A stretch of DNA of 64,000 nt, taken from NCBI GenBank assembly GCA_902610815.1, contig CACLXG010000002.1, positions 834 through 64,833 of the forward strand, written 5' to 3'. Positions 1 through 64,000 of the stretch are shown piece by piece. The stretch is from an uncultured Candidatus Actinomarina sp. Its GTDB lineage: Bacteria; Actinomycetota; Acidimicrobiia; Actinomarinales; Actinomarinaceae. Under the pieces are notes generated by a model. That model was not told the origin of the DNA and ran no database searches. It saw nothing but the letters and a program-made list of their open reading frames with translations. The stretch's first letter is position 1. The number at the start of each line of letters is the position of its first letter. The position numbers and the translations under genes are program-made.

Positions 1-1
1 T

Positions 2-631
2 GAACAGTTTTCGAATTTATACAGAAATCCAAAAGAAGGTTGGGAGAGTACAAGTTACGGTAACGACTGGGCGAGGGGAAGAGGGCTCCCAAGTTCGATG
101 GGTTGGTATATCGGACCAGAAGAACATCCATTTGGAGGAGAGTACTTGGATGTAGTCTTTTATGGTGACGAAAGAGACGCTAGCCTAGATCCAAAACAAG
201 AAATACTATCAACAGATCTTGGGTTTCAAACAGATAATTATATATTTAATCAACATGGACATGGCAATACAATACTTGATTTACCATTCTCTGATAACTC
301 AAAAGTCGACTTCATAGTTGTAACCAATGGGTCGCCTGTAAATTTTAAATTTATTTTTACAGAGAATAATGGAAACAAACGAGAGTCAAGCTTTATCAAT
401 AAACGAAAAGGTATGGGATATATGTATCAGTATTATGAAGGTTTTGGTTTTAATTCAAATACACAATTAGTTATTGAAGATCCAGAAAACTGGGGATGGT
501 CTATTGCATTTGTTGATGCTGGAACATCTGTTATTATTCCTGGTCAAACAAGAACAGTTCAGCCTAAGTGTCCTCCAGGTTGTCCACCTTCACCTAATCC
601 TTACAAATTAAACCAACCTAAAGATAAGTAA
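2..631 (+). CDS. hypothetical protein, 5' end cut by window edge; Pro/Cys-rich C-terminus
   Basis: Frame of the 98..631 ORF stays open back to nt 2 (32 upstream codons read by hand, no stop). C-terminus is KCPPGCPPSPNP. No family recognised. Confidence 0.45.
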   Translation, partial: EQFSNLYRNPKEGWESTSYGNDWARGRGLPSSMGWYIGPEEHPFGGEYLDVVFYGDERDASLDPKQEILSTDLGFQTDNYIFNQHGHGNTILDLPFSDNSKVDFIVVTNGSPVNFKFIFTENNGNKRESSFINKRKGMGYMYQYYEGFGFNSNTQLVIEDPENWGWSIAFVDAGTSVIIPGQTRTVQPKCPPGCPPSPNPYKLNQPKDK

Positions 632-645
632 CTTCTCAGCACTTG

Positions 646-1038
646 TTATGTGAAAAATGACCCTTCTGGATAATTTTTTAAGATAAATCTACTGATATAA
701 ACCAATACTATTTCAACTGCAAAAAAGAATAAAGTAACAGGATGAAATCCATCAAATATGAAGCTGGTAATTCTTGCAATCATGACAAACCCTACAGAGA
801 CATAAAGGACTCTAATCCAGAAGTTGTCTTTTGTTCTAAACCAAAGAATTGGGATACTACCTGCTAATAACCAAAAACCTCCCAAGTCAGCTTTTAATTG
901 ATTTAAAACATAACTTTCGCCGATTGTTATTTGCAAAAAATCAAAAAATGTTTCTCTGAAAAAAAGAAGCAAGATTGATAAGGGTATAAAAAATGCAGAA
1001 ACACCTATTAGTTGTAATTTAATAAATAATTTAACCAT
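646..1038 (-). CDS. small polytopic membrane protein
   Basis: 130 aa with about 4 hydrophobic segments; no motif recognised. Confidence 0.45.
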   Translation of the reverse strand: MVKLFIKLQLIGVSAFFIPLSILLLFFRETFFDFLQITIGESYVLNQLKADLGGFWLLAGSIPILWFRTKDNFWIRVLYVSVGFVMIARITSFIFDGFHPVTLFFFAVEIVLVYISRFILKNYPEGSFFT

Positions 1039-1076
1039 TTACTGCTCAAAATCCTCTCTATTAGTTCTATTACAAG

Positions 1077-1619
1077 TCACTTTTGAAGTGCTTCTGCTGC
1101 TTTAGCTCTACCTTCAATAATTTTATCTAAATCAAAATCAAGTCCATACTGTTCTGCAATATCGATGTATTGTTTTTCGATACCAGGACTAACAGATGCT
1201 TGAGCTGCCATTAATGCCGTACCTGTCTTTGGACCATTATTATTTTCATCCCCAAAACATTTAATGTTTTTATCTGCACCTGCAGAAAGCAGTATTTCAA
1301 TAATGTCGATCTGCCCCCATACAGTAGCAACACAAAGAGCAGTAAAACCCTGAATATTTTGAGAATCGAGATTGACGCTTTCTTGCTGAGATAAAATTTT
1401 AACTATCTCGTTTTGCCCATAAATAGTGGCAAAAATTAAAGGTGTATCACTGTTAAGCACACCTCTTTCATTGAGATTACTACCACCTTCAATGTGTAAG
1501 TTTACTTCATTAATATTACCCGTCTTTGCAGCTTCAAAAATATCAATACTTGCCTCCGGTCCACTTGAGCAGAATGAAATTAATACAAATAATGCAAAAA
1601 TTGAAATTATTTTTTTCAA
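1077..1619 (-). CDS. ankyrin-repeat lipoprotein
   Basis: Signal peptide with LISFC lipobox. Repeats such as TPLIFATIYGQNEIVKIL and TALCVATVWGQIDIIEILLSAGADKN fit the ankyrin consensus. Confidence 0.65.
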   Translation of the reverse strand: MKKIISIFALFVLISFCSSGPEASIDIFEAAKTGNINEVNLHIEGGSNLNERGVLNSDTPLIFATIYGQNEIVKILSQQESVNLDSQNIQGFTALCVATVWGQIDIIEILLSAGADKNIKCFGDENNNGPKTGTALMAAQASVSPGIEKQYIDIAEQYGLDFDLDKIIEGRAKAAEALQK

Positions 1620-1622
1620 TTT

Positions 1623-1973
1623 TTATAAACTAAATTGAACGTCTAATCCAAGAAACATAGATTCTGAGATGACATCTTTGCCAGCTTCATCAGAACTAAC
1701 CCCAGTTTTTTCTTCAAAAAGAGAGTTTATTTCTGACTCCATAGTTTTTGCAGCATCTGAACCAACAAATCCTTCTCTAGCTTCTTGTGATGGCCATTTG
1801 TTGACAATAATATAAGTCACTCCATCATCTGCCTCATCATAAGCCCAGTAATTCACAGCGCCAGATTCAGTAAAAGCTGATGTATCTGCTTCTGTCCATG
1901 AATCTTTCCACGCCTGCATAAATTCTTCATTGTGTTCAGGAAATTTCCTAACAACAATACTTATTGATTCCAT
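1623..1973 (-). CDS. small cytoplasmic protein, possibly ABM/dimeric alpha-beta barrel-like
   Basis: 116 aa; only size and vague pattern similarity. Confidence 0.3.
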   Translation of the reverse strand: MESISIVVRKFPEHNEEFMQAWKDSWTEADTSAFTESGAVNYWAYDEADDGVTYIIVNKWPSQEAREGFVGSDAAKTMESEINSLFEEKTGVSSDEAGKDVISESMFLGLDVQFSL

Positions 1974-2085
1974 AATTTACCTCCTATTCCTAGAATATCA
2001 AAACCTATAAAACCTTGCGTATTTAGTTGTTAAACATTTGTTAACGAAAATTTAACACTAAAAATTACTGATAAATTTCAAAACG

Positions 2086-2289
2086 ATGTATTTTTATATC
2101 ACTATGAAAGACAAAGTAAATAAATTTCTAGAGATAGAAGATAAGGTTTTTAGAGCTCCTTATAACTATTTGAAAGAAAAAGGCATAATAGATAAAGTTA
2201 TTGAGTTAAAAGCTAGATTTGTTGAAATTTATGACAAAGATGAACAGATTCCATATGGTGGAAATCAGATGTTCTTCGGTGATGATTAA
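2086..2289 (+). CDS. hypothetical protein
   Basis: 67-aa ORF in an otherwise empty gap; no motif recognised. Confidence 0.3.
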   Translation: MYFYITMKDKVNKFLEIEDKVFRAPYNYLKEKGIIDKVIELKARFVEIYDKDEQIPYGGNQMFFGDD

Positions 2290-3122
2290 ACTGTCTTTTT
2301 TATACAGTACGGACAGTATTCATTAATCTTAAAATCTGGAGATGACTTTTCTTCAGCTGAAAGCGGCTCTCTACATATATAGCAATAGATATATTCTGTT
2401 TCATTGAGCTCTGTGTCTAATGCCACTCTTTCATCAAAGACAAAACAGTCACCATTCCAGTACTTTCCTCCAGTTTCTTTAAAGTAATCTAGAACTCCAC
2501 CCTCAAGTTGTTTCACATCTTTAAAACCTGCTTTAAGCATTACGGCTGAAGCTTTCTCACATCGAATGCCACCAGTACAGTACATTACAATTTGTTTATC
2601 TTTATATCCTTCTGGAAGCTGTTCTATAGCTTTTGGAAAATCTCTAAAAGTATCTAGTTGAAGATCTACAGCGTTTTCAAATAATCCAACTCTTGTTTCA
2701 TATTCATTTCTTGTATCTAGAACTACAACATCTTCATTATTTTCATATATGCTGAGTAGTTCTTGAGGAGTCACATACTCACCAGTAAGCTCTCTTGGGT
2801 CAATGTCATCTCTACCTAGAGATATAATCTCTTTTTTCAAACGTACTTTCATTCTTCTAAAAGGCTGAGTCTCGCTGTAGGTTACTTTTAGTGGGATGTT
2901 TAAAAATCTATTGTCTTCTTCAAGAAAAGTAATAATTGCGTCTGTAGCTTGCTGAGTTCCAGCAAGTGAAAAGTTTATACCATTTTTGCTAATTAGCATT
3001 GTACCTTTTAACCCAAGCTGTTCACACTTTTTTTGATAAACAGAAATTAAATCAACAGCATTTTTTATATGCTCAAATTTATAACCAGCAATATTTGTTA
3101 CAGAGTTTTTATTCACCGGCAT
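2286..3122 (-). CDS. trhO: rhodanese-domain protein, UPF0176/TrhO family (tRNA U34 hydroxylase)
   Basis: Active-site loop YCTGGIRCEKAS and C-terminal Cys cluster CYIC...CPYC, typical of YceA/TrhO. Confidence 0.75.
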   Translation of the reverse strand: MPVNKNSVTNIAGYKFEHIKNAVDLISVYQKKCEQLGLKGTMLISKNGINFSLAGTQQATDAIITFLEEDNRFLNIPLKVTYSETQPFRRMKVRLKKEIISLGRDDIDPRELTGEYVTPQELLSIYENNEDVVVLDTRNEYETRVGLFENAVDLQLDTFRDFPKAIEQLPEGYKDKQIVMYCTGGIRCEKASAVMLKAGFKDVKQLEGGVLDYFKETGGKYWNGDCFVFDERVALDTELNETEYIYCYICREPLSAEEKSSPDFKINEYCPYCIKKTV

Positions 3123-3139
3123 AGTTTATATCTTAATTG

Positions 3140-4129
3140 TCACTTAATGAGACCTCTTTTTTGAAAAAAAGAAACCATATCATATATAGTTTCTTCTAAA
3201 GGCCTAGAGCTATGGCCTAGTTCCTCACGCGCAAGGGTACTTGGAACAACTTTATTACCAGTCTTTCCTGTATGAAGTGTGTCAATAGTTAATACCCTAG
3301 GCTTTCCTGTAATGAGAGATTTTATATACTCATAAGGCAACCCTAAGTAGGATACAAAGTTAGGAATAGTAGTCAGCAAAACAGTTCTACCAAGTTGTTG
3401 CTTCATTAATTCAGCAATATATGAATATAAATGATATTCACCACCGACTATATAATTTTGACCTGTCCTACCAAGCTTGACCGCAGATATCGCAGTTATA
3501 CATAAATCTCTTACATCAACAAAATTGTACCCCCAATTTGGAAGCAATTTTCTTTTTCCATTAGCAAGATTTACCATTTCTTGCATTGGAAGGCCAGGCT
3601 TGAAATCATTGGGGCCAACTATAGATGTTGGGTGAATAATGCTTGCATCTAAATCTTTTTCGCAAAATTCTAGTACTATTTTTTGACCATCTGCTTTTGA
3701 TAAATCATACGGAACAGCATTTGGATCATCAATAAGACCTCTACTCTCAAGAAGGGGTTCTTCTATTGGAAATCTATAAAAAGCATCTACTGATGAAAAG
3801 TGGATTAATTTTTTAACTCCTGCTTTTACTGCTGCTTCGCATACGTTTCTAGTGCCTTCAACATTAACTTGACGTATTTGTTTTTCATATCTTCTATCAA
3901 GGTTTATTAATGCTGCAGTATGGAATACTATATCTACATTTTTAAATACAGAATGCAAAGATTCTTTATTTGTAATATCGCCTTTAATCACTTCTACGTC
4001 AAAACCTTCGTACGCTCTATAGTCACCATCAAAATCAATACATCTGATTTTATAGTCTTCTTTACTTAGCTCTCTTATAAGGTTAGAACCAACATGTCCT
4101 GAACTACCAGTTATTAATGCAATAGACAA
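3140..4129 (-). CDS. NAD-dependent epimerase/dehydratase (extended SDR, 3-beta-HSD-like)
   Basis: N-terminal ITGSSGHVGSNL Rossmann motif and YDLSK catalytic YxxxK. Confidence 0.75.
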   Translation of the reverse strand: MSIALITGSSGHVGSNLIRELSKEDYKIRCIDFDGDYRAYEGFDVEVIKGDITNKESLHSVFKNVDIVFHTAALINLDRRYEKQIRQVNVEGTRNVCEAAVKAGVKKLIHFSSVDAFYRFPIEEPLLESRGLIDDPNAVPYDLSKADGQKIVLEFCEKDLDASIIHPTSIVGPNDFKPGLPMQEMVNLANGKRKLLPNWGYNFVDVRDLCITAISAVKLGRTGQNYIVGGEYHLYSYIAELMKQQLGRTVLLTTIPNFVSYLGLPYEYIKSLITGKPRVLTIDTLHTGKTGNKVVPSTLAREELGHSSRPLEETIYDMVSFFQKRGLIK

Positions 4130-4140
4130 TAGTCTTCCTC

Positions 4141-5100
4141 TTAAAGATTTTTTGGAAGATGTTTTGCTAAAAAACTTCCTATTTGCTGAAAGGCTTCAAT
4201 TGTTTCAGGCATCTTTACATCAATATGAAAAACATGATACATCCCTTGCCACTCATAATACTCATGTTCACAATTGTCCCTCTCCAATAAGGTTTTTAAA
4301 GATTGAGAGTCTGACAATAAAAGCTCCTCTGTCCCTACTTGTATCATGATTGGTGGACAGTCTTGATAGTTTCCACTTAGAGGAAACATATAGGGATCTT
4401 CTTTGTTAACATCTTCTTCATCAATGTAATAGTTATAAAGTTGATCATTGCTTTTCCATATCCTTTTCATTATTGGCCCAATGAGAATATCTCTATCTGC
4501 CATATCCTCTGTGTAAGATTCTCCTGAACCAGAGGGGTCAGCCCAAGGTGAGAGTAAAGCAAGGGAAGATGGAAGACTAGCTCCAAGATCTTTTAATTTA
4601 AGCATAGTAATTAAAGCTAAGTTGCCTCCTGCAGAATCTCCACCAATTGCTATCTGCTCTGGTGAGTATCCAAAATCATTTATTAAAGATTCATATGTTT
4701 TTACCCCATCTTCCAGTTGAGCTGGATATTTATTCTCTGGTCCCAATCTATAATCTGGAACAAAAACTGTAGTGTTAGTAATTTCGGCTAAGTAACTAAC
4801 CAAAGAATAGTGTGATTTAGGACTGCCCATTGCATAACCACCGCCGTGATAATATAAAAATATTCTCTTTGGGTCTGAATTAGGAGTTGTAATTTTTAAA
4901 GTTTTAATTCCTCCAAGAAAAACTTCTTCTTTGATCGTTCCATTAATTTTTGGGCCGATTATCCCTTGTAAGTTTATAAACCATCTAAAAAAAGCAATTC
5001 TCCAAGCACTGATCTCACTAGGAGCCCTATAAAAAGAACTTATAAAAGCAGCATATCCTTTATATCTTTTTATACTTTTTTGTGCTTCTTCGCTAATCAA
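4141..5100 (-). CDS. alpha/beta hydrolase, hormone-sensitive-lipase-type esterase
   Basis: YYHGGGY oxyanion motif, GDSAGG nucleophile elbow, C-terminal HVF His. Confidence 0.8.
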   Translation of the reverse strand: MISEEAQKSIKRYKGYAAFISSFYRAPSEISAWRIAFFRWFINLQGIIGPKINGTIKEEVFLGGIKTLKITTPNSDPKRIFLYYHGGGYAMGSPKSHYSLVSYLAEITNTTVFVPDYRLGPENKYPAQLEDGVKTYESLINDFGYSPEQIAIGGDSAGGNLALITMLKLKDLGASLPSSLALLSPWADPSGSGESYTEDMADRDILIGPIMKRIWKSNDQLYNYYIDEEDVNKEDPYMFPLSGNYQDCPPIMIQVGTEELLLSDSQSLKTLLERDNCEHEYYEWQGMYHVFHIDVKMPETIEAFQQIGSFLAKHLPKNL

Positions 5101-5156
5101 TTTTTAAAAATCCTTTCTTTAAGCTTAATTTTTTGTAAGAACATATTCAAAATATA

Positions 5157-6122
5157 TTAACTAGATATTCTCTCAGTTATAAAAGAGATAACTTTTTGGG
5201 AGTCAACGCCTATACAAATATTTACTTTTCTTCTATTTTCCCAAGGTTTTAAACGCTCCCCAAGACCTTCTTCATTATCTGAAATTCCCATTCCCATCCA
5301 AGTTTTTCCCCTGCTAATACCCTTAGTTTCTACTTTTATTGGATAACTCAGGGTTTCGAAATATTCTGGATGAACTAAATATGTTATGGCTGATGAGTCA
5401 TGAACGGGCATTCCATTATCTTGAAAAAAATCTTTCAAAAAATCGAAATAGAAAGGATTAATTTTGCCTATATGTTTAGATTTATCATTATCAAACGAAC
5501 CTAATGTAACAACCTGTTCCTCATTCATAAAAACATTATTTGTTACATCGAGACCAACCATAGTTATTTCACACTGAGCAGAAAACACAATATCAGCTGC
5601 TTCAGGGTCATTAAGTATATTTGCCTCTGCTGTTGGAGTTGCATTGCCTGGAGATTGAGCATTGCCACCCATTAAAACTATCTCTTTTATCTTTGAGTCT
5701 ATACCCTCGTGAATAGTCAGTAGATTTGCAATATTAGTCAATGGCCCAACAGGAACAAGAGTTATTTCATTCGGATTAGTTTCAATAATTTCTTTTAAAA
5801 AAGTAACAGCATCAACATCTAAGGGTTTTGTTACAGGTGAAGACAAAGCAGCATTACCTTGACCATTATCTCCATGAACAAAGGAAGCCGCACCTCTAAA
5901 ATCTCCATTCAAAGGAACATTCGCTCCCTCAATTACCGGTACATCTATCCTTTCTGCAATTTCTAAGAGCCGAAGAGCATTCTCAGTGCAAGTTGTAGTT
6001 ACTGCATTACCAAAAATTGTTGTTAAGCCAAGCACCTCTAACTCAGGTGAGTTAAGTGCGACAAAAATAGCCAACGAGTCATCTACTCCCGGATCTGTAT
6101 CAATTACAATTTTTTTGACCAA
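5157..6122 (-). CDS. inosine-uridine-preferring nucleoside hydrolase family protein (paralog 1)
   Basis: N-terminal IDTDPGVDDSLAI aspartate cluster, then GPLTNIA and LNDPEAADIVF. Confidence 0.85.
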   Translation of the reverse strand: MVKKIVIDTDPGVDDSLAIFVALNSPELEVLGLTTIFGNAVTTTCTENALRLLEIAERIDVPVIEGANVPLNGDFRGAASFVHGDNGQGNAALSSPVTKPLDVDAVTFLKEIIETNPNEITLVPVGPLTNIANLLTIHEGIDSKIKEIVLMGGNAQSPGNATPTAEANILNDPEAADIVFSAQCEITMVGLDVTNNVFMNEEQVVTLGSFDNDKSKHIGKINPFYFDFLKDFFQDNGMPVHDSSAITYLVHPEYFETLSYPIKVETKGISRGKTWMGMGISDNEEGLGERLKPWENRRKVNICIGVDSQKVISFITERISS

Positions 6123-6175
6123 TTTTTTCCTTTTATTCGACCATCTTAAATGGATGATTTAAACTTTGTTTATAT

Positions 6176-7168
6176 ATGTCACAAAAAAAATTTATTATAG
6201 ATGCAGATACAGGATCTGACGATGCAGTAGCTATATTAATGGCATTAAGAGACCCAACAGTGGAGGTTTTAGGAATAACACTTGTGTCAGGAAATGTTCC
6301 GCTCCAACAAGGAATTTTAAATACTTTATACACTGCAGAATTATGTGAGGTACCAGTTAATGTTTATGCTGGAGCTGACAAACCCTTAACAAGGAATTAC
6401 ATAGAAGAATATACACTTAAAGATTTCTCAGCACGTGTACGAACACTATCAGGAGATTCAGTCAGCGGACAGTGCGTTCACGGTGTTGATGGAATGGGAG
6501 ATATTGGGATTAAGCCAGAGAATGAAAAATATGAAGAACAAGGTGCAGTAGATTATTTAATTAAGTCTTTTTCGGAATCTCCAAACGAAATAACTTTAGT
6601 TACCCTCGGGCCACTTACAAATATAGCAAACGCAATTAATGAAGACCCAACTATTGTAAATAAAATTGAGCATTGTTACATAATGGGAGGCACTTCCGAT
6701 GGAACAGGAAATGTTTCTGCGGCTGCGGAATATAACATATGGGTTGATCCTGAGGCAGCAAAAATAGTCTTTGATTCTGGACTAGACATCACTATGGTTG
6801 GTTGGGATAATTCATTCAAATATGCAATGTTGAAAGAAAAAGAAATTAAAGATCTTAAATCCTTAAATACAAAATATGCTGATTTCTGTGTAGACATTCA
6901 AAAAACCTTAACAGAACTTACTCATGAAACTTATGGATTTTATGGTTTTGATTTACCTGATCCCATCACAATGGCTATTGCATTAGATAATTCCATTATT
7001 TTAGAGTCACAACAACTCCATGTACTTGTTGACACTAGAGATGGAATAACAAGAGGTCAAACTATTGTAGATTATTTTAATGCTGAGAAGGGCAAACAAA
7101 ACGTGAGGGTTGTTACAAAATCAAATAATAAAGGTTTTTTAAACTTGTTGACTTCTTTAGTAAAGTAA
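6176..7168 (+). CDS. IU-nucleoside hydrolase family protein (paralog 2)
   Basis: IDADTGSDDAVAI, LGPLTNIANAI, AAEYNIWVDPEAAKIVF. Close paralog of 28440..29408. Confidence 0.85.
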   Translation: MSQKKFIIDADTGSDDAVAILMALRDPTVEVLGITLVSGNVPLQQGILNTLYTAELCEVPVNVYAGADKPLTRNYIEEYTLKDFSARVRTLSGDSVSGQCVHGVDGMGDIGIKPENEKYEEQGAVDYLIKSFSESPNEITLVTLGPLTNIANAINEDPTIVNKIEHCYIMGGTSDGTGNVSAAAEYNIWVDPEAAKIVFDSGLDITMVGWDNSFKYAMLKEKEIKDLKSLNTKYADFCVDIQKTLTELTHETYGFYGFDLPDPITMAIALDNSIILESQQLHVLVDTRDGITRGQTIVDYFNAEKGKQNVRVVTKSNNKGFLNLLTSLVK

Positions 7169-7839
7169 TGATTGTACAAATTTATACACTCCAATCTGTG
7201 GAGGAAGCTTTAGAAGTAGAATCTGTAGGTGTTCATAATATTGGATTAGCACCAGCCTCAATAGGACTTCCAGGTGAAATATCATATGAAACAGCTAAGT
7301 CTATTTGTGATGAGGTTCAAAATTCAAAAACAGTAGCACTTTCAGTCTCGAACAATATTGAAGAAATCATAGAGATGGTCATGTTTGTAAAACCTGATAT
7401 TCTTCACTTATGCGGTGAGCCTGGTGAGCTGAATGCCTCAAGAGTAAAAATACTAAGAGATCGCTTAAAAAGCGCTGATAAGGAAATTCCTATTATGCAA
7501 GCTATTTCAGTGGAAGATATGAGTGCTGTGGAATTTGCAAAAGAATATGAGGATGTCTCAGATTACTTTATTCTCGATACCTCTACTTCTCTGGTGAAGG
7601 GGGTTGGCGCTAGTGGTAAAGTTCATGACTGGAATGTTTCAAAAGCAATTGTTGATTCTGTAAAAATTCCAGTTGTTTTGGCAGGAGGTCTATCTCCAGA
7701 AAACGTAAGAGATGCAATAGAAAAAGTTAAGCCTTGGGGCGTTGACTCGTTGACTCATACTAATAAAACTTTAGACGATGGAAATTTTGTTAAAGACATA
7801 ACAAAAGTAAGAGAATTTTTCATAAATGCAACAAGATAA
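7168..7839 (+). CDS. phosphoribosylanthranilate isomerase (TrpF/PRAI)-like TIM-barrel protein, non-canonical active site
   Basis: Aligns by eye to PRAI along its length (ILHLCGE, FILDT, GASGKVHDWN, VLAGGLSPENVRDAI, GVDS). The KICG general-base Cys is QIYT here. Confidence 0.65.
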   Translation: MIVQIYTLQSVEEALEVESVGVHNIGLAPASIGLPGEISYETAKSICDEVQNSKTVALSVSNNIEEIIEMVMFVKPDILHLCGEPGELNASRVKILRDRLKSADKEIPIMQAISVEDMSAVEFAKEYEDVSDYFILDTSTSLVKGVGASGKVHDWNVSKAIVDSVKIPVVLAGGLSPENVRDAIEKVKPWGVDSLTHTNKTLDDGNFVKDITKVREFFINATR

Positions 7840-8776
7840 TATAAGGAAAAAAGTTAATATATTAGGCGATGCCAATGTAGACATGATTATTAATTTATCT
7901 GACAAACAAAACCTTGGAGAACCGTCTTTATTTTCAGGGGGATCATCCGCTAATGTAGCATCCGGATTATCTAAGCTGGGTGTCGAAGTTTCCTTTTTTG
8001 GATCATTAGGTAAAGACATGTACGGAAAATATGTCGTTGATGAGATGAAAGCAGATGGTATTGATGTAAGTAATCTAGAGTTATTAGATAACTACAGTAC
8101 AGCAATGGTTATTGGTGTTGTTGAAGAAAACAGTGAAAGGCATCTTTTTCTTTGGCCACCCAAAGAAGGCGCACACAATCAATACACTTTTGGTGATAAA
8201 TCTAAAGAAGATTTACTTAATTGTGATTGGCTGCATGTATCAGGAATTAGTCTACGTTTTAGCCCTGTAAAAGAGACAATGCTTGAAGCAATGAGATTAT
8301 GTAAAGAAAATAACAAAACAGTTTCCTTTGATCTTAATTTAAGGTCCGAACTCTGGGGATTAAGTGAGAGCTTTAAAGAAACTGTTTTAGAAGCAGTGTC
8401 TCTCTCAACTATTGTATTTGGAAATTTGCATGAAGAGTTTTTGTTATTATTTGATGAAAATGAGGACAATCTTGATAAAAATATTTCAAACAAGCAAATG
8501 TTTATTTGTAGAAATGGAGATAAGGGAGCATTAGGAATTACAAAAAATGATAAAGTTACATCAAATGCTATTCCAATTTCTCCCGTAGATTCAGTTGGCG
8601 CAGGAGATGCTTTTAATTCCGGATTTATATATGCATCATGTAAGGAAAAAGATATGAAAGAGTCTTTAGATACAGGAAATCAAGTAGCTGCATTCAAACT
8701 TTTAGGTTCAGGTGCAAGACACCTTCCAACAAAAGAATTACTTCAAGAGTTTAATGAAAATAACTTAAACGCTTAA
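7826..8776 (+). CDS. PfkB-family carbohydrate/nucleoside kinase
   Basis: GGSSANVASGLSKLG and C-terminal GAGDAFNSGF motifs. Confidence 0.75.
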   Translation: MQQDNIRKKVNILGDANVDMIINLSDKQNLGEPSLFSGGSSANVASGLSKLGVEVSFFGSLGKDMYGKYVVDEMKADGIDVSNLELLDNYSTAMVIGVVEENSERHLFLWPPKEGAHNQYTFGDKSKEDLLNCDWLHVSGISLRFSPVKETMLEAMRLCKENNKTVSFDLNLRSELWGLSESFKETVLEAVSLSTIVFGNLHEEFLLLFDENEDNLDKNISNKQMFICRNGDKGALGITKNDKVTSNAIPISPVDSVGAGDAFNSGFIYASCKEKDMKESLDTGNQVAAFKLLGSGARHLPTKELLQEFNENNLNA

Positions 8777-8819
8777 AAATGCTTTTAAATATTTCATACC
8801 GATATTATTAAATATTTAC

Positions 8820-10097
8820 ATGAGTAAAAAAGTCTATCTTCTCTGGTTTGGCCAAACAGTTTCTTGGACAGGCTCTTCTATGTCTTTCTTCGCAATAGGT
8901 GTATGGATATTCGAAACAACAGGAAAAGCAAGTGCTTTGTCTACAATCTTGTTCACCGTAGCAATAGTGGGTGTAGTTACAGGACCTTTTGGAGGGGTGC
9001 TTGCTGACAGGTTTCCAAGAAAAACATTAATAATAACTTTTGATTTAATTATTGCTGTACTCATGTGTGTTATTGGATATCTTGCACTGAATGAAGCTTT
9101 GACGCTGACCTCACTTATTCCGTTTGCTTTAGCTTTTGGAATTTTTGAAATAGCACACTGGACAACATGGAGTGCTTTTTTAGGCGATGTTGTAAAGAAA
9201 AATGAGGTAACAAAAGTTTCAGCTTTGTTTGAAAGTGCAGAAGCAATCTCTGTTCTTATTGGTCCAATAGGAGGAGCCTTCATTTATTCATTTTTTGGTT
9301 TAACAGGAGTAATTCTTGTTGATGTAATTACTTGTTTATTTGGAATAGCAACAATTACATTATTTAAAAGTAAAAAAATTGAGCCCAAAAGTAACCTGAG
9401 TGTAAAAAATATTTACTTTGATTTAATTGAAGCATACAACTGGTTAAAGAAACAAAAAGGGTTACTTTCATTAGTACTTATTTTGTCAGTATGTAATTTT
9501 CTGTGGGGCTTCACACAAGTACTTATTCCTCCAATGATTTTAAGCTTTGCCGATGCAACTGGTCTAGGAATTGTTGAGTCGAGCGTTGGCCTGGCTTTTC
9601 TTTTTGGCTCAGTTATTTCTCTTCGTTTTGCTGACTGGCTCCAAGGAAATTTAAAAGTAGCTATATATTGTGGAATTTTAGGTGGGCTGGCCTTAATTAT
9701 TGGATCAGTAAGACCAAGTATTTTTCTTCTATGTATAAATGGTGTTATTGCTGGAATTAGCGGAACTGTTCAATATACTGTTTCTTCTGGGGCTTGGTTA
9801 GCTATTACAACTGAAGATATTAGAGGCAGAGCTTTGGCATTAAGGGGAACGATTGCTCAAATGCTACGGCCACTAGGGGTTGTTATTGCAGGACCTTTAG
9901 GAGACTATTTAGAGTTTACGTTTTACCCAAAAAATGTTGATATGTTATATCCACTTGTAGGAACTGGACCTGGAAGGGGGTATGCATTTCTATATTTCCT
10001 TGTAGGGATATTTTATGTAGTCATCTGGGTTTTAAATTTTAATAATAAAAATCTTAAATTCCTTTCAAAGCAGGTAATTGAAATAACAAACAACTAG
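8820..10097 (+). CDS. MFS transporter
   Basis: About 12 TM segments, with a GGVLADRFPRK loop between TM2 and TM3. Confidence 0.7.
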   Translation: MSKKVYLLWFGQTVSWTGSSMSFFAIGVWIFETTGKASALSTILFTVAIVGVVTGPFGGVLADRFPRKTLIITFDLIIAVLMCVIGYLALNEALTLTSLIPFALAFGIFEIAHWTTWSAFLGDVVKKNEVTKVSALFESAEAISVLIGPIGGAFIYSFFGLTGVILVDVITCLFGIATITLFKSKKIEPKSNLSVKNIYFDLIEAYNWLKKQKGLLSLVLILSVCNFLWGFTQVLIPPMILSFADATGLGIVESSVGLAFLFGSVISLRFADWLQGNLKVAIYCGILGGLALIIGSVRPSIFLLCINGVIAGISGTVQYTVSSGAWLAITTEDIRGRALALRGTIAQMLRPLGVVIAGPLGDYLEFTFYPKNVDMLYPLVGTGPGRGYAFLYFLVGIFYVVIWVLNFNNKNLKFLSKQVIEITNN

Positions 10098-10109
10098 TAA
10101 ATTAAACAT

Positions 10110-10775
10110 ATGAAAGATATAAAAATTACAGATAATCATCCTGTAAAAAAAAGAAAGACACTCGGACCTATTGGAAGGTTTCTTTTAAAACTTGTTAATT
10201 GGAATATAGTTGGTAATTTACCTGATAAAAAAAGAATTATAATCGCATCAGCACCACACTCATCTACTTTCGATGCCATTTATGCCTATTTTGTTTGTTT
10301 AGCAGTAGATTTAAAATTTTACTTTCTTGGTTCCGTTTCAATGTTTACGCGTATTGTTGTACCGCTTCCATTTAAAAAAAACCCAGATAAACTAGGCATA
10401 CCTCATCCTTTCGGAAAAATTCAAAATAAACTACTCCTTGAATTTGGAGGAATACCTGTATGGAGAGCAAAGCCAACAGGCGTTACACAACAGGTGATTG
10501 AACAATTAAAAACAAAAGAGAAATTTATTTTATATTTAACTGTTGAAGGTGAGATGAAAACAAACCAAACCATAAAAAGTGGTTTTCATTATATTGGAAA
10601 AGCATTGGATGCCACTGTTGTTCCAACCAAGATAGATTATAAAAACCGAAGATTCCAACTAATGGAAGTTTTAGAACTTACAGACTCAGTCGAGGCAGAT
10701 AAAGAAGCATTAATGGACAGGTATCATTTAGTTCAAGGTAAAAACAAAACATTTTTTAAGCCAGGTTCAAAATAA
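10110..10775 (+). CDS. acyltransferase (PlsC/LPLAT-like)
   Basis: HSSTFD matches the HX4D motif; EGEM-type second block (VEGEMK). Confidence 0.5.
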   Translation: MKDIKITDNHPVKKRKTLGPIGRFLLKLVNWNIVGNLPDKKRIIIASAPHSSTFDAIYAYFVCLAVDLKFYFLGSVSMFTRIVVPLPFKKNPDKLGIPHPFGKIQNKLLLEFGGIPVWRAKPTGVTQQVIEQLKTKEKFILYLTVEGEMKTNQTIKSGFHYIGKALDATVVPTKIDYKNRRFQLMEVLELTDSVEADKEALMDRYHLVQGKNKTFFKPGSK

Positions 10776-10776
10776 T

Positions 10777-10914
10777 ATGTTAGTAATCTTAATTACAATC
10801 ATTGGATCTATAACGCTTCTATATCTTTTTCCTAATATGACAATGTTGTTTTCAATAATTGTTGTTATTCTCTCAGTAAGATGGTTATTGTATAACAACA
10901 AATTTTACGAATGA
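10777..10914 (+). CDS. possible 45-aa membrane micro-protein
   Basis: Hand-translated ATG..TGA (MLVILITIIGSITLLYLFPNMTMLFSIIVVILSVRWLLYNNKFYE). Two hydrophobic helices. ATGA overlap with the next gene fills an otherwise empty gap. Confidence 0.3.
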   Translation: MLVILITIIGSITLLYLFPNMTMLFSIIVVILSVRWLLYNNKFYE

Positions 10915-12059
10915 AAAAAACATTAATTTTATTAGTTCTGATCTCTTTTTGTGGTGGAACAACAGATACAGGTCCAGTAACAATAGAAGACACTCCTGTA
11001 GAAGATAGTGAAGTAACTTCTGAGTCTCAAAATGAAAATGAGAAAGAAGTAGCAGAGTCAAAAAAAACTTCTAATGAAGATACAACTGTAGCCGATGAAG
11101 AAACTTCTGATGAAAATACAGCTGTTTCAGCAAATAAAATATTATGGGGAGCTACAGATGCAAAGCCAGAAGTTTATGCTGCAGCCGATGTATCACAAGC
11201 AACCATTGATCTTACTGTTGAGTGGGTAAACAAAGCAATTGGATATTGGGGTAGCTACGGACCACTTGAAATATGGATTGTCGGCACTGGTAAAGATGAA
11301 GTAATAGCTTTAGATGAAAAATGGTGCGAAGTTCGATCAACAAAAGATCCAAATTGGAATAAAGAATGGGATTGCGCTAATGGAGATCCTTATGGAAGTG
11401 GTGATGGTTGGTCACCTTTTTATAGGTATATAAATGATGGAGGAGCTGCAGTTAGTTCATATATTAGCGATCATCTAGGATATTATTTTAACGCTCTCAT
11501 TATGTCATCTAAGTATCCAGGTCCTGAAGAAGAAGATTATAAACCAGTAATATTGCATGAATATTTTCATGTTTATCAGCATGGAAATTTATCGATACCC
11601 GAATTACCGGACACAGATGGTGACTGGAGAACAAGTAACAGAAATGTATATTTTAACGGTGGAGAAGTACAGGTGCCTTTTTTGATGGAGGGTGGAGCAG
11701 AATATATGGCACAGTATTGGTACTCCAAAGAGACTGGTGTAGACGCAGGGTACTTGAAACGAGTAATGGAATATAAAGCAGAAGCAATTAAGCCTTACTT
11801 CAATACCGGTAAAAGCTTAAGAGAGTTAGGTTATGATGAAGAATTTAATTCCTATGACATTCTTACATGGTTTGTTGCTTATTTGGTTCATAACACAAGT
11901 GAAGAAACTTTTAGAGTTAACTTTTGGACACAAATTGAAGATCTTGGTTTTGAAGAAGCTTTTAAAACTAATTTTGGGAAATCAGCTGACGATATGATTG
12001 CTGAGTTTGATACATGGGTTGCACAGCCAATTGATGTTCTTTTGGAGATAATTCCTTAA
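10911..12059 (+). CDS. secreted lipoprotein with HExxH motif (putative zinc metallopeptidase)
   Basis: Signal peptide with LISFC lipobox, acidic low-complexity linker, HEYFH in ILHEYFHVYQH. Confidence 0.45.
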   Translation: MKKTLILLVLISFCGGTTDTGPVTIEDTPVEDSEVTSESQNENEKEVAESKKTSNEDTTVADEETSDENTAVSANKILWGATDAKPEVYAAADVSQATIDLTVEWVNKAIGYWGSYGPLEIWIVGTGKDEVIALDEKWCEVRSTKDPNWNKEWDCANGDPYGSGDGWSPFYRYINDGGAAVSSYISDHLGYYFNALIMSSKYPGPEEEDYKPVILHEYFHVYQHGNLSIPELPDTDGDWRTSNRNVYFNGGEVQVPFLMEGGAEYMAQYWYSKETGVDAGYLKRVMEYKAEAIKPYFNTGKSLRELGYDEEFNSYDILTWFVAYLVHNTSEETFRVNFWTQIEDLGFEEAFKTNFGKSADDMIAEFDTWVAQPIDVLLEIIP

Positions 12060-12277
12060 CGAAATTTATCGAAAAAACCTTTTCGCCAGACATATCCAAT
12101 CACAACTGTGAGTAAAATACCTGCAAAAAAAGGTGGTATTCGGGACAGTAGTAAAACAAATGCTATAAGAACTAAGGCATAATCCACATATGTCCAAAAT
12201 TTACTAGTCATTTTTGGAATTAAATTGAAGTATCTAAGAATTGAAACTGCAATAATTCCAGTTAATAAATAATACAT
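12056..12277 (-). CDS. small membrane protein
   Basis: 73 aa with 2 TM segments. Confidence 0.4.
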   Translation of the reverse strand: MYYLLTGIIAVSILRYFNLIPKMTSKFWTYVDYALVLIAFVLLLSRIPPFFAGILLTVVIGYVWRKGFFDKFR

Positions 12278-12314
12278 TTCTTTAATTATAGGTATTAATA
12301 AACTAAATTAAACA

Positions 12315-13154
12315 ATGTCAAAAACTGCAATCATTACTGGTGCAAATAAAGGAATAGGCTTAGCTGTTGCTAAGAGTTTAATTTCTAAAAATTATGAGGT
12401 TATTTTAGCTTGTAGAGATATTTCGAAAGGAAAAATGGCTCAAGAGTTTCTTGGCAGCAGTGCAAAATTTTTAGAATTAGATTTATCAAGACCTTCAAGT
12501 ATCTCACAATTTGTAAACCAGATTAATTCGGACTACTCGGAGATAGATGTTTTATACAATAATGCTGGATTAATTTATAGAGATTTTGAATTAACTGAAG
12601 AAGGTTATGAGTCAATGCTTGCGGTAAATTATTTTGGGGCATACAGGTTAGCTTTAATGTTGTTAGAAAATTTACACCGAAGGTCTGGAAGGATTGTTCA
12701 AGTTACAAGTCTTTCAATGTATTTGGCAAGAACATTTAAACTAGACAAATTACATTCTAAAGAATTATTCTCTCCAAGCAATAGGTATAACCTCACAAAC
12801 CTTCTTCGATCAATGTTTGCACTTGAGCTAGAAAATAAGCTTAAAAAAACATCTATTTCTGTTGCGGCTGCTCATCCCGGGGTCACAAAATCTAGAAAAT
12901 CTCGACCATATGAGGTAAAGAAAATAAAAAAGTCTTTTTATACTTATTTTTCCACGAATATAAAAACTGGTATTGCACCAATTATCAGAGCAATTGAAGA
13001 TGAAAATATTACAGCAGAACTTGTCTATGCTCCAAAAATATTAGGCATTTATGGGAAACCATCACTCATGAAATACAATAAATTAGTTTACAATCAAGAG
13101 TTAAGAGATAGGCTTTGGTCCTACACAGCAAATGAGCTTAATTTAGATATATGA
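12315..13154 (+). CDS. short-chain dehydrogenase/reductase
   Basis: TGANKGIG cofactor motif and NNAG block. Confidence 0.8.
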   Translation: MSKTAIITGANKGIGLAVAKSLISKNYEVILACRDISKGKMAQEFLGSSAKFLELDLSRPSSISQFVNQINSDYSEIDVLYNNAGLIYRDFELTEEGYESMLAVNYFGAYRLALMLLENLHRRSGRIVQVTSLSMYLARTFKLDKLHSKELFSPSNRYNLTNLLRSMFALELENKLKKTSISVAAAHPGVTKSRKSRPYEVKKIKKSFYTYFSTNIKTGIAPIIRAIEDENITAELVYAPKILGIYGKPSLMKYNKLVYNQELRDRLWSYTANELNLDI

Positions 13155-13456
13155 TAATAATTCAAACCACAATAGATGAAGACAAGAAAGCCAAAGATTT
13201 AATTAGTCTACTTCTTGAAACAAACAAGATTGCATGTGGAACTTTTCATGAAATACAATCTTCCTACACATGGAAAGAAGAATTAATAGAAGAGTCTGAA
13301 CTAGAGATATCTTTATATACTAAGGAGTCACTTATGCGTGAAGTTATAAATATCGTAAAGCAAAGACACCCATACGATCTTCCAAAAATTGCTGTTATCG
13401 AGCCGGTTTATACTCTACCTGAATATGAAGAATGGGTTAAAAATAGTACTACTTAA
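13151..13456 (+). CDS. cutA: divalent-cation tolerance protein CutA
   Basis: About 100 aa; CGT...SSYTWKEE...HPYDLP pattern typical of CutA1. Confidence 0.7.
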   Translation: MIIIQTTIDEDKKAKDLISLLLETNKIACGTFHEIQSSYTWKEELIEESELEISLYTKESLMREVINIVKQRHPYDLPKIAVIEPVYTLPEYEEWVKNSTT

Positions 13457-13931
13457 GGGACTCAAGATATCCAAATATCGAATAGTTATCTAAATTAATT
13501 TCTCGTACATTATGTTTATCTAAAGCCGCAACAATTTGTGCCCTATGCTCTGTAGCATGAAAAATCATCATAGATAATAAAACTGAAGCCTTTTGCGATC
13601 TAGTTCCTTTTGAGGTTTCATATGTAACCTCCCTATCCTCTTTATAAGCTTGCTCAATTAAACCATTATCAATTCCCTCAAGCTCAGAAAGTAGATTGTC
13701 AATTAAACCTGGGCTATCTATATCAAATTCAATTTTTGAAAATGGTTTTTCTTCCAATCTTTGGCCATAAAGATATGAAGCTGCAGTGATATGAACCATT
13801 ATTGTTCTCACTGTCCATTCTTTATCAACAACATAGTAATCAAGTACGTCTGGACCTAGCTTTTTAACTTCTTTAAAAATCTCTTGATTAGCCCAAGCCA
13901 TATGTTTTGCTAAAAGTTCAACAGATATCAT
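13449..13931 (-). CDS. DinB-family (DinB_2) four-helix metalloprotein
   Basis: Size and His pattern (HMAWAN, MVHITAA, FHATEHRAQI). Confidence 0.55.
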   Translation of the reverse strand: MISVELLAKHMAWANQEIFKEVKKLGPDVLDYYVVDKEWTVRTIMVHITAASYLYGQRLEEKPFSKIEFDIDSPGLIDNLLSELEGIDNGLIEQAYKEDREVTYETSKGTRSQKASVLLSMMIFHATEHRAQIVAALDKHNVREINLDNYSIFGYLESLK

Positions 13932-14224
13932 TTTTCCTCCAAATTTTCTATTCTTTTTTTTAATTCCCTCACTTCTACAGAAAGCACTTCAATAGCATCT
14001 ACATTTTTTGCAGATCGTATATACCTATCGTTTTGCCACTTTATTCCCCACTTAGTTAAACCAATACTAAAAATAGCAATAGGCAACACTACAAACAATC
14101 CAGCAAGTTCACCACTCAGTGCCACAGCTAACAACATGACACCAAACAAAAGGTACATAAAAGACATAACAACTTTTTCTATGGTCCGGGTAGTTTTTCT
14201 TTCGGTACTTTCTGTTGTACTCAT
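13928..14224 (-). CDS. small membrane protein with C-terminal coiled coil
   Basis: 98 aa with 2 TM segments and a charged tail. Confidence 0.4.
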   Translation of the reverse strand: MSTTESTERKTTRTIEKVVMSFMYLLFGVMLLAVALSGELAGLFVVLPIAIFSIGLTKWGIKWQNDRYIRSAKNVDAIEVLSVEVRELKKRIENLEEK

Positions 14225-14258
14225 AGTTAAAGAATACTTTATGATTTAAAATAGTTCT

Positions 14259-14672
14259 ATGAAGATAATTGTTGTTTGTACAGGAAACTCATGTCGTTCT
14301 CAAATGGCAGAAGGCTTAATCAAAAATAGATTTCCGGATTTTGAAGTATTTTCAGCAGGAACCCATCCTGAATCAAATGTTAATCCTTACGCTGTAAAAG
14401 TTATGCAAGAAAAAGGAATTGATATAAGCAGTCATTATCCAAAATTAGTAGATGATCTCATTGATACTGAATTTGATTATGCTTTAACAGTTTGTGATTC
14501 AGCAAATGAATTATGTCCAGTTTTTCCTAATGCAAAAAATAGAATACACAAATCTTTTGTTGACCCAAAGAGAGATCATTATGATTCAGAAGAACATGCT
14601 GTAGAGATATATACAGAGACGATGAACTTAATTGATGAATGGATTGATGAATTAGAAACCCAATGGGGGTAG
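14259..14672 (+). CDS. arsC: thioredoxin-coupled arsenate reductase / LMW-PTP family
   Basis: CTGNSCRSQMAEG P-loop plus the downstream Cys pair in VCDSANELCP. Confidence 0.8.
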   Translation: MKIIVVCTGNSCRSQMAEGLIKNRFPDFEVFSAGTHPESNVNPYAVKVMQEKGIDISSHYPKLVDDLIDTEFDYALTVCDSANELCPVFPNAKNRIHKSFVDPKRDHYDSEEHAVEIYTETMNLIDEWIDELETQWG

Positions 14673-14675
14673 CCT

Positions 14676-15833
14676 TTATCTAAATATCTCTCTTAAATAT
14701 TCTTTATTAGGGGGAGTAAATATTGTTTTAATAGTATTCTCAAATAATTTATGAAATAAAGGAAGTTGATTTTTCACTTCATTAGCAGTACTAATAGTGA
14801 ACTCATTATGCGGTAGGTCATATATATCACCATATCCCCATTCAGTTATTATTCCCCAAAATGCAAACTCTATAGAGGTAATTCTATTGAAATCATCAAT
14901 ATTCCCAGAGTTTTTGATTTCTTCATAACTTGAGATGTCATAAATATTTTTTTCAATCGCTTCATTCATAGCCAGGATGATTTCAGAGTTTGGATTTTCC
15001 CAATCCCACTCTGTAAATTCTAAAGCAAAAGCAACTCCTGTAACTGTGTGTAGTAAGTGTTCAACAACTTCTCCAATTTGATCATCGGCACTTGCATCAG
15101 GGTATTCCCAAATAAAGTCTGTATGATTATCTTCATAACCTTTTCCAGGGCAACAGTCTACACCTGGAGGATCAGAATCTAATCTATAGCGTTCGGGACC
15201 TTCATATCCGATTTTTTGGAAAACAGACTCATTCTTAACTGTTTGCAGGTAACTATTTCTTATATCTTGATCAATGTATTCACCTTCTTGGAGCATGAGG
15301 TAATATACTTCACTAACTTTATATATAAACTCATCTCCGACTTCCGGAAGGATAAACATTCGTAGACCTGCAACATCAATATATCTGTGATAATCAAGAA
15401 AAGAATCATCTTCAACTATTTCTCCTATAGATATAGTAGGCTCCAAAGCCTCTTCCTCTTTAACTTCAGCCTCTTCCTCTTTAACTTCAGCCTCTTCCTC
15501 TCTATCATCATTTTCATTAATTTTTACTTCGCATTCATCAATTAAAATATTAAATTCATTGAAAAAAGCTTCGTCATATCCGCCATCAAATTTTATTTGT
15601 ATTTCTGAAACTGTTATCTCAGGAGAAGGAAGGTTGCCGAGGCCTTTGCTTTCTAAACATTCGTAAATTTCAAATATAGGATAATCTAAAGGCCAGTCTA
15701 GGGTTTCAAACTTATCATTACTAACTTCTTCACTTGAGGAAGAATTAGAGCTTTCTCCATCAGATCCACAGGAAATTAGAAAGATTGTTAATAAAATAAG
15801 TACTTTTTTCAAACTAAAAATATTACTTTTCAT
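14676..15833 (-). CDS. acidic secreted lipoprotein of unknown function
   Basis: Start moved to MKSNIF... (signal peptide with LISCGS lipobox). Contains an EEAEVKE tandem repeat. Confidence 0.5.
   Translation of the reverse strand: MKSNIFSLKKVLILLTIFLISCGSDGESSNSSSSEEVSNDKFETLDWPLDYPIFEIYECLESKGLGNLPSPEITVSEIQIKFDGGYDEAFFNEFNILIDECEVKINENDDREEEAEVKEEEAEVKEEEALEPTISIGEIVEDDSFLDYHRYIDVAGLRMFILPEVGDEFIYKVSEVYYLMLQEGEYIDQDIRNSYLQTVKNESVFQKIGYEGPERYRLDSDPPGVDCCPGKGYEDNHTDFIWEYPDASADDQIGEVVEHLLHTVTGVAFALEFTEWDWENPNSEIILAMNEAIEKNIYDISSYEEIKNSGNIDDFNRITSIEFAFWGIITEWGYGDIYDLPHNEFTISTANEVKNQLPLFHKLFENTIKTIFTPPNKEYLREIFR
15448..15501. repeat. 21-bp in-frame tandem repeat, about 2.5 copies
   Basis: gcctcttcctctttaacttca repeated back to back. 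Encodes (EEAEVKE)n on the minus strand. Confidence 0.8.
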
Positions 15834-16821
15834 TGAATTGCTCTTTTCTGTAAAAGTTGAAAAAACAAAGAGTAGCAAAAGAACATAAGATATGCCATAT
15901 CATATGTGCTTGTATCCAAGAATCAGGATTACAAGATGGGTCTTCTGGAACTCCTGTAAGCCATATTGTATAGGCAGAATAAAAAGAGAGAAAACCAATC
16001 CAAAACCAAGGACTGTAGGATCTTTCTACCGTAACATTTTTCTCTATATTTGGTGTGAATGCTGGAAGAAAATAAAAAAGTACATGCCAGTTATCTAACG
16101 GGTTTTGAATTACATCAATTAATCTATTACCAAATAATTCTTGGACAATCAAAACTACAAATCCAGCTGATAAACGACCATAAAAATTTGGAAAACGAAC
16201 CAACACTTCAGTTGATAGCCATAATCCAATACTTACTTCAAAAATATCTAGACCAATACCAAGACCTGAACCAAAGTTCCAATAAGCAATTGCAAAATAA
16301 ATTAATATAGATAAGTAGATATAATAAAAAGTTTTTTGAGTAAAATTTGAAAGCCTTTTTAGGTTATAAATCCATAAAATTAGTATGTACGTCACCATAC
16401 TTACATTATCTAACCATGCTCCAAACTTAGTGTGAGTTCCGTGCATAGCCATTGAACCAGGACCTAGGAAAGTTGAAGCTGATGCATACAACAAAGCAAG
16501 GCTAGAAGAAGAAAACATTATTATCCCTTTAGGTGTTGTTGCATCTTTGCTTAATTTATAGAACATATAAAGGCCAGTAACAACAAAGCCTAAATTTCCC
16601 AATGTATTTACAGGCTCTCTAAAAAATCCTCCACTTACCCTTTCACACCATCTTGAAATTTCACCTATTGCCTGTTCATTTGCAGCTGAGGGACCCCACC
16701 CATTTGATCCAAATAAAATAAAAAGAAGTGCAGTGAAGATTACAGAATATAGAGCATAAGCAAAGTAATTGGGAGTTAAATTATTTTTTTGCTGCATTGA
16801 GTGCAGATTCCATATCCTCAA
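15823..16821 (-). CDS. polytopic membrane protein (ceramidase/hemolysin-III-like hydrolase is only a guess)
   Basis: About 7-8 TM segments with conserved-looking His residues (MAMHGTH, HMIWH). The start may be the internal MQQKN. Confidence 0.45.
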   Translation of the reverse strand: MRIWNLHSMQQKNNLTPNYFAYALYSVIFTALLFILFGSNGWGPSAANEQAIGEISRWCERVSGGFFREPVNTLGNLGFVVTGLYMFYKLSKDATTPKGIIMFSSSSLALLYASASTFLGPGSMAMHGTHTKFGAWLDNVSMVTYILILWIYNLKRLSNFTQKTFYYIYLSILIYFAIAYWNFGSGLGIGLDIFEVSIGLWLSTEVLVRFPNFYGRLSAGFVVLIVQELFGNRLIDVIQNPLDNWHVLFYFLPAFTPNIEKNVTVERSYSPWFWIGFLSFYSAYTIWLTGVPEDPSCNPDSWIQAHMIWHILCSFATLCFFNFYRKEQFNEK

Positions 16822-17947
16822 TCAAATCTTCAATATTTTCCAATCCGACTGAGATTCTAATTAAGTCAATAGGAGCACTTGCTTCGGTGTCTTGAGCTTT
16901 ATCATGAGTCATTAAATAAGGGAGCTCAATAAGTGTCTCAACTCCACCAAGGCTGACAGCAAGTTTGTATAAATCTAGCGATTGCCAAAATTTTTTTTGG
17001 TTAATATTCTCTTCCAAATAAAAACTCATCATTCCACCAAAATAATCCATTTGTTTGACTGCAATTTCATGATTCTCAAAACTACTTAACCCGGGGTATC
17101 TAATTTCTTTTATATGCTCAGAACTATCAAGATATTCTGCTAGTTTATGAGCATTTTCAGAATGAAGTTTTATTCTTGGTCCAAGTGTATATAGGCCTCT
17201 TTGTGCTAGGTAAGCATCAAAAGGAGACATAATTGCACCTCCTTGTCTCTGATAAAGCATCAAGGTTTCATGCAACTCAGGATCTTTGCACAATACAGCT
17301 CCCCCAAGCGTGTCGCTATGCCCACCAATATATTTTGTGGTAGAGTGCATAATAATATCTACACCATGTTCAAAAGGCCTTGTTACGAAGGGGGTTGAAA
17401 AAGTACTATCTGCAACTAATAAAGCCTCATATTGATGAACTAGGTCTGAGATTTTTTGCAAATCATATAGTTTCATTGATGGGTTTGATGGTGATTCTAT
17501 CCAAACGAGTTTAGTTTTTTCATTTAACAAATCATTTACAGCATCATAATCTGCAAAATCACAGAAATTTACTTCCACTCCACGATCTCTTATAATTTTA
17601 GAAAAGTAATTTGTAGTTCCACCATACACGTCTTTTGTTATTACAACATTGTCACCCGCTTTAGCCAGTTCAGCGATTATGCTTACTGCAGACATGCCTG
17701 AAGCCATTGCGAAAGCATGCTGCTCTTCATAGTTTTCAATACCTTCAAGAGAAGCTAATGTTCTTTCAAACAACTCTCTAGTTGGATTGTTGATTCTTCC
17801 ATAAAAGTAATCTGACTCACCTGGAACTTCATTTTTGTAGGTTGTAGAGAGATGAAGAGGAGGCATCACGTCTCCACTTATTGGTTCAAAACGTTTGTTA
17901 GTGTGTAGGGCTTTAGTATTCATCCCATACTTTTTAGATTTCCCCAT
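16781..17947 (-). CDS. Cys/Met-metabolism PLP enzyme (cystathionine gamma-synthase/lyase family)
   Basis: HSTTKYIGGHSD PLP-lysine motif; length is typical of MetB/MetC/MetZ. Confidence 0.8.
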   Translation of the reverse strand: MGKSKKYGMNTKALHTNKRFEPISGDVMPPLHLSTTYKNEVPGESDYFYGRINNPTRELFERTLASLEGIENYEEQHAFAMASGMSAVSIIAELAKAGDNVVITKDVYGGTTNYFSKIIRDRGVEVNFCDFADYDAVNDLLNEKTKLVWIESPSNPSMKLYDLQKISDLVHQYEALLVADSTFSTPFVTRPFEHGVDIIMHSTTKYIGGHSDTLGGAVLCKDPELHETLMLYQRQGGAIMSPFDAYLAQRGLYTLGPRIKLHSENAHKLAEYLDSSEHIKEIRYPGLSSFENHEIAVKQMDYFGGMMSFYLEENINQKKFWQSLDLYKLAVSLGGVETLIELPYLMTHDKAQDTEASAPIDLIRISVGLENIEDLIEDMESALNAAKK

Positions 17948-18006
17948 ACATCGAGTTTAAATGATTTGATTACACATTGGCTAAATAATTTTGCTAATTT
18001 AAATTT

Positions 18007-18429
18007 ATGATTAAAAAAATATATATTGCAGGTCCACTTTTTAATAAACATGAACAGATGTATCTAGAAGATATTGCAAAAGTATTAGAGGGAAATGGTT
18101 ATGATTGTTTTTTGCCACATAGAGACCAAACGGGCATAGACGAATCTGAACTTAAAGGAACGGATATGTCTCAAGAAACAAAAGATAGAATCTTTAAGAA
18201 TGACCTTGATGCACTTGAGGATGCTGATCTAACTGTCGCTTTGATAACTGGGCAAGACATAGATTCAGGCACTTCAGCAGAAATTGGCCACACTTATGCA
18301 AAGCAAAAGCCTGTAATTGCAATTAATGCTAATGAGAGAAGATATAGAAATCTATTTGTCGAGGGCATGTTGACTGTAACTGTAAATAATATAGATGAAA
18401 TAATTCCTGAAATTGAAAAATTAGGCTGA
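18007..18429 (+). CDS. nucleoside 2-deoxyribosyltransferase-like protein
   Basis: IYIAGPLF N-terminus and DSGTSAEIGHTYAKQKPVIAI block. Confidence 0.6.
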   Translation: MIKKIYIAGPLFNKHEQMYLEDIAKVLEGNGYDCFLPHRDQTGIDESELKGTDMSQETKDRIFKNDLDALEDADLTVALITGQDIDSGTSAEIGHTYAKQKPVIAINANERRYRNLFVEGMLTVTVNNIDEIIPEIEKLG

Positions 18430-19665
18430 AACTAAAAGATTTTTAAATCCCCTGATTCCAAAAGCACCAGTTCTTGAAGGCTCTTCTATTAAGCTGAACT
18501 GTTTTTCAAGTATATGGTTGAAGGACACTCCTAGCTCTAATCTTGCCAAATGGGTACCAATACAGAAATGTATACCCCCACCCCAACTACTGTGATCTTT
18601 CATTTCACGCTTGAAGTTTATCTGATCAGGATTTTCGAATACTCTGGGATCTCTATTTGCAGAACCAAGCAGTATTGCAACTTTCGACCCTTTACTGATA
18701 TTGTGTCCACCAATCTCTACATCTTCTAGTGCATATCTCTGAAAAAACTGTAATGGACTATCGTATCTAATTAATTCTTCTACAATGTCATTTATGTCTT
18801 CAGCTTCTTTTTTTATTTCATCAAAAGATTGATCTAGTGTAAGTAGTGCATGAAGTCCGTTTCCAAGTGTGTTAACAGTTGCTTCATGACCTGCGTTTAG
18901 AAGTAAAATAACAGTACAAATAATTTGATCATCAGTGAGATAATTATTGTCTTCAGAAACCTGTGACAACCTTGTTATCATGTCATCTTCTGGATGCTTT
19001 CTTCTTTTATCAAGTAAGTTTTGCGTATACTCAATAAATTGTTTTGCTGCCTCCTCTGCGTTATTAGCATTTTCTGCAGTAACTTCAAAGTCGTACATTT
19101 TTACAATTTTATGTGACCAATCCAGAAATTTTAAATGATCACTTTCAGGCACTCCTAAAAGCTTTCCAATAATGCTTACTGAATAGGGCTGTGCATAATC
19201 TTTTAACATATCGAATTCTGTACCTTTATTTTTTTCAAATAAATCGTTGGATTTTTCTTCCATGTAGGGGACTAATTGTTGAACTGATCTCGGTAAAAAA
19301 GCTTTTGCTACTAAACCACGAAGCTCTTTATGAAGCTGACCTTCAAGATTTAATAATGAAAATTCTTCAGATTTCCAGAAATTGTCATAAGTTGCATATT
19401 TATCAGACCTTTTATACCCAACAAATGTAAGTGGAATGTCTGTTTCTGATAATTCCTCCTCAAAACCTTCAATATGATTAAAAGTTGTACCGAATGTTTT
19501 AGTAGATTGAATAGTTCTAACATCTTCATAACGAGTAAAAAAATAAAGACCATTTATTTCGTCCCAAAAAACAGAAGTGTCTTCTCTAAATTGTCCCATT
19601 ATTTTATATGGATTTTTAATAAATTCCATATCTTCTGTCGGCAGGTGCAACTTTGGAATGCTCAT
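18421..19665 (-). CDS. cytochrome P450
   Basis: Heme loop WGGGIHFCIGTHLA, I-helix LLLNAGHEAT, EELIRY (ExxR). Confidence 0.85.
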   Translation of the reverse strand: MSIPKLHLPTEDMEFIKNPYKIMGQFREDTSVFWDEINGLYFFTRYEDVRTIQSTKTFGTTFNHIEGFEEELSETDIPLTFVGYKRSDKYATYDNFWKSEEFSLLNLEGQLHKELRGLVAKAFLPRSVQQLVPYMEEKSNDLFEKNKGTEFDMLKDYAQPYSVSIIGKLLGVPESDHLKFLDWSHKIVKMYDFEVTAENANNAEEAAKQFIEYTQNLLDKRRKHPEDDMITRLSQVSEDNNYLTDDQIICTVILLLNAGHEATVNTLGNGLHALLTLDQSFDEIKKEAEDINDIVEELIRYDSPLQFFQRYALEDVEIGGHNISKGSKVAILLGSANRDPRVFENPDQINFKREMKDHSSWGGGIHFCIGTHLARLELGVSFNHILEKQFSLIEEPSRTGAFGIRGFKNLLVSA

Positions 19666-19774
19666 AAAATAATTATATTGGCATAGTTATTGAGTTGAAA
19701 CCAAAATTAAAACAATATAAAAAATTAAAGATGAAACTCTTTTATGTATTGTGTAAAATATTTATAATTAGTTT

Positions 19775-19810
19775 CAATGTTTAAAAGGTAACCATTGTTA
19801 AAAAAACCTA
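19775..19810 (+). promoter_or_regulatory. candidate preQ1-I-like riboswitch aptamer (copy A), leader of ecfA1
   Basis: CAATG/CATTG stem. Loop AGGT is complementary to ACCT after a 7-A tract. GUAAC-P1-UUAAAAAAAC resembles class-I preQ1 aptamers. Second copy at 21548. Confidence 0.5.
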
Positions 19811-19830
19811 TTTAAAAAAAAAGAGGTTTT

Positions 19831-20661
19831 GTGTCTGTAGTAAAAATAGAAAATCTTACTGTCCAATATCTTGGTGAAGAAACAAATGCATTGGATGGGG
19901 TCTCTCTTGAAATTCAAAAAGGAGAATTTGTTGCTTTGTTAGGTGCACATGGTGCCGGTAAAACAACACTATGTCTTTCACTAAATGGTATTGTGCCAAA
20001 CATGATTAGTGCAGATATGTATGGGGCAATAGAAGTATTGGGTGAAGTACCTCCCAAGATTCCCGTAAGGCAACTTGCAACTAAAGTTGGTAGCATTTTT
20101 GACAATCCAGAATTTCAAATGAGTCAGCTTACAGTTTTTGAAGAAGTGGCCTTAGGACTCCAAAATTTAGGAGTGGAAAAAACTACAATAGAAAAGAACA
20201 TATCAGAATCGTTAAAACTTGTCGGCCTAGAGGGGTTTGAGGATAGGTCTCCATTCGAAATATCTGGAGGACAACAACAAAGGTTAGCAATGGCTTCCGC
20301 TTTAGCAATGAAGCCGGAAATTTTAATACTAGACGAACCAACATCTAATCTTGATCCAATTGGAAAAGAAGAAGTTTTCTCTGTTACAAGAAGCCTGAAT
20401 CAAGAAGAAGGATTAACTGTAATAATTGCTGAACATGAAGTAGAAGTTATTGCAGAATTTGCCGATACATTAGTCCTCCTAGACGAGGGAAGGATAAACG
20501 AAGTAGGAACTCCACAGGATATATTTCCAAGATTTGTTGATCACCAAGAGGATATTGGTGTAAGGGTTCCTCAAGTTACGGATCTAGCTTCAAGAAAAAC
20601 TCAAAATTTTAATTCAATTCCTGTTACCTTAGATGAGTCAGTTGAGATGTATAAAAAATGA
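19831..20661 (+). CDS. ecfA1: ECF transporter ATPase component A1
   Basis: GTG start after AAGAGG. Walker A GAHGAGKT, signature SGGQQQR, Walker B ILILDEPT. Confidence 0.85.
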   Translation: MSVVKIENLTVQYLGEETNALDGVSLEIQKGEFVALLGAHGAGKTTLCLSLNGIVPNMISADMYGAIEVLGEVPPKIPVRQLATKVGSIFDNPEFQMSQLTVFEEVALGLQNLGVEKTTIEKNISESLKLVGLEGFEDRSPFEISGGQQQRLAMASALAMKPEILILDEPTSNLDPIGKEEVFSVTRSLNQEEGLTVIIAEHEVEVIAEFADTLVLLDEGRINEVGTPQDIFPRFVDHQEDIGVRVPQVTDLASRKTQNFNSIPVTLDESVEMYKK

Positions 20662-21461
20662 CAAAAATAAAAGTATCTAATTTGCAACACAAATATCCAA
20701 ATGGTGTTATTGCTGTAAGTAATGTAAATGTTGAAATTGAACAAGGTGAACAAGTGTCCGTTGTAGGTCAAAACGGATCTGGAAAAACCACATTAGTTAA
20801 ACATTGGAACGGCTTGTTAAAACCCACTCAAGGAAATGTTTTTGTTGGAGAACTAGATACTTTAGATCATTCTGTAAATATTCTTGCAAGAAAAGTAGGT
20901 TATGTATTTCAAAATCCAAACCATCAAATTTTTGCAGCTTCTGTAAGAGATGAGTTAGAATTTGGTTTAATCAATATTGGATTAGATGAGGAGGAAGTAA
21001 ACAGCAGGACTAACCGTATTGCTGAAGAATTTGGATTAGTAGAATATTTAGAGACAAATCCTTACAGGTTAGGATTTTCATTAAGAAAAACGGTTGGAAT
21101 GGCATCAATAATAGCTATGGAGCCAGATGTTGTTGTTCTTGATGAACCAACAACGGGTCAAGATTATCTTGGAATAAAGGCAATTAGAACAGCAATAAAA
21201 AAATTAAAAGATCAAGGCAAAACAGTAATAGTGGTTTCTCATGATATGCCACTTGTTGCAGAAGACACAGACAGGGTTTTAGTAATGTGTGATACAGAAT
21301 TAATTTTTGATGGAACACCATCCAAGCTATTTGCAAGTAAAGAGATATTATCCAAAACAAATCTCCTACCACCACAAATTACTAGTTTTACACAAAAAGT
21401 TGGTTTAAATATTGAAGGCGAAAGCGTGCTATCTGTTGAAGAAGCTGAAAAAGTCCTTTAA
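20658..21461 (+). CDS. ecfA2: ECF transporter ATPase component A2 (degenerate signature motif)
   Basis: Walker A GQNGSGKT, Walker B VVVLDEPT, H-loop VSHD. The LSGGQ position reads LGFSL. Confidence 0.85.
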   Translation: MTKIKVSNLQHKYPNGVIAVSNVNVEIEQGEQVSVVGQNGSGKTTLVKHWNGLLKPTQGNVFVGELDTLDHSVNILARKVGYVFQNPNHQIFAASVRDELEFGLINIGLDEEEVNSRTNRIAEEFGLVEYLETNPYRLGFSLRKTVGMASIIAMEPDVVVLDEPTTGQDYLGIKAIRTAIKKLKDQGKTVIVVSHDMPLVAEDTDRVLVMCDTELIFDGTPSKLFASKEILSKTNLLPPQITSFTQKVGLNIEGESVLSVEEAEKVL

Positions 21462-21547
21462 CCATCTCTTTTAATGAGTTACAACATATTTTGTAAATTT
21501 TAATAAAATAACATGCACGCCATATATTTTGTTTATAGAATAAAATT

Positions 21548-21581
21548 AACAATGTTCGTTGGGATCATTGTTAAAAAACCC
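21548..21581 (+). promoter_or_regulatory. candidate preQ1-I-like riboswitch aptamer (copy B), leader of the S-component operon
   Basis: AACAATG/CATTGTT stem. Loop GGG is complementary to CCC after a 6-A tract. Same layout as copy A with compensatory P2 change. Confidence 0.5.
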
Positions 21582-21584
21582 AAT

Positions 21585-21624
21585 CAATGCTGATAATTAA
21601 TTTATTAGCATTGTAATTTCTTTC
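21585..21624 (+). terminator. putative riboswitch expression-platform terminator
   Basis: 12-bp stem CAATGCTGATAA / TTATTAGCATTG (one G-T pair), 5-nt loop, then TAATTTCTTTC. The 5' arm can instead pair with the aptamer 3' arm CATTG. Confidence 0.45.
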
Positions 21625-21638
21625 GAGGGGGAGATTAG

Positions 21639-22331
21639 ATGAACGAACAAGCCACTCAAGGCGAAAAACTAAGTAGCTCTACTGGCGGTGGAGTTCCATT
21701 AACATATGTTATTGCATTAGTACCTGTTGCTTCTGTTTTGAATGTTATTGGTGGAACTGTCGCTGGAGCTTTAAAGCTACCTATATTCTTGGACATGATT
21801 GGAACAGCAGTTGTTGCTATGACAATAGGTCCTTGGTGGGGAGCATTAGTTGGAGTGATTACAAACCTAACAATGGGCTTTTTAACAGGTCCAGTTTCTA
21901 TTCCATTCGCGGCATGCAACGTAGTTGGTGCTTTGGTATGGGGTTATGGAACAAGATGGGGCTTTGCTAACGATAAACTAAGATTCTTTGGTTTGTCTGT
22001 AGCATCAGCAGTATTTGTATCACTAATGGCAGCACCAATTGTTATATTTGTTTTTGGTGGAGCCACAGGACATGCTTCAGATGTTTTAACAGCTGGATTA
22101 TTAGCAGCTGGAAATGACATGTGGGCAGCAGTGTTTTCAAGTAACATTATTGTTTCTTCAGCTGATAAAATTCTTTCGTCATTCTTGGCGTTAGCAATTA
22201 TAGGAGCATTACCTACAAACTTGCAGGTAACAGGTCCAATAATGAAGGCTGAAAATATGGGCACAGCAGTCTTAATTACAGCAGGTACAGTAGTAGGTGT
22301 AATTCTTACTGTTGTATCAATGAACTTGTAG
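21639..22331 (+). CDS. ECF transporter substrate-specific (S) component
   Basis: 6 TM segments; LKLPIFLDMIGTAVVAMTIGPWWGALVG matches the general S-component pattern. Strong GAGGGGGAG SD. Confidence 0.7.
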   Translation: MNEQATQGEKLSSSTGGGVPLTYVIALVPVASVLNVIGGTVAGALKLPIFLDMIGTAVVAMTIGPWWGALVGVITNLTMGFLTGPVSIPFAACNVVGALVWGYGTRWGFANDKLRFFGLSVASAVFVSLMAAPIVIFVFGGATGHASDVLTAGLLAAGNDMWAAVFSSNIIVSSADKILSSFLALAIIGALPTNLQVTGPIMKAENMGTAVLITAGTVVGVILTVVSMNL

Positions 22332-22344
22332 ATAGGAGGATAGT

Positions 22345-22533
22345 ATGAGAGAAGTAACATCAAAAGATGGTCTTGGTGCTGGTATTATCGGCCTGGGTAT
22401 AATGTATGCAATTTATCCATGGGCATCTTCTGAAATGGCAGGAGACGCAGCCTTTGGTATGTTGTCAGGGTTATGCTTGGTTGCAAGTTTACTCACAGTA
22501 CTTTGTGGGCTAGCTGTCTTAAGAGCAAAATAA
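22345..22533 (+). CDS. small membrane protein
   Basis: 62 aa with 2 TM segments, in-operon between the S component and the phosphorylases. Confidence 0.4.
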   Translation: MREVTSKDGLGAGIIGLGIMYAIYPWASSEMAGDAAFGMLSGLCLVASLLTVLCGLAVLRAK

Positions 22534-22545
22534 GTCCAAAAGTAA

Positions 22546-23289
22546 ATGGACGCTGTTCAAAAAATTGAACAAGTTAAACATTTACCTATAAAATTTGGAG
22601 AAGTCGCCCGGTACGTAATCGTGCCGGGCGATCCCAATAGGGTCCCTGTTATAGCTGAGTCTCTTGAAAATGTAACAAATCAGGGACAAAATAGAGAATT
22701 TAACGCATACAAAGGTACACATAAGGGTATTGAAGTATCTGTTGTTTCAACTGGGGTCGGTTGTCCATCTACAGCGATTGCTGTAGAAGAGTTATCACAC
22801 ATTGGTGCTGAAGTATTTATTAGGATTGGCACATCTGGATCCGTTGACAAATCAGCAAAAAAAGGAGATATTTTTATTGCTACAGCAGCTGTTAGGGACG
22901 ATGGTACATCAAAACAGTACATACCTATAGAGTTTCCGGCTATAGCATCACACAATGTTGTTAGTAATTTAATTAAAGCTTCCGAAAATTTAAATATTGA
23001 TTCAAAAGTCGGAATATGTCAGTCAAAAGACTCTTTTTTTGGAGAAACGGAACCTGAAAGGATGCCTGTTGCACCTTACTTAGATTTTAAATGGAAATCT
23101 TGGCAAAAAGGAAGTGTAGGTGCTTCAGAAATGGAAGCTGCAACACTATTTACAATATCACAAATTAAAAGAATAGAAGCAGGAGCAATTTTAGCAATAG
23201 AGACATCCGATAAAGACACTATAAAGAAGATGACAGAAATAGTTTTAGAGAGTATAACTTATATGGAAAGGGAAAAAAATGTCAGCTAA
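22546..23289 (+). CDS. nucleoside phosphorylase, NP-I (PNP/UDP_1) family, paralog A
   Basis: GVGCPSTAIAVEEL, RIGTSGS, SEMEAATLF blocks typical of Udp/DeoD-type enzymes. Confidence 0.8.
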   Translation: MDAVQKIEQVKHLPIKFGEVARYVIVPGDPNRVPVIAESLENVTNQGQNREFNAYKGTHKGIEVSVVSTGVGCPSTAIAVEELSHIGAEVFIRIGTSGSVDKSAKKGDIFIATAAVRDDGTSKQYIPIEFPAIASHNVVSNLIKASENLNIDSKVGICQSKDSFFGETEPERMPVAPYLDFKWKSWQKGSVGASEMEAATLFTISQIKRIEAGAILAIETSDKDTIKKMTEIVLESITYMEREKNVS

Positions 23290-24070
23290 TGATGAAAAAA
23301 CCAAAGCAGGATTACTAGATGTAGATCTTCAATACCATGTTCAACTTAAAACTGGGGATGTGTCAGATTTTGTAATATTACCTGGTGATCCAGGAAGGGT
23401 CGAGTTCATAGCTGAGCACTTTGACTCAGCTACATTAGTAGCGGATAATAGAGAATACAAAACCATGACAGGTGTATATAAAGGTCGTTCTGTTTCTGTT
23501 ACATCAACCGGAATTGGTTGCCCATCTACAGCGATAGCTGTAGAAGAATTAGCAAACGTAGGTGCAAAAACATTTGTTAGACTTGGAACTTCAGGAGCTA
23601 TGCAAGAATATACAAGAGTAGGAGAAAAAGTTATTGCAACAGGTGCTGTTAGATACGAAGGTACATCAGTGCAATACATGCCTATAGAGTTTCCAGCTGT
23701 GGCTTCGCACGATATGGTTTCTGCACTAATACAATCAGCAAAAGAAGCCGAATTAAATCACCATATTGGGATTGTGCAGTCAAAAGATTCATTCTACGGA
23801 CAACACAATCCGGAAGGAATGCCTATCGCCTCAGAATTGCTTCAAAAATGGGATGCATGGGTTAAAGGAGGTGTTCTTTGCTCAGAAATGGAAGCAGCAA
23901 CATTATTTGTTGTTGGTTCTTATAGAAAATTAAGAACAGGAGCAGTGTTATTAGTTGCTGGAGACCAAGCAAAACAAGAATCTTTAACGAAAGAAGAATA
24001 CAAAGCAAATATGACAGAATCAATTAATATGATACTTGAATCAAGTTTACAAATTGAGGAAGGTTCATAA
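23279..24070 (+). CDS. nucleoside phosphorylase, NP-I family, paralog B
   Basis: GIGCPSTAIAVEEL, RLGTSGA, SEMEAATLF. Overlaps the paralog A stop. Confidence 0.8.
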   Translation: MSANDEKTKAGLLDVDLQYHVQLKTGDVSDFVILPGDPGRVEFIAEHFDSATLVADNREYKTMTGVYKGRSVSVTSTGIGCPSTAIAVEELANVGAKTFVRLGTSGAMQEYTRVGEKVIATGAVRYEGTSVQYMPIEFPAVASHDMVSALIQSAKEAELNHHIGIVQSKDSFYGQHNPEGMPIASELLQKWDAWVKGGVLCSEMEAATLFVVGSYRKLRTGAVLLVAGDQAKQESLTKEEYKANMTESINMILESSLQIEEGS

Positions 24071-24969
24071 TGGCAAGAGTACCAGTTGGAGCATACGTTC
24101 CAGGCGATTCTTTCTTTCACAAAGCTCATCCGTTTGTAAAGTTTTACTGGGTTGGCTCATTTGTAATATTTTGTTTTTTTAACAAAAATCCCTATGTGAA
24201 TTATTCGCTAACTTTAATCGGTTTAGTATTCGTTGTTCTTACAAAAACTTTTCCAAGTTATGTAAGAGCTATGGTTATTTTCTTTCCTGCGGCATTTGCA
24301 ATGATATTTCTTCAATCGATTGTCCCTCCAGCAGTATTCGATAATCCAGAATTATTAGCAGAAATTGGTCCCTTTTCTCTTTATACTGAATCAATTATTT
24401 ACGGGATGCTATTTAGTAGTCGTATTTTATGTATATGTACATGGTCTATATTAATGTTGATGACTTTACACCCAGGAGAGTTATCTTCAGCGCTACAAAA
24501 AGCTCGCGTACCTTATACAGTAAATTTCATGATAACAACAACCTTGCAACTCATTCCTATTCTTCAAAGAGAATTTGGAATTATTTTATCCGCACAAAAA
24601 TCAAGGGCCATGGAAGCTCAGGGATTTAAGGCTTTGTTACCATCAATAATTCCAGTTTTTGCAGGGGCTATAGATCGAGTTTCTCAGCTATCTATGAGTC
24701 TGGAAACAAGAGCTTTTGGTGCTAACAAAGAAAGAACACTATTGAGATATAAAGAGTTTACGACAAAAGAAACAGTATTGTCTATTCTTTCTCTAGCACC
24801 AATTGTTCTTGTATTTTATGGAAGGGCAAACTTTAATGCATTTGTGCCATTAGAAGGGTTTTCTTTATCTCCTTTTGCTGGTTCTTTCATTGTAATTTTT
24901 TGTGGCACAGCTTTTTTATCTATAATTTTCGGTGCAACTTTCGCCATAAGACTTCTTGGTAAGAAGTAG
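24070..24969 (+). CDS. ecfT: ECF transporter transmembrane (T) component, CbiQ family
   Basis: About 6 TM segments with the two coupling-helix Arg motifs (KSRAMEAQGF, LETRAFG). Confidence 0.75.
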   Translation: MARVPVGAYVPGDSFFHKAHPFVKFYWVGSFVIFCFFNKNPYVNYSLTLIGLVFVVLTKTFPSYVRAMVIFFPAAFAMIFLQSIVPPAVFDNPELLAEIGPFSLYTESIIYGMLFSSRILCICTWSILMLMTLHPGELSSALQKARVPYTVNFMITTTLQLIPILQREFGIILSAQKSRAMEAQGFKALLPSIIPVFAGAIDRVSQLSMSLETRAFGANKERTLLRYKEFTTKETVLSILSLAPIVLVFYGRANFNAFVPLEGFSLSPFAGSFIVIFCGTAFLSIIFGATFAIRLLGKK

Positions 24970-24977
24970 TAAACTAA

Positions 24978-26255
24978 TTGACTCAAACAAGCTCTGAATA
25001 TATAAAAGAAAACTTTGTCTTTAATTACACAATGTTTATTTTAGACAGCATTGGTTTTGGTTCTGCTTTTGCATTACTCATACCATTGAGTTACACACCT
25101 GACGTAGCCTACGAAATATCAGGAGTATGGTTTGCTGCTCCGTCCGTAATAATAATATTTTATTTTTTAAATATTTTTGGACAATTTATTTCTTCATCAA
25201 ATAGAAAAAAAGAAGAAGATTCGAAACTTGATGTAATTAAATGGGGAATTTTAGAAAGATTAGGATTTGTTCTGATTTACCTTTCAATAAATTATTTTCT
25301 AGATTCTTCATTTATACTTGCAATTTTTCTTATTACTTATGGAATTTTTGTATATAGCTCTGGGGCAATCCTTCCTGCTTATTTTGATTTAGTTTCTAGA
25401 GTGCTATATAAACATAGGGCAATATTTTTTGCAGCAAACCTTACTACAGGATCATTAGCTGGTTTTTTAGTTTCTAGATATGTTGATTTTAGAATCCAAG
25501 AAAAAGGTTTAGTTGGAGGCTTTTCAGACGGTTTATTGGTAGTTATTGCTATAACTTCATTATCGTTAATTCCTCTAATTTTGATTAGAGAGCCAAAAGG
25601 GATTAGTCAAAATAAGAAAAAATTGAATGTAGTAATAATTAAAAATAAATTAAGAGATTGGTATGAGATATATAAAAACAGTACAGATGTAAAAGCTATT
25701 GCATTATCAAATATTGTTAGTGTAGTTCCTGAATCTATTACTCCGTTTTTTACAATATGGCTAATTAGTTATTACCAAGTAGATGCAACAAAAATTGGGA
25801 TATGGGTTACTTTATTATTAATAAGTCAAAGTTTAGGAAGTTTTATAGTCCCAATTCTTGCTTCAAGACTAGGATTCAAAACTACATATATTTTTGGATT
25901 ATTTTTTCATTTTATAGCAAGTATGCTATTTATATTAAATCCTTTGATATTCCAAAATTTAATATTTATTTTTGCTGGATTGGGTTCTGGAACGTTTGTA
26001 ACATCACAAAGCAATATTTCAGTAGAGATTGGAAAAGTTGGAGACGCAGGTAACACAAATGCAATGCTGACTGCTTTTAGATTACCGGGCCTTATCTTAG
26101 GCCCGTTTATATTTGCTTATTTTGTAAATTTAGGGAATATAATTTTTTTCTTATTTGTATCTTTAATATCATCACTACTTGGTATTTCTATAATGCAATA
26201 TAGAATGAAAAATAAAATATTTCCGCAAGTTAGATTCTGGAGTAAAGACTCTTAA
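24978..26255 (+). CDS. MFS-like polytopic membrane protein
   Basis: About 12 TM segments. TTG start in the track, so the true start is uncertain. Confidence 0.5.
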   Translation: MTQTSSEYIKENFVFNYTMFILDSIGFGSAFALLIPLSYTPDVAYEISGVWFAAPSVIIIFYFLNIFGQFISSSNRKKEEDSKLDVIKWGILERLGFVLIYLSINYFLDSSFILAIFLITYGIFVYSSGAILPAYFDLVSRVLYKHRAIFFAANLTTGSLAGFLVSRYVDFRIQEKGLVGGFSDGLLVVIAITSLSLIPLILIREPKGISQNKKKLNVVIIKNKLRDWYEIYKNSTDVKAIALSNIVSVVPESITPFFTIWLISYYQVDATKIGIWVTLLLISQSLGSFIVPILASRLGFKTTYIFGLFFHFIASMLFILNPLIFQNLIFIFAGLGSGTFVTSQSNISVEIGKVGDAGNTNAMLTAFRLPGLILGPFIFAYFVNLGNIIFFLFVSLISSLLGISIMQYRMKNKIFPQVRFWSKDS

Positions 26256-26524
26256 TTTCTACCTTTATATAAAAAAGCAAGACCAGCAATCAGAAGAATT
26301 ACAGAAAGGTATAAATAAACACCGAATACTGATCCAACTGCTGCAATTGTCACTAACCCAAATCCAGTTCTTTGATCATTGTTATAAGAGGGTAGGTAAT
26401 AAAAAATTTTGTTTAAGATATGATTTTTATCTTTTATCCTTTTTTCATCGATCCAAAATACAATGAAAATAATCACAAATGTTGCTAATAAAATAAGCTG
26501 TTCTCTTAAGGGTAAAACAACCAT
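26252..26524 (-). CDS. small membrane protein
   Basis: 90 aa with 3 hydrophobic segments. Shares 1 nt with the rbsK stop. Confidence 0.4.
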   Translation of the reverse strand: MVVLPLREQLILLATFVIIFIVFWIDEKRIKDKNHILNKIFYYLPSYNNDQRTGFGLVTIAAVGSVFGVYLYLSVILLIAGLAFLYKGRN

Positions 26525-27399
26525 TATATTGAATATGAAGATTGAGTACCAGGTCTAGTCACAGAATCAGAGGCTTTTTCAACACCAATTTTTATTGCAT
26601 CTTCTGTCGTATATCCTGATGCAATTCCGTATGAAAAGGCTCCAACAAAAGCATCTCCAGCACCTGTAGTATCAATAGCATTAACTTTTGGAGCTTTAAT
26701 TTTTTTCACAGAACCTTCTTTACTAACATAAGCAGCTCCTTCTTCGCCGAGTGTAACAATTAAGTTTGATTTTATAGAATTAGAGTACTTAATTAAATTT
26801 GAATCATCAAATGCATTTAATCCTGAAATAGTCTCAAATTCTACCTCATTTGGAATAAACCAATCTGTAGAATCCAAAAGTATTTGTGATGGGATTTTCG
26901 CTGGTGCTGGATTTAAAATTGTTGTGATGCTATTGGTTTTTGCATATTGAAAAACTTTTTCTGTTACTTCAAGTGGAATTTCAAACTGACCAATTATAGC
27001 CTTTAAATCTTCTATTTTTTTTATAGCTTCTATGGCTTCATCACCATTAATTAAATCATTTGCACCAGACACAACAATAATTCTGTTTTGTCCTGAGCTA
27101 TCAACCCATATTGGAGCAACCCCACTTGATCCAAGCACTCTTTGAATGAAGTCAACATTAACGCCGCTTTTCTTAAAATTTTCTATAGTCATATCTGCAT
27201 ATACATCGTCGCCTAAGCAAGTTATCATATATGTTTCAGCACCCATAAGTCCTGCCATAACGGCTTGATTTGCTCCCTTACCACCAAAACCCATTTTGTA
27301 TTCATTTCCAAAAACAGTCTCACCGTCAGATGGAGTGCTATCTACATAAGCAATTTGATCAATATTAGAGCTGCCTACTATACAGATTTTTGAAGCCAT
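26524..27399 (-). CDS. rbsK: ribokinase
   Basis: GGKGANQAVMAG and DTTGAGDAFVGAF. Start moved to MASKICIVGSSN, which removes a divergent overlap with 27449. Confidence 0.8.
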   Translation of the reverse strand: MASKICIVGSSNIDQIAYVDSTPSDGETVFGNEYKMGFGGKGANQAVMAGLMGAETYMITCLGDDVYADMTIENFKKSGVNVDFIQRVLGSSGVAPIWVDSSGQNRIIVVSGANDLINGDEAIEAIKKIEDLKAIIGQFEIPLEVTEKVFQYAKTNSITTILNPAPAKIPSQILLDSTDWFIPNEVEFETISGLNAFDDSNLIKYSNSIKSNLIVTLGEEGAAYVSKEGSVKKIKAPKVNAIDTTGAGDAFVGAFSYGIASGYTTEDAIKIGVEKASDSVTRPGTQSSYSI

Positions 27400-27448
27400 G
27401 AAAGAATTATAAAAATATTTTATTATTTTATCTACTATGATTTGATTT

Positions 27449-28429
27449 ATGGGCATTAATTGGGAATCTAAAGTTTTGAGTTCGGTAGGGAATGTAATTG
27501 ATAATGCTCAACATATATCAGTAAGTGAAAAATATATAGAAACGGTTGCTGATTGGCTAGCTTACGAAGAGTTTGGACTTCCTAAAAACAATAAAACAAA
27601 TAAAGATCCCGATAATTTTATTCGAACGACAATGCTTATTAATACATTAAACTTTGCGTTTACTGATTTTGATACTTCGATTAAGTATGCAATAGAACGA
27701 GATGGACAGACACTTTCAGACAGTGAAGCCATGTTTGCTCAAGTACATGAAGCAATTGATTCTGGAATTAATCTACTTAATGGTGAAGTATTAGAAAAAT
27801 TAACAATTGAAGAACTAGAAAAAATTTTTAAAGGAAATATTGAAATGCCAATGCTTAAAGAACGAGTAGAAATACTAAATGTTGTAGGCACAAAACTTGT
27901 AGATAGCTATGAAGGGGATTGGTTGAATTTTATTAAAAACGGCCCACGAAAACTTTATTCAAATGGTGAGGGGCTAATTGAAAGATTAGTTTTAGAATTT
28001 CCCCGATTTAATGATTCTTCGATTTATTTAGATAAAGAGGTAAATTTCTATAAATTAGCACAATTAGCATTTTGGGGTATTCATGGAGAACTTGCTCACT
28101 CGGATTATTTTAGAATAGAAGACATGGAATCTATGACAGCATTTGCAGACTACATTGTACCGGTTGCCCTTATTGTTATGAAAATTACTCGATATTCAGA
28201 TGAGTTAGAAGAAAAAATTATGAATGGAAAAATGATAGAAAGAGATTCAACTGAAGAAATTGAGATACGTGCAGCTTCGATATATGCAACAGCAAAGCTC
28301 ACTGAGAGTGTGAACAGGAGAAGAAAAGACCTCGAAAGTTTAATAATACCCCAACTTGATTACCGACTTTGGAAGCATTACCACGCAACACACTTTCCTC
28401 ATCATTTAACTTATACAACAATGTATTAA
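27449..28429 (+). CDS. queuosine salvage protein, DUF2419 / Qng1 family
   Basis: Blocks match human QNG1 (C9orf64) as I recall it: TLNFAF, VNFYKLAQL, MTAFADYIVP, EIEIRAAS, LDYRLW, C-terminal PHHLTYTTMY. Confidence 0.7.
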   Translation: MGINWESKVLSSVGNVIDNAQHISVSEKYIETVADWLAYEEFGLPKNNKTNKDPDNFIRTTMLINTLNFAFTDFDTSIKYAIERDGQTLSDSEAMFAQVHEAIDSGINLLNGEVLEKLTIEELEKIFKGNIEMPMLKERVEILNVVGTKLVDSYEGDWLNFIKNGPRKLYSNGEGLIERLVLEFPRFNDSSIYLDKEVNFYKLAQLAFWGIHGELAHSDYFRIEDMESMTAFADYIVPVALIVMKITRYSDELEEKIMNGKMIERDSTEEIEIRAASIYATAKLTESVNRRRKDLESLIIPQLDYRLWKHYHATHFPHHLTYTTMY

Positions 28430-28439
28430 AGTATTAAAT

Positions 28440-29408
28440 ATGATAAAAAGAAAATTTTTTATAGACACCGATACTGCTTCTGATGATGCAGTCGCACTAC
28501 TCATGGCTTTAGAGACACCAGATGTCGAGGTATTAGGTGTGAGTATTGTATCAGGAAATATGCCAGTAGAACAAGGAAGTATCAATGCTCGATACACTAT
28601 TGAGCTATGTAAAAAAGATACACCCGTATATGTGGGCTATGACAAACCAATGTTAAAAAAAAGAGAGCATGCAGACTGGTTCCATGGTCCTGATGGAATG
28701 GGTAATATGAATTACCCTGATCCAAAGTCTACAGAAAATAAATCCGACTATAAAGAAGTGTTAGATAGATTAATTAACCAATATCCAAATGAAATTACCC
28801 TAGTTACACTTGGCCCTTTAACAAATCTGGGACAATTTATATTGGAGTACCCCGAGTCGTATCAAAAAATAAAAGATATATATATTATGGGAGGCGCTTC
28901 AACTACTGTCGGAAATGTCACTCCAGCTGCTGAATACAATATTTGGTGTGACCCAGAAGCAGCAGATATTGTTTTTCAATCAGGTCACCCAGACATAACC
29001 ATGATTGGTTGGGAGCTGTGTCGTGGTGGAGCAAACTTAACAGAGAGTGAAATGGATTTTGTATATAGTTTTAAGACAGCAAAAGGAGATTTCGCAATTG
29101 ATTGTAACAAGCATGCCCTAGATTCGAGCCAAAATTGGCTTGGGGATCCGGGCTTAGGTTTACCTGACCCTGTTGCAATGTCAGTCGCTTTAAATAAAAA
29201 GGTAGTTCTTAAAGCAGGTAGGCATAATGTAAAAATTGTACTGGATGGCCCAGCAAGAGGAATGACTATAGTTGATGAACTAAATGTTGGTGAGAGCGAA
29301 CCTCATATAGATGAAAATTGGTCACACACAACTAAAAATATTAATGTTATTTGGGAAATTGATAATCAGGAGTGGAAAGAAACTCTATATAAAACTCTAA
29401 AAAACTAA
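28440..29408 (+). CDS. IU-nucleoside hydrolase family protein (paralog 3)
   Basis: IDTDTASDDAVAL, LGPLTNLG, AAEYNIWCDPEAADIVF. Confidence 0.85.
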   Translation: MIKRKFFIDTDTASDDAVALLMALETPDVEVLGVSIVSGNMPVEQGSINARYTIELCKKDTPVYVGYDKPMLKKREHADWFHGPDGMGNMNYPDPKSTENKSDYKEVLDRLINQYPNEITLVTLGPLTNLGQFILEYPESYQKIKDIYIMGGASTTVGNVTPAAEYNIWCDPEAADIVFQSGHPDITMIGWELCRGGANLTESEMDFVYSFKTAKGDFAIDCNKHALDSSQNWLGDPGLGLPDPVAMSVALNKKVVLKAGRHNVKIVLDGPARGMTIVDELNVGESEPHIDENWSHTTKNINVIWEIDNQEWKETLYKTLKN

Positions 29409-30007
29409 TCTTCTCCCCAGGTGTTTTCCAAATACCCTTTTCTTCCACTTGCTTGAGCATACATTTGGTAACGCATACTTTGTTTTTTATAGAAATCTTG
29501 ATGGTATTCCTCGGCAATATAAAATGTTGGTGCTTCTGTAATTGCAGTGACAATTGGTTTATCAAATTTTCCAGAATTTCCTAACTCAATCTTTGATTCT
29601 TCAGCTAGTTTTTTTTGTCTTTCTCCAACTGTAAATATTTCTGTTCTGTACTGAGTTCCAACATCGGCAAATTGATAATTTAATGCTGTAGGGTCAATAT
29701 TTCTCCAAAAAACTTCTAATAATTCTTGATAGGTGACTATTTCAGGATCATAAAGTATTTCAACAACTTCTGCATGACCTGTTGTTCCAGTAGTCACTTC
29801 TTCATATGTTGGATTTTCTACACTTCCACCCATATAACCCGATGTAGCCTCAATTACACCATCCAAGTCTTCAAAAGGTGGCTCCATGCACCAAAAACAC
29901 CCTCCGGCAAAATAAGCTTTTTCGTAACCTTCACTCATTTCTGTCTCCACTGTAGATATAGAACATGATACCAATATTAATAACAAGGAGATTTTTAAAT
30001 AACTCAT
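29405..30007 (-). CDS. msrA: peptide-methionine (S)-S-oxide reductase MsrA, lipoprotein form
   Basis: GGCFWCME active site, preceded by a signal peptide with LVSCS lipobox. Confidence 0.85.
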   Translation of the reverse strand: MSYLKISLLLILVSCSISTVETEMSEGYEKAYFAGGCFWCMEPPFEDLDGVIEATSGYMGGSVENPTYEEVTTGTTGHAEVVEILYDPEIVTYQELLEVFWRNIDPTALNYQFADVGTQYRTEIFTVGERQKKLAEESKIELGNSGKFDKPIVTAITEAPTFYIAEEYHQDFYKKQSMRYQMYAQASGRKGYLENTWGED

Positions 30008-30120
30008 AAAAGAATGTTATTGCTTAAATACTTAAAACCTAAATTAAAAAATAGTTTTAAAAATTTAAGTTAGATATATAATTAAATTAATCCTTCGACC
30101 AACAAGGCGGAGAGAGAAAT

Positions 30121-30984
30121 ATGAAAATAACAGTACCTAAAATATTAGATTTAAAATCTGAACGTCAGATAACAATGATGACAGCTTATGACTTTCCTAC
30201 ATCAAAGGCTGTTTCAGAAGCACAGATAGACATAATACTCGTGGGTGATTCATTAGCCCAAGTTGTATTAGGCCACGATGATACCTTGTCTGTAACTATG
30301 GACGAAATGCTCCACCATGTTCAAGCTGTTACTCGTGCAAAACCAAACTGTCTAGTCGTAGCAGACATGCCTTACATGAGCTATCACAACACAAAAGAAG
30401 AAGCAGTCAAAAATGCAGCAAGGTTTATTCAAGAAGGCAAAGCGGACGCAGTCAAGCTTGAAGGAGGCTTTAAAAGAAAAGATATTATAGAGGCAATAAT
30501 TAGTGCAGAAATACCAGTAATGGGACATTTAGGCTTAACTCCCCAATCAAAAAATATGATGGGTGGATATAAAGTTCAAGGTAAAACATTAGAGTTGGCA
30601 ACAGAACTGTTAGAGGAGGCTGTACTACTAGAAACACTGGGGTGTTTTTCAATGGTTCTTGAAGGAGTTCCCTCAGTTGTTGCAGAAGTACTTACAGAAA
30701 AAGTATCTATACCAATAATAGGCATAGGTGCTGGCGCCAATGTTGATGGGCAGGTTTTAGTATTCCATGATCTTATAGGAATGAAGTCTAAAGAATATAT
30801 TGACGCTAAGTTTGTAAAAAGATATGCAAATCAACACGAAGAAGTTGTAAAAGCTCTAGAAAATTTTAAAAAAGAGGTAGAAAATAAAGTATTTCCAACC
30901 GAACACCATTCATATGAAGCTGGCAAAATTACTGAAAATGATGTTAAAGAGTGGAAAAAAGAAATTAAAAAAATTCTGTCATAG
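30121..30984 (+). CDS. panB: 3-methyl-2-oxobutanoate hydroxymethyltransferase
   Basis: MMTAYD, ILVGDSL, KLEGG, GHLGLTPQ blocks. Confidence 0.9.
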   Translation: MKITVPKILDLKSERQITMMTAYDFPTSKAVSEAQIDIILVGDSLAQVVLGHDDTLSVTMDEMLHHVQAVTRAKPNCLVVADMPYMSYHNTKEEAVKNAARFIQEGKADAVKLEGGFKRKDIIEAIISAEIPVMGHLGLTPQSKNMMGGYKVQGKTLELATELLEEAVLLETLGCFSMVLEGVPSVVAEVLTEKVSIPIIGIGAGANVDGQVLVFHDLIGMKSKEYIDAKFVKRYANQHEEVVKALENFKKEVENKVFPTEHHSYEAGKITENDVKEWKKEIKKILS

Positions 30985-31055
30985 TACATATCTAGTATTA
31001 AATTAATAGGTACCTGCTTCGAAAGAAGCCACGTATAAGTGTCCATAGGAGAAAA

Positions 31056-31343
31056 ATGAATAAATATGACTTAGTCTCAATATTGAGGCCAACAGCAGAC
31101 GATTCAGTCGTCGAATCAATACACAAATCCATAACAGATGTAATTTCTAGTGGTGGGGGTAGTGTTTCAGAACAAGGCATATGGCAAAAAAGAAAACTTG
31201 CCTATGAGATAGATACTTTTAAAGAAGGAATCTATACAATCACAACTTTTGAAGGCCCTTCAGAAGTTCCTGCAGAACTCGATAGAGTGCTAAAAATATC
31301 TGATGATGTCATTAGACACAAAGTCTTAAAGATGGAAAGCTAG
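31056..31343 (+). CDS. rpsF: 30S ribosomal protein S6
   Basis: Size, YDLVSILRP start, and position before ssb-rpsR. Confidence 0.9.
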   Translation: MNKYDLVSILRPTADDSVVESIHKSITDVISSGGGSVSEQGIWQKRKLAYEIDTFKEGIYTITTFEGPSEVPAELDRVLKISDDVIRHKVLKMES

Positions 31344-31355
31344 AGGTAGATAAAA

Positions 31356-31781
31356 ATGGTAGATAATACAGTAACAATAGTTGGAAACTTAACTGCTGAT
31401 CCAGAAATCAGAGTGACTGATGGTGGAGCAACATTGGCGGAAATAAGGATTGCACAAAATAAAAACAAAAGAAATGCTGATGGCTCTTGGGAACCTGGAG
31501 ATCCAATGTTTTTTCAAGGAACTGTTTGGAATGACATGGCAGAGAATGCTGCAGCTTCTCTTCAAAAAGGTATGAGAGTAATTGTTGTAGGTAAATTGAA
31601 CTACAGATCTTGGGAAACACAAGATGGGCAAAACAGATCAGTAGTCGATATTTCAATTGATGAAATTGCACCAAGCTTAAGATGGGCCAAAGCAAGTGTC
31701 GAAAGAGCATCCGGTAGTATGCCATCTAGCCAAGAGCCTGTAGCTAGAGAAAATTATGAGGAAGACGAAGCACCGTTTTAA
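31356..31781 (+). CDS. ssb: single-stranded DNA-binding protein
   Basis: OB-fold NTVTIVGNLTADPE and acidic tail EEDEAPF. Confidence 0.9.
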   Translation: MVDNTVTIVGNLTADPEIRVTDGGATLAEIRIAQNKNKRNADGSWEPGDPMFFQGTVWNDMAENAAASLQKGMRVIVVGKLNYRSWETQDGQNRSVVDISIDEIAPSLRWAKASVERASGSMPSSQEPVARENYEEDEAPF

Positions 31782-31793
31782 GGAGATTTGAAA

Positions 31794-32075
31794 ATGGCAA
31801 ATACAAAAAGAAATACTGGTAGAAGGTCTTCAAAATACGAAGCTCCTAAACCAAGAAGAATTACAAAAAAACAGATTGAAAATGCAACATACAAAGATGT
31901 AAAACTCTTAGAAAAGTTTATTTCTGATCGTGGAAAGATTAGATCAAGCTTAATTACTGGTATCACAAAACAAGAACAAGCAAAAGTAGCTAGATTAATA
32001 AAAGTTGCAAGAGAGTTAGCACTTCTACCTTACGTAACAACAAGTTCATACAAGCAAAGTTACAACAGAAGATGA
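31794..32075 (+). CDS. rpsR: 30S ribosomal protein S18
   Basis: ATG at 31794 lies 8 nt after AGGAG (the track start at 31788 is TTG). Contains [17 protein letters not shown]. Confidence 0.9.
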
Positions 32076-32524
32076 AGTTAATCCTTAATTCAGATGTTCA
32101 GTCTTTAGGAAAAAAAGGTGATGTTATTGATGTTACAAAAGGCTATGCAAGAAACTATCTCCTCCCTAAAAAATTAGCAATAGTTGCAACAGCAAGTAAT
32201 TTAGAGTTTGCTAAAAAGCTTCAAGAAAAAAGACAAGAACAAGCTCAAATAAACTCTGAGCTCGCAGACTCAATCAAGCTAGCACTCGCTGATGCACATA
32301 TAGTTATTTCTCAAACTTCTACCGATGAAGGAACTTTATATGCTGCGATTAGTAACGAGCAGATAACTGAAGCAGTTCAAACATTTTCAGGCTTTAAACT
32401 TGAAGAAGACCAAATTAATGTTGAGAACCAAGTAAAAGAAATCGGCTTACACACTGTGAAAGTAGTTCTAGGTCCTGATACAAGCTTCGATATTACATTA
32501 GAGATTGTTCCAGATACAAAATAA
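32072..32524 (+). CDS. rplI: 50S ribosomal protein L9
   Basis: [30 protein letters not shown]. Confidence 0.9.
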
Positions 32525-33879
32525 TGGTTGGTCCCGAAGCACTTTCATCCAAAGGCAACCAATCTTTAGGTAAAGTGCCTCCACACAGTTTAGAAGCAGA
32601 GGAAGCTCTTTTAGGTAGTGCGTTGCTCTCAAGAGATGCAGTAACAAGACTCATGGAAGAGGTAAAGCCAACAGATTTCTATAGCCCTTCTAATCAAAGT
32701 GTTTATGAAGCAATGAAAGGATTGTTTGATACAGGTAACCCGATTGACACTGTTACTGTATCAGAACTTATTTTTAAAGATACAAAAAACGCATCTGTAA
32801 ATGCTTCTTATATTGCAAGACTTGTTGAAAATGTTCCTAGTTCTGCAAATTTTGAGAGATACATAGAGATTGTTTTAGAACACTCACACAGAAGAAAACT
32901 TTTAAAAGCTAGTGGAAGAATTGAGTTATTAGCTATGGCTATGGATAAAGAAATTCATAGTGTTTTGGATGAAGCAGAACAAACAATTTTTACTGCTTCT
33001 GATGATGCAATTGGTGATGGCCTAGTTGGAGTAAATGATGTTCTTGAATCTGCAATTGAAAGAATTGAAGAAATTGAAAATAGAGGGACTGGGTTATCAG
33101 GACTTCCAACTTATTTTTCAGATTTAGATTATTACCTCTCAGGCTTACAAGAAGGAAACTTAGCAGTTCTTGCTTCAAGGCCAAGCATGGGTAAATCTTC
33201 TTTAGCTTTAAATATTGCAACTAATGCAGCGAAAGACGGAAAGGTAGCTGCATTTTTTTCGCTTGAAATGACAAAAGAAGAGTTGGTTCAAAGAGTATTG
33301 TTTTCTGAAGCAAAAGTTACTTCTGGAGATGCTAGAAAAGGTCAACTGGGACCAGAAAAATGGTCAAGAGTTGTAGAAGCAGCTTCAAAAGTCAATAACT
33401 TGCCACTGTATTTTGATGATGCCCCAGTTATTACAGTTACAGATATACGTGCAAAATCAAGAAGACTAAAGTCTTCTAAAGGTCTAGACCTAATACTTGT
33501 TGACTATCTACAACTAATGCAAAGTTCTTCTGGCGATAATAGACAGCAAGAAATTGCTGAAATAAGTAGAAACTTAAAAAACCTAGCTAGAGAACTAAAA
33601 GTTCCAATATTTGCACTTTCACAGTTAAACAGAGCAGCAGAGGCCAGGGAAGATAAAAGACCTCGTTTAGGTGACTTAAGAGAGTCTGGAGCAATTGAGC
33701 AGGATGCTGACATAGTTATGATGCTTTACAGAGATGATTATTACAATCCAGGTACTGAAACACCGGGCGTTGCAGAAGTTAATATTGTTAAAAACAGATC
33801 TGGACAAACTGGAAAAGTAGATCTTTTCTTTAGTAAAGAATTTACACAATTTAGTAATTATTCCAAACAAGACCAATAA
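32524..33879 (+). CDS. dnaB: replicative DNA helicase DnaB
   Basis: PPHSLEAEEALLGS N-terminus, Walker A SRPSMGKSS, LSQLNR. No intein-sized insertion. Confidence 0.9.
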   Translation: MVGPEALSSKGNQSLGKVPPHSLEAEEALLGSALLSRDAVTRLMEEVKPTDFYSPSNQSVYEAMKGLFDTGNPIDTVTVSELIFKDTKNASVNASYIARLVENVPSSANFERYIEIVLEHSHRRKLLKASGRIELLAMAMDKEIHSVLDEAEQTIFTASDDAIGDGLVGVNDVLESAIERIEEIENRGTGLSGLPTYFSDLDYYLSGLQEGNLAVLASRPSMGKSSLALNIATNAAKDGKVAAFFSLEMTKEELVQRVLFSEAKVTSGDARKGQLGPEKWSRVVEAASKVNNLPLYFDDAPVITVTDIRAKSRRLKSSKGLDLILVDYLQLMQSSSGDNRQQEIAEISRNLKNLARELKVPIFALSQLNRAAEAREDKRPRLGDLRESGAIEQDADIVMMLYRDDYYNPGTETPGVAEVNIVKNRSGQTGKVDLFFSKEFTQFSNYSKQDQ

Positions 33880-33884
33880 TAAGT

Positions 33885-34733
33885 TTGAATAAAAAACTCA
33901 GGGCCTATCTCCTCATTAGTTTATTAGCAATTTCCTGGGGTTCTATTCCTTTAATAATTAGAACATCTGATGTTAGTTCTTTGTCCCTAGTAGGTATAAG
34001 AACTTTTCTAGGGGCTATATTTCTTTTAATCTTTGTTTTACAAAGAAGGCAAATTACAAAAGATTTACTTTATTCTGGAACTTTCTTAGGTCCTTTACTT
34101 GCTATACATTGGTCAACGATGTTCAAATCTATAGAGTTGAATACGGTAGCGATAGGAATAGGCTTAGTGTTTTCATATCCTATATTTATTTTGATAATTG
34201 AATTTCTCCGAGGAAGAAATATCAAATTATTTCAAGTGATACTTATCTTTACGGGCTTCTTTGGTTTATATCTTCTTTTAGATTTTTCCACAATCTCATC
34301 TGCTATAGGCGTAGTTTATGGACTAGTGAGTTCATTTTCTCTGGCGATTTTAATAATTTATGGATCTTCAAAGTCACTCCAATTTGGAGGACTTAATGTG
34401 GCATTTGTTCAAGTATTTTATGCTGCAATAATTTTATCTCCATTTACGTATGAAGGATTTTCTTGGATGCTGGATAATTTATTAGTCAGCATGTTCCTCG
34501 GATTTTTTCTAACTGGTGTCGGATTAACAACTTATTGGTATGTAATTAAATTTATACCACCTGTATCTATTGGAACAATAACTTATCTAGAACCCGTAAC
34601 TGGAGTAATTATTGGTGCAATGATTTTAAATGAATCATTAAGAATATCTCAGTATATTGGTTTTGCTATTGTTTTACTTACAGGAATAACTCAAGTTATT
34701 ATCGATACTAAAAATCAAGTTCAATCATCTTAA
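33885..34733 (+). CDS. EamA/DMT-family transporter
   Basis: 10 TM segments arranged as two EamA-like halves. Confidence 0.65.
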   Translation: MNKKLRAYLLISLLAISWGSIPLIIRTSDVSSLSLVGIRTFLGAIFLLIFVLQRRQITKDLLYSGTFLGPLLAIHWSTMFKSIELNTVAIGIGLVFSYPIFILIIEFLRGRNIKLFQVILIFTGFFGLYLLLDFSTISSAIGVVYGLVSSFSLAILIIYGSSKSLQFGGLNVAFVQVFYAAIILSPFTYEGFSWMLDNLLVSMFLGFFLTGVGLTTYWYVIKFIPPVSIGTITYLEPVTGVIIGAMILNESLRISQYIGFAIVLLTGITQVIIDTKNQVQSS

Positions 34734-35112
34734 AATTAGAATTATCTAAAAATGAACTTAGTTCAAATTTCAGACCCGAAATTTTAAAATAATTTTTTAG
34801 ATATTTAGACTGGACAAAGATTGGAAAAGAAATTTTTCTAAAATTTTCCCGATTTAAATGAGCGATAATTTTATTATCTTCCAATTCTTTTAATGCACTC
34901 GATACTTTTTCAATATTGATTACAACTTCATTATTTTTGAGAAGTTCAAGCACTTTTGAGGAGAAAGGGTTTTTACCCTTAATTTCATAGGTTGAAATTA
35001 GTGAATATTCTGCTTTTAGGTTAACTAAATTTTCATGATTTAATGACAAAAATTTTTCACTATTTTTAATTGATAACTTATTGTCCTCTAACAATAAAAA
35101 ATTATATTCCAT
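34708..35112 (-). CDS. hypothetical protein
   Basis: 134-aa soluble protein; no motif recognised. Confidence 0.35.
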   Translation of the reverse strand: MEYNFLLLEDNKLSIKNSEKFLSLNHENLVNLKAEYSLISTYEIKGKNPFSSKVLELLKNNEVVINIEKVSSALKELEDNKIIAHLNRENFRKISFPIFVQSKYLKNYFKISGLKFELSSFLDNSNFKMIELDF

Positions 35113-35220
35113 ATTTTGAACATTAATTGATTAATAAAATTAAAACTTAATGAGTCTGAACTAAATATTTGCTCAAAAAAAATTCACAAAGTGAGCGAAA
35201 GTTCATAATATAGTTTTATA

Positions 35221-35889
35221 TTGAAAACTTATGGTGTAATACTTGCAGCAGGTGATAGCACTCGCTTTGGTGAGGAAGTAAACAAACTTTTTTATAGAGT
35301 AAATGGCAAAGAGCTGGTCCTTTATCCTGTAGAAACTTTTTTAGAAAATAATGAAATTGATGATGTATTATTAGTTTCGTCTGAGTCAAACAAATCAGTA
35401 TTCGAAAAGCTTTTATCCGGACATCAAAGTATTTCAATTATTCATGGTGGAGATTCAAGACAAGAAAGTGAGCACTTTGCACTTCAGCATTTACAAAATA
35501 AAGCTACAGATAATTGTTTAATTGTGATCCATGACGCCGCTCGATCTTTTATGTCGTCAGAACTATTAACAAATTTGATTAATGCAGCAAAAGAACATGG
35601 ATCTGCAGCTCCTTATCTAGACAACAGTTATTTTTACGATACAGAAAATAATGAAATTGTTAAAAATAGAAGAATTGTAGATATTCAGACACCTCAAGTT
35701 TATAAATTTAAAGAATTGTTTGATTGTTATTCATTTTTATCAAAAAATAATTTTACTGGTATGGTTGACACAACAGAAAGCATGTTTAAATTTAACAAAT
35801 TCGAAACCCACGTAATTAGAGGTGAGGAAAGTAACTTAAAAATTACTTATAAAAGTGATTTAGAAATTATTGAGAAAGCTTTTATTTAA
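35221..35889 (+). CDS. IspD/TarI-family cytidylyltransferase
   Basis: AAGDSTRFG, GGDSRQES, HDAAR, QTPQ, NLKITYKSDL. No ispF partner is present, so the substrate is uncertain. Confidence 0.7.
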   Translation: MKTYGVILAAGDSTRFGEEVNKLFYRVNGKELVLYPVETFLENNEIDDVLLVSSESNKSVFEKLLSGHQSISIIHGGDSRQESEHFALQHLQNKATDNCLIVIHDAARSFMSSELLTNLINAAKEHGSAAPYLDNSYFYDTENNEIVKNRRIVDIQTPQVYKFKELFDCYSFLSKNNFTGMVDTTESMFKFNKFETHVIRGEESNLKITYKSDLEIIEKAFI

Positions 35890-37120
35890 AATGAACCAAC
35901 TAGATAAATTTAAAACTTATATAGAGGATCGTAGCGAAAATGTAAAAGTAGGGCTTGTTGGAGCAGGCCAAATGGGACAAGGGATAGTAGCCCAGATATC
36001 AAAAATGTACGGGGTAGATCTTGTATGTATTATTGATAGAAATCAAAATCAACTAGAGATTGCTTCTAACAGATATAAAAAACACAAAGAAAACCAGATT
36101 TTGTGTTCTGATAGTATTGCTGCTTTAGATAATGTTGAACTGGACATTGTAATTGAAGCAACAGGAACACCCGCAGCTGGGGCAATTGTTGCTAAAAATG
36201 TTTTAAATCGAGGTATTAATTTAATTTTATTAAATGTGGAAACAGAAGCAACTATAGGCTTAGCTTTAAGAAAAGAAGCAGAAAAAAACGATGCCATAGT
36301 GACAGTTGCTGATGGAGATGAACCCGTAGCTGCCCTTGACTTATACAACTTTGCTACAGAACTTTCTTTTGAAGTTATATCAATTGGAAAAGGTAAAAAT
36401 AACCCATTTAATAAATTTGCTACTCCCAGTTCATTAACAAAAGAAGCCTCTTTAAAACAAATGAATCCAAAAATGTTAACCAGTTTTGTTGATGGTACCA
36501 AAACGATGGTTGAGATGACTGCACTTGCTAATTTTCTCGATTTCAAAATAGATGTTGATGGAATGCATGGAATAGAAGCAACATATGAAAATATAAATCA
36601 GTATTACATACCAAAAGAAGATGGAGGCTTATTGGATGAATCGCAAGTTGTTGATTTTGCTTTTGGAATTGCTCCAGGTGTTTTTGCTGTAATTTATTCT
36701 CAGGATGATTATGTAAATTATGAAATGGAGTATTTAAAAATGGGTAAAGGTCCATATTGGACTTTAGCCAGACCTTACCATTTAACAAGTCTTGAAATAC
36801 CAAGAACAATAAGACATATTATGCTGGAAAAATATTCTAAGTTGAGTGCAAAAAGTTGGAATGTTGAAGTTGTAGCTTATGCTAAACAAGACATTGAACC
36901 AGGCACAAACCTTGGTTCTATTGGAGGAGATTATATATATGGAAAAGCCCAGAAGATATCATCATCAAAGGGCCTTCTACCAATAGGTATTGCAGAAGAC
37001 AATATTACCAATAAAGCAATCGCAAAAGGAAACCCAATAGCAATAGGAGAAGTGAATGCACAAGATAATGAACTATGTGAATACTGGGAATATCAAAATC
37101 AAATATTAGATAGTGATTAA
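35870..37120 (+). CDS. NAD(P)-binding oxidoreductase with C-terminal SAF-like domain (COG4091-type 'predicted homoserine dehydrogenase')
   Basis: VGLVGAGQMGQG Rossmann motif. Length and architecture recalled for this family. Confidence 0.5.
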   Translation: MRKLLFKMNQLDKFKTYIEDRSENVKVGLVGAGQMGQGIVAQISKMYGVDLVCIIDRNQNQLEIASNRYKKHKENQILCSDSIAALDNVELDIVIEATGTPAAGAIVAKNVLNRGINLILLNVETEATIGLALRKEAEKNDAIVTVADGDEPVAALDLYNFATELSFEVISIGKGKNNPFNKFATPSSLTKEASLKQMNPKMLTSFVDGTKTMVEMTALANFLDFKIDVDGMHGIEATYENINQYYIPKEDGGLLDESQVVDFAFGIAPGVFAVIYSQDDYVNYEMEYLKMGKGPYWTLARPYHLTSLEIPRTIRHIMLEKYSKLSAKSWNVEVVAYAKQDIEPGTNLGSIGGDYIYGKAQKISSSKGLLPIGIAEDNITNKAIAKGNPIAIGEVNAQDNELCEYWEYQNQILDSD

Positions 37121-37144
37121 TTTTACAAAGAGTTATCATGAAGT

Positions 37145-37678
37145 TTGATACTGATGAAAAATAATAAACAAAGAATTGGTGCTCAGGAACTTGATTTTGA
37201 GTTAGTCACCCTTTACAAATCAAAAAACAACAAATCTGCTACCACAGCTCTTCATTTTGATACTGAAGAAACAAATCAATTTTGTGATTTCACTGAAGCT
37301 GTTTTAGAAATCATATCAGAGAGCGGTATTAAGCACGGCTCTGTAACACTTTTCACTCCTCACACAACTACCGCAGTCGTTATAAATGAATCCGAAACAG
37401 GATACATCAATGACTTTAAGAAAAAGATTGAAGAACTTGTACCATCTGACTCCTACTATGAACACGATGATTGGGATCTAAGAACAGAAAATATGCAAGA
37501 GGATGAGAATGTTAATGGTAGATCGCATGTAAGAGGTACAATAATCGGCTCTAGTGGCGTCACTTTACCAATAATTAATTCTGAACTAATTATTGGAAGA
37601 TGGCAAAGACTATTCTTTGTTGAGTTAGACTGTGCTCGCTCTAGAAGACTTTTTGTCCAAACACATGATTTAAATTAA
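37145..37678 (+). CDS. YjbQ/UPF0047 family protein (secondary thiamine-phosphate synthase-like)
   Basis: FTPHTTTAVVINESE and GRWQRLFFVELD blocks. The start may be the ATG three codons in. Confidence 0.7.
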   Translation: MILMKNNKQRIGAQELDFELVTLYKSKNNKSATTALHFDTEETNQFCDFTEAVLEIISESGIKHGSVTLFTPHTTTAVVINESETGYINDFKKKIEELVPSDSYYEHDDWDLRTENMQEDENVNGRSHVRGTIIGSSGVTLPIINSELIIGRWQRLFFVELDCARSRRLFVQTHDLN

Positions 37679-38268
37679 CCCTTAACTTCTAAGAAATAAT
37701 CAGGTTCCTCATCTATTCTCCATTTGATATTACATCCCATGCTTGGATATTGTGGAGAGATGGTTTCATTGGTATTTAGATAAGCATCTACTGCTTGAGC
37801 TAAACTTTCCCCAGTTACGGGCTTATCATTGCCAGGTCTAGAAAAATCAAACTGTCCTCTGTAAATAAGCTCTGAATCACTATTAAAAAGAAAAAAATCT
37901 GGAGTGCATTGAGCTGTAAAACTTTTTGCAACTGTTTGATCTTTATCAACTACATAAGGAAATTGATATCCCAACTCTGCTGCATACTCTTTCATTTTTT
38001 CAATACTATCTTCTGCATATTTTTCTTGAGAGCTATCGTTTGAATTTATTCCAATAACACCAATATTTTTATTCATTAAATCATTCGTAAAATCTACTAA
38101 TCCTTTATTTATATGTTTTACAAAAGGACAGTGATTACAGATAAACATCACCAAAAGACCCTTATTTTCAGAAAAATTACTATTTTTATAATATTTATCA
38201 TCAATTCCTTTCAGATTAAATTCAGGTAATTTAGTACCTAAAGGCAACATAGTTGATTTCACATCCAT
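37675..38268 (-). CDS. thioredoxin-fold (AhpC/TSA-redoxin) protein
   Basis: CNHCPF CxxC centre in LVMFICNHCPFV. Confidence 0.7.
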   Translation of the reverse strand: MDVKSTMLPLGTKLPEFNLKGIDDKYYKNSNFSENKGLLVMFICNHCPFVKHINKGLVDFTNDLMNKNIGVIGINSNDSSQEKYAEDSIEKMKEYAAELGYQFPYVVDKDQTVAKSFTAQCTPDFFLFNSDSELIYRGQFDFSRPGNDKPVTGESLAQAVDAYLNTNETISPQYPSMGCNIKWRIDEEPDYFLEVKG

Positions 38269-38354
38269 TTTTCCTCACTTTTTGTTAAATATTTTACAAT
38301 TATAGAAAGTAATAGAGATAATGAGACACAAGTGTGTTAGTTGATTTGTCTAAA

Positions 38355-39602
38355 TTATTTTTTTGCTATTTTTTTTACAATAAAAGACTCTATTCTTCTA
38401 TTGTCCAGCTCTGTTACTGTCACTTCCAAACCATCAACAATTATTTTTTCGCCTTCTGCAGGAAGTTGTTCAGAATGGCTTAAAAACAATCCACCAACTG
38501 TAGCAATATCTTTATCACTCTCTTCTAAACCAAAAAATTCTTCAAAATCATCAATATCTGTTTTACCGTCAACTCTCCATTGACCAGGACCTATCCTTCT
38601 AATTCCAAGGAATCTTTGGTCATGTTCATCGGGTAAATCGCCGACGAATTCTGAAAGTACGTCTTTAATTGTTATGACACCCTCTATTCCACCATTTTCA
38701 TCAATTACACAGGCAAAACTAGCTTTGTTTTCTCTTAATATATTTAGTGCTGACAATACTGTTGTGTACTCAGGTAGGTATATAACATCTTTTACCAGAT
38801 TCTCTACTTCCACTGAATCAGAACTTGCCTTTAAGTTAAAAAGATCTTTTACATATACGATTCCGAATGTGTCATCTAATGATTCAGATTTAGAAACTGG
38901 CATTCTAGATATTCTTTTTTCATCAACTAATTTTTTTATATCGCTTATTTCAACTGGCAAAGATAAAAACAATACATCAACTCTCGGTGTCATAATTTCT
39001 TTTATTGGACGGTCTGAAAAATCTAGCAGTGAATCAATTATTTCTCTTTCTGCAGGCAGTATTTGTCCCTCCATTTCACCCAAAGCAGTCAGTGCTTGAA
39101 TATCAGCTTCAGTTATTTCTCCATCACCATCCATATCTCCATCTCTAGATGTTCTATCAATAGATTTTGTAATCAAGCTTGTAAAGGGAGCAAAGGTTCT
39201 TGAAAGGAAATCTATTATAAAAGCAGTTCTTGATAGAAATTTAATTGGGTTTCTAGAGGCAATAGTTTTTGGGGTAATCTCTCCTGCAATTAAAACAAGA
39301 AGAGTAATTACTATTGTTGATAATGCCGATCCAGCAGTTTCATCACCATCTAAATAATTAACAAACAGAATTGTAGACAAAGAAGCCATCAATATGTTGA
39401 CAAAGTTGTTAGCAACAAGAATTCCACCAATTGTTTGCTCTAAGTCATCTTTAGCTTTTTTAATTTTATTATTTCTTTTAGAATCTGATAATTGATGAAT
39501 TTTTTCTCTAGGAACATAGGTTATCGCTGTTTCTGATCCTGAAAGAAGAGCAGAAAAAAACAAGCAAATTGCTATAAGTGCGATTATTAGGTTAGTACTC
39601 AA
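38355..39602 (-). CDS. CNNM/CorC-family transporter (DUF21 + CBS pair + CorC_HlyC)
   Basis: N-terminal 4 TM segments with SGSETA, CBS region IMTPRVD, C-terminal transporter-associated domain. Confidence 0.8.
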   Translation of the reverse strand: MSTNLIIALIAICLFFSALLSGSETAITYVPREKIHQLSDSKRNNKIKKAKDDLEQTIGGILVANNFVNILMASLSTILFVNYLDGDETAGSALSTIVITLLVLIAGEITPKTIASRNPIKFLSRTAFIIDFLSRTFAPFTSLITKSIDRTSRDGDMDGDGEITEADIQALTALGEMEGQILPAEREIIDSLLDFSDRPIKEIMTPRVDVLFLSLPVEISDIKKLVDEKRISRMPVSKSESLDDTFGIVYVKDLFNLKASSDSVEVENLVKDVIYLPEYTTVLSALNILRENKASFACVIDENGGIEGVITIKDVLSEFVGDLPDEHDQRFLGIRRIGPGQWRVDGKTDIDDFEEFFGLEESDKDIATVGGLFLSHSEQLPAEGEKIIVDGLEVTVTELDNRRIESFIVKKIAKK

Positions 39603-39633
39603 TATGTATTATTGATTTTAGAATATTATTCAA

Positions 39634-39957
39634 TTAAGTAAAAAGGTTTTTTAATTTACTTTTTTCAAGAGGTTTAAGCAAGTAGTCATCTGCCCCTACT
39701 CGTTTTGCTTGAAAACTATCTGCTTCACGGTCAATTAAAAGCACAATAGTTGAATCAATAACTTTTTCACTTCTTTTTAGCTCTCTTACAATAGAAGGCC
39801 CACCATTATTGTTTACTTGCATGTCTACAAAAATATAATCATATGAAATATTCACATCATTTGCATCTTCCAAATAAGTAAAATTACACTCAAAATCTAT
39901 TAATTTTACGAGTGAATCTTTTACCCATGTATTGTCGGTTATTAAGCAAATTTTCAC
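39634..39957 (-). CDS. stand-alone response-regulator receiver domain
   Basis: 107 aa. Phospho-acceptor context IFVDMQV and LLKP lysine. No output domain and no adjacent kinase. Confidence 0.6.
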   Translation of the reverse strand: MKICLITDNTWVKDSLVKLIDFECNFTYLEDANDVNISYDYIFVDMQVNNNGGPSIVRELKRSEKVIDSTIVLLIDREADSFQAKRVGADDYLLKPLEKSKLKNLFT

Positions 39958-39998
39958 AGTTTTAAAAGACTACTATCCTATATATTTAAGTATATAAA

Positions 39999-41159
39999 AT
40001 GTTAAAACTATTACCTATATTATTTCTAGCTGTGATAAATACTGCAAATGTCAATATATTTGAGATTGAAGGTATTTTTTCTAGTGGCCATATAAATGCT
40101 CTTGAAAGATATGTTGATGAGAATAGTGAGAAAGAAAAGAACCTTTTTGTTGTTCAGTACAATGCTTCAGATGTAAATGTAAATTCAATAGATGAATTAC
40201 AAGTAATTTTAAACAACATGGATGCTCCAAAAGCAATTTGGGTTGGACCAAACAAAAGAGAAGTTGACTTGAGTGTCTTACGCAATTTCGATTTTGTAGG
40301 CTTATCTCCTGGAACAATTATTACAAATAATAAAGGCCCAGGTTTATTTGAAACTATTTGTGAGACAAATACTTGTACCAACAATGATGTTTTAGTTACA
40401 GCTGAGGAAGGTATTTATAAGGATTATTTAATCGTTGGTTCTATAGGTGCATTTGTGGAAAACTTAGGCAGTCAAGAGATACCGTCAAGAATTAGGAAAA
40501 TATCTTTGAGTTTTGATTTAAGCTCTGAGGAAATCAATCAAATTAGATTTATTAAGCCTTCGCTTTTTGAAAGATTTTACATTGCTATATCAAATCCTGT
40601 ATTTACCTATTTATTTTTTGCACTTGGTTTTGCATTAATAGGCCTAGAACTCTTTGCAATAGGCCCTGGCTTAATGGCATTTAATGGCGCATTGTTAATA
40701 GCTTTTTCTTCAATGACATTTCATGAGTACAACTTAAATTACATTGGTTTACTAATTTTCTTAGCCTCATTCTTGATGTTTATTAAAGTCCTGTCTAGAG
40801 GTTTTTTTGGACCACTAGGACTTGCTGCTTTGATTGTTATGCACGGATCGTCATTAATTATGTTTTCTGATTATTTACTCCAAATTAATCACTTTCTATT
40901 ATTTGGCTCCTCGTCAATAATTGCTTTTTTCTACTTTGTTGCAATACCTACCGTAATTAGATCCCGACTAACTACTGATACAAGTGCTATGTCATCATTG
41001 GTAAATTCCCAAGTTACCTTACTGGAATTAATTAACAACAATCAAGCACTAGTTAGATTGAACGGAAAAAAAATTGTTGTAGATAGGGCTGAAAGCAATT
41101 CTTATACTTTAAAAAATGAGTACAAAGTTGTCGAAGAGGATGGAAAACTCATAATTTAA
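39999..41159 (+). CDS. NfeD-like membrane protein (degenerate ClpP-like N-domain, TM core, C-terminal OB)
   Basis: Three-part architecture. C-terminus ALVRLNGKKIVVDR...VVEEDGKLII resembles the NfeD OB fold. Confidence 0.45.
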   Translation: MLKLLPILFLAVINTANVNIFEIEGIFSSGHINALERYVDENSEKEKNLFVVQYNASDVNVNSIDELQVILNNMDAPKAIWVGPNKREVDLSVLRNFDFVGLSPGTIITNNKGPGLFETICETNTCTNNDVLVTAEEGIYKDYLIVGSIGAFVENLGSQEIPSRIRKISLSFDLSSEEINQIRFIKPSLFERFYIAISNPVFTYLFFALGFALIGLELFAIGPGLMAFNGALLIAFSSMTFHEYNLNYIGLLIFLASFLMFIKVLSRGFFGPLGLAALIVMHGSSLIMFSDYLLQINHFLLFGSSSIIAFFYFVAIPTVIRSRLTTDTSAMSSLVNSQVTLLELINNNQALVRLNGKKIVVDRAESNSYTLKNEYKVVEEDGKLII

Positions 41160-41218
41160 AGGTTTACTTCGCGAAAAAAATCTTTTTACAGACAGATTTC
41201 AGCGTTTACTGTTTACAT

Positions 41219-41473
41219 ATGCTTCAAATAAAAGTTTCAACTTGGCAGTACGATGCTCTTTGCAGACAACACAGTAGCAACTTATTCTTCCCACCTGCAA
41301 CTTTTGAAAAAAAAGAAGATCGTGAAAAAAGAGAAGCCAAAGCAAAAGCTGTTTGTAGTGGGTGCCCGGTAAAATTTGAGTGTCTAGAAGAAGCAAATGA
41401 AATTTCCGAACCTTTTGGGGTTTGGGGAGGCCTTAATGAGGTGGAAAGAAAAAGAGAAGCAATCTACACCTAA
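41219..41473 (+). CDS. whiB: WhiB-family transcriptional regulator
   Basis: Four Cys (ALC..., CSGCPVKFEC), GVWGG turn and basic tail. Confidence 0.85.
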   Translation: MLQIKVSTWQYDALCRQHSSNLFFPPATFEKKEDREKREAKAKAVCSGCPVKFECLEEANEISEPFGVWGGLNEVERKREAIYT

Positions 41474-43149
41474 TTTATTTTTGCTCTTAAACCATTAGAG
41501 TCTATTTTTTGTGTTACTAACTCTTTATCTAAAAATTCTAAATATGGAATGGCATATTTTCTAGTAAGAGATGATTGTTCTTTAAAATCTGTTACTGAAA
41601 ATTTATCTGGTAAAGAATTGATAATTTTGGTTAGTTGATTTTTATGGTCTTCCGAAATAACTATGTTTTTTGTAACTCTAAATAGACAACCATTCATAAA
41701 TAAAGATTTAATTGCTTCTGTATCGTATTTCCTTAAGTCCACTTCATTAACATTTAGATTATTACCCAATTGGGATTTAAGTTCCGCAAGAAGTTGGCTA
41801 TCTATATCTAATATCTTATTTTCAACAATTTGATCCTTCTGAATTTTTATGGATTTGAAGTCAACATTAAGTTTTTTTAATTCTTTTTCCTCTATATAAA
41901 AATTTTTATAAAAATAACTACCAACACCATACTTATTGATTTCGATAATATTTGATTTAATATTTTCCTCTAATGTTTTTAAATTATTTTTTCTAATAAA
42001 GAATTTTCCAATTCTTTTAAACTCCTCGCTGTTACTGGTTAATAGATTTTCAGGAATTAAAGTAAATATTTCTTCTAAATTTACATTATCTTTCATCCGA
42101 AAATCTCTGATTAATTTTTTTATTAAATAACTATTATTCGTTGAGTGAACAACACTTCCTCCGATGAACATTTTTTTAGACAGGTTGTGTACTAAAACTT
42201 TTTGTAAGCTCAGGACAGGAATGCTTTTTTCTAATTGCACAAGCAAGAATATTTTGTTGTCGATTTTAATGGTTCTACATTTCTTAATAATCTGAGTGTG
42301 TGTGCCAACATAAATTCTTAAAGTTCCTCTTTCCAAAAATAAAGCCGAATCTGTATTTGGTCTTATAAGCATATAAGTAGTTTTTTCAATTAATTGATTA
42401 GCCAACAAACTTCCTTTTCCTGGATCACTTTTATTATTTTTTAAAGATATTGCAATTCTTGAAGATGAGGTAATTAAAGTATTCAATTTTTGACCCACTG
42501 ACTCTACTTCTCTTATATCTAATTGAGTTTGTTGATCATCTACAAACACCTTGTCAAAACTCATATTTTTACTTGCTGTTCCAGTAATTACTTTTCCTAT
42601 CCCCTCGATAGAAAATACTCTATCAACCCACAAAGAAGGAGGATTTATATTTGATTCAGATTTGTTAAAAAATTCATAAATAATTTTTTGTACTGATTTT
42701 TTATCACTATTTATTGAACTAAACTCAATCAACGAGTAATTAATCTCTTTGAAGTCAATTAATTTATTTATCAATTCATTTTTGACATACACGATATCTT
42801 TTTTATCTGTTTTAGTTAGGAAAAAGAGTAGATTATTAATTCCTAGATTTATTAGTGACAAAAAATGCTCTTCTGACTGTTGAGACCAACCCTGCGTTGA
42901 GTCAACACAAAACAAAACTCCATCAACGTTCGAGAAACCACTAATTGTATTTTTAAAATAATCGGAGTGACCCGGCACATCAACAATTGAAAATCTTTTT
43001 TCTTTATAATCAAAATATGTATAGCCAAGGTTAATAGTAAGGCCTCTTTGTTTTTCCTCTTTTAAGCGGTCAGTTTCCTGTCCAGTTAAGAAATTAACTA
43101 ATGTGGACTTACCATGATCAACATGGCCAGCTGTCGCTAATACGGTCAT
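41470..43149 (-). CDS. selB: selenocysteine-specific elongation factor SelB
   Basis: ATAGHVDHGKSTL G1 and DVPGH G3 motifs, with a long winged-helix C-terminal extension. ATGA overlap with selA. Confidence 0.8.
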   Translation of the reverse strand: MTVLATAGHVDHGKSTLVNFLTGQETDRLKEEKQRGLTINLGYTYFDYKEKRFSIVDVPGHSDYFKNTISGFSNVDGVLFCVDSTQGWSQQSEEHFLSLINLGINNLLFFLTKTDKKDIVYVKNELINKLIDFKEINYSLIEFSSINSDKKSVQKIIYEFFNKSESNINPPSLWVDRVFSIEGIGKVITGTASKNMSFDKVFVDDQQTQLDIREVESVGQKLNTLITSSSRIAISLKNNKSDPGKGSLLANQLIEKTTYMLIRPNTDSALFLERGTLRIYVGTHTQIIKKCRTIKIDNKIFLLVQLEKSIPVLSLQKVLVHNLSKKMFIGGSVVHSTNNSYLIKKLIRDFRMKDNVNLEEIFTLIPENLLTSNSEEFKRIGKFFIRKNNLKTLEENIKSNIIEINKYGVGSYFYKNFYIEEKELKKLNVDFKSIKIQKDQIVENKILDIDSQLLAELKSQLGNNLNVNEVDLRKYDTEAIKSLFMNGCLFRVTKNIVISEDHKNQLTKIINSLPDKFSVTDFKEQSSLTRKYAIPYLEFLDKELVTQKIDSNGLRAKIN

Positions 43150-44441
43150 AATGAATTAAGAAATTTAGCAATTTCATCATCTTGATTTTCAAATACACTC
43201 CTCAAATCAATATTTATTTTTCCATCAACAACTCTTGGGATGATTGGATATTCGTTACTAATTAGTTTCATCAAAACTTTTTCTGATTTATCAACATCTA
43301 GAACCATTACAGGTGAACTTAGAGTTAAGTTCGGCAGTGTTCCACCTCCAATCAGGCTTTCACCGTTGATTATTTTGTGTTTAATATTGCTATTTTCAGT
43401 TATTTTTTCAAATCTACTTTCTAGCTCCGAATATGTCTTTTTTAACAAGTTCCAAAATGGAATATTTTCTTCATTTTTTTGAATGTATAATTCCGTAGTT
43501 TTTTGAAGTTCATGTAAAACAATATCGGAGCACCTGTATGTTCTGAAGATACTAAAGGTCTTTATTGATTCAATTAATTCGTTATTTCCTGCAATAATTC
43601 CAGACTGCACAGAGCCAAATAGCTTATCTCCAGAGAACATCACAATATCAACGCCATCTTTTATAGATTGTTGAACTCTAGGCTCTTTTTCAAATATGGA
43701 TAGGTTGTGTTTTGATAGAAATGAATTTTCAATTACTAAACCACTACCTAGATCATGAAGTAATAATGTGTCATATTTGTTTTTTAAATCAGCTAGTTCA
43801 CTAATACTCACTTCTTCAGTAAATCCGCTAATTGAAAAATTACTTCTATGAACTTTTAACACTACAGATTTGGGATGTTCTTTTAACGCCTTTTCATAGT
43901 CACTTAAACGAGTTTTATTTGTTGTTCCAACCTCAATTAAATTCATTCCGGTTTCAGATATTATGTCTGGAAGCCTGTATGAACCTCCAATTTCAATAAT
44001 TTCACCTCTAGACACTATGACAGCATCTTTGTTATGTATTCTTGCAAGGCATAGCAAAGATAGATAAAGGGAGGAAGCGTTGTTATTTACAAAAGCCACA
44101 TTTTCAGCATTAAGTAAAACCTTCATAGATTCTGTTAAATATTCATTACGCTTACCTCTTGAAGCAGTTGTTAAGTCATATTCAATATTTGTATACATTG
44201 CTGAGAAAGATATATTTACTGGAGATCTACCTAAATTTGTATGAAGTACAGTACCAGTTGCATTTATAATTTCTCTTTGTTTTTTCAAACTAAGTTTGTT
44301 GATTAATATTTCAAACTCTTTTTTCGCATCTTCAGGATTTTTATTTGCAGAAAGTATATTTTTTGCAAATTCGACTTTTATATCTCTTGGGAGGTTGGAA
44401 TTTGTTGATTCAACTAGTTTATTTACGGAAATATTTTCCAT
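43146..44441 (-). CDS. selA: L-seryl-tRNA(Sec) selenium transferase SelA
   Basis: INATGTVLHTNLGR and PLP-lysine block FSGDKLFGSVQSGII. Confidence 0.85.
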   Translation of the reverse strand: MENISVNKLVESTNSNLPRDIKVEFAKNILSANKNPEDAKKEFEILINKLSLKKQREIINATGTVLHTNLGRSPVNISFSAMYTNIEYDLTTASRGKRNEYLTESMKVLLNAENVAFVNNNASSLYLSLLCLARIHNKDAVIVSRGEIIEIGGSYRLPDIISETGMNLIEVGTTNKTRLSDYEKALKEHPKSVVLKVHRSNFSISGFTEEVSISELADLKNKYDTLLLHDLGSGLVIENSFLSKHNLSIFEKEPRVQQSIKDGVDIVMFSGDKLFGSVQSGIIAGNNELIESIKTFSIFRTYRCSDIVLHELQKTTELYIQKNEENIPFWNLLKKTYSELESRFEKITENSNIKHKIINGESLIGGGTLPNLTLSSPVMVLDVDKSEKVLMKLISNEYPIIPRVVDGKINIDLRSVFENQDDEIAKFLNSL

Positions 44442-45568
44442 TATTTAGAAAGTTCTTCAAAAACTTTTGCTAAACGCCCAGTACAGGTTTCATCAACTAT
44501 TGGAGGTAGTTTATTAGCTATGACAGAAATGAGTTTTTCAATTTCTGTTTTAGTTGGTGTATTTTTCTCTTGAAGAATTAAAGGCGTACCATCATCAGCA
44601 ATATCATTTGTATCTTCACTAATAGGAATTTTCCCCAGTACTTGAATCGAGAATTGTTCTGCTAGTGCATCTCCTCCGCCTTTGCCAAATATATTAAATT
44701 TATCACCATTACTTGTTTCAAAGTACGACATATTTTCAATTACACCTAAAAGAGGTATAAAACTTCTCTTTGCCATATCGGCAACCCTAGTTGCAACTTT
44801 TTGTGCCATAAGCTGGGGAGTTGTGACAACGATGAGTTCAGCTTGAGGAAGCAATCTGCTCAATGCCATTTGAATATCACCAGTACCAGGTGGCAAATCA
44901 ATAATTAAGTAATCAAGATCTCCCCAGTCGACGTTTGTTAGAAACTGTTCCAATGCTTTACTTAACATTAATCCACGCCACATAAGCGCAGTATCTTCAT
45001 CGCTAGTAATTAACCCTGTTGAAATGACTTTTAAATTATCATAATCATATGGAATCATAAGTTTTTCATCATTTGCTTCAATTCTTCCCTTAATTCCTAG
45101 AAGTCGAGGAATAGAAAATCCCCAAATATCAGCATCCAGAAGGCCAGTTTTGAATCCTTTTTTTGACAAGCCAAGTGCAATATTTGTTGATAAAGTGGAT
45201 TTTCCGACACCACCTTTTCCACTACCTATTGCAATAACTCTTGTTCTTGGGTCAACTTTTGTTGGTTGAGCATTTTCTCTTGCTTTTTTTCTTGCTTTTT
45301 CCATAACTGCAGTTCTATCTTTTTGATCCATAGCAACAACATTAATTTCAACTGTTTCAACATTTTCAAGTAAAGTTAGTTTTCTGGTGATTTCTTTTTC
45401 AATTTGATTTCGCATTGGACAATCTGCAATTGTAAGGGCAAGGTCTATTTTGACAGTTAACCCTTTATGATCAACTGCTTTAACCATTCCAAGCTCTACA
45501 ATATTTGCCCCTAATTCAGGATCAAACACTGTAGATAGGTGTTTGATCAATATATCACTTTGTGTCAT
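44441..45568 (-). CDS. Mrp/ApbC/NBP35 Fe-S cluster carrier ATPase with N-terminal MIP18 domain
   Basis: DPELGANIVELGMV (DUF59), deviant Walker A SGKGGVGKS, DLPPGTGD. Confidence 0.85.
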   Translation of the reverse strand: MTQSDILIKHLSTVFDPELGANIVELGMVKAVDHKGLTVKIDLALTIADCPMRNQIEKEITRKLTLLENVETVEINVVAMDQKDRTAVMEKARKKARENAQPTKVDPRTRVIAIGSGKGGVGKSTLSTNIALGLSKKGFKTGLLDADIWGFSIPRLLGIKGRIEANDEKLMIPYDYDNLKVISTGLITSDEDTALMWRGLMLSKALEQFLTNVDWGDLDYLIIDLPPGTGDIQMALSRLLPQAELIVVTTPQLMAQKVATRVADMAKRSFIPLLGVIENMSYFETSNGDKFNIFGKGGGDALAEQFSIQVLGKIPISEDTNDIADDGTPLILQEKNTPTKTEIEKLISVIANKLPPIVDETCTGRLAKVFEELSK

Positions 45569-45645
45569 ATTGATATTCTAAGTACATTTGTGAAAGATGT
45601 AATTATTAATTTATTGAATATAAATTTTCTTGTTATAATTAGCTT

Positions 45646-45993
45646 ATGGATATACAAATTAAATCATCAAGAGCAGTGCTGGCAACTGACAGTGCTGTAA
45701 ATAAGCTTGTAGAACTTAAATCTGAGGAGACAGCAGAAGATAGCTTTCTAAGAATGGGTGTAAAACCTGGGGGTTGTTCTGGCTACTCTTACGAAATGTT
45801 CTTCGATACGGATAAATTTGATGGTGACGTAATTGAAGAGTACGATGGGGTCAATATTGTTGTTGATGGACAGAGCCTAGAGCATATTAAAGGTGCAACT
45901 CTAGATTACAAAGAAGGATTAATGGAAACAGGTTTCTCGATTGATAATCCCAATGTATCCAGAACGTGTGGTTGCGGTAATAGCTTTAGTTAA
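45646..45993 (+). CDS. A-type Fe-S cluster insertion protein (IscA/ErpA/HesB)
   Basis: GGCSGYSY and C-terminal CGCGNSF. Confidence 0.85.
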   Translation: MDIQIKSSRAVLATDSAVNKLVELKSEETAEDSFLRMGVKPGGCSGYSYEMFFDTDKFDGDVIEEYDGVNIVVDGQSLEHIKGATLDYKEGLMETGFSIDNPNVSRTCGCGNSFS

Positions 45994-46615
45994 ATTTATA
46001 ACCGACTGAGTGTACTGTTTTAATCCAATCATTTCTTTGGTCACCAAGTTTCGCTCTTAATCTTCTAACATGAACATCAACTGTTCTTGCTCCACCGAAA
46101 TAATCGTAACCCCAAACTTTTTCTAAAAGCTGTTCTCTTGACCAGACATTTTCTTGGTTAACAACAAAAAACTTTAATAATTCGTACTCCATAAATGTCA
46201 GGTCAAGTAATACATCACCTGCTTTGGCTTCATATGTTTTTAAATTAATACTGAGATCTTTGAATTCAAGTATTTCTGACTCACCGTCGCCGACTAGTGC
46301 ATGTACTCTTGCACCAACCTCTTCTAATTTGCTGCTACTAGAGATTAATTCAATTTGTGGGTTTTGAATCAGATCAATAGTTTGTTGAAAATCTATATCG
46401 TTAACAATGATTAAAGTAGGAAAAGGTCTATTTGAAGATTCAAAATCTGATAAGTTCTTTTTAGTTTCACCATATTTAGATAGCGATGTTATAACTAATT
46501 GTATTTGCTTTGGGTTTTGTATATTTTTAATGACGAGTTTTTTCACCCCAGAAGACTCTAATAAATCTTCAAAGTTCTTATGTTCTTTATCTATGTTTAT
46601 GTATGTATCTATCAT
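45986..46615 (-). CDS. OmpR/PhoB-type winged-helix regulator with degenerate receiver (GlnR-like)
   Basis: C-terminus LTFMEYELLKFF...TVDVHVRRLRAKLG...VGYKF. The N-domain lacks the acidic pocket. Divergent from glnII. Confidence 0.6.
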   Translation of the reverse strand: MIDTYINIDKEHKNFEDLLESSGVKKLVIKNIQNPKQIQLVITSLSKYGETKKNLSDFESSNRPFPTLIIVNDIDFQQTIDLIQNPQIELISSSSKLEEVGARVHALVGDGESEILEFKDLSINLKTYEAKAGDVLLDLTFMEYELLKFFVVNQENVWSREQLLEKVWGYDYFGGARTVDVHVRRLRAKLGDQRNDWIKTVHSVGYKFN

Positions 46616-46678
46616 CTCGAAACAATTATTTAATAATTCTGTAACAACATTGCTTGAAATATATATTACATTATTTTC

Positions 46679-47707
46679 ATGAAGATAAAAGCAGAATATA
46701 TATGGATTGACGGTCTAACTCCAACCGCAAAATTAAGGAGTAAAACAAAAATAATAGAACAAGGGACAGAGCCACCAATTTGGGGCTTTGATGGTTCAAG
46801 TACACAACAAGCCACAGGTGACCAATCTGATTGCGTATTAAAGCCAGTCGCTCAATTTCCAGACCCGATTAGAGGTGGAGATAACATATTAGTAATGTGT
46901 GAAGTTATGAATGTAGATATGACCCCTCACGCATCCAATACAAGAGCTGCATTGGTTGAATCAGCTTCAAATTTTAGTGAGTTTGAACCATGGTTTGGTA
47001 TGGAACAAGAGTATACATTTTACGAGCAGTCATATGACTCTCTCAAGTATGGACAACCTCTTGGTTTTCCACCATCAGGTTATCCGGCTCCTCAAGGAGG
47101 TTACTACTGTGGAGTCGGTGCTGACGAAGTTTATGGACGCGCAATTTCAGAAGCACACGCAACAGCTTGTATAGAAGCAGGTTTAGGGATTTCTGGAACA
47201 AATGCAGAAGTTATGCCTGGTCAATGGGAATTTCAAATTGGTCCAGTCGGAGCACCCGATATAGGTGATCATATTTGGGTAGCCAGATGGCTTCTTTATC
47301 GAATTGCTGAAGACTGGAATATATCAGCAACTTTAAATCCAAAACCAGTTAAAGGTGACTGGAATGGTGCTGGTATGCATACCAACTTTTCAACAAAACA
47401 AATGAGAGAAGATGGAGGCTATGAAGCCATTGTTGCAGGATGTGAAGCCCTGGGTAAAAATGCTGATTTGCACGTTAAAAATTATGGTGCAAATATTGAA
47501 GATAGACTTACTGGAGACCATGAAACTCAGAGTTTTGATACTTTTTCTTATGGAGTCAGTGACAGAGGAGCTTCAATAAGAATTCCATGGCAAGTAGAGG
47601 TAGATAAAAAAGGTTATCTCGAAGACAGAAGGCCTAATGCTAACGGCGATCCTTATGTCATAGCAATGTTAATGATTGATACTGTTTGTTCAGCAGCTTC
47701 TAGCTAG
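46679..47707 (+). CDS. glnII: glutamine synthetase type II
   Basis: 342 aa. KAEYIWIDG N-terminus, GTNAEVMPGQWEFQIGP, NGAGMHTNFS. Confidence 0.85.
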   Translation: MKIKAEYIWIDGLTPTAKLRSKTKIIEQGTEPPIWGFDGSSTQQATGDQSDCVLKPVAQFPDPIRGGDNILVMCEVMNVDMTPHASNTRAALVESASNFSEFEPWFGMEQEYTFYEQSYDSLKYGQPLGFPPSGYPAPQGGYYCGVGADEVYGRAISEAHATACIEAGLGISGTNAEVMPGQWEFQIGPVGAPDIGDHIWVARWLLYRIAEDWNISATLNPKPVKGDWNGAGMHTNFSTKQMREDGGYEAIVAGCEALGKNADLHVKNYGANIEDRLTGDHETQSFDTFSYGVSDRGASIRIPWQVEVDKKGYLEDRRPNANGDPYVIAMLMIDTVCSAASS

Positions 47708-48311
47708 AAGTTGCTGAAGCAACGACTTCTTCAATCTTTTTAATAAACTGATCTAAATTTCTATTAAATGAATCTAGAGCTGAAGCTCTTTGTTCTCCTG
47801 TATCAGAAGATTCAAGACCAGCGAGCAACTCTACAGTATCTTTAGAAATTAATTCTACGAGAGTTTTAAGTTCTTCATGGCTTGTTACTAGATTCGCAAA
47901 CTCACTTGGTGGCCCAGGTTCAGAAACTGTTATTACAAATTGTTCTGCAGTGGCAATAAATGCTCTAAACTCATCTTTAGCTTCTTGGTAAGTAACAGAT
48001 TTATTATCCCAGTTCTCATTTGCTTCTAAAACATCTTTGCCAAGTTCTGTTGCTTGAATTTTTTCTGCAGTTAATTCTTCAAGATAAGCAACATAATTAT
48101 CAGGAAGTGTAGTAGTTGTAGTAGTCGTTGAAGTGTCTTCAACACTTGTTTCTTCTGCAACTGTTTCAACTGGAGCTTCTTCAGCAACTATCTCAAGATT
48201 GTTATTTGTTGTGACTCTATTTATGAAAGTATAAGTTGTAGCAATCATACCAATTAATACAAGTGGAAGTACTATTCGCCCTGGTTTTGGATCTGGATTA
48301 AAGGTTTCCAT
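47700..48311 (-). CDS. membrane-anchored acidic protein
   Basis: One N-terminal TM segment, a T-rich linker (TTTTTTL) and a helical ectodomain. Confidence 0.4.
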   Translation of the reverse strand: METFNPDPKPGRIVLPLVLIGMIATTYTFINRVTTNNNLEIVAEEAPVETVAEETSVEDTSTTTTTTTLPDNYVAYLEELTAEKIQATELGKDVLEANENWDNKSVTYQEAKDEFRAFIATAEQFVITVSEPGPPSEFANLVTSHEELKTLVELISKDTVELLAGLESSDTGEQRASALDSFNRNLDQFIKKIEEVVASATSS

Positions 48312-48313
48312 AG

Positions 48314-48556
48314 CTATATTGTATCAAACTTATTTAATATATCGTTATTAATGAGACTCCAATCCCCACTTTTCTCTTTTGTTAGAGTTAAAAAACCAGG
48401 ACCTGTGAATATAGATTCAACTCCGTTGATTTCAATTAATTGTTTTGCAACACCACTTAACTCTTGACTCTCTTTGTTAATGTATATAGCAATTTCATAG
48501 TCGTGTTCGACTAATATTTTTTTAGCATTGGGATTAGGTGTATCTATTAAATCCAT
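48314..48556 (-). CDS. Nfu_N-like (NifU N-terminal) domain protein
   Basis: Start set at MDLIDTPNPNAKK. The TPNPNA motif is characteristic of Nfu N-terminal domains. Confidence 0.45.
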   Translation of the reverse strand: MDLIDTPNPNAKKILVEHDYEIAIYINKESQELSGVAKQLIEINGVESIFTGPGFLTLTKEKSGDWSLINNDILNKFDTI

Positions 48557-48598
48557 ATTTAAATAATATTTTAATATAAATACAGTTAATATGTTTGT

Positions 48599-49141
48599 AT
48601 GCAATCCGATGTTGGTAAATTGACCAAAAACAGTATATCTATAAATCGAAGTCAGATTATTTCTGTTTTAGGGCTATATTGTTTTGTTCTTGGTACATCT
48701 CTATTAGGGTTCTCAGTTTATTTGTTTTTAGAGTCATCAGGAATAGTCAATGAAGTGCTTATAAGCTGGAGTGGGCAAGGGCTGTTCTGGTCATTCATTA
48801 CACTTTTTGTTTCTATTTTTATTTTGTTTGTTCCTGTTGAATTTTTTAATGAGTATTTTATAGAAAACAGATCTTTTAAAAATTTACTGACAAATGTAGT
48901 TTCAGTAATATTTGTTTCATTATTTTTTCTAGTCTTATTCCAGATTTTACTTAGGAATCAGAATGTATTTGTAAATGAGTATCTTGTGATCGCTAGAGCT
49001 GTTTCATTTTCAGGATTCATCGCAATTCCATTAGTGTTGTTTTTATTTCACAATTTTGGAAAAAATTTGAGTTTAATAAATAATTACTCATATAGCTTGG
49101 TACTTATAATCTGGATTATTTCTACTCAAATATTTTTATAA
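48599..49141 (+). CDS. polytopic membrane protein
   Basis: About 5 TM segments; no motif recognised. Confidence 0.4.
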   Translation: MQSDVGKLTKNSISINRSQIISVLGLYCFVLGTSLLGFSVYLFLESSGIVNEVLISWSGQGLFWSFITLFVSIFILFVPVEFFNEYFIENRSFKNLLTNVVSVIFVSLFFLVLFQILLRNQNVFVNEYLVIARAVSFSGFIAIPLVLFLFHNFGKNLSLINNYSYSLVLIIWIISTQIFL

Positions 49142-49142
49142 T

Positions 49143-50783
49143 CTACATTTTTTTTACAGGAGTCATTCCTAAACACCACATTACATTTTGGCTTGTTGTC
49201 AAAAATAAATTTGTGATATATATTTTTGAAGATAGACGGTCAGAGTTATCGATTTCTAATATTTTTTCACTTTCATAAAATTGATTAAACAAATTTGAGA
49301 TTTCATACAAATAGTTTGCTAGATGATGAGGCTCATTTAATAAAGCTGATTGTTCTATAAAGTAACTAAACAAATACAATTTTGAAAGGAGTTTTTTATC
49401 AACATCATTAAGAGTTAAATTATTCAGTTCATTGTTGTTATTTTCAATGTTGTCCAAAAGCTTTTTTGCTCTGACTTGTGAATACTGTGCATAGATACCC
49501 GTTTTTCCATTTACATTGGTAAATTTTTCTAGATCAAATTTGTAGTCTGTCTTTCTATTGGTAATTAAATCACTATAGGTTAAAACGGAATTTGTTAACT
49601 GTGAAATTATAGAATCATCTAGCGCATTATTAATTTCTTTTATATATTTATAAGTTTCTTCAAACAACTCACTAAGTGGTTTTGTGCCACCGTCCCTAGT
49701 TTTATAAGGATTTCCATCTCGATCATTTAAAGTTCCATAAGAAATATGTTCATGTTCTAAATTATTAAATTCAAAAAACTTAATTGAACTAAACAATTGT
49801 TCAAAGTGAAGTGATTGGCGATTGTCAACAATATAAAAAGTTTTATCGTAACCTATATTTTTTTGCCTAAATAATATAGTTGCTAGATCTGTAGTGATAT
49901 ATAGGTATGATCCATCTGATTTTGTAATCAATATTTTTGGATCTGTATCTTCCTCGCTTATTAAAGCTCCGTCATCATAAACAATTTTTTCATTTTTTAA
50001 CAATTCGTCGATCATTTTTGGAATTAAATTATTTACATCACTTTCACCCAGCCAGTAATCAAAACTGTGATTAAGTATTGCAAAATTTTCTTTTAAGCTA
50101 TTTACAGATAGTTCCTTAATAGATTCCCACGTTTTTAGTAGTTGTTGATCATTATTATTTAAAAGTTTATTTATTTCTTGGGCGCGAGTTTTGAAATCTT
50201 TGTTTTGTCTATATTCCTCACTTGATTTTGGATAGATTATTTCTAACTGACTTGAGTCTAAGCTTTGTGGTTCTATGGCTTCTTTCTCTAAGTAAGTAAT
50301 AATTTGAGCTATTGGCATACCCCAGTCTCCTAGATGTATATCGCTCACCACCTCATTGCCTATAAATGAATGAATATTGTATAAACTCCTTCCAATATTT
50401 AGTGTTCGCATATGTCCTACATGTAATGGTTTACCAATATTTGGACCACCGTAATCAAAAATAATTTTACTTTTATTTTTATTTTCAAAATCGCTTTGTG
50501 TATTAGTTATATTTTTCATGAGATAAATATGATTAAGGTTTAAATTCAGAAACCCTATGTCATTTTTCACTACAGGTAGAAAAATGTTTGATGAATTGAT
50601 TGTTTTGATTACATTTTCTTGTAGTTCATGAAAGTAATCAGATTTATTGTGTTTCACTAAATTATTAATTTGTAAATCATATCCACCAATTTTTGACAGG
50701 CTAAACTGTATTTTTTCGTCTAACTCATATTTTTTAAATTCCCCTGCGAGAGAATTAATTAAATTATTGATAACATTATTCAT
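49143..50783 (-). CDS. argS: arginine--tRNA ligase
   Basis: PNIGKPLHVGHMRT (HIGH), C-terminal DALR-type anticodon-binding domain, ends in M. Confidence 0.85.
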   Translation of the reverse strand: MNNVINNLINSLAGEFKKYELDEKIQFSLSKIGGYDLQINNLVKHNKSDYFHELQENVIKTINSSNIFLPVVKNDIGFLNLNLNHIYLMKNITNTQSDFENKNKSKIIFDYGGPNIGKPLHVGHMRTLNIGRSLYNIHSFIGNEVVSDIHLGDWGMPIAQIITYLEKEAIEPQSLDSSQLEIIYPKSSEEYRQNKDFKTRAQEINKLLNNNDQQLLKTWESIKELSVNSLKENFAILNHSFDYWLGESDVNNLIPKMIDELLKNEKIVYDDGALISEEDTDPKILITKSDGSYLYITTDLATILFRQKNIGYDKTFYIVDNRQSLHFEQLFSSIKFFEFNNLEHEHISYGTLNDRDGNPYKTRDGGTKPLSELFEETYKYIKEINNALDDSIISQLTNSVLTYSDLITNRKTDYKFDLEKFTNVNGKTGIYAQYSQVRAKKLLDNIENNNNELNNLTLNDVDKKLLSKLYLFSYFIEQSALLNEPHHLANYLYEISNLFNQFYESEKILEIDNSDRLSSKIYITNLFLTTSQNVMWCLGMTPVKKM

Positions 50784-50812
50784 ATAGCTTTTTCTTATCT
50801 TTATTTTACTGT

Positions 50813-51547
50813 TTATCTACGAAAGAATACTTGTCTCAAGAAGTAAAGAACAAACAAGGTGTTGTCAATTAAATATCTTTTGTAAAGTCTTTTTGGGTCT
50901 TGAACTAATCTTAGTACCCATTCAAGTCCCAAATTAGCAATCCACTCAGGAGCTTTCTTTTTTGTTCCTGCTACCCATTCAAAAACTGCTCCTATCCCAA
51001 CAAAGTTAACTGAGGAATCTATTTCATTACAAAGCTTATCTATGAACATCTCTTGTTTAGGGAATCCTAGAGAAACCCAAACTATATCCGCATTAATACT
51101 TTCTATTTCATCTTTATATCTTTGAACTAAATCATCAGCATTCATGAATTCTGGACAAAGATAACCAACAATTTTTATATCAGGAAATTTTTGAGTTAAT
51201 TTGTCAATCATTAATTGTGTTACAGCTTCATTATTACCAAAGAAATAATGTCTTTTACCAATATTTAATCCATTTTCAATTGTTTGTAAAAAGACTTTGT
51301 AACCATCAACTCTTGAAAATTTTTGTTTAGTTAAAAATGAAAGTGCTTTGGCAACAGGGAAACCATCGGGTGTTCTAATTGTAAAGTTGTTGATTAAGTT
51401 TCTAATCTTAACATCACGAACACTTCTCACTAGTGTATTTGTATTACAAATTGCTACTCGACTTTTTGTTGAAGTATTAAGCAATTTTGAGACTTGATTT
51501 ATATTTGTCTCATTTATATTTGTCTGAAGCACCTTCGTAGTTTTCAT
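50813..51547 (-). CDS. WecB/TagA/CpsF-family glycosyltransferase
   Basis: TPDGFPVAKA and SLGFPKQE blocks. Start moved to MKTTKV so the gene no longer runs into tRNA-Arg. Confidence 0.7.
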   Translation of the reverse strand: MKTTKVLQTNINETNINQVSKLLNTSTKSRVAICNTNTLVRSVRDVKIRNLINNFTIRTPDGFPVAKALSFLTKQKFSRVDGYKVFLQTIENGLNIGKRHYFFGNNEAVTQLMIDKLTQKFPDIKIVGYLCPEFMNADDLVQRYKDEIESINADIVWVSLGFPKQEMFIDKLCNEIDSSVNFVGIGAVFEWVAGTKKKAPEWIANLGLEWVLRLVQDPKRLYKRYLIDNTLFVLYFLRQVFFRR

Positions 51548-51595
51548 TCTTGCAACTATTATATAAGTATTAAATTTAGAGTATAAGAAAAACTT

Positions 51596-51669
51596 GCGCC
51601 TGTGGCTCAACTGGATAGAGCATCTGACTTCGGATCAGAGGGTTGGGGGTTCGAGTCCCTCCAGGCGTG
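51596..51669 (+). tRNA. tRNA-Arg (anticodon UCG)
   Basis: Hand-folded cloverleaf: acceptor GCGCCTG/CAGGCGT (G1-U72), D arm GCTC/GAGC, anticodon arm TCTGA-CTTCGGA-TCAGA, T arm GGGGG-TTCGAGT-CCCTC. CCA is not encoded. Confidence 0.8.
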
Positions 51670-52786
51670 CAAAAAGTTTATTTATTTGCTTAACTCTCTC
51701 ATAATATGAATATTGTTCAACATTTTTATATATTACATCTTTGTTATTACTTGCTTCTTTAAGTCTTTGAATAAATTCTAAAGTGTCACCTTCCTTAAAA
51801 AAATATATTAAGTCTGAGTATGGCAAAGCTCTATGAGCCTCAAAGTCAATTGCCATCACATTCAAACCAGACCTAATATATTCAAAATACTTAACAGGAG
51901 ATGTGTGAAATTTAGAATGTTTATCATTTGAAGAGTTAATTAAAATACCTACGGAATGAGAAGATAACAATTTCATTAATTTATCTTGCGGTATATAGTC
52001 TAAAATTTCCACATTTGATATATTGTATCTATGGACATCCTCTCTTAACTTGTCACCTAATTTTTTAGGGCCGCCTATAATCCTGAGCTTATATTCTCGA
52101 AGCTCTTCATTGCTAAATGCATCTATCAAAAAGTTTAAATTTCTATCTTCATTAAACCTTGAGAACCTACCTACAAAAATAACTTCTTTATCATTTTTTG
52201 AACTATTCAAATCTTCAAAATCACTTTCATCATACGCTGAAGGATAAACAATCATATTTTCTATTTGTGTATCACTTAGTTCAAAGCTTTCAAGTAAAAG
52301 AGTATTTTGGAATACATAACCGGAGTTTTTTTTATTTTTAAGTAATTTAAAAATAATATTTGTAGATTTCGAATATTTATGACATTCAAAAATTATTGTT
52401 AGATTTTTTCTCGAAAAAAAATAAAATATCCAATTCGATCTTGTATAAAATAAAGTATCTTTTAAATTTTTATTGCTTAATAAATACTTTATGAAAATAA
52501 AAAGTGACCATATGAAATGACTTAATATAAATGAAAACTTATTTAAAAAATTAATTTTTCCAAATGGTAAAAAATAAGCTGTCCTTACTATATTTATTTT
52601 TTCTTTTATATTGTAAAAATCTAAAATTTCATTGTTATCTGGTTTAATTTTTTCTCTTCCAGGAAAAATTAAAGAAACATCATATCCAGATTTCTTAAAA
52701 TAGGAAACAGTTTTCATGCTGACTATAGTGTTTGCACTAAACATTGGAAAGTTTTGAAATGTTATATAATGCAAAGGCTTATTCAT
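51635..52786 (-). CDS. glycosyltransferase, GT4/GT-B-like
   Basis: C-terminal half has VIFVGRFS...LRIIGGP and a SPVKYFEY...G block. The last 12 codons are antisense to tRNA-Arg. Confidence 0.6.
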   Translation of the reverse strand: MNKPLHYITFQNFPMFSANTIVSMKTVSYFKKSGYDVSLIFPGREKIKPDNNEILDFYNIKEKINIVRTAYFLPFGKINFLNKFSFILSHFIWSLFIFIKYLLSNKNLKDTLFYTRSNWIFYFFSRKNLTIIFECHKYSKSTNIIFKLLKNKKNSGYVFQNTLLLESFELSDTQIENMIVYPSAYDESDFEDLNSSKNDKEVIFVGRFSRFNEDRNLNFLIDAFSNEELREYKLRIIGGPKKLGDKLREDVHRYNISNVEILDYIPQDKLMKLLSSHSVGILINSSNDKHSKFHTSPVKYFEYIRSGLNVMAIDFEAHRALPYSDLIYFFKEGDTLEFIQRLKEASNNKDVIYKNVEQYSYYERVKQINKLFARLEGLEPPTL

Positions 52787-54876
52787 TATGCTTCTTTGAC
52801 AAATATATTTTTAATTCTTAACAAATTTATAAGAATTAAAAATATTAAAAAATTCGGTACATAAAGTGCTGAATCACTTTTTAAAAAATTAATTATGAAA
52901 AACAGCAGTAGTATATTTCCATAGAAGTCATTTTTATTTTTCACAACATAAACAAAGATTAAAAACAATACAACCAAAAGTCCGATAGTGCCAAAAAATA
53001 TAAAATATGTTATTAGTGAGGAATGAGGTAAGACTAACCCTTCTTGATATTTAGTCTCATGTCCTAAATAATATTCAGTAAGTTGATTTGGCCCATAACC
53101 AAAAAGAAATTCAGATAGATTTGGATTGTATTTTGCAATAAAAATGCCCCATTTTTCTGATCTATTTACATAATACGAAACTGAACTAACAAGCGATATA
53201 GCACTTGGAACATTATCAATTTTATTACCAAAGGTATAGGAATTTAATAAATATTTAAGGGACGAAGAGAAGTTAGTATTATCAGCAGGAAGAGAGAGCA
53301 AAAGAGCATAGTTTGCTTGTTCAATAGCTGATTCATTATATTCATTTAATTGAAAATCATAACTTATTGATGAAGCTTTAACCGCTTCAAACATGACTGA
53401 TCCACTCAAAAGCTGAAAAGAATTATTAGCTATTAAAAATAAATATCCGACTATTAACAAAATTATTAAGAGAAAATAAATAAGATTTCTTGTCTTTTTA
53501 CTTTGTACATTTTTATAAATTAAAATAACCAAAATCAATAGCATTAGGCTAATAATGGCAGCTGCGTTATTTGCACGGTATAGTCCATAAAAATTTATTA
53601 GAAGAAGAAAAAAATGATAGATTTTAAACTTAAACTGATTAATTAAATATGTTACAAGGCAAAATAATATTGCAAATGCAAAAAACTCTCCGATTGACTC
53701 TGCACTTGGATACAATCCCCGCCAGGCATTTCCATCAACACTTTGCATAGTATTCATCCCTGATTTGTTGTGTCCTAATATATAAAAACTTAAAAAATTT
53801 ATCGGTAGATTGATAGCACCAATTAAACCAGTAATTACTATTAAAGAAGAGGCTATTAAAAAATTATTACTTAACAAATTTAAATCAAGACTGTCTTTTG
53901 ATAAATCAACTATATATTTAACTCCAATTAATAAAAGATAGAAAACAATTGCCCAAAACAATAATGAGATATTTGTTTGTGATGTGTTAGCAAAACCTTT
54001 GATTTTATCTACATCAAAATTCTTATCTAAGTTTTCAGAATTAAGAAACCAAACTATAAAAAACAATAAATATGTAATTGATAATTTGATACTTACTTTG
54101 TTATTAAACAACCCAAGAATTCCTATAAAGCTAAAGACCAAAATAAAAAAGTTTATATTTAATGAGGCAAAGGATCCATAAATGAAAAACATAAACGGGA
54201 AATAATTTATTAAATTTGTAATTCTTGTTTCAAGTAATTTATCAATAAAATAAAATAAATATATTAAAATCAAAATAAAACTATATAAATAATAGTTATC
54301 AAATATTATAGAATTATCAAAATCTCTATAGAATGGCCAGGGAAAGTAATCTCTTCCAATTGTAGAATAGTAACTTCTTTCACCAATTAGATGTAGATAA
54401 ACCAAAAGCACTCCAAGTAAAATCGATACCTTGTTTAATTTTGTAAAACTATGTCTGTTTTTTGGAATTAAAGATAAAAAAGTTAACCAAATTATTGATT
54501 GAACTATTAAATCAACGTGGGTGTTAGTAGCTACCCTCACAACTAATTTGATTGGACTATATTTTTCCCATCCATCTTCAATTTTTTGTTCTCGTCTGTA
54601 GTCAATCCAAAAATTTTTACCAGCACATTCGATACTTCCACTAGGCTCGTTTCTGATTGAAATATCATAGTTGAGATTATAAGAATTTAATACTTCAAAG
54701 AAAGAATATTCGCACTGTAAATTATGGTAAAAGTATACCCAACTTTCTAAAGATTCTCTTGAATCCAATTGATAAGGTTCAGTTTCTGAGATATTAAAAG
54801 CTCCAAAAAGTATTAAGACAAGGAATACAAGGATAATTAATTTATAAATATTTTTTCTAATTTTTAAGGAGTTCAA
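52786..54876 (-). CDS. 696-aa polytopic membrane protein (O-antigen polymerase/ligase-like role is a guess)
   Basis: N-terminal TM segment, a Cys-containing ectodomain, then more than 12 TM segments. Sits in a glycan gene cluster. Confidence 0.45.
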   Translation of the reverse strand: MNSLKIRKNIYKLIILVFLVLILFGAFNISETEPYQLDSRESLESWVYFYHNLQCEYSFFEVLNSYNLNYDISIRNEPSGSIECAGKNFWIDYRREQKIEDGWEKYSPIKLVVRVATNTHVDLIVQSIIWLTFLSLIPKNRHSFTKLNKVSILLGVLLVYLHLIGERSYYSTIGRDYFPWPFYRDFDNSIIFDNYYLYSFILILIYLFYFIDKLLETRITNLINYFPFMFFIYGSFASLNINFFILVFSFIGILGLFNNKVSIKLSITYLLFFIVWFLNSENLDKNFDVDKIKGFANTSQTNISLLFWAIVFYLLLIGVKYIVDLSKDSLDLNLLSNNFLIASSLIVITGLIGAINLPINFLSFYILGHNKSGMNTMQSVDGNAWRGLYPSAESIGEFFAFAILFCLVTYLINQFKFKIYHFFLLLINFYGLYRANNAAAIISLMLLILVILIYKNVQSKKTRNLIYFLLIILLIVGYLFLIANNSFQLLSGSVMFEAVKASSISYDFQLNEYNESAIEQANYALLLSLPADNTNFSSSLKYLLNSYTFGNKIDNVPSAISLVSSVSYYVNRSEKWGIFIAKYNPNLSEFLFGYGPNQLTEYYLGHETKYQEGLVLPHSSLITYFIFFGTIGLLVVLFLIFVYVVKNKNDFYGNILLLFFIINFLKSDSALYVPNFLIFLILINLLRIKNIFVKEA

Positions 54877-55172
54877 CTTTTAGAAACCCTGGTAATTATA
54901 AATTTGTAAACTACTGGAACTATCAACAAAAACAAAAACAAAAATTTTTCACCATCAAAAAAATCTGAAACATTGTTCGTCCAACCACCTTTAGCATAAT
55001 ATGCGCATTCCAGCCAAGAATTTAAATTTACAACATTACCTTCTTGGTCAAATAAAGCTATTGTTTCAAAATTTTTGTCTGGAGTAAAAACAAAATTTGG
55101 CGAGTTTTCTATTTCTTCAAAATTAGGAATGTTTTCTGATTCACCACAAATTTTTTCTATTCTTTTTTTCAT
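54873..55172 (-). CDS. small C-tail-anchored protein, paralog of 62920..63222
   Basis: Start set at MKKRIEKICG. Shares the pattern CG...NF.F...V.NS..EC..Y..GGW plus a C-terminal TM with its paralog. ATGA overlap with the downstream giant gene. Confidence 0.45.
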   Translation of the reverse strand: MKKRIEKICGESENIPNFEEIENSPNFVFTPDKNFETIALFDQEGNVVNLNSWLECAYYAKGGWTNNVSDFFDGEKFLFLFLLIVPVVYKFIITRVSKS

Positions 55173-55239
55173 ACGAGATTTAATTATATTCACAATTAGT
55201 CGATTAGTTATTAGTTTTAAATAGTTTAAAATATAAGTT

Positions 55240-56082
55240 ATGAATGGTGATCCAGGATACTTTGGTCCACAATCCATGATGTGGAAAGTAAATAAAGAGA
55301 TAACAGTCTTGTTCGGAGGTGCCCGAGCGTTATTAATGCATGCAGCACACCCATTAATCGCTGCAGGAGCTAGACAAACATCTTTTTACCAGAGAGACCC
55401 CTGGAAGAGATTAATTCGAACTCTTTCATTGCAAAATTCTGTAACATTTGGTACTAAAGAAGAAGCTAATGAGAGTGCACATAGAATAAATAAACTGCAT
55501 GAAGTCATAAAGGGCAAAGACAATGTAACTGGTGGCTACTATGATGCTCTAGATCAGGAGCAACTTTTGTGGGTACACGCGTGTTTACAAATTTCATCAA
55601 TTTACTTTTATGAAAAAACAGTTGGAAAATTAACTGAAGAGGAAAAAAATATATACCATGAAGAAAACTCGATTGCTGCTGAAATGGTATTAGTGGACAA
55701 AGAGCAAATACCAAAAACACACAATGAACTAAAAAAATGGGTAATCGAAAAATCAAGAGAGAAAGATTATTTAGTCCAAACTGACGTAGCAATGGATGTA
55801 TATGACATAATCGGAGGTGGCCCTGTTCCTAAACATATTAAACCAATCTGGCCATTCATAGCTTTTACTGCGTTTAATACACTACCTAAAGAGTTTCAAG
55901 ATATCTATGGAATTAAAAGATCGAAAGTAAAAACATTCTTGGTAAATTTTAATTTATTTTTATTAAAATTTACAAGACCCCTCCTTCCTCCATTTTTCCG
56001 TCTCATTGCTCCCGCAAGGTGGGCAAAACAAAGGATTAACAGATCACCCAACTTACGATTTAGTGACAAAGCTAATTACTAG
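55240..56082 (+). CDS. DUF2236 / MpaB-type oxygenase family protein
   Basis: MMWKVNKE...LFGGARALLMHAAHPLIAAG is the family's N-terminal signature. Confidence 0.7.
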   Translation: MNGDPGYFGPQSMMWKVNKEITVLFGGARALLMHAAHPLIAAGARQTSFYQRDPWKRLIRTLSLQNSVTFGTKEEANESAHRINKLHEVIKGKDNVTGGYYDALDQEQLLWVHACLQISSIYFYEKTVGKLTEEEKNIYHEENSIAAEMVLVDKEQIPKTHNELKKWVIEKSREKDYLVQTDVAMDVYDIIGGGPVPKHIKPIWPFIAFTAFNTLPKEFQDIYGIKRSKVKTFLVNFNLFLLKFTRPLLPPFFRLIAPARWAKQRINRSPNLRFSDKANY

Positions 56083-56099
56083 GCAATATAATAAACAAT

Positions 56100-56414
56100 A
56101 TGAATGACGAGCAAAAATGGTCTGATATAACAAATGATATAGCAAATGTTTCCAAGAAAATTAAATCACGTATTGATGAGGAAGAGCTTGTAGAAGATTT
56201 AAAGGACACTTTTAAAAACACAATAGAAAATACTTCGCAACTTATTAATAATATAATTCAGACAGTTGAATCTACCGTAACAGACGAAGAAATAAAAAAA
56301 GAGACTAAAGAGATTGTGAGTAATATAAATGTTGAACTTAAAAATTTACTTTTTGAAACTAAGAATAAATTTGCAGAAGTTTTTGAATCAGACTCCCTAT
56401 CTGAGGAAGAGTAA
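56100..56414 (+). CDS. acidic coiled-coil protein
   Basis: 104 aa, E/K/N-rich; no motif recognised. Confidence 0.35.
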   Translation: MNDEQKWSDITNDIANVSKKIKSRIDEEELVEDLKDTFKNTIENTSQLINNIIQTVESTVTDEEIKKETKEIVSNINVELKNLLFETKNKFAEVFESDSLSEEE

Positions 56415-56472
56415 AGTTAATATTCCTTATAGTAAATTGAGGTGTTTATAATATCTTTGTTACTAATTAACT

Positions 56473-56545
56473 GGGTCGGTAGCTCAATCGGCAGAGCAGG
56501 AGCCTTTTAAGCTCAAGGTCGTGGGTTCGATTCCCACCCGACCCA
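56473..56545 (+). tRNA. tRNA-Lys (anticodon UUU)
   Basis: GGGTCGG/CCGACCC acceptor, anticodon loop CTTTTAA, T arm GTGGG-TTCGATT-CCCAC. Confidence 0.9.
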
Positions 56546-56546
56546 C

Positions 56547-57983
56547 TTACACCCCGCTAATTTTTGATTTAAAAATTGAAAATGGCGTTAATAAGATTAT
56601 TTTTATATCTAAAAAAATGTTCCAATTTTCAATATATTCAAGATCATATTTATACCAAATTTTAAAATCATCTGTATTTCTCTCATTGATTTGAAGCAAA
56701 CCTGTTATTCCGGGCATAACATTTAACCTTCTAATATAATGCTCGTCATAATGTTGATTATCCTCCGGGAATAGAGGTCTGGGTCCTACAACTGACATTT
56801 CTCCTCGAAATACATTAATCAGTTGTGGGATTTCATCAATACTGTATTTTCTTAAAAAAGCTCCGCCTTTAAATATCCTTGGATCATTTTCAATTTTAAA
56901 TAATGGGCCACTATGAGTATTTAAATCTTCAAGTTCGTTTCTTTCTAAATGAGAGTCTTTTTTCATAGTTCTAAACTTATACATTCCAAAGTTTTTTCCA
57001 TGAAGTCCAACCCTGGTTTGTTTTATTAATGGAGGATTACCATCTTTTAAAATAATGTAAATAAACGTCAAAGCCCCAATAGGAATATAAATTAAGGAAA
57101 AGAAAATTAAACAAAAAAAGTCTAGGAGTCTTTTGGCTATATAATTTGAACCATACTGAATATCATTGTTTAAGTAAAAAATACTCTTGTTTGAAATCCT
57201 TTTGAATCTATATATCACACTTGAATTAAATTTAAAATTTGTATCAGAGATAATCATTACTTTTTTGTTTAGATTTATTAGGAATTTAGTGAACTCATCT
57301 GGAATCATATTTATGCCTGAAAAGTCGAAAACAATAATATTAATTTCATTTTTCTTATTCAAACTTTCTATTGTTCGCTTGTAAAAATCAAAATCATCAA
57401 TATTGCTAGTAAAGTTAGCAACTCCATTTCTTAATGACATGATTCTAAGCTCCCTAAAAACGGAATCATCCTTCAAGTTAAAGCAAATAAAGTTTTCTTT
57501 GGTAGGATTTCTTCCTAAAACTGTTGAGATAAATTCACTATTACGAAAAATTACAAGTATAAAAGGAATAATAAAAGTTAAAATTATAGTGTGTAGTCTT
57601 GATACTTCATCAAACCTAAGTAACTGTAAAAAACTTAAGAAGCTTGAAGTCCAAATTAAGTATATGGGCACAAATTCATCAAAAATGGTTTTGTTTGTAG
57701 TAAATGAGAGATCGTTTACATATGAATAAAATTTTGAAAGATACAAAATTACAAGAAAAGCAAAAACAAAGAAAGCCAAATAAATATCTATTTTAATAAA
57801 TTCATTGGTAATAAATGGATAGAATCTATCTCTATCTTCAAACAAATTTTCCTTAATTTTAACAAAACCTTCTGTATATCCACCTATAAGAAAGTTGTCA
57901 AAGTACCAAATTGTTACAAATGTTATTATTGTTTGAAGGCTTAAGAACCTTAAAAAATATTTTATTAAATTATTTAATTTCAT
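56547..57983 (-). CDS. polyprenyl-phosphate hexose-1-phosphate transferase (WbaP-like 'bacterial sugar transferase')
   Basis: N-terminal TM bundle. C-terminus KQTRVG..MYKFRTM, DPRI, DEIPQLINVFRGEMSVVGPRP. Confidence 0.85.
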   Translation of the reverse strand: MKLNNLIKYFLRFLSLQTIITFVTIWYFDNFLIGGYTEGFVKIKENLFEDRDRFYPFITNEFIKIDIYLAFFVFAFLVILYLSKFYSYVNDLSFTTNKTIFDEFVPIYLIWTSSFLSFLQLLRFDEVSRLHTIILTFIIPFILVIFRNSEFISTVLGRNPTKENFICFNLKDDSVFRELRIMSLRNGVANFTSNIDDFDFYKRTIESLNKKNEINIIVFDFSGINMIPDEFTKFLINLNKKVMIISDTNFKFNSSVIYRFKRISNKSIFYLNNDIQYGSNYIAKRLLDFFCLIFFSLIYIPIGALTFIYIILKDGNPPLIKQTRVGLHGKNFGMYKFRTMKKDSHLERNELEDLNTHSGPLFKIENDPRIFKGGAFLRKYSIDEIPQLINVFRGEMSVVGPRPLFPEDNQHYDEHYIRRLNVMPGITGLLQINERNTDDFKIWYKYDLEYIENWNIFLDIKIILLTPFSIFKSKISGV

Positions 57984-58060
57984 TATTCGTCATAATATTA
58001 ATTAAAAAAAATTCTATATGAACAAATTTCTTTCTTATATTAGAATAACGTAATAATTAC

Positions 58061-58135
58061 GGGGGCGTGGTGAAGTCTGGAGTTCACGCCTGCCTGTCAC
58101 GCAGGAGGTCGCGGGTTCGAATCCCGTCGTCCCCG
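58061..58135 (+). tRNA. tRNA-Asp (anticodon GUC)
   Basis: CCTGC-CTGTCAC-GCAGG anticodon arm and GCGGG-TTCGAAT-CCCGT T arm, matching the usual bacterial tRNA-Asp pattern. Confidence 0.9.
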
Positions 58136-58140
58136 CTGAA

Positions 58141-58213
58141 GGCCAGATAGCTCAGTCGGTAGAGCACTTGTCTGAAAAACAAGGGGTCGGCAGTTCGATT
58201 CTGCCTCTGGCCA
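58141..58213 (+). tRNA. tRNA-Phe (anticodon GAA)
   Basis: GGCCAGA/TCTGGCC acceptor, anticodon loop CTGAAAA, T arm GGCAG-TTCGATT-CTGCC. Confidence 0.9.
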
Positions 58214-58236
58214 CAAGTAAATTTCTTAATTTATTT

Positions 58237-58263
58237 AAATACTCCGACAAAACTCCGACAAAA
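58237..58263 (+). repeat. 27-bp direct repeat, copy 1 (two tandem ACTCCGACAAA units)
   Basis: aaatACTCCGACAAAACTCCGACAAAa, identical to 58600..58626. Confidence 0.85.
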
Positions 58264-58321
58264 TTGGGATTAAAAAGTTCAATTACTCAAAAGCTTTTTT
58301 TTGTTTTGTAAGTCTCTCTTT

Positions 58322-58570
58322 TTATTCTTTGGGTTGTAAGTGTTCTTCTATTTTTTTTAAAAGATCACCATTTTGTTCCAGACCATACAAGACTGAACCA
58401 TACCAATAATAAAAGAGTCCAATAAAACCTCCGAATACTACACCTCCAAATATGGAAGTAGTCATTGAACTTAAAGTTTCTTCCCAAAGAAAATACCACA
58501 TAGATACAAAACCTATTCCACCTAATAGCCAAGCAAGGCTTTTATATAAATTGCTACCATAATTTTTCAT
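58322..58570 (-). CDS. small two-TM membrane protein
   Basis: Start set at MKNYGS after AAAGGAGG. The track start at 58624 is a TTG inside the repeat. Confidence 0.45.
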   Translation of the reverse strand: MKNYGSNLYKSLAWLLGGIGFVSMWYFLWEETLSSMTTSIFGGVVFGGFIGLFYYWYGSVLYGLEQNGDLLKKIEEHLQPKE

Positions 58571-58599
58571 ATTCCTCCTTTTCATTAATATTCTAATAA

Positions 58600-58626
58600 A
58601 AATACTCCGACAAAACTCCGACAAAA
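58600..58626 (+). repeat. 27-bp direct repeat, copy 2
   Basis: Identical 27-mer located 363 bp from copy 1. Confidence 0.85.
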
Positions 58627-58695
58627 ACTCTCAAAATTTAATTGCTAGTATACAAATCAAATTATAAAAAAAATATAAGTTTAAAATATTTTTAG

Positions 58696-59505
58696 ATGGA
58701 AGAATCAATTAATTTACCAGAATTCCTATTTCCTTTTAAAACAAATAATCTAATACGTATTGGTGAATCTTCTGACGGCTCCTACCTTGTTGATGGCAAT
58801 TCAGTAAAAAGCACAGATATACTTTTATCAATAGGAGTAGGTACAATATTTGAGTTTGAAAAAAAGTTTCTAGAAATAAACCGAGTTCCTATATTGGCTT
58901 TTGATGGTTCAGCTGGTTTAAAACCTCAATTAAAAAAAATTAAGTGGAGAATCCGTCAAATAATTTATTTAAGGAATTTAAGCTACATAAAGGAATCAGT
59001 GCAACATTTTTTGGCCCCTCTAAGGTTTTATTTATTTTTTAAAAATTCTAGAAATTATAATTTAAATAAAAACTATAGAAGATTTATAAAAAAGTATGTA
59101 GGAAGTGAAAATTCATACATTTCAATTAAAGAAATATTAAATAAGTATATCTTTCCAGAAAATTTTAAAAATATATTTTTCCAAATTGATATTGAAGGTG
59201 GAGAGTATAAAATATTAGATGAAATAATTGAGGTTCAAGACTATATCTCAGGCCTTACAATTGAATTTCACGATATAACAAAACACCTTGCAGAGATTGA
59301 AAAATTCATATCAGAGTTTAATTTAACTCTTGTTCATACGCATATAAACAATATTGGAGGTATATCCAATGACAAATATCCTAATGTAATTGAATTATCT
59401 TTTGCACACTTTGATTCGAATGTTAAGGTTGATAAGTTGCCACATGTACTCGATAAGCCAAACTCAAACGAATTTTTTAAATACTCAATCAAAAGATTGA
59501 CTTAA
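58696..59505 (+). CDS. FkbM-family methyltransferase-like protein
   Basis: LLSIGVGTIFEFE (SAM-site-like) and FFQIDIEGGEYKIL, which resembles the FkbM IDIEG.E block. Confidence 0.5.
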   Translation: MEESINLPEFLFPFKTNNLIRIGESSDGSYLVDGNSVKSTDILLSIGVGTIFEFEKKFLEINRVPILAFDGSAGLKPQLKKIKWRIRQIIYLRNLSYIKESVQHFLAPLRFYLFFKNSRNYNLNKNYRRFIKKYVGSENSYISIKEILNKYIFPENFKNIFFQIDIEGGEYKILDEIIEVQDYISGLTIEFHDITKHLAEIEKFISEFNLTLVHTHINNIGGISNDKYPNVIELSFAHFDSNVKVDKLPHVLDKPNSNEFFKYSIKRLT

Positions 59506-59638
59506 TTTATTTTGTTACTTTAATTTTACGATTTTACGCATTGTCTTTCGATAACACGATATTAAGTATGTTAAATACGAATATAAATTCTAACGGAAGA
59601 ATTTATAATTAACTAATTTAAAAAATGTTACCCACCAT

Positions 59639-59680
59639 CTGAAGTGAAAGGATCGAAACATTGATTCTGCCTATTACCAC
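59639..59680 (+). other. decayed duplicate of the 3' half of tRNA-Phe (att-like remnant)
   Basis: Hand alignment to 58172..58214 gives 29/43 matches with one gap. This includes an exact GATTCTGCCT core and terminal CCAC. Confidence 0.4.
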
Positions 59681-59715
59681 TAATTAAACTATAAAAAAAC
59701 TGAGTTGAAAGATAC

Positions 59716-61431
59716 TTGTTAATGATAAAATTTATTATGAATACAAGCTCTTTTTTTTCAGATTTAAAATTTACATCTATTAAAAAAAATAAGTATTTCT
59801 ATTTTTTAATAATTTTTTACACTTTGTCGCTTTTTTATATGAAAGAAATAATTTTTCTTTCATATAACACTTCAGATAGTCCAGATTTTATGTTTTACTT
59901 TACTTTTCTAGAATTCAATTTTGGTGCGTTTAATCAACCCCAAAGTGAACAGGGATTTATTTTTTATGATCTACATTCTTATTATTTCTATTTAAGAAAT
60001 TTTAGTTTTACACCAGAAAGCTTTTTCATTTATATGTCTAAAAGTGTTCAGGAAATGAATTTTATATTATTTTTAATTGGATCGTTAGGTATTTATCAAT
60101 TACTTAAAATCTTTGAATACAATAAAATACAGATATTAACATCCGTAATTCTTATTAATTTTTTACCTATCAGTATTGCTCAAAGAATGGTTTTAAAGCC
60201 GGAAATTTTTGCTTATGCATTAATACCTTGGATAGTTTATGCATTAGAAAAATTCATAATTACAAAAAAGATAAAATATTTATTTATATCAATACCTTTT
60301 TTTGTTTCACTGGTCACTCAAAAAGGTTCTATTTTTGCTATGTTGTCAATATTTATTTTCATATTTTACTTTCCAAGAATTTATGCTCATATAAGCAAAA
60401 AAAATATGATATTCTTTTTTTTATTATTATCAATAACTCTTTCAACTTTAATAATGACAGTTGCCGAAAACAGTAATTTAAATAATAGAGGATTTTTTGA
60501 TTTACAAAGCGGTTCACAAACAGATGAAAAATATAACAATAAGGCAAATGTTGATTTAATTTATAAATTTAATCCAGAAAAGATGTTTTTTTATCCATAT
60601 AAACATCTGCATAATCAATCAGCAATTCATATTACTTTACTCGATTCTTTTGGTGACTATTTCGACCTGTATTGGGAGAATGATGCTTCTAATTTTTATA
60701 AATTGAGGCATGATTTATTTGTTTTTGAAAAATCTGATAATTTAAAATTACCTAAAGTAAATCTTGAAAAAAAAGAAATTAGCATATTTGTTCAAGATGA
60801 AAAACCAAATTACTATATAAGAAAAACAACTTCAGCGATAGTTGCATTAGTATTTTTTTCCTTTTTCTTTACATTTTTTCAAAAGTCTGACAAAAATAAA
60901 AAAAAGTTTTTTTTAATGCCATTTATTGGGTACATAACTCTCTTGATCCATGTGACTACAGGTTTCCCAGAAAACAATTTTGATCCAAAAATAGGTGATA
61001 CGTTAAAACCTTTATATTATTCATTCTTTATTATTATTGCTTTTTCATTCACAATATCAGAATTAGTTAAAAACAAACTAAGGAGCATACTAGCCCTTTT
61101 ATTGTTAGTTCCAGTTTTTCTATATATTTTCGGTTTTCCAAGACTTTCTGAAAATATTACATCATCAGACATACAACAAGTAAATTTATTTTCTGAATTT
61201 TGTAATGTAAATAATTTTATTTTTAATCTTGATATGAAAGACGATTGTAAAGTAGTTGAATTACAAAAAATAAATAATAAAAATTATAAAAATTATGAAA
61301 ATTTTACTAGAAAACCCAATTTTCATTTAGTTAATTTTTTATTAATAGTAACGAATCTAATTGGTGTAAGTTATTTACAAATTCATGAATTTAAATTCTC
61401 TTTTTTAAAAACTATAAAGAAAAGAATATAA
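59716..61431 (+). CDS. 571-aa polytopic membrane protein (ArnT/PMT-like glycosyltransferase is a guess)
   Basis: More than 10 TM segments in an extremely A+T-rich gene. The track start is TTG. Confidence 0.45.
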   Translation: MLMIKFIMNTSSFFSDLKFTSIKKNKYFYFLIIFYTLSLFYMKEIIFLSYNTSDSPDFMFYFTFLEFNFGAFNQPQSEQGFIFYDLHSYYFYLRNFSFTPESFFIYMSKSVQEMNFILFLIGSLGIYQLLKIFEYNKIQILTSVILINFLPISIAQRMVLKPEIFAYALIPWIVYALEKFIITKKIKYLFISIPFFVSLVTQKGSIFAMLSIFIFIFYFPRIYAHISKKNMIFFFLLLSITLSTLIMTVAENSNLNNRGFFDLQSGSQTDEKYNNKANVDLIYKFNPEKMFFYPYKHLHNQSAIHITLLDSFGDYFDLYWENDASNFYKLRHDLFVFEKSDNLKLPKVNLEKKEISIFVQDEKPNYYIRKTTSAIVALVFFSFFFTFFQKSDKNKKKFFLMPFIGYITLLIHVTTGFPENNFDPKIGDTLKPLYYSFFIIIAFSFTISELVKNKLRSILALLLLVPVFLYIFGFPRLSENITSSDIQQVNLFSEFCNVNNFIFNLDMKDDCKVVELQKINNKNYKNYENFTRKPNFHLVNFLLIVTNLIGVSYLQIHEFKFSFLKTIKKRI

Positions 61432-62930
61432 ATTATAAATATTGGCAAATAATTTGTAGAGTCACTGAAAATAAAATTTATCGACAATATAAAAATAAAA
61501 AATAACCTACCATTATTCCAAAAATTATTCGTTAAATATTTAACCATGACTAACAAAAATAAGAGTATCCCTAATAAGCCAAAAAATAAAAGTATAGAAG
61601 TTAAAAATAGATTTTGATTTAAAATTCTTTGAATATTGGACTCTACGTAAAGTTGATTAAAATTTAATGGACCACTACCTAAAATGAGTTCCAAAAAAGA
61701 TGGATTATATATTTCAAAAAAATATTTTATTAAATTAAATTTGTTTTGAGCAACAGATAAGAAACTTGAAAAATTTATTAACATAGAAAAAATAATTACT
61801 AAAGGCAAGTAGTCAATAGCTTCAAGTGACCTACTAATTAACAACTTATATAAGAAAATAATAATGAATAAAAATATAATTCTTTCATCAATTTTAAATA
61901 AATTAAAGAAATCGAAATAAATAATATTGTTTGTAATTTGTGTGTTAAAAAAATTAGTGACGAAGCTAATAAAATTAACTCTCCAGCCAAAAATGTTTAA
62001 AAATATTATTACTGAAATTACTGTAGAAAAGCTTTTCATAAATTTTTTGTATGAAAAAAAATTAATATTTTCTAAAACAAACTTGTAAGCACCAAGTATA
62101 AATAAAATAAAAAAAGTTGAATAAAAAAATATTGAGTAAAAATCATATGATGTGCTTGAAAATCCTGGATAAATATTTTTAGATAGAATATATGTATTTC
62201 GTGCATTTAAAGTCCAAAGACAATTTATTAACATATAAATCTTAAAAAATTTGTAATAATTTCTATTAAAACTCAAAGATTCAATACCTAAATAAACAAT
62301 AGGTATTGAAAGAATGTTTAAATTAGAATTAGAAACTATACCTGAAAAAAGCAATAAGTATGGAAGTAAATTAATCAAGTGATGCTTTTTACTTTTATAA
62401 ACTTCAATTAATAAAATTGAAATTAAAAATAAAAAAATAGAAATTAAAACATAAGTTCTGAATTTAAAAGGGTCTAGAAAATAAAAGTTTGTTACATAGA
62501 ACTTGCGATCAGAAAAAATCAAAAACGTAAATAGCAAACTTAAATAAGAAATCTTTATGTAGCTTGGTTTTAGTTTTAAATTTTTTATTGGTTTCTTGTT
62601 TCTTAGTAAAAAAACAAGAAAAAGTACATAGAATGATGAGCTCATTAAAAAATTTGTACCTACAAAAACTGTTTTACCATCTTTGATTTGTGACACTCTA
62701 CCGAAACATAGTATTGAAGAATAATCATCATTTACGAATTGAAAATTGGAAATTTCTCTATTATTGTAAATAAATTCAAATAACGAAATCTTGCATGGAT
62801 TAATTTCATAAAATGTGTAGTCTTCTGTTTTACTTGGAGGTTTCATATCATCAAAATAATTTGCATTAAACCATGGTGTAAGAACAAATAAAACTATTAA
62901 AACAAAATTTTTTGTTTTATTAAATTTCAT
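61383..62930 (-). CDS. 515-aa polytopic membrane protein, same architecture as 52786..54876
   Basis: N-terminal TM segment, a two-Cys ectodomain, then many TM segments. Preceded by the small paralogous gene. Confidence 0.45.
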   Translation of the reverse strand: MKFNKTKNFVLIVLFVLTPWFNANYFDDMKPPSKTEDYTFYEINPCKISLFEFIYNNREISNFQFVNDDYSSILCFGRVSQIKDGKTVFVGTNFLMSSSFYVLFLVFLLRNKKPIKNLKLKPSYIKISYLSLLFTFLIFSDRKFYVTNFYFLDPFKFRTYVLISIFLFLISILLIEVYKSKKHHLINLLPYLLLFSGIVSNSNLNILSIPIVYLGIESLSFNRNYYKFFKIYMLINCLWTLNARNTYILSKNIYPGFSSTSYDFYSIFFYSTFFILFILGAYKFVLENINFFSYKKFMKSFSTVISVIIFLNIFGWRVNFISFVTNFFNTQITNNIIYFDFFNLFKIDERIIFLFIIIFLYKLLISRSLEAIDYLPLVIIFSMLINFSSFLSVAQNKFNLIKYFFEIYNPSFLELILGSGPLNFNQLYVESNIQRILNQNLFLTSILLFFGLLGILLFLLVMVKYLTNNFWNNGRLFFIFILSINFIFSDSTNYLPIFIIYILFFIVFKKENLNS

Positions 62931-63222
62931 ATTTTAAACGTAAAAGATATTTTCTTTTCAAAACTGTCACAACTATTAAAACTAATAACAAATATTGAGA
63001 AAAATATTCAACATTCATACTTTCACTCCTGTTCCAGCCACCTAGCACATAGTGTTCACATTCTTCGTATGAATTAACCATTACTTCTCTATTAAATTTA
63101 TCAGTTAATTTTACAGATTTAAAGCTTGGGTCATTTTCAAATATAAAATTACCATTTGTATCAAAACTTATAAAGCTTTCTTCTGTTGATTTAACTCCGC
63201 ACAATTCTTTTACAGAAAACAT
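62920..63222 (-). CDS. small C-tail-anchored protein, paralog of 54873..55172
   Basis: ELCG...GNFIF...VMVNSYEECEHYVLGGW plus a C-terminal TM segment. 11-nt overlap with the downstream giant gene. Confidence 0.5.
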   Translation of the reverse strand: MFSVKELCGVKSTEESFISFDTNGNFIFENDPSFKSVKLTDKFNREVMVNSYEECEHYVLGGWNRSESMNVEYFSQYLLLVLIVVTVLKRKYLLRLKYEI

Positions 63223-63459
63223 ATATATGAGTATATTTAAGTATTATTAATAAACCTGCCAAAACTATATAACACGAAAATATTTATACAGAATAAGTTA
63301 AAGTTCTTTGGGTTAGCTCATATCTGAAAAACAATTGAGTGATATCATAAATGTTAACAACAGGAATATATTTATAAAAATTTTATTTAGAATCAAGTTT
63401 GAAAGAAATTAATTTAAGTGCAGAATAATACAAGATTAAATACGTCAAAATTTTTTTTA

Positions 63460-64000
63460 ATGGCAGTTTTTTCTTTATTATTGTTTTTTCAAATAAGCTA
63501 TTTTTATTTATTTATTTTTATAATATTTTTTACAAAAATATATAAGTTTATTGATGATCAAAAATCCTTTTTTTTAATTAATACAATTATTTTTTATTTA
63601 CTTAGGATGGTATTTTCTTTATCAAATAATTTTGATAGATTTTGGGATCAATTATCTTTATATAATTTTTCATACTCAAATATTCGGTTCTATGATTTAC
63701 AACAAAACCTAGTTTCTATGAAATGCATACGTGGAAATGTTGATGGGTATTACTATAAGTTTTCTTCAACTAGCTATGTTTCTTGTCCATTCTCAGCAAA
63801 GTACGGACCTCTTTCTACAAAAATTCCATTTTTTGGAGATATATGGATTGCAACTATTATCTTATCATTTTGTGCAATCATTACTTATTTGTATGTTTAT
63901 AAGCTTGTTTTAGATAGATCTGAAAATTATTTTTTTATTACTGCTTTATTTCTATCACCATCCTCAAATTTTTTGGTTGAAAGAATGAACATTGATATTT
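63460..64000 (+). CDS. membrane protein, 3' end beyond window (not in ORF track)
   Basis: Hand translation from ATG 63460 (or in-frame GTG 63418) gives 180 codons with no stop: MAVFSLLLFFQISYF...KCIRGNVDGYYYKFSSTSYVSCPF... It has a TM segment, a two-Cys loop and a further TM segment. Confidence 0.5.
   Translation, partial: MAVFSLLLFFQISYFYLFIFIIFFTKIYKFIDDQKSFFLINTIIFYLLRMVFSLSNNFDRFWDQLSLYNFSYSNIRFYDLQQNLVSMKCIRGNVDGYYYKFSSTSYVSCPFSAKYGPLSTKIPFFGDIWIATIILSFCAIITYLYVYKLVLDRSENYFFITALFLSPSSNFLVERMNIDI

What the first reader, a model, noticed from the sequence alone, without database searches (positions are those of the whole stretch)
5157..10097. PRAI (TrpF) homologue without the catalytic Cys, coupled to a PfkB kinase between nucleoside hydrolases
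The 7168..7839 product aligns to PRAI over its whole length. By eye against Thermotoga PRAI as I recall it:
- VQIYTLQSVEEALEVESVGVHNIGL versus VKICGITNLEDALFSVESGADAVGF
- FILDT versus LLLDT
- GASGKVHDWN versus GGSGKTFDWS
- VLAGGLSPENVRDAI versus VLSGGLNPENVRSAI

The general-base Cys of KICG is Tyr here (QIYT), while the general-acid Asp (ILDT) is kept.

No other trp gene is nearby. Instead its start shares a base with the stop of an IU-nucleoside hydrolase, and its end overlaps a PfkB kinase, followed by an MFS transporter. A divergent second hydrolase lies upstream.

This context suggests a ribosylamine/N-riboside 5-phosphate isomerase working on a phosphorylated nucleoside-like substrate rather than in tryptophan synthesis. 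The pathway idea is speculative.
Basis: partly seen in the sequence, partly recalled or inferred. Interest (0 to 1): 0.6.

Follow-up and report, generated by a model that had tools for sequence, protein, structure and literature searches.

The report
TrpF-like barrel paired with sugar kinase
The gene is not a tryptophan-synthesis enzyme but a member of a widespread, uncharacterised sister family of TrpF that has swapped its catalytic cysteine for tyrosine and travels as a unit with its own fructokinase-like kinase, so thousands of database entries named "phosphoribosylanthranilate isomerase" are probably misnamed.

Summary
In detail: the five ORFs, the 1-nt and 14-nt overlaps and the Cys-to-Tyr change are all there.

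**Not TrpF.**
- The genome (1.1 Mb, 93.7% complete) has no TrpC, TrpA, HisA or PriA.
- TrpC was found in none of 41 genomes of the genus.
- All five other genomes tested carry a canonical TrpF alongside this type.

**A separate clade.** The protein belongs to a distinct PRAI-fold clade (100/99 support) with its own signature:
- QIY at strand 1;
- an invariant His80;
- the general-acid Asp137 kept;
- the AGGL motif kept;
- VDSxTxT[NDS] in place of VDVSSGVE.

**Paired with a kinase.**
- In one subclade, at least 29 of 41 members sit directly beside a PfkB kinase.
- These partner kinases form their own clade whose branching mirrors the barrel tree.
- One genome fuses the two genes.
- In two genomes a GHMP-like kinase lies beside the barrel and no PfkB does.

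**Nucleoside link.** Nucleoside hydrolases lie nearby in only about 7 of 41 loci, against 0 of 38 in the other subclades.

**Best reading.** A kinase-then-isomerase module acts on a furanose-type sugar or sugar-amine. In this lineage it was recruited into a nucleoside-scavenging cassette. The substrate is unknown.

The scan had already met this pair on other DNA.

The parts
5157..6122 (-). IU-type nucleoside hydrolase, divergently transcribed (321 aa; DTDPGVDD metal motif)
   Evidence: ORF. Pfam IU_nuc_hydro 287.8 bits. Best NCBIfam match is RihC at 240 bits, below the 382-bit cut-off. Conserved at 85-95% identity in the same position in metagenome loci L099-L103.
6123..6175 (.). 53-bp AT-rich divergent intergenic region between the two hydrolase genes (presumed promoters; not tested)
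   Evidence: Sequence read.
6176..7168 (+). Second IU-type nucleoside hydrolase, first gene of the + strand unit (330 aa; DADTGSDD motif)
   Evidence: ORF. Pfam IU_nuc_hydro 294.4 bits. The stop TAA shares its last A with the next ATG.
7168..7839 (+). QIY-type PRAI-fold paralogue (223 aa): Tyr6 replaces the Cys base, with His80, Asp137, AGGL 172-175 and VDSLTHTN 192-199
   Evidence: Pfam PRAI 60 bits. All NCBIfam TrpF equivalogs are far below cut-off. AF2 pLDDT 96.8. Foldseek top hits are TrpF structures, TM 0.76-0.86. Signature; tree.
7826..8776 (+). Partner PfkB kinase (316 aa), fructokinase/AIRs-kinase-like, overlapping the barrel gene by 14 nt
   Evidence: Pfam PfkB 169 bits. Closest PDB chains are the fructokinases 5EY7 and 3HJ6 and the AIRs kinase 1TYY. 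It keeps the VcFRK fructose-contact residues (with PMC6240065). It lies in the partner-kinase clade.
8820..10097 (+). MFS transporter (425 aa, DHA3/Mef/EntS-like), 43 nt downstream of the kinase
   Evidence: Pfam MFS_1 92 bits and MFS_3 50 bits. TIGR00900 161 bits, below cut-off. Same position in L098-L102 at 86-97% identity.
10110..10775 (+). 221-aa ORF of unknown family, co-linear with the cassette in relatives. Membership of the unit is uncertain.
   Evidence: No Pfam hit. Present after the MFS gene in L098 and L099, and further downstream in L102.

Best explanation
The 7168-7839 product is a member of an uncharacterised sister family of TrpF, called here the 'QIY-type' PRAI fold. It works as the second enzyme of a two-gene module with the adjacent fructokinase-like PfkB kinase.

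**Proposed mechanism (inferred).**
1. The kinase phosphorylates the primary hydroxyl of a beta-furanose-type substrate, either a ketofuranose/ketosamine or an anomerically substituted ribofuranoside.
2. The barrel binds that phosphate through the retained GA[TS]G and AGGL loops and a remodelled strand-8 loop that often carries a positive residue.
3. It opens the sugar ring with the retained general acid Asp137.
4. It carries out a C1/C2 aldose-ketose or Amadori-type isomerisation. Tyr6 and/or the newly invariant His80 would replace the Cys7 base.

**Role in this lineage.** In this marine, tryptophan-auxotrophic, streamlined genome the module has been joined to two IU-type nucleoside hydrolases and an MFS transporter as one scavenging cassette.

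**Shown:** it is not TrpF; it is a separate clade with a changed active site; it is coupled to the kinase and co-inherited with it.

**Inferred:** the order of the steps, the isomerase chemistry and the class of substrate.
For: **Not TrpF.**
- This is the only PRAI hit in the genome. There is no IGPS, TrpA or HisA/PriA; the weak His_biosynth hit is PyrD.
- IGPS was found in 0 of 41 genomes of the genus.
- 5 of 5 genomes with a QIY-type gene also hold a canonical PRAI scoring 118-143 bits, against 33-58 bits for the QIY type.
- Canonical TrpF genes of class relatives sit between IGPS and a PALP (TrpB-like) gene.

**Separate clade.** The split has 100/99 support. Fixed differences lie at strand ends:
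- K to Q4
- C to Y6
- Q to H80
- H to C/A82
- G to A148
- SPR Arg lost
- VDVSSGVE to VDSxT[HKR]T[NDS], plus an insertion

**Retained features.** D137, GA[TS]G, AGGL and KD.

**Coupling to the kinase.**
- A PfkB lies directly downstream in 27 of 80 GTDB loci, all in one subclade of 41 rows.
- 25 of 26 partner kinases form one clade, whose branching mirrors the barrel tree.
- There is a 529-aa PRAI-PfkB fusion in L060.
- A GHMP-like kinase lies beside the barrel in L044 and L056, where no PfkB does.

**Kinase pocket.** The kinase keeps the fructose-contact residues of VcFRK, which AIRs kinase shares: D15, D19, G39, N43, F108, W110, the DxNLR Arg and the GAGD Asp.

**Cassette conservation.** The cassette is kept at 75-96% identity in marine metagenome contigs.

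**Nucleoside-related neighbours.**
- IU-NH recurs in L018, L037, L039, L041, L043 and L053.
- A Bmp nucleoside ABC system recurs in L039 and L041.
- A cytidine deaminase recurs in L023, L037 and L039.
- This is against 0 of 38 in the other subclades.
Against: - No biochemical data exist for any member, and the substrate is unknown.
- Most neighbourhoods of the pair are heterogeneous: 140 Pfam families among 135 neighbours.
- Three other subclades (Binatia, Desulfobacterales, Alphaproteobacteria) have no adjacent kinase. The family's chemistry therefore need not depend on a kinase.
- Tyr is an unusual general base, so the enzyme may not be an isomerase at all.
- The strand-8 phosphate loop is rebuilt, so phosphate binding is inferred, not shown.
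- I had no model coordinates and could not inspect the pocket.
Confidence: 0.6

Rival explanations
1. The kinase makes the 5'-phosphate of a nucleoside-like N-riboside whose sugar hangs on an exocyclic NH (a ribosylamine). The barrel then performs a forward Amadori rearrangement to a 1-amino-1-deoxyribulose 5-phosphate.
For: - The fold and the acid Asp of an Amadori isomerase are kept.
- The kinase is as close to aminoimidazole-riboside kinase 1TYY (91 bits) as to fructokinase (101 bits).
- IU-NH, Bmp nucleoside ABC systems and cytidine deaminase recur next to the pair in four lineages.
- One representative is fused to Maf.
- Precedent: Chlamydia TrpF rearranges the ribosylamino-pyrimidinone 5'-phosphate made by RibA (PMC4161248).
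Against: - Standard nucleosides, with the sugar on a ring N, cannot undergo this chemistry (established mechanism).
- The Amadori product is not a central metabolite, and no conserved third enzyme is present to use it.
- The nucleoside context is present in only about 7 of 41 loci.
- The anthranilate-binding Arg and the Cys base are both lost.
Confidence: 0.15
2. A reverse-Amadori 'deglycase' module. The kinase phosphorylates a ketosamine (Amadori compound), as FrlD/FraD do. The barrel converts the ketosamine phosphate back to a glycosylamine phosphate, which falls apart into an aldose phosphate and a free amine. The barrel would be a non-homologous stand-in for the SIS-fold FrlB/FraB.
For: - Two genes would suffice to reach central metabolites, which fits a self-contained pair.
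- The kinase has a fructofuranose-type pocket.
- In L027, L029 and L036 the pair sits with CUT1 ABC sugar importers and ROK or RpiR regulators. This is the architecture of the B. subtilis frl operon as described in PMC12632257.
- Carriers are common in rumen, gut and digester MAGs.
- The fold's native chemistry is the Amadori rearrangement.
Against: - The kinase scores only 67 bits on the FrlD model, against a cut-off of 247.
- PRAI acts on a pentose, so a hexose would need a longer pocket, and this was not examined.
- Nothing explains the hydrolases in this window.
- SIS proteins co-occur in L041 and L053 rather than being replaced.
- This is pure inference with no experimental hint.
Confidence: 0.15
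3. An ordinary ribose route. The hydrolases free ribose, the PfkB is a ribokinase, and the barrel is a ribose-5-phosphate (or other plain sugar-phosphate) isomerase or epimerase.
For: - The gene order hydrolase-barrel-kinase is translationally coupled.
- R5P to Ru5P is the oxygen analogue of the TrpF reaction.
- The fold belongs to the ribulose-phosphate-binding barrels.
Against: - The genome already has a near-canonical ribokinase at 26524-27456, scoring 290.6 bits on TIGR02152. The partner kinase scores 93.7 bits there.
- The genome also has RpiB.
- The partner kinase carries fructokinase-type, not ribokinase-type, sugar contacts.
- Most carriers of the pair have no hydrolase nearby.
Confidence: 0.1
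4. A true or relic TrpF, or a Chlamydia-style folate bypass in which TrpF replaces GTP cyclohydrolase I.
For: - Pfam and public annotation call it PRAI.
- An orphan TrpF with a second job exists in Chlamydia (PMC4161248).
Against: - No Trp pathway is found in the genome or the genus.
- The Cys base and the SPR Arg are missing.
- Canonical TrpF co-occurs with the QIY type in 5 of 5 other genomes.
- FolE (125.9 bits) and RibA are both present here.
- The protein is strongly conserved and shows no sign of decay.
Confidence: 0.03

Closest known systems
TrpF, N-(5'-phosphoribosyl)anthranilate isomerase (EC 5.3.1.24; T. maritima 1NSJ/1LBM, P. furiosus 4AAJ)
   Same: - (beta-alpha)8 fold, with TM 0.76-0.86 and a Pfam PF00697 match.
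- The general-acid Asp at strand 6.
- The GxxG loop, the AGGL loop at strand 7 and the C-terminal KD...F helix.
   Different: - Cys7 becomes Tyr.
- KICG becomes QIY[STE].
- QLHG becomes HL[CA].
- The SPR Arg is lost.
- VDVSSGVE becomes VDSxTxT[NDS], with a 4-6 residue insertion that models as a beta-hairpin.
- It is never found in trp operons.
- It co-exists with canonical TrpF.
- It scores 27-83 bits against equivalog cut-offs of 172-270 bits for the monofunctional TrpF models.
Chlamydia trachomatis TrpF (CTL0581), which converts the RibA product to dihydroneopterin monophosphate (PMC4161248)
   Same: - An orphan PRAI-fold enzyme in a genome without a full Trp pathway.
- It shows that the fold can rearrange a nucleotide-like ribosylamine 5'-phosphate.
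   Different: - The Chlamydia enzyme keeps PRA isomerase activity and, by the paper, is a TrpF orthologue.
- It has no kinase partner.
- Here FolE is present, so no bypass is needed.
FrlD/FrlB and FraD/FraB Amadori-compound systems (PfkB kinase plus SIS-fold deglycase)
   Same: - A PfkB kinase is followed by an enzyme of Amadori-type chemistry.
- In some loci the same CUT1 ABC importer plus regulator layout is present.
   Different: - The second enzyme is a PRAI-fold barrel, not a SIS protein.
- The kinase is not an FrlD orthologue (67 bits against a cut-off of 247).
- No activity is known.
Salmonella aminoimidazole riboside kinase STM4066 (1TYY) and Vibrio cholerae fructokinase (5EY7)
   Same: The partner kinase aligns end to end (91 and 101 bits). 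It shares the furanose-contact residues and the GAGD catalytic Asp.
   Different: About 30% identity. It lies below every NCBIfam equivalog cut-off (fructokinase 145.6 against 450). Neither characterised kinase is reported with a PRAI-fold partner.

Membership tests
TrpF / PRAI (EC 5.3.1.24) | PRAI (beta-alpha)8 fold and a Pfam PF00697 match | tested here: met
   60 bits against a gathering cut-off of 22.7. AF2 pLDDT 96.8. Foldseek best hits are 1DL3, 4AAJ, 1LBM and 1NSJ, E 5e-15 to 7e-14.
TrpF / PRAI (EC 5.3.1.24) | Catalytic general base Cys at the end of strand 1 (Cys7 of T. maritima PRAI) | tested here: not met
   The residue here is Tyr6. The column is C in 21/21 canonical sequences and Y in 75/77 of the subfamily.
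TrpF / PRAI (EC 5.3.1.24) | General acid Asp at strand 6 (Asp126 of T. maritima PRAI) | tested here: met
   Asp137 in ILDT aligns to LLDT of 1DL3/1LBM. It is D in 76/77 of the subfamily.
TrpF / PRAI (EC 5.3.1.24) | Anthranilate-side motif S-P-R (the role of the Arg is recalled from the 1LBM literature) and the VDVSSGVE phosphate loop | tested here: not met
   Position 36 is G here and variable in the subfamily, against R in 14/21 canonical sequences. VDSLTHTN replaces VDV[SA][ST]GVE.
TrpF / PRAI (EC 5.3.1.24) | Reaches a curated TrpF equivalog score | tested here: not met
   The best match is NF002298 at 83.4 bits against a cut-off of 215. All 13 TrpF models are below cut-off.
TrpF / PRAI (EC 5.3.1.24) | Works within a tryptophan pathway (TrpC, TrpA and TrpB present) | tested here: not met
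   No IGPS or Trp_syntA in the genome, which is 93.7% complete. IGPS is in 0 of 41 genomes of the genus. The best TrpB-like tblastn hit is only 30% identical.
TrpF / PRAI (EC 5.3.1.24) | PRA to CdRP activity, or trpF complementation | not testable with these tools
   Needs a bench assay.
QIY-type PRAI paralogues (uncharacterised clade defined here) | Signature Q4-I-Y6, H80, D137, GA[TS]G, AGGL and VDSxTxT[NDS], plus placement in the clade | tested here: met
   All motifs are present. The clade is split from canonical TrpF at 100/99, and the query sits with its genus relatives at 100/99.
QIY-type PRAI paralogues (uncharacterised clade defined here) | Adjacent partner kinase of the dedicated PfkB clade | tested here: met
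   14-nt overlap. The window kinase falls in the partner clade, which holds 25 of 26 partners at SH-aLRT 97.
IU-nucleoside hydrolase (PF01156) | Family match and the N-terminal DxDxxxDD metal/ribose motif | tested here: met
   288 and 294 bits. DTDPGVDD and DADTGSDD are seen in the translations. Base specificity is not assignable, because all equivalogs are below cut-off.
PfkB fructokinase (NF006957) / ribokinase (TIGR02152) | Equivalog score | tested here: not met
   Fructokinase 145.6 against 450, ribokinase 93.7 against 299.65. The sugar-contact residues of VcFRK are nevertheless conserved.
FrlB/FraB Amadori deglycase systems | SIS-fold deglycase next to an FrlD/FraD-type kinase | tested here: not met
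   No SIS gene is in the window cassette. The FrlD model scores 67 bits against a cut-off of 247. The resemblance is one of logic only.

The most novel reading that the evidence does not exclude
The QIY-type barrel is a new enzyme activity on the PRAI scaffold. With its dedicated kinase it would form a previously unrecognised two-step route for sugar-amine conjugates. The route is either a PRAI-fold 'reverse Amadori' deglycase, non-homologous to FrlB/FraB, or an Amadori isomerase for exocyclic-N ribosides such as ring-opened or damaged nucleosides. It would be used from rumen Firmicutes to streamlined ocean Actinobacteria.
Probability: 0.25. Interest if true: 0.8.

Novelty: new variant of a known kind. 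Interest (0 to 1): 0.55.

Why it matters
- TrpF is a textbook model of (beta-alpha)8-barrel evolution. A large natural sister clade that has replaced the catalytic base and rebuilt the phosphate loop, yet kept the acid, is a ready-made case of functional divergence on that scaffold.
- Every public name seen for these proteins was 'phosphoribosylanthranilate isomerase' (one search found 2820 relatives at 90% clustering). Metabolic reconstructions may therefore wrongly credit a Trp step.
- The conserved kinase partner makes the activity directly testable.
- In one of the smallest free-living marine genomes the module is an accessory cassette, found in 7 of 65 species of the order. It may mark use of a specific dissolved organic compound.

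Tried and rejected
**Tools and searches that gave nothing usable.**
Contexts came from the search for related loci and the genome search instead.
- The 58-sequence alignment A1 was too diverse for the search for related loci, so a 16-sequence one was used.
- The 'longer' homologue search found only two odd fusions, with sigma-70 r2 and with AhpC. They are probably gene-calling artefacts and were not used as evidence.
- The ESM Atlas returned only PRAI-named clusters.
- Six literature searches found no description of this clade. One search was badly framed and wasted.

**Context analysis.**
- An unbiased Pfam tally of 135 neighbour ORFs gave no consistent third partner. IU-NH was the commonest family with only 7 hits.
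- Contexts of the kinase-less subclades were uninformative: GNAT, metallo-beta-lactamase, guaA/efp, SAM hydroxide adenosyltransferase, glyoxalase.

**Readings rejected.**
- Housekeeping ribokinase plus Rpi: RbsK-like and RpiB genes are present.
- FolE bypass: FolE is present.
- PriA-type compensation: there is no HisA or PriA, and the weak hit is PyrD.

**Limits.**
- ORF calling in loci was a crude longest-ORF heuristic, so some high-GC loci show shadow ORFs.
- I could not obtain model coordinates to inspect the pocket.

Full report
**1. Observation.**

The region holds five ORFs:
- a nucleoside hydrolase at 5157-6122 on the minus strand;
- on the plus strand, a second hydrolase (6176-7168), a 223-aa PRAI-like protein (7168-7839), a PfkB kinase (7826-8776) and an MFS transporter (8820-10097).

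- TAATG, a shared base at 7168;
- a 14-nt overlap of the barrel and kinase genes;
- a 53-bp AT-rich spacer between the divergent hydrolases.

Pfam confirms all five families.

**2. It is not TrpF.**

The Pfam PRAI score is 60 bits. Every curated NCBIfam TrpF equivalog is missed by a wide margin; the best is 83 bits against a cut-off of 215.

The genome is 1.1 Mb in 7 contigs and 93.7% complete. Its gene content argues against a tryptophan role:
- There is no other PRAI-family gene.
- There is no IGPS and no TrpA.
- There is no HisA, HisF or PriA. The one weak His_biosynth hit is a dihydroorotate dehydrogenase next to pyrF.
- IGPS was found in none of 41 genomes of the genus, so the lack of the pathway is a lineage trait and not an assembly gap.
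- TrpB queries from class relatives hit only a 30%-identical PLP enzyme.

Other genomes point the same way. Five genomes that carry this type of barrel are a Desulfosalsimonadaceae MAG, a deltaproteobacterial MAG of the Binatia-type subclade, a Bradyrhizobium, a Halothermothrix and an Anaerolineae MAG. All five also carry a canonical PRAI scoring 118-143 bits, while the paralogue scores 33-58 bits. In class relatives the canonical gene sits between IGPS and a TrpB-like PALP gene.

There is no Trp pathway for this gene to complete, and the Tyr is conserved.

**3. A distinct clade with a rebuilt active site.**

An exhaustive profile-free search gave 4203 relatives at E up to 0.001. It found 688 cluster representatives at E up to 1e-10 and 50 at E up to 1e-30. 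The better-scoring hits, at roughly 85 bits and above, are mostly of this type. They carry Q-I-Y at the end of strand 1 together with VDSxTxT[NDS] after strand 8. The canonical sequences in the same list carry KICG together with VDVSSGVE.

A maximum-likelihood tree of 79 such sequences and 21 canonical ones splits the two groups at 100/99.

Fixed differences, all at the catalytic face:

| Canonical TrpF | This clade |
|---|---|
| Lys | Gln4 |
| Cys | Tyr6 (75/77) |
| Gln | His80 (76/77) |
| His | Cys/Ala82 |
| Gly | Ala148 |
| S-P-R Arg present | Arg lost |
| VDVSSGVE strand-8 loop | VDSxTxT[NDS]; the Gly position becomes His/Lys/Arg; 4-6 residues inserted |

Retained are Asp137 (the general acid), the GxxG loop, AGGL and the C-terminal KD...F.

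The AlphaFold model is confident, with pLDDT 96.8, and it places a small beta-hairpin at 199-209. Its nearest solved folds are TrpF structures, TM 0.76-0.86.

I found no paper describing the clade. Every public name seen for it is 'phosphoribosylanthranilate isomerase'.

**4. The conserved partner is the kinase, not the hydrolases.**

Eighty loci from species-representative genomes span Chloroflexota, Actinomycetota, Bacillota, Pseudomonadota, Thermodesulfobacteriota, Binatota, Spirochaetota and one archaeon.

- In 27 of the 80 loci a PfkB gene homologous to the window's kinase lies directly downstream on the same strand, often overlapping.
- Two more loci, L040 and L043, have an adjacent PfkB that the BLAST threshold missed.
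- All of these fall in one subclade of 41 rows (89/89 support), which also holds the query.
- 25 of 26 partner kinases form one clade (SH-aLRT 97). It is apart from other PfkB paralogues in the same loci and from the window's own ribokinase-like gene. Its branching mirrors the barrel tree: the Bellilinea pair with Erysipelotrichaceae, a Clostridiales MAG (L048) basal to the group of the Halanaerobiales pair with the Lachnospiraceae and Oscillospiraceae MAGs, and the query with its genus.
- In an Oscillospiraceae MAG the two genes are one 529-aa ORF with PRAI and PfkB domains.
- In a gammaproteobacterial MAG and a Desulfobacterium MAG a GHMP-kinase-like gene lies next to the barrel and no homologue of the partner PfkB was found in those loci.

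The pair thus behaves as one evolutionary and functional unit.

Other subclades have no kinase neighbour and uninformative contexts. These are the Binatia type, the Desulfobacterales type next to guaA and efp, and the alphaproteobacterial type.

**5. The nucleoside link is real but local.**

In marine metagenome contigs the whole five-gene cassette is kept at 75-96% identity, with the same flanks.

Within the order, only 7 of 65 species genomes have the barrel gene:
- Two, including this one, carry the hydrolase cassette.
- Four carry the pair between an Orn/DAP-type decarboxylase gene and an F420H2-quinone-reductase-like gene.
- One carries it after an epimerase gene.

Elsewhere:
- IU-NH genes flank the pair in two Halanaerobiales genomes, with three copies each, a Bmp/PnrA nucleoside ABC system, a GntR regulator and a cytidine deaminase.
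- They also flank it in a Thermanaerothrix MAG, together with an ADP-ribosylglycohydrolase and an amidohydrolase.
- They lie nearby in two further Chloroflexota MAGs (L018, about 7 kb away; L053, a partial hit at the locus end) and in Bifidobacterium xylocopae.

That makes about 7 of 41 loci, against 0 of 38 in the other subclades. This is more than chance would give, but it is a minority.

An unbiased Pfam tally of 135 neighbouring ORFs found IU-NH to be the commonest family, with only 7 members and no universal third partner.

In an Acidiferrobacteraceae MAG, a Rhizobium and an Erysipelotrichaceae MAG the pair sits instead with a CUT1 sugar ABC importer. The first two also carry ROK or RpiR regulators.

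**6. What the kinase says.**

The closest solved relatives are the Vibrio and Halothermothrix fructokinases, the Salmonella aminoimidazole-riboside kinase, IolC and KDG kinases.

Every residue reported to hold beta-D-fructofuranose in the Vibrio enzyme has its counterpart here. The reported residues are D26, D30, G45/A46, N49, F113, F115, R176 and D266 (PMC6240065). The riboside kinase shares them as well.

The pocket therefore fits a beta-furanose with a substituent on the anomeric carbon. It does not tell a ketose from a riboside.

The genome has a separate near-canonical ribokinase at 26524-27456, scoring 290.6 bits on TIGR02152 against 93.7 for the partner kinase. It also has RpiB. A plain ribose route through this pair would therefore be redundant. 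FolE and RibA are both present, so a Chlamydia-style folate bypass (PMC4161248) is not needed.

**7. Mechanism proposed.**

Shown:
- It is a separate clade.
- It is coupled to the kinase.
- The acid Asp and two of the three phosphate-loop motifs are retained.
- The Cys base and the anthranilate Arg are lost.

Inferred:
- The kinase acts first.
- The barrel binds the new phosphate and opens the furanose ring with Asp137.
- It shifts the carbonyl between C1 and C2 by aldose-ketose or Amadori-type chemistry, with Tyr6 and/or His80 as the base.

Three substrate classes remain open, with my rough odds:
- a ketosamine phosphate run backwards to an aldose phosphate plus amine, an analogue of FrlB/FraB on a different fold (0.15);
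- a plain sugar phosphate, of which ribose is the least likely (0.1 for the ribose case).

The forward Amadori reading has a chemical weakness. Ordinary nucleosides cannot react, and the product would need a further enzyme that is not conserved. The reverse reading needs only two genes but leaves the hydrolases unexplained.

**8. Comparison and verdict.**

The protein works on the TrpF scaffold but fails five tested defining features of TrpF:
- the Cys base;
- the SPR Arg and the VDVSSGVE loop;
- the equivalog score;
- the pathway context.

It should not be filed as TrpF. It is a new variant of a known kind: an uncharacterised, widespread paralogue family with a dedicated kinase.

Earlier notes of this scan had already met the same pair in other genomes. 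One follow-up reached the same conclusion, that the pair is conserved and its substrate unknown. My trees, the fusion, the GHMP-kinase neighbours and the co-occurrence test extend that conclusion independently.

The taxonomic label 'Actinomarina' comes from earlier notes. It fits the size, the 34% G+C and the marine hits, but I did not verify it.

Noticed in passing
window 26524-29408: A second nucleoside-cleaving set lies 18 kb downstream. It holds a near-canonical ribokinase (26524-27456, minus strand; TIGR02152 290.6 bits against a cut-off of 299.65), a 326-aa ORF with no NCBIfam hit (27449-28429) and a third IU-NH (28440-29408). The 1.1-Mb genome holds four IU-NH and four PfkB genes in all.
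   Followed up: partly
L060:8001-9587: Natural fusion of the QIY-type barrel (residues 8-218) and the partner PfkB (233-514) in one 529-aa ORF of a goat-gut Oscillospiraceae MAG.
   Followed up: partly
L044:5393-6619 (-) and L056:6868-8001 (+): A GHMP-kinase-like gene lies next to the barrel where no homologue of the partner PfkB is present. In L056 it overlaps the barrel's start by 4 nt. This looks like a non-orthologous kinase swap.
   Followed up: partly
P0153 (390 aa, metagenome representative): A QIY-family barrel fused to a Maf nucleotide pyrophosphatase domain (Maf 198 bits). It is a single case and could be a gene-calling artefact.
   Followed up: no
L077, L082-L084, L086, L088, L090-L093: A Desulfobacterales-type subclade has its own variant signature: TDT or IDT for LDT, mostly CDW for HDW, and VDSCTxTN (ADxCT in two). 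In most of these loci it sits at a conserved housekeeping position between guaA (divergent) and efp. All of these rows lack an adjacent kinase.
   Followed up: partly
whole genome G000 and genus: No IGPS in 41 of 41 genomes of the genus. In G000 there is no TrpA, HisA, HisF or PriA. The lineage appears auxotrophic for tryptophan and probably for histidine.
   Followed up: partly
window 10110-10775: A 221-aa ORF with no Pfam match follows the MFS gene. It keeps that position in related metagenome contigs at 88-95% identity.
   Followed up: no
P0027, P0112: Close homologues (71-78% identity) are labelled 'Gammaproteobacteria/Proteobacteria bacterium MAG' at NCBI. Yet contigs at 75% identity share the whole cassette and its flanks with this genome. 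The public bins may be mis-assigned, or the cassette may have moved between marine lineages.
   Followed up: no
L099:6713-7330 and L096:3075-3666: In the 95%-identical relatives a roughly 200-aa ORF is inserted between the kinase and the MFS gene. It is 30% identical to the window's 1077-1619 product, and the window lacks the insertion.
   Followed up: no
L075:8682-9407: In Bradyrhizobium forestalis the barrel gene is followed 16 nt later by a SAM hydroxide adenosyltransferase (DUF62) gene, an adenosine-forming enzyme. This is not conserved in the other Bradyrhizobium loci.
   Followed up: no

Follow-up and report, generated by a model that had tools for sequence, protein, structure and literature searches.

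Here we report on a window of 64,000 nucleotides from a marine actinobacterium whose genome (32% G+C) is Candidatus Actinomarina-like. In it, two real, conserved and structured RNA elements precede the two transcription units of a dedicated, vitamin-type (ECF) importer. The units comprise ecfA1-ecfA2 and, downstream, the S component, a 62-aa peptide, two phosphorylases, ecfT and an MFS protein. We propose, at somewhat below even chances, that the locus salvages queuosine-family nucleosides through this importer under the control of a preQ1-I-related RNA that senses a 7-deazapurine base. The importer would bring in a ribonucleoside, the base of which would be freed by phosphorolysis; the adjoining ribokinase, Qng1-like nucleotide/nucleoside N-glycosidase and IU hydrolase would contribute to base release and ribose recycling. 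The pseudoknot found ahead of both importer units in Actinomarinales would be a divergent relative of the preQ1-I aptamer. It would most likely bind a guanine-faced 7-deazapurine base made by the pathway (preQ1 or a close analogue), and in its ligand-bound form would adjust importer expression, presumably by repression if the analogy with known preQ1 switches holds.

Leader element 1 (19773..19813, + strand), ahead of ecfA1, is a preQ1-I-like H-type pseudoknot that scores 49.9 bits (E 6.5e-9) with our own covariance model, R1. It consists of P1 CAAUG/CAUUG, a loop UUUAAAAGGUAAC carrying an "AC" specificity motif, an A-rich L3, and P2 AGGU/ACCU; its GUAAC-P1'-UUAA(A/C)AAAA stretch is near-identical to the T. 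tengcongensis aptamer. Leader element 2 (21548..21586, +; R1, 39.0 bits, E 3.2e-6), ahead of the S gene, is a variant pseudoknot in which the same P1 can be extended to a very stable 9 bp, the short loop UUCGUUGGGAU carries U where C would confer specificity, L3 reads UUAAAAAA, and P2 has 6 bp (GUUGGG/CCCAAU); for the whole leader the fold z-score is -4.4. Common to both is CAATGTT-N-CATTGTTAAAAAA(A)CC, which occurs exactly twice in the 64 kb (chance expectation, none), and by motif and R1 the element is found in the window only at these two places. Aptamer 2 is separated from the S gene by a terminator-like hairpin with a 12-bp stem and U-rich tail (21585..21623, +), and relatives L003 and L011 have a hairpin and U-rich tract of different sequence at the equivalent position. 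Just upstream of aptamer 1, a consensus scan alone picked out promoter-like hexamers (ATGAAA-17-TAAAAT; 19731..19759, +); shuffled sequence contains sites of this kind just as readily, which makes them weak evidence.

Covariation was assessed in 30 distinct copies of the element, all from Actinomarinales. P1 pairing is 91% across these copies, compared with 20 to 57% when the partner strand is slid, and at two adjacent pairs G-C is swapped for A-U on both sides. P2 pairing exceeds that of all 2000 loop shuffles and covaries inside each subtype, one of which is a "CC" subtype. In sister Actinomarinales, 2 to 5 abutting copies stand ahead of the S gene.

It is conceivable that the leaders are not ligand sensors at all, being instead sites for RNA- or DNA-binding regulators, or constitutive pseudoknots that stabilize mRNA or modulate translation and have been locally duplicated. 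The elements are indeed confined to a portion of a single order, in which L004, L006-L008 and L010 have the genes but not the element (an absence that we also counted against queuosine salvage). The covariation comes from few independent evolutionary events, copies within one genome have identical P1 sequences, the ecfA1 leaders yielded no conserved alternative (switching) helix, and the S-gene copy in the window has stable stems but no specificity C. Nevertheless, P1 and the non-palindromic P2 stay complementary through two-sided changes, the A-tract is strand specific, members of the window clade have a terminator-like hairpin 3' of the element, and the position-by-position match to preQ1-I ligand contacts is hard to account for otherwise. 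We consider a non-sensor role unlikely.

That match was judged against the defining features of preQ1-I (RF00522; types I to III), all described natural types of which bind preQ1 (PMC11625349). Like these, the elements are H-type pseudoknots of ca. 35 to 40 nt with a P1 of 5 to 6 bp and a G-C "floor" (28 of 30 copies), UU immediately past the P1 5' strand, a cytosine before the P1 3' strand (26/30) following A (types II/III) or U (type I), and an A-rich L3 leading into a short P2 to the loop; they also resemble these in location, as 5' leader elements at an operon with an ECF S component. Unlike them, they have an AU-rich P1, a longer L1, a P2 3' strand (CCU) outside the Shine-Dalgarno sequence, and the CC subtype. 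U occupies the specificity position in the S-gene copy of the window (shared by L001 and L002) and in the last copy of L100-L104; in the former, it was also counted against queuosine salvage. Moreover, the elements form arrays of two to five abutting aptamers, a tandem arrangement that according to a 2022 review (PMC9481103, Table 3) has never been seen for the preQ1 classes. The Rfam preQ1 models matched neither leader, even when each was searched alone, and the top score anywhere was 11.9 bits, on a relative, against a gathering score of 39. The earlier description of both ECF leaders as preQ1-I-like, made in a sequence-only reading of this DNA, is borne out in architecture and contact nucleotides but not by Rfam, and the S-gene leader of the window lacks the specificity cytosine.

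The genes named in that reading were all recovered in place with Pfam and NCBIfam profiles. The ATPases are encoded by ecfA1 (19831..20661, +, GTG start; PF00005; TIGR04520, 223 bits) and ecfA2 (20658..21461, +; PF00005; TIGR04521, 232 bits), and the CbiQ-family T component by ecfT (24070..24969, +; PF02361, 86.5 bits), which is followed by the MFS-type membrane protein (24978..26255, +; PF07690, 37.8 bits; 407 aa as called in relatives). The 230-aa S component (21639..22331, +) is a relative of the NCBIfam "CD3073 family" (NF045596, 114.7 bits, under the cutoff of 180); its PF12822 score of 26.4 bits is likewise below cutoff (30.7), and a profile search gave no match to QueT. Judged by these profiles, it is not QueT, and no named family takes it in at a passing score, which weakens the queuosine link drawn in the sequence-only reading. 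PF12822-type S components (QrtT) are nonetheless known importers of queuosine precursors, some of them behind preQ1 riboswitches (PMC5372724, PMC11130926, PMC11477304).

The S component has 694 homologues, and its 160 genomic relatives are spread over Actinomycetota, Chloroflexota, Bacillota and Rhizobiaceae. The core conserved in other phyla comprises S, a small ORF, two A genes, T, two or three uridine-phosphorylase-like genes and MFS, the last of which closes the homologous operon in many of them. Nineteen loci from other phyla showed no known riboswitch at these operons, and the operons contain no queuosine genes. The neighborhood is conserved: the set is kept in Actinomarinales, and the Qng1-like gene, ribokinase, ECF genes, two phosphorylases and MFS recur together in Chloroflexota, in L029 as a single operon.

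The enzymes permit a second reading. Phosphorylase 1 (22546..23289, +; NP-I family, PF01048 [PNP_UDP_1], 126.8 bits) and phosphorylase 2 (23279..24070, +; PNP_UDP_1) are 51% identical, and both lie nearest to S. pyogenes uridine phosphorylase (3QPB). Phosphorylase 2 (258.8 bits against 3qpb) retains the base-site motif FYGQH of that enzyme and scores 295.2 bits with TIGR01718, over the equivalog cutoff of 280.3, whereas uridine-phosphorylase-like phosphorylase 1, for which 3qpb is also the best PDB match, has FFGET and scores 241.9 bits, under the cutoff. Because of this motif and score, its sequence suggests a different base preference or a heteromer. A further departure from the S. pyogenes enzyme is that the genes form a conserved pair, or in some phyla a triplet, inside an ECF operon. 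In general, 7-deazapurine nucleosides are poor phosphorylase substrates, and we counted this, along with the score of phosphorylase 2, against queuosine salvage.

In this reading the importer would carry ordinary ribonucleosides (uridine and/or guanosine), whose base and ribose would enter central metabolism by way of the phosphorylases, IU hydrolases and ribokinase, as might suit a streamlined marine heterotroph. The RNA would have drifted toward recognition of guanine or another common purine, and the Qng1-like protein would be a guanine-nucleotide glycosidase unrelated to queuosine. We regard such general scavenging as quite possible, though somewhat less likely than queuosine-family salvage. 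Consistent with it are the uridine-phosphorylase character of the pair, the kinase motifs described below, and the three IU hydrolases, two PfkB kinases and two MFS genes that the window contains in a span of 25 kb (including a second nucleoside-hydrolase cluster with two IU hydrolases at 5157-10097, ca. 10 kb upstream). The ECF-phosphorylase-MFS core is also widespread without queuosine genes or riboswitches, the polar side-chain pocket of the Qng1-like protein could suit a base that lacks the queuine side chain, and Rfam does not class the RNA as preQ1. On the other hand, ECF transporters typically serve micronutrients rather than bulk carbon sources. The element conserves the G floor, which contacts the aminomethyl group, and preQ1 is the ligand of all natural preQ1-I types described (PMC11625349). 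In addition, queuine release is the only characterized PF10343 function (PMC9881137), and in L029 the Qng1-like gene is cooperonic with this S component.

The kinase (26524..27456, -; PfkB; TIGR02152, 290.6 bits against a cutoff of 299.65) looks like a true ribokinase from its sequence: its top PDB matches are all ribokinases, and it has the canonical motifs GSSNIDQ, GGKGANQA, PNEVE and TGAGDAF. The coordinates are those of the longest ORF; relatives start ca. 20 codons later (290 to 291 aa), and with that start the overlap with the Qng1-like gene disappears. The latter (27449..28429, +; DUF2419/Q_salvage, PF10343, 183.4 bits) encodes a divergent putative N-glycosidase with a full-length PF10343 domain that is only 29% identical, over its full length, to the queuosine-5'-monophosphate N-glycosidase of S. 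thermophilus (StQng1, 7U07; human QNG1, C9orf64). It keeps the HhH catalytic Asp and Lys (D231 and K199, StQng1 numbering), the guanine-face D298 and W302, the ribose-stacking F75 and Y232, and the C-terminal Tyr. However, the cyclopentenediol pocket (W48, H53, Y93, W94) and the proton-relay residues D69 and D207 are replaced (N/S/G, K/D, S/A, E/D, N/S, G/S). Since the replacements are uniform among ECF-linked members from Actinomarinales and Chloroflexota alike, these proteins are, by sequence, a separate PF10343 subfamily. A bacterial Qng1 is not in itself a novelty, StQng1 having been characterized already (PMC9881137). Next to it lies the RihC/RihA-like IU-type nucleoside hydrolase (28440..29408, +; PF01156 [IU_nuc_hydro], 274.8 bits; RihC model, 177 bits, below cutoff), with Sulfolobus IunH-2 as its top PDB match.

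The altered pocket, in which Glu or Asp and Ser replace Trp and Tyr, also bears on the source of the base. Salvage could draw 7-deazaguanine bases from modified DNA (e.g., phage dPreQ0/dPreQ1 deoxynucleosides) rather than tRNA-derived queuosine, with a deoxyribosyltransferase-like enzyme and the remodeled pocket handling small or charged 7-substituents. A nucleoside 2-deoxyribosyltransferase-like gene (18007..18429, +, 140 aa; PF05014 [Nuc_deoxyrib_tr], 79.5 bits; weak matches to the PDB N-deoxyribosyltransferases 7o62/6evs, E ca. 1e-10) is indeed a conserved flank, at the same position, of Actinomarinales loci, and the aptamer resembles a preQ1 rather than a queuine sensor. Yet that gene is missing from nearly all non-Actinomarinales loci, ribosides are suggested by the ribokinase and by hydrolases of the ribonucleoside type, and direct evidence of deoxynucleoside handling is lacking. 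We think this source very improbable.

For queuosine itself, the link drawn in the sequence-only reading holds in part. In its favor are the preQ1-I architecture of the leaders, a PF10343 gene that two phyla conserve beside this ECF system, and the precedent of PF12822-type importers (PMC5372724, PMC11130926). Set against these are the uridine-phosphorylase, ribokinase and RihC/RihA affinities of the enzymes, the commonness of the core module without a queuosine gene or riboswitch, the upstream hydrolase cluster, the missing queuine side-chain pocket, the silence of the Rfam models, and the position of the Qng1-like and IU hydrolase genes, neither of which has a riboswitch-like leader. No tgt or que gene lies within the 64-kb window, which we also counted against queuosine salvage.

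The closest described arrangement for the proposed queuosine-family salvage is C. difficile queK-qrtT-queL, with QrtT/QueT. There, too, a preQ1-I-type leader precedes an operon of an ECF S component and nucleoside-cleaving enzymes, and an IU-family hydrolase is close by at the present locus. The latter differs in having a dedicated ECF module with its own A1, A2 and T, in an S component that is not QueT and matches only the uncharacterized CD3073 family (below cutoff), and in lacking the radical-SAM QueL. Its operon adds two uridine-phosphorylase-like genes, an MFS protein and a small membrane peptide, and its IU hydrolase stands outside the leader-controlled units.

Three genes were absent from the earlier list; one encodes a cytochrome P450, and the other two are small membrane ORFs. 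The P450 (18421..19665, -, 414 aa; PF00067, 102.6 bits; top PDB match 8yhn, 258 bits) is transcribed divergently from ecfA1 and may have some role in the pathway; 10 Chloroflexota loci have a P450 of 34 to 37% identity 3' of the corresponding ECF genes and in their orientation. The 62-aa hydrophobic ORF (22345..22533, +), identified by translation, lies directly 3' of the S gene, where Actinomarinales and distant phyla have an ORF of 63 to 80 aa. The 90-aa membrane ORF (26252..26524, -), downstream of the ribokinase and without a family match, is called in almost every Actinomarinales locus.

Every gene that the sequence-only reading had listed at 18007-29408 was borne out by Pfam and NCBIfam: a deoxyribosyltransferase-like gene, ecfA1, ecfA2, the S component, two NP-I phosphorylases, ecfT, an MFS protein, a PfkB kinase, a PF10343 (Q_salvage/Qng1) protein and an IU-type nucleoside hydrolase. 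Three further genes had been missed. These are a cytochrome P450 (18421-19665, minus strand) divergent from ecfA1, a 62-amino-acid hydrophobic ORF (22345-22533) directly 3′ of the S gene, and a 90-amino-acid predicted membrane ORF (26252-26524, minus strand) 3′ of the ribokinase, which matches no family and is kept in nearly all Actinomarinales loci. The neighborhood itself proved to be conserved, with the same gene order in more than 30 independent Actinomarinales contigs; in these relatives the kinase is called at 290 to 291 amino acids, which removes its apparent overlap with the Qng1-like gene. The window has a G+C content of 32%, and Candidatus Actinomarina MAGs and SAGs encode proteins 100% identical to its ECF S component. 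No tgt or que gene lies within the 64-kb window.

The sequence-only reading had proposed that this locus serves queuosine or 7-deazapurine nucleoside salvage. The observation behind that proposal (genes and leaders) was confirmed, and salvage remains the single most likely interpretation, held with somewhat less than even confidence and with general nucleoside scavenging as a serious competitor. Three features converge on salvage: the candidate sensor resembles preQ1-I, one of the enzymes belongs to PF10343, and the ECF importer is PF12822-like. There is also a precedent for the combination of a riboswitch, an ECF S component and a nucleoside hydrolase in the queK-qrtT-queL genes of C. difficile (PMC11477304).

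The two leaders of the locus, one before ecfA1 (19773-19813, plus strand) and one before the S gene (21548-21586, plus strand), share the motif CAATGTT-N-CATTGTTAAAAAA(A)CC, which occurs exactly twice in 64 kb where none is expected by chance. Each can be folded as an H-type pseudoknot in which CAAUG and CAUUG form P1, the loop opens on UU and carries an AGG(U) or GGG stretch, and an A-rich tail is followed by CCU or CCC, which pairs back to the loop as P2. When both leaders were gathered from all Actinomarinales loci, 30 distinct copies were extracted. P1 pairing across these 30 copies was 91%, compared with 20 to 57% when the 3′ partner was slid by one to three columns. Two neighboring P1 pairs change from G-C to A-U on both sides, in 8 and 11 sequences. 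Loop-tail pairing in P2 averaged 9.8, against 6.9 ± 0.5 in loop shuffles, none of 2,000 of which reached the observed value. P2 also covaries inside each of three subtypes: AGG/CCU with GGG/CCC and AAAAGG/CCUUUU, UCA/UGA with CCA/UGG and GUGAUG/CAUUAC, and GGU/ACU with GAU/AUU and AGU/ACU. All copies come from one order, P1 is identical among the copies of a genome, and the covariation reflects a small number of independent events. RNAalifold recovers P2 and no other helix. A covariance model that we built from the leader copies (R1), run over 1.49 Mb of sequence, matched leader copies only; its matches in the window score 49.9 bits (19773-19813) and 39.0 bits (21548-21586). Some Actinomarinales (loci L004, L006 to L008 and L010) carry the same genes without the element.

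According to a 2024 review, the defining features of preQ1-I riboswitches are an H-type pseudoknot, a G-C floor topping P1 and an A-rich L3, together with U6 or a UU motif just 3′ of the P1 5′ strand and, immediately 5′ of the P1 3′ strand, a specificity cytosine that is strictly conserved and follows a U in type I but an A in types II and III (PMC11625349). The Actinomarinales copies resemble these in forming an H-type pseudoknot with P1, a loop-tail P2 and an A-rich L3, in closing P1 with a GC pair (28 of 30 copies; GU in the other 2), and in having TT after P1 in at least 90% of copies, both window copies included. The specificity cytosine is present in 26 of 30 as AC, CC or UC, the ecfA1 leader of the window having the AC form. 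Unlike preQ1-I, the S-gene leader of the window and those of the related loci L001 and L002 have U in place of this cytosine (AU|C in the window), as does the last copy in L100 to L104; the S-gene leaders of the window, L001 and L002 also have a shorter loop and a longer P2. At gathering level, tRNA was the only Rfam family to reach its score in the window. The Rfam preQ1 models gave no match in the locus region at an E value of 10 or below and none to either leader searched alone with the laxest filters, and the best preQ1-I score on a relative was 11.9 bits, against a gathering threshold of 39 bits. We therefore dropped the filing of the element under RF00522, four Rfam stringencies applied to the window, the leaders and the relatives having yielded no usable preQ1 match. 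The earlier description of the leaders as preQ1-I-like thus stands for the fold, the floor, the UU motif and the A-rich L3, but not by the Rfam criterion or for the specificity cytosine in one of the two window copies. Judged by its sequence and predicted fold, the element probably works like preQ1-I and is very probably related to it.

The most novel observation of this analysis is that the element occurs in tandem arrays. Whereas the window clade has a single copy in each leader, sister clades have one copy in the ecfA1 leader and more in the S-gene leader: two in L081, L087, L088 and L091 to L104, three in L005 (117-227) and L085, four in L009 (9823-9964) and L082 (5820-5962), and five in L083 (5783-5966) and L086 (5783-5966). 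The copies abut, such that the P2 3′ strand of one runs into the P1 5′ strand of the next, and their order follows subtype: an AC copy leads, CC copies come next and a UC copy closes the array. Such arrays are present in independent ENA, JGI and NCBI assemblies. In a 2022 survey of tandem riboswitches, preQ1-I, -II and -III are grouped with the classes for which no tandem arrangement was found (PMC9481103, Table 3). Should the leaders bind preQ1 or a related compound, the smallest known riboswitch class would extend to marine Actinomycetota in a form missed by current models, and these would be the first tandem preQ1 arrays, with two to five aptamers per expression platform and natural variants of the specificity base. 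Were such binding true, the arrays and variants would bear on how very small aptamers reach steep responses.

Next to the S-gene leader, on its 3′ side, lies a hairpin of 12 bp with a U-rich tract (21585-21623), an arrangement that fits transcription attenuation; L003 and L011 have a hairpin and U tract of different sequence at the same place. In the window clade, the AAAACCU tail of the ecfA1 leader could pair with AGGUUUU of the Shine-Dalgarno region, which would make this leader an ON switch. That pairing is not conserved in other clades, and RNAalifold gives P2 only. Promoter-like hexamers 5′ of each aptamer are weak evidence, being no more frequent than in shuffles. A conserved box, UUUCU(C)CUUCGAG, lies just 5′ of the Shine-Dalgarno sequence in the window clade (21614-21634 in the window) and upstream of the whole array in the array clades (about 5860-5880 in L081, with equivalents in L005, L009 and L083). 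In the latter, CUCCUUC could pair with a distant GAAGGGG Shine-Dalgarno sequence; neither partner varies, and hence no covariation is seen.

The Qng1-like protein matches Pfam Q_salvage over its full length (183.4 bits; cutoff, 25) and aligns end to end with 7U07, the Qng1 of S. thermophilus (StQng1), and with 7UK3. A bacterial Qng1 is not new, as StQng1 has already been characterized. With residue roles taken from PMC9881137, the window protein and eight relatives were found to share with StQng1 the nucleophile D231 and K199 (the HhH catalytic pair), the residues D298 and W302 that recognize the 7-deazaguanine face, and an aliphatic residue at 203 that stacks; F75 and Y232, which stack on the ribose, are also shared, as is the C-terminal Tyr. 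In contrast, where StQng1 has the aromatic pocket for the cyclopentenediol side chain (W48, Y93, W94, W299 and H53), the window protein has N, S, E, Y and K, with N and G in place of the proton relay (D69 and D207). The replacements are consistent in the Actinomarinales and ECF-linked Chloroflexota proteins, where W48, H53, Y93 and W94 become N/S/G, K/D, S/A and E/D and where D69 and D207 become N/S and G/S. A protein search with the Qng1 homologue returned only Actinomarinales-like sequences, and this subfamily comparison was made from translations of the loci. By these residues the protein belongs to a distinct subfamily, one that probably recognizes a guanine-faced base with a different 7-substituent or none.

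The two phosphorylases, 51% identical to each other, both have the S. pyogenes-type uridine phosphorylase 3QPB as their nearest match. Phosphorylase 2 (base site FYGQH) exceeds the TIGR01718 equivalog cutoff of 280.3 with 295.2 bits, whereas phosphorylase 1 (FFGET) falls below it at 241.9 bits. The kinase scores 290.6 bits with TIGR02152, just under the cutoff of 299.65, and has all of the expected motifs of the ribose and ATP sites (NxD, GGKGANQA, PNExE and GAGD); its top PDB matches are all ribokinases, at about 40% identity. The idea that this PfkB kinase is a missing queuosine 5′-kinase feeding Qng1 was downgraded on account of these motifs and of the ca. 40% identity to solved ribokinases. 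The hydrolase (PF01156, 274.8 bits) has RihC, RihA and UriH as its best models, each below cutoff, and by sequence is RihC/RihA-like. A second nucleoside-handling cluster lies within the window at 5157-10097, with no riboswitch-like element 5′ of it. Two IU-type nucleoside hydrolases (5157-6122, minus strand; 6176-7168, plus strand) are joined there by a PRAI-like gene (7168-7839), a PfkB sugar kinase of generic type (7826-8776) with only 23% identity to the ribokinase, and a gene resembling MFS exporters (8820-10097). This cluster strengthens the rival explanation, that the main locus scavenges nucleosides in general and that its leader element has drifted or senses a purine, which we regard as a serious though less likely account.

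The ECF importer has a wider distribution than the leader. Of the 160 relatives that an S-component profile found in reference genomes, 80 were retained. Chloroflexota, Microbacteriaceae, Rhizobiaceae and Bacillota share a recurrent unit (S, an ORF of 70 to 80 amino acids, two ecfA genes, ecfT, two or three copies of PNP_UDP_1 and, in many cases, an MFS gene). Nineteen such loci of other phyla had no tgt or que gene nearby and carried no riboswitch known to Rfam; the latter result ruled out the possibility that the core module is generally preQ1 regulated. A subset of Chloroflexota loci has a ribokinase 45 to 52% identical to that of the window (12 loci), a Qng1-like gene 48 to 50% identical (4 loci), or a P450 34 to 37% identical that lies 3′ of the ECF genes on the same strand (10 loci: L033, L034, L038, L045, L046, L055, L057 and L078 to L080; e.g., in the order S-A-A-T-P450-ribokinase); in L029, two PfkB genes diverge from Qng1-like-S-A-A-T-PNP-PNP-MFS. 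The gene complement of the window therefore represents a neighborhood conserved in two phyla.

The S component itself scores 26.4 against PF12822 (cutoff, 30.7) and 114.7 against the NCBIfam CD3073 family (cutoff, 180), with no match to QueT (PF06177). Its queuosine associations in Actinomarinales are the preQ1-I-like leader and the adjoining Qng1-like gene, and most of the 80 relatives have neither a Qng1-like neighbor nor a preQ1-type leader. What ties the locus to the queuosine family is the Qng1-like gene, joined in Actinomarinales alone by the leader RNA. Literature searches on CD3073, QrtTUVW, queuosine kinase, and Actinomarina with queuosine returned nothing relevant. A small hydrophobic ORF of 62 to 80 amino acids, usually directly 3′ of the S gene, accompanies this S-component family across phyla (22345-22533 in the window; 10727-10939 in L105, 10736-10978 in L107 and 11746-11988 in L109); it matches no family and is a candidate accessory subunit in the membrane. 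A GGAGGTG box with no Rfam match lies ca. 65 to 185 nucleotides 5′ of the S gene in many loci of Anaerolineae and other Chloroflexota (L012 to L035). A leader peptide at this box was considered and dropped, no conserved ORF following it; the box could belong to an unrelated regulatory RNA or act as a decoy for ribosome binding.

ECF importers of queuosine precursors under riboswitch control are already known. What is new here is an unrecognized aptamer lineage with tandem arrays and specificity-base variants, a remodeled Qng1 subfamily, and the conserved coupling of the ECF system to a pair of phosphorylases, to an MFS protein and to a P450, the last in two phyla. One more specific scheme, which we consider improbable, is an oxygen-compatible route of queuosine-family salvage in the abundant marine Actinomarinales and some Chloroflexota. 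In such a route, the dedicated ECF system would import the nucleoside, and the specialized uridine-phosphorylase-family pair, the remodeled Qng1-like glycosidase or both would free the 7-deazaguanine base. The conserved P450 would then, speculatively, trim queuine to preQ1 by oxidative N-dealkylation, acting as a functional analogue of the radical-SAM lyase QueL. The product would be read by a new preQ1-I lineage whose arrays, cooperative and up to five aptamers long, include natural C-to-U specificity variants. For the supply of queuosine in organisms without known transporters and lyases, the ECF system, the phosphorylases, the divergent Qng1 and the P450 would be concrete candidates. If the locus instead performs ordinary scavenging, it still defines a widespread, uncharacterized module (ECF, small peptide, two or three phosphorylases and MFS), and PF10343 would include a subfamily whose substrate is probably not queuosine.

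Elsewhere in the window, selenocysteine machinery (a selB-like elongation factor and selA) is encoded at 41470-44441, in what is a streamlined genome, and several tRNA genes lie at 51596-58213. Some of the relatives' contigs are probably misbinned or mislabeled MAG contigs, namely, those of L005 (PAEE01000051), L010 (CAZKIP010000031), L018/L109 (JBLNCC010000076) and L028; among these, Actinomarinales-type loci carry archaeal labels (Methanobacteriota or Methanosarcinales), and one "Betaproteobacteria" contig bears SASP spore-protein genes.

Follow-up and report, generated by a model that had tools for sequence, protein, structure and literature searches.

The closest described relatives of the element analyzed here are the riboswitches built on the preQ1-I fold, which serves as a model system and is the smallest aptamer known from nature. 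A parallel is also offered by the guanine and adenine riboswitches, where one Watson-Crick C or U sets specificity. The Bacillus guanine riboswitch controls purine/nucleoside uptake genes, and the Vibrio adenine 'add' riboswitch is a translational ON switch in which the ligand frees the Shine-Dalgarno (SD) sequence. In solved preQ1-I structures, pocket roles are filled by G5, U6, the specificity C and the terminal A of L3 (A29/A30) (PMC7641330, PMC11625349), and the specificity cytosine is preceded by A in types II and III and by U in type I (PMC11625349). The ECF S-component genes queT and qrtT are known preQ1 riboswitch targets (PMC5372724, PMC11477304). All described preQ1 riboswitches are OFF switches, and an ON switch would be without precedent (Table 1 of PMC11625349).

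The window is a 64 kb stretch of 32% G+C DNA from a Candidatus Actinomarina-like genome, with one copy of the element (copy A) in the 5′ leader of ecfA1 and another (copy B) in the leader of an ECF S component gene; coordinates are collected below. A preliminary description had laid out copy A as an H-type pseudoknot resembling class-I preQ1 aptamers, and the parts it listed are all in place on the rechecked sequence: (i) the stem CAATG (19775-79)/CATTG (19793-97); (ii) T at 19780 right after the 5′ arm and C at 19792 right before the 3′ arm; (iii) seven A at 19800-06 and (iv) ACCT (19806-09), complementary to the loop AGGT (19786-89). Copy A carries all of the preQ1-I ligand-contact bases (G5, U6, the specificity C and the final A of the L3 tail). 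The second copy proposed at 21548, with a compensatory P2 change, is also present; there TTGGG/CCCAA replaces AGGT/ACCT.

Table. Coordinates of the two copies, their leaders and the surrounding genes in the window
Feature	Position	Strand	Remarks
Promoter-like pair	19731-19759	+	ATGAAA (19731-36), 17-nt spacer, TAAAAT (19754-59); consensus scan
TATAAT hexamer	19763-19768	+	present; leader conservation is lowest here
Copy A, whole pseudoknot	19775-19809	+	5′ leader of ecfA1
Copy A P1 5′ arm, CAAUG	19775-19779	+	last base is the G5 equivalent
Copy A L1, UUUAAA	19780-19785	+	first two U invariant (U6/U7 equivalents), remainder variable
Copy A P2 5′ strand, AGGU	19786-19789	+	SD-like decoy; pairs with 19806-09
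Copy A L2, AAC	19790-19792	+	C19792 at the preQ1-I specificity cytosine position
Copy A P1 3′ arm, CAUUG	19793-19797	+	sequence and covariation
Copy A L3, UU + A-tract (A-rich tail)	19798-19805	+	A-run invariant, length 6-9 across units
Copy A P2 3′ strand, ACCU	19806-19809	+	anti-SD-like; sequence and covariation
Alternative hairpin, AAAACCU/AGGUUUU	19803-19830	+	19803-09 with 19824-30; would sequester SD GAGG (19823-26)
ecfA1 (ECF transporter ATPase)	19831-20661	+	GTG start at 19831
ecfA2	20658-21461	+	next gene after ecfA1
-10-like box TATAGAAT	21534-21541	+	precedes copy B
Copy B	21548-21583	+	leader of the ECF S component gene
Copy B P1, AACAAUG/CAUUGUU	21548-54/21566-72	+	sequence
Copy B P2, UUGGG/CCCAA	21559-63/21579-83	+	sequence
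Copy B A6 tract	21573-78	+	sequence
12-bp hairpin (21585-21613) + U-rich run UAAUUUCUUU	21585-21623	+	between copy B and the S-gene ribosome-binding site
ECF S component gene	21639-22331	+	behind copy B
62-aa membrane ORF, conserved	22345-22533	+	behind copy B
Uridine-phosphorylase-like genes, two	22546-23289 and 23279-24070	+	behind copy B
ecfT	24070-24969	+	behind copy B
MFS gene	24978-26255	+	behind copy B; gene block 21639-26255

The sequence of the Thermoanaerobacter (Tte) aptamer given in the preliminary description is correct and is printed as CUGGGUCGCAGUAACCCCAGUUAACAAAACAAG (PMC7641330); from the printed sequence, copy A matches Tte at 14 of 15 non-stem positions in GUAAC-[P1 3′ arm]-UUAA(C/A)AAAAC. 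Type II preQ1-I (T. tengcongensis, B. subtilis; RF00522) has in common with copy A a 5-bp G-C-closed P1, the H-type pseudoknot, a U that follows the 5′ strand, ..GUAAC whose specificity C directly precedes the 3′ strand, and the UUAA(A/C)AAAAC tail (PMC7641330). In both, the first C past the A-tract is the pairing partner of the G in GUAAC (PMC7641330). Copy A differs from type II in its L1 of 6 rather than 3 nt, its AU-rich P1 and its fully Watson-Crick P2 (AGGU/ACCU), whose 3′ strand is anti-SD-like, whereas that of type II is the start of the SD. It also differs in lacking an RF00522 score and in having downstream genes other than queCDEF, queT or yhhQ. Type III (Escherichia coli; Pseudomonadota) has, like the present element, a UU that follows the P1 5′ strand, an AC where the specificity base lies and a canonical Watson-Crick P2 (PMC11625349). 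In that type a pyrimidine-rich loop pairs with the tail AAGG of the SD, which is fully buried (OFF), whereas the polarity of copy A is reversed, with purine AGG(U) in the loop, CCU in the tail and the real SD 14 nt downstream. Type I (Carnobacterium antarcticum; two stacked preQ1) is approached by the last unit of tandem arrays found in a sister clade, in which UU follows P1, UC precedes the 3′ strand and the tail reads AAAAAACUAA; this is the unit that aligns to RF00522. However, that unit reaches only 11.9 bits, and neither copy in the window combines UC with a G-C closing pair.

The RF00522 family model does not recover the element. At gathering (39 bits for RF00522) the window returned nothing against riboswitch models, and RF00522 on 161-nt, 181-nt and 49-nt stretches around the two copies (49 nt for copy A) gave nothing at E<=10. 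A score near the gathering threshold, which the preliminary description had held necessary, was thus not obtained: RF00522 is blank on copy A, and the best related unit (L009, 5922-5961) aligns over its full length at 11.9 bits (E 1.5-5.3), 27 bits below gathering. RF00522 is the only Rfam family that any unit touches. The preQ1-II and preQ1-III models, also suggested there, had no match around the copies, nor did the other small pseudoknot riboswitches (SAM-II/V, fluoride, guanidine-III etc.); across all other Rfam 15 families the only matches were noise at E 0.02-10, to unrelated families (miRNA, snoRNA, CRISPR repeat). The 11 orthologous loci gave zero Rfam matches at gathering, and 18 loci from other phyla that carry the orthologous operon showed no known riboswitch before it, preQ1 included, at that cut-off.

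A covariance model built from the orthologues (R1) and run over the window yields just two strong matches in 64 kb, at 19772-19812 (57.1 bits) and 21547-21585 (43.2 bits), both directly upstream of start codons, and the next best (15.3 bits) lies inside a CDS. Six of the 11 Actinomarinales species keep the element, upstream of ecfA1 and upstream of the S-component gene, and the other 5 lack it. Among 122 related loci, matches are confined to Actinomarinales and always lie on the sense strand in the 5′ leader of ecfA1 or the S gene; there are more than 100, all in the same orientation relative to the gene. One sister clade carries tandem arrays of 2-5 units, an arrangement typical of ligand-sensing aptamers. 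In the ecfA1 leader the aptamer core is the most invariant block (8 orthologues), and the element and its covariation persist across species with proteins 87-100% identical while the flanking leader diverges. A regulon search of metagenomes with GGTAACCBNNGTN{0,2}AAAAAACC gave at least 120 matches; among those listed, essentially all are chance (R1 <=19.9 bits), with no further gene contexts. We also note that a viral scan returned two related contigs in which a 34.5-bit match falls within a long non-coding region, and which had no match in the phage collection, as well as one phage match of canonical appearance; neither result points to a ligand.

Both helices are supported by compensatory change. 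Across 27 distinct units, hand-anchored to the proposed structure and drawn from closely related genomes with few independent events, 85.2% of P1+P2 cells are paired (78.5+-1.4 in shuffles) and the covariation score is 0.303 (0.191 in shuffles), values that 0 of 500 shuffles reach in either case. Slid registers are only 18-56% paired. Pairing extends to 94% of cells in P1 and 78% in P2, with double-sided changes in 5 of 11 pairs. In P1, double changes between AU and GC occur at two pairs and the arms CAATG/CATTG are substituted by CGGTG/CACCG; P2 changes between AU and GC and between AU and UA/UG, with the variants AGGU/ACCU, UUGGG/CCCAA and AAGGUU/AACCUU. The single-stranded positions are constrained as well: the UU after the P1 5′ arm and the A before CC are invariant, the specificity position is C in 22 of the 27 units, and every unit has (U)U + A6-9 after the P1 3′ strand. 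Column 8 is G throughout and is paired with C in 25 of 27, and the arm-to-arm spacing ranges from 10 to 15 nt. Several sister-clade units have a mismatched 5-bp P1, CGAUG standing opposite CUUCG, CACCG or CAACG. Aligning the orthologous leaders and testing P1/P2 covariation, as the preliminary description advised, showed the stem/A-tract/P2 layout to be conserved, and the pseudoknot it drew covaries in both P1 and P2. The element is a real structured RNA.

How this RNA could act on ecfA1 is suggested by a second pairing available to its tail. The preliminary description had pointed to AACCT (19805-09) pairing with AGGTT (19824-28) over the SD; the sequence is as given, and the helix is part of the RNAfold MFE structure of the leader. 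Seven of 8 orthologues from the clade retain the GAGG with U4-5 behind it. This alternative hairpin would be the OFF state of copy A, and the platform reads most simply as an ON switch, because the P2 3′ strand is an anti-SD CCU that can pair with the real ribosome-binding site instead. The polarity of P2 is thus inverted relative to all described preQ1 riboswitches, where the 3′ strand is SD. Nor, as judged from sequence inspection and energy models, does copy A show the SD-occluding or terminator OFF arrangement of preQ1-I: in the alternative fold, GAGG 14 nt downstream pairs with the same ACCU. Two points temper the ON reading. CCU is complementary to any SD, so that its pairing with the SD is not specific evidence. 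Moreover, feedback control of a micronutrient importer would normally be OFF, which counts against ON. A leader peptide (TTG at 19795, MLKKPI) was considered and rejected, since the A-tract varies from 6 to 9 in length and breaks the frame.

The start of the copy A transcript is predicted at ~19766, ~9 nt upstream of P1, from the ATGAAA/TAAAAT pair, both hexamer blocks of which are conserved in 8 orthologous leaders. The TATAAT proposed earlier as a promoter with a start at the first stem base exists at 19763-68 and is unconserved in the orthologues. For copy B, the upstream box, with TA(G/A)AAT-like boxes at the equivalent place in loci L011, L081 and L232, suggests a separate transcript start near 21548.

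Copy B departs from copy A at the base expected to set specificity, having U21565 at the position of the specificity C. Loci L001 and L002 share this variant (..GGGAU/GGGCU, U at the specificity position), whereas loci L003, L011, L081 and L232 have AAC-C. The hairpin and U-rich run that follow copy B look like a terminator, and the run UAAUUUCUUU can also pair with the S-gene SD GAGGGGGAG (21625-33). Every B leader has a hairpin at this place, with differing sequence, and no conserved mutually exclusive pairing that could serve as an antiterminator was found in the B leaders. A pairing of the copy B 5′ half with S-gene codons 2-4, which is part of the MFE fold and has an apparent compensatory change, was dropped as evidence because 11-41% of shuffles do as well.

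The genes under the element encode an ECF transporter, uridine-phosphorylase-like enzymes and an MFS protein, none of them a recognised queuosine gene (queCDEF, queT, yhhQ). The conserved neighbors of the operon are a divergent P450 and a ribokinase, and this ECF/phosphorylase/P450/ribokinase cluster is conserved in Chloroflexota, Actinomycetota and Rhizobiales. The S component scores 26 bits against the general PF12822, below cut-off, and 115 bits against the NCBIfam 'CD3073 family' (cut-off 180), and a profile search gave no QueT match. The nearest relative of pnpB is the S. pyogenes uridine phosphorylase 3qpb, and among solved structures the P450 comes closest to CYP107P2 (8yhn), itself an orphan. 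No tgt gene or TGT motif was found in the DNA at hand, which is only a few per cent of the genome and hence says little.

The preQ1-I-like reading of the preliminary description stands in its pseudoknot, its covariation, the strand and leader position and the pocket bases of copy A; what did not hold is a match to RF00522, and the genes downstream are not known queuosine genes. The element is a probable riboswitch, and the failure of the family model, the unexpected genes and the apparent ON wiring together point to a probable new variant of the preQ1-I architecture. Our preferred model, which we consider slightly better than an even proposition, is that copies A and B are cis-acting preQ1-I-type pseudoknot sensors, each in the 5′ leader of one of two transcription units within a single operon, which encodes an ECF-type importer, two uridine-phosphorylase-like nucleoside phosphorylases and an MFS protein. 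Each would fold as an H-type pseudoknot with a P1 of 5-7 bp and a P2 of 4-5 bp between the hairpin loop and the sequence past the A-tract, the A-rich tail lying in the P1 minor groove. The copy A pocket would be formed by G19779-C19793, U19780, C19792 and A19806 and would most likely take a guanine-faced base, with preQ1 or another 7-deazaguanine such as queuine as the leading candidates and guanine itself possible. Without ligand, the tail AAAACCU would pair with AGGUUUU and hide the ecfA1 SD; with ligand bound, the decoy AGGU would hold the tail and CCU in the pseudoknot, leaving the ribosome-binding site free and translation ON.

A more elaborate version, which we put forward tentatively, would make the element a fourth, hitherto unrecognised type of the preQ1-I fold that has been turned into an ON switch. 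In this version the SD decoy in the loop and the real SD compete for the anti-SD in the tail, and a ligand other than preQ1 induces nucleoside scavenging through the ECF importer, the uridine-phosphorylase-like enzymes and the MFS protein, with the P450 and ribokinase as neighbors. Copy B would read an adenine-faced base, and the sister-clade arrays would be cooperative or register-shifting. The guanine and 'add' riboswitches provide the analogy: they too are purine-base sensors in leaders of nucleoside/base transport or catabolic genes, and their C or U corresponds to copy A (C) and copy B (U). Their fold, however, is a three-way junction of ~70 nt, whereas the element here is a 35-nt pseudoknot.

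It is also conceivable, if rather unlikely, that the RNA is structured but senses no small molecule; it might instead be recognised by an RNA-binding regulator, or adjust the translation or mRNA stability of both leaders as a constitutive fold. The unusual conservation of P1, with CAAUG/CAUUG in both copies and all close relatives, would suit recognition by a protein, and the arrays of near-identical hairpins resemble multi-site protein targets; the tolerance of P1 mismatches in the sister clade and the absence of the element from 5 of 11 Actinomarinales species point the same way. However, the conserved single-stranded bases correspond one-for-one to the ligand-contact bases of a solved aptamer class, P2 covaries, and the conserved cluster holds no candidate gene for an RNA-binding regulator.

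Membership of preQ1-I in the ordinary sense, in which the element binds preQ1, represses a queuosine-precursor salvage transporter (OFF) and is too AU-rich, with too long an L1, for the Rfam model, seems improbable to us. Such a member would account for the Tte-like pocket bases and L2/L3 strings and for the type III-like UU after P1 and AC before the 3′ strand; qrtT/queT S components follow preQ1 riboswitches elsewhere, and a related unit aligns to RF00522 over its full length. Against this, RF00522 is blank on copy A and its best relative scores 11.9 against 39, and copy A has no terminator. Since the P2 3′ strand is CCU and not SD, a ligand-stabilised P2 would leave the ribosome-binding site unoccluded. 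The company of uridine-phosphorylase-like genes, a ribokinase neighbor and a P450 rather than que genes, and the 18 loci of other phyla whose orthologous operon has no preQ1 riboswitch at gathering, argue in the same direction.

Much less probable still is a DNA operator, in which a dimeric transcription factor would bind the inverted repeat CAATG-N13-CATTG a short way past the promoter. In both copies the repeat does lie 8-16 bp downstream of -10-like boxes and its arms are well conserved. This alternative fails, however, because the conserved features are asymmetric, with UU after one arm and AAC, the A6-9 run and CCU around the other, which also disposes of the purely double-stranded palindrome that the preliminary description had named as the contrary outcome. 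A protein operator predicts neither the compensatory arm changes nor the covariation between the loop and the sequence past the A-tract, and the arm spacing of 10 to 15 nt and the single orientation of the 100+ matches are further points against it. An archaeal TATA-box/operator reading, raised by GC-rich tRNAs, was dropped on finding that the S-component homologues are from Candidatus Actinomarina. Finally, a chance hairpin and A-run in AT-rich intergenic DNA, for which one could cite the more than 100 matches in the window to a loose 'hairpin plus A-run' descriptor (hairpin + A5, too common to be useful) and the lack of a thermodynamic signal (copy A folds alone at -2.4 kcal/mol, z = +0.49, no significant stability), is effectively refuted: the two copies score 57 and 43 bits where the best background match reaches 15, and conservation and covariation are seen among species while the flanks diverge.

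Few bacteria of the surface ocean are as abundant or as streamlined as the Candidatus Actinomarinales, and the element bears on how they regulate the uptake of dissolved nucleosides. Curated covariance models overlook AU-rich relatives in low-G+C marine genomes, as illustrated here. If the cis-acting sensor model is true, the inverted P2 polarity (ON), the new gene association and the natural change of the specificity base would show how a minimal scaffold is rewired, and the element would supply a candidate for a new ligand. Were the fourth-type reading to be true, this ligand could be guanine, or else queuine set free from queuosine after its import, and the C-to-U change of copy B would mirror the guanine/adenine riboswitch pair. 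The identity of the ligand could in turn name the substrate of the conserved ECF/phosphorylase/P450/ribokinase cluster.

Copy A, the preQ1-I-like element in the leader of ecfA1, lies within the 165 nt that separate a divergently oriented cytochrome P450 gene from a plus-strand operon, in a window of ~32% G+C. Close homologues of the ECF S component encoded there are named Candidatus Actinomarina, and bacterial promoter and ribosome-binding rules therefore apply. The S component matches the general ECF family and, below cut-off, the NCBIfam 'CD3073 family'; domain and family profile searches gave no QueT match, and similarity to solved structures is faint and confined to folate S components. 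pnpB scores above the NCBI uridine phosphorylase equivalog cut-off, with S. pyogenes uridine phosphorylase as its nearest solved structure (3qpb, 4e-76). The S gene, ecfA1, ecfA2 and ecfT are kept together with 2–4 uridine-phosphorylase-like paralogues across phyla (Chloroflexota, Microbacteriaceae, Rhizobiaceae and others; fetched loci L012–L080), and in about a dozen of these loci the P450 and/or ribokinase gene is directly attached, as in the window. The cluster with its phosphorylases, P450 and ribokinase suggests one functional unit for a possibly modified nucleoside.

Features of the window and of related loci
Feature	Locus	Positions	Strand	Remark
Cytochrome P450 gene	window	18421-19665	minus	divergent
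Copy A	window	19775-19809	plus	P2 AGGU/ACCU
ecfA1	window	19831-20661	plus	GTG start
ecfA2	window	20658-21461	plus	
Gap of 177 nt	window			between ecfA2 and S gene; contains copy B
Copy B	window	21548-21583	plus	P2 UUGGG/CCCAA
ECF S component (S gene)	window	21639-22331	plus	
62-aa hydrophobic ORF	window	22345-22533		conserved; directly after S component
Two PNP/UDP-family phosphorylases	window	22546-23289; 23279-24070	plus	
ecfT	window	24070-24969	plus	
MFS protein	window	24978-26255	plus	
Ribokinase	window	26524-27456		convergent
Unit	L003			P2 AAGGUU/AACCUU
Unit	L081			P2 UAGG/CCUA
Tandem array	L009	5821-5965		upstream of S gene
Tandem array	L005	116-230		upstream of S gene
Tandem array	L086	2888-2964		upstream of S gene
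Tandem array	L223	2418-2561		upstream of S gene
Tandem array	L224	2381-2565		upstream of S gene
Hairpin (G)AATATC..GATATT(C)	L004	5930-6000		
Hairpin (G)AATATC..GATATT(C)	L006	5935-6000		
Hairpin (G)AATATC..GATATT(C)	L007	2370-2431		
Hairpin (G)AATATC..GATATT(C)	L010	1060-1118		
Hairpin (G)AATATC..GATATT(C)	L094	140-198		

The 62-aa ORF is kept in all Actinomarinales loci (69–98% identity), and more distant loci have an ORF of 63–80 aa at its position; it has no Pfam or NCBIfam match and may encode an accessory membrane subunit. Elsewhere in the window, four tRNA genes without encoded CCA (Arg-TCG, Lys-TTT, Asp-GTC and Phe-GAA; 55–68% G+C) are embedded in a region of 26–30% G+C (51596–58214), and G+C falls to 22% in the last 4 kb (60000–64000).

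Folding energy does not set copy A apart when it is taken alone (−2.4 kcal/mol, z = +0.49), and hairpins with an A-run behind them are very common in the window; the case for an element beyond chance rests on comparative evidence. We used 80 loci encoding S-component relatives from species-representative genomes and 40 Actinomarinales contigs from metagenomes. A covariance model (R1) of 21 units, i.e. single aptamer-like copies, with the hairpin stem P1 as its sole modelled helix, scores copy A (19772–19812) at 57.1 bits and copy B (21547–21585) at 43.2 bits over the 64-kb window. The third-best match (10336–10388, TTTCAATGTTTA...CATTTAAAAAAAACCC) reaches 15.3 bits inside a 221-aa ORF (10110–10775) and is rejected as a partial chance match. 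Matches of 25–60 bits in the fetched loci are confined to Actinomarinales, all on the sense strand directly upstream of ecfA1 or the S gene; none was found in 69 loci with the same cluster (Chloroflexota, Microbacteriaceae, Rhizobiaceae) or in a second Actinomarinales clade (L004, L006–L008, L010, L094). When eight ecfA1 leaders are aligned, no block is more invariant than the aptamer core; loop L1 and the flanks drift.

For covariation, 27 distinct units were aligned in structural register, anchored on the GG/CC of the pseudoknot helix P2 and padded with N to hold columns. Standard pairs fill 85.2% of cells (78.5 ± 1.4 in shuffles) and the covariation score is 0.303 (0.191 in shuffles), with 0 of 500 shuffles as high in either case, in a sample of closely related sequences with few independent events. 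Sliding the 3′ partners by 1–3 columns lowers pairing to 18–56%. P1 is paired in 94% of cells, and two of its positions have undergone double changes between AU and GC (CAAUG/CAUUG, CGGUG/CACCG, UGAUG/CAUCG); several sister-clade units carry one P1 mismatch. The four core pairs of P2 are 74–100% paired with AU↔GC changes, and its outer pairs change AU↔UA/UG. Those unpaired bases that are conserved form no symmetric pattern (UU follows the 5′ arm; AAC precedes the 3′ arm; A6–9 and then CC come last) and the P1 arms are 10–15 nt apart; these properties, together with P2 covariation, exclude a plain palindrome or operator in the DNA. The element is very probably a real, conserved, sense-strand RNA pseudoknot. 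The coordinates in the preliminary description all agree with the sequence, and its second copy does carry a compensatory P2 change.

Hallmarks of preQ1-I aptamers are (i) an H-type pseudoknot with a G5–C pair closing P1 and U6 in L1, (ii) a specificity cytosine immediately 5′ of the P1 3′ strand, with U before it in type I and A in types II/III, and (iii) an L3 rich in A, the final A of which recognises the ligand, with Shine-Dalgarno (SD) nucleotides within P2 (PMC7641330, PMC11625349). Copy A carries all the pocket bases (G19779–C19793, U19780, C19792, A19806). It resembles type III in combining UU with AC, and its L2–P1′–L3 string is nearly identical to that of the Thermoanaerobacter tengcongensis aptamer, which the preliminary description gave correctly (PMC7641330). 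It differs in its 6-nt L1, its AU-rich P1 and its regular Watson–Crick P2, whose polarity is inverted: the loop supplies the purines and the tail supplies CCU. The previously proposed search with the Rfam preQ1-I model RF00522 returned nothing at gathering in the window and no match to copy A at E ≤ 10, even with a 49-nt query; its sole contact was the last unit of the L009 array, aligned full-length at 11.9 bits against a gathering score of 39. Other Rfam families do not match the element. The pseudoknot layout is borne out by covariation, and the pocket bases are present, yet by the operational test the element is not a preQ1-I member. We lean towards a preQ1-I architecture; the element probably works like preQ1-I and descends from it, and it is probably a riboswitch.

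In the energy model the copy A leader forms P1 and a second hairpin, AAAACCU (19803–09) with AGGUUUU (19824–30), which buries the SD GAGG; GAGG followed by U4–5 is kept in seven of eight close orthologues. The translational platform suggested earlier from AACCT/AGGTT fits this predicted SD-burying helix, and its switching logic can be read as follows. Since the A-tail and CCU would be required by both pseudoknot and hairpin, ligand-stabilised folding should free the SD, making the leader an ON switch in which loop AGGU would serve as a decoy SD. Every tabulated regulation mode of the preQ1 family is repressive (PMC11625349), so an ON switch would be new. We put this reading forward tentatively, at slightly less than even confidence, because CCU–SD pairing is generic.

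Downstream of copy B lies a terminator-like hairpin (21585–21613) whose U-rich tail could also pair with the SD; no conserved competing pairing linking it to the aptamer was found. Pairing of copy B with the S-gene start is attractive, yet no better than in shuffles. The specificity C is replaced by U (GGGAU/GGGCU) in copy B of the window and of loci L001 and L002, with P1, P2 and tail retained, whereas the B copies of L003, L011, L081 and L232 have AAC-C. In purine riboswitches, C74U changes specificity; by analogy, the replacement may be a specificity change, or the start of decay. Separately, a conserved box, (C)AACGCATG, precedes the S-gene leader element by 35–60 nt (ACATGCACGCC in the window, 21495–21512). 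It recurs in L011 (~5860), L081 (~2865), L007 (~2340), L010 (~1030) and L094 (~105), is common to clades with and without the aptamer, and may be bound by a transcription factor or belong to the internal promoter.

S leaders of the sister clade hold two, three, four or five tandem units with a period of 33–36 nt. Units of the form CGAUG..AGGUAAAC-CACCG (P1 A·C mismatch) alternate with divergent-loop units, CGGUG-UU..CAUGGCC-CACCG. Each unit's 3′ arm, CACCGU, shows perfect complementarity to ACGGUG, the 5′ arm of the unit that follows, which gives the array two possible folding registers to shift between. Copy number differs among otherwise near-identical contigs. The motif-less clade has a short ecfA1 leader (88–100 nt) and, before the S gene, a different hairpin that is also conserved, (G)AATATC-N14-21-GATATT(C), with an A-rich run and then the SD GGAGGG behind it; this hairpin has no evident P2 partner and may be either a substitute regulator or a descendant that has diverged strongly.

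Further observations concern other leaders and viral contigs. About 20 of 45 Chloroflexota-type leaders (L012–L058), examined 70–210 nt upstream of the S-gene match, contain a strong SD-like GGAGGTG that stands by itself, well ahead of the true start, in some followed by a 1–3-codon ORF (ATG TAA in L012) or, further down, by an anti-SD (CACCT/CCACCT). They match no Rfam family and may be leader-ORF or three-part translational switches. The IMG/VR contigs L097 (3472–3514, minus) and L100 (1612–1654, minus) give a 34.5-bit R1 match, UGAUG uuucgguaagguaac CAUCG uAAAAAAAccuu, inside a ~800-nt non-coding, structured-looking region flanked by a TctA transporter gene and by small ORFs, with a PNP_UDP_1-family nucleosidase gene four genes downstream; nothing in the phage collection matches this region. 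An element shared by L098 (689–718, minus) and L153 (10556–10585, plus), CGAGG uuggggtaac CCUCG uAAAAAAAcc, separates two phage tail-fibre-like genes and precedes a terminator hairpin with a U8 run; in its 10-nt loop and GC-rich P1 it resembles canonical preQ1-I aptamers of type II.

In our reading, the pocket of copy A predicts a guanine-faced base. ECF S components are located behind preQ1 riboswitches in other organisms (PMC5372724, PMC11477304), and known riboswitches are absent from the orthologous operons at 18 loci in other phyla. As pure speculation, queuosine could be converted to queuine, perhaps with a P450 step at the base. Actinomarinales are described as organisms that take up and degrade nucleosides (PMC7771536), and the operon is a nucleoside-scavenging system rather than a recognised queuosine system. 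Relative to known preQ1-I aptamers, the element, invisible to the family model, is new in its P2 polarity, its gene association and its natural specificity-site variant.
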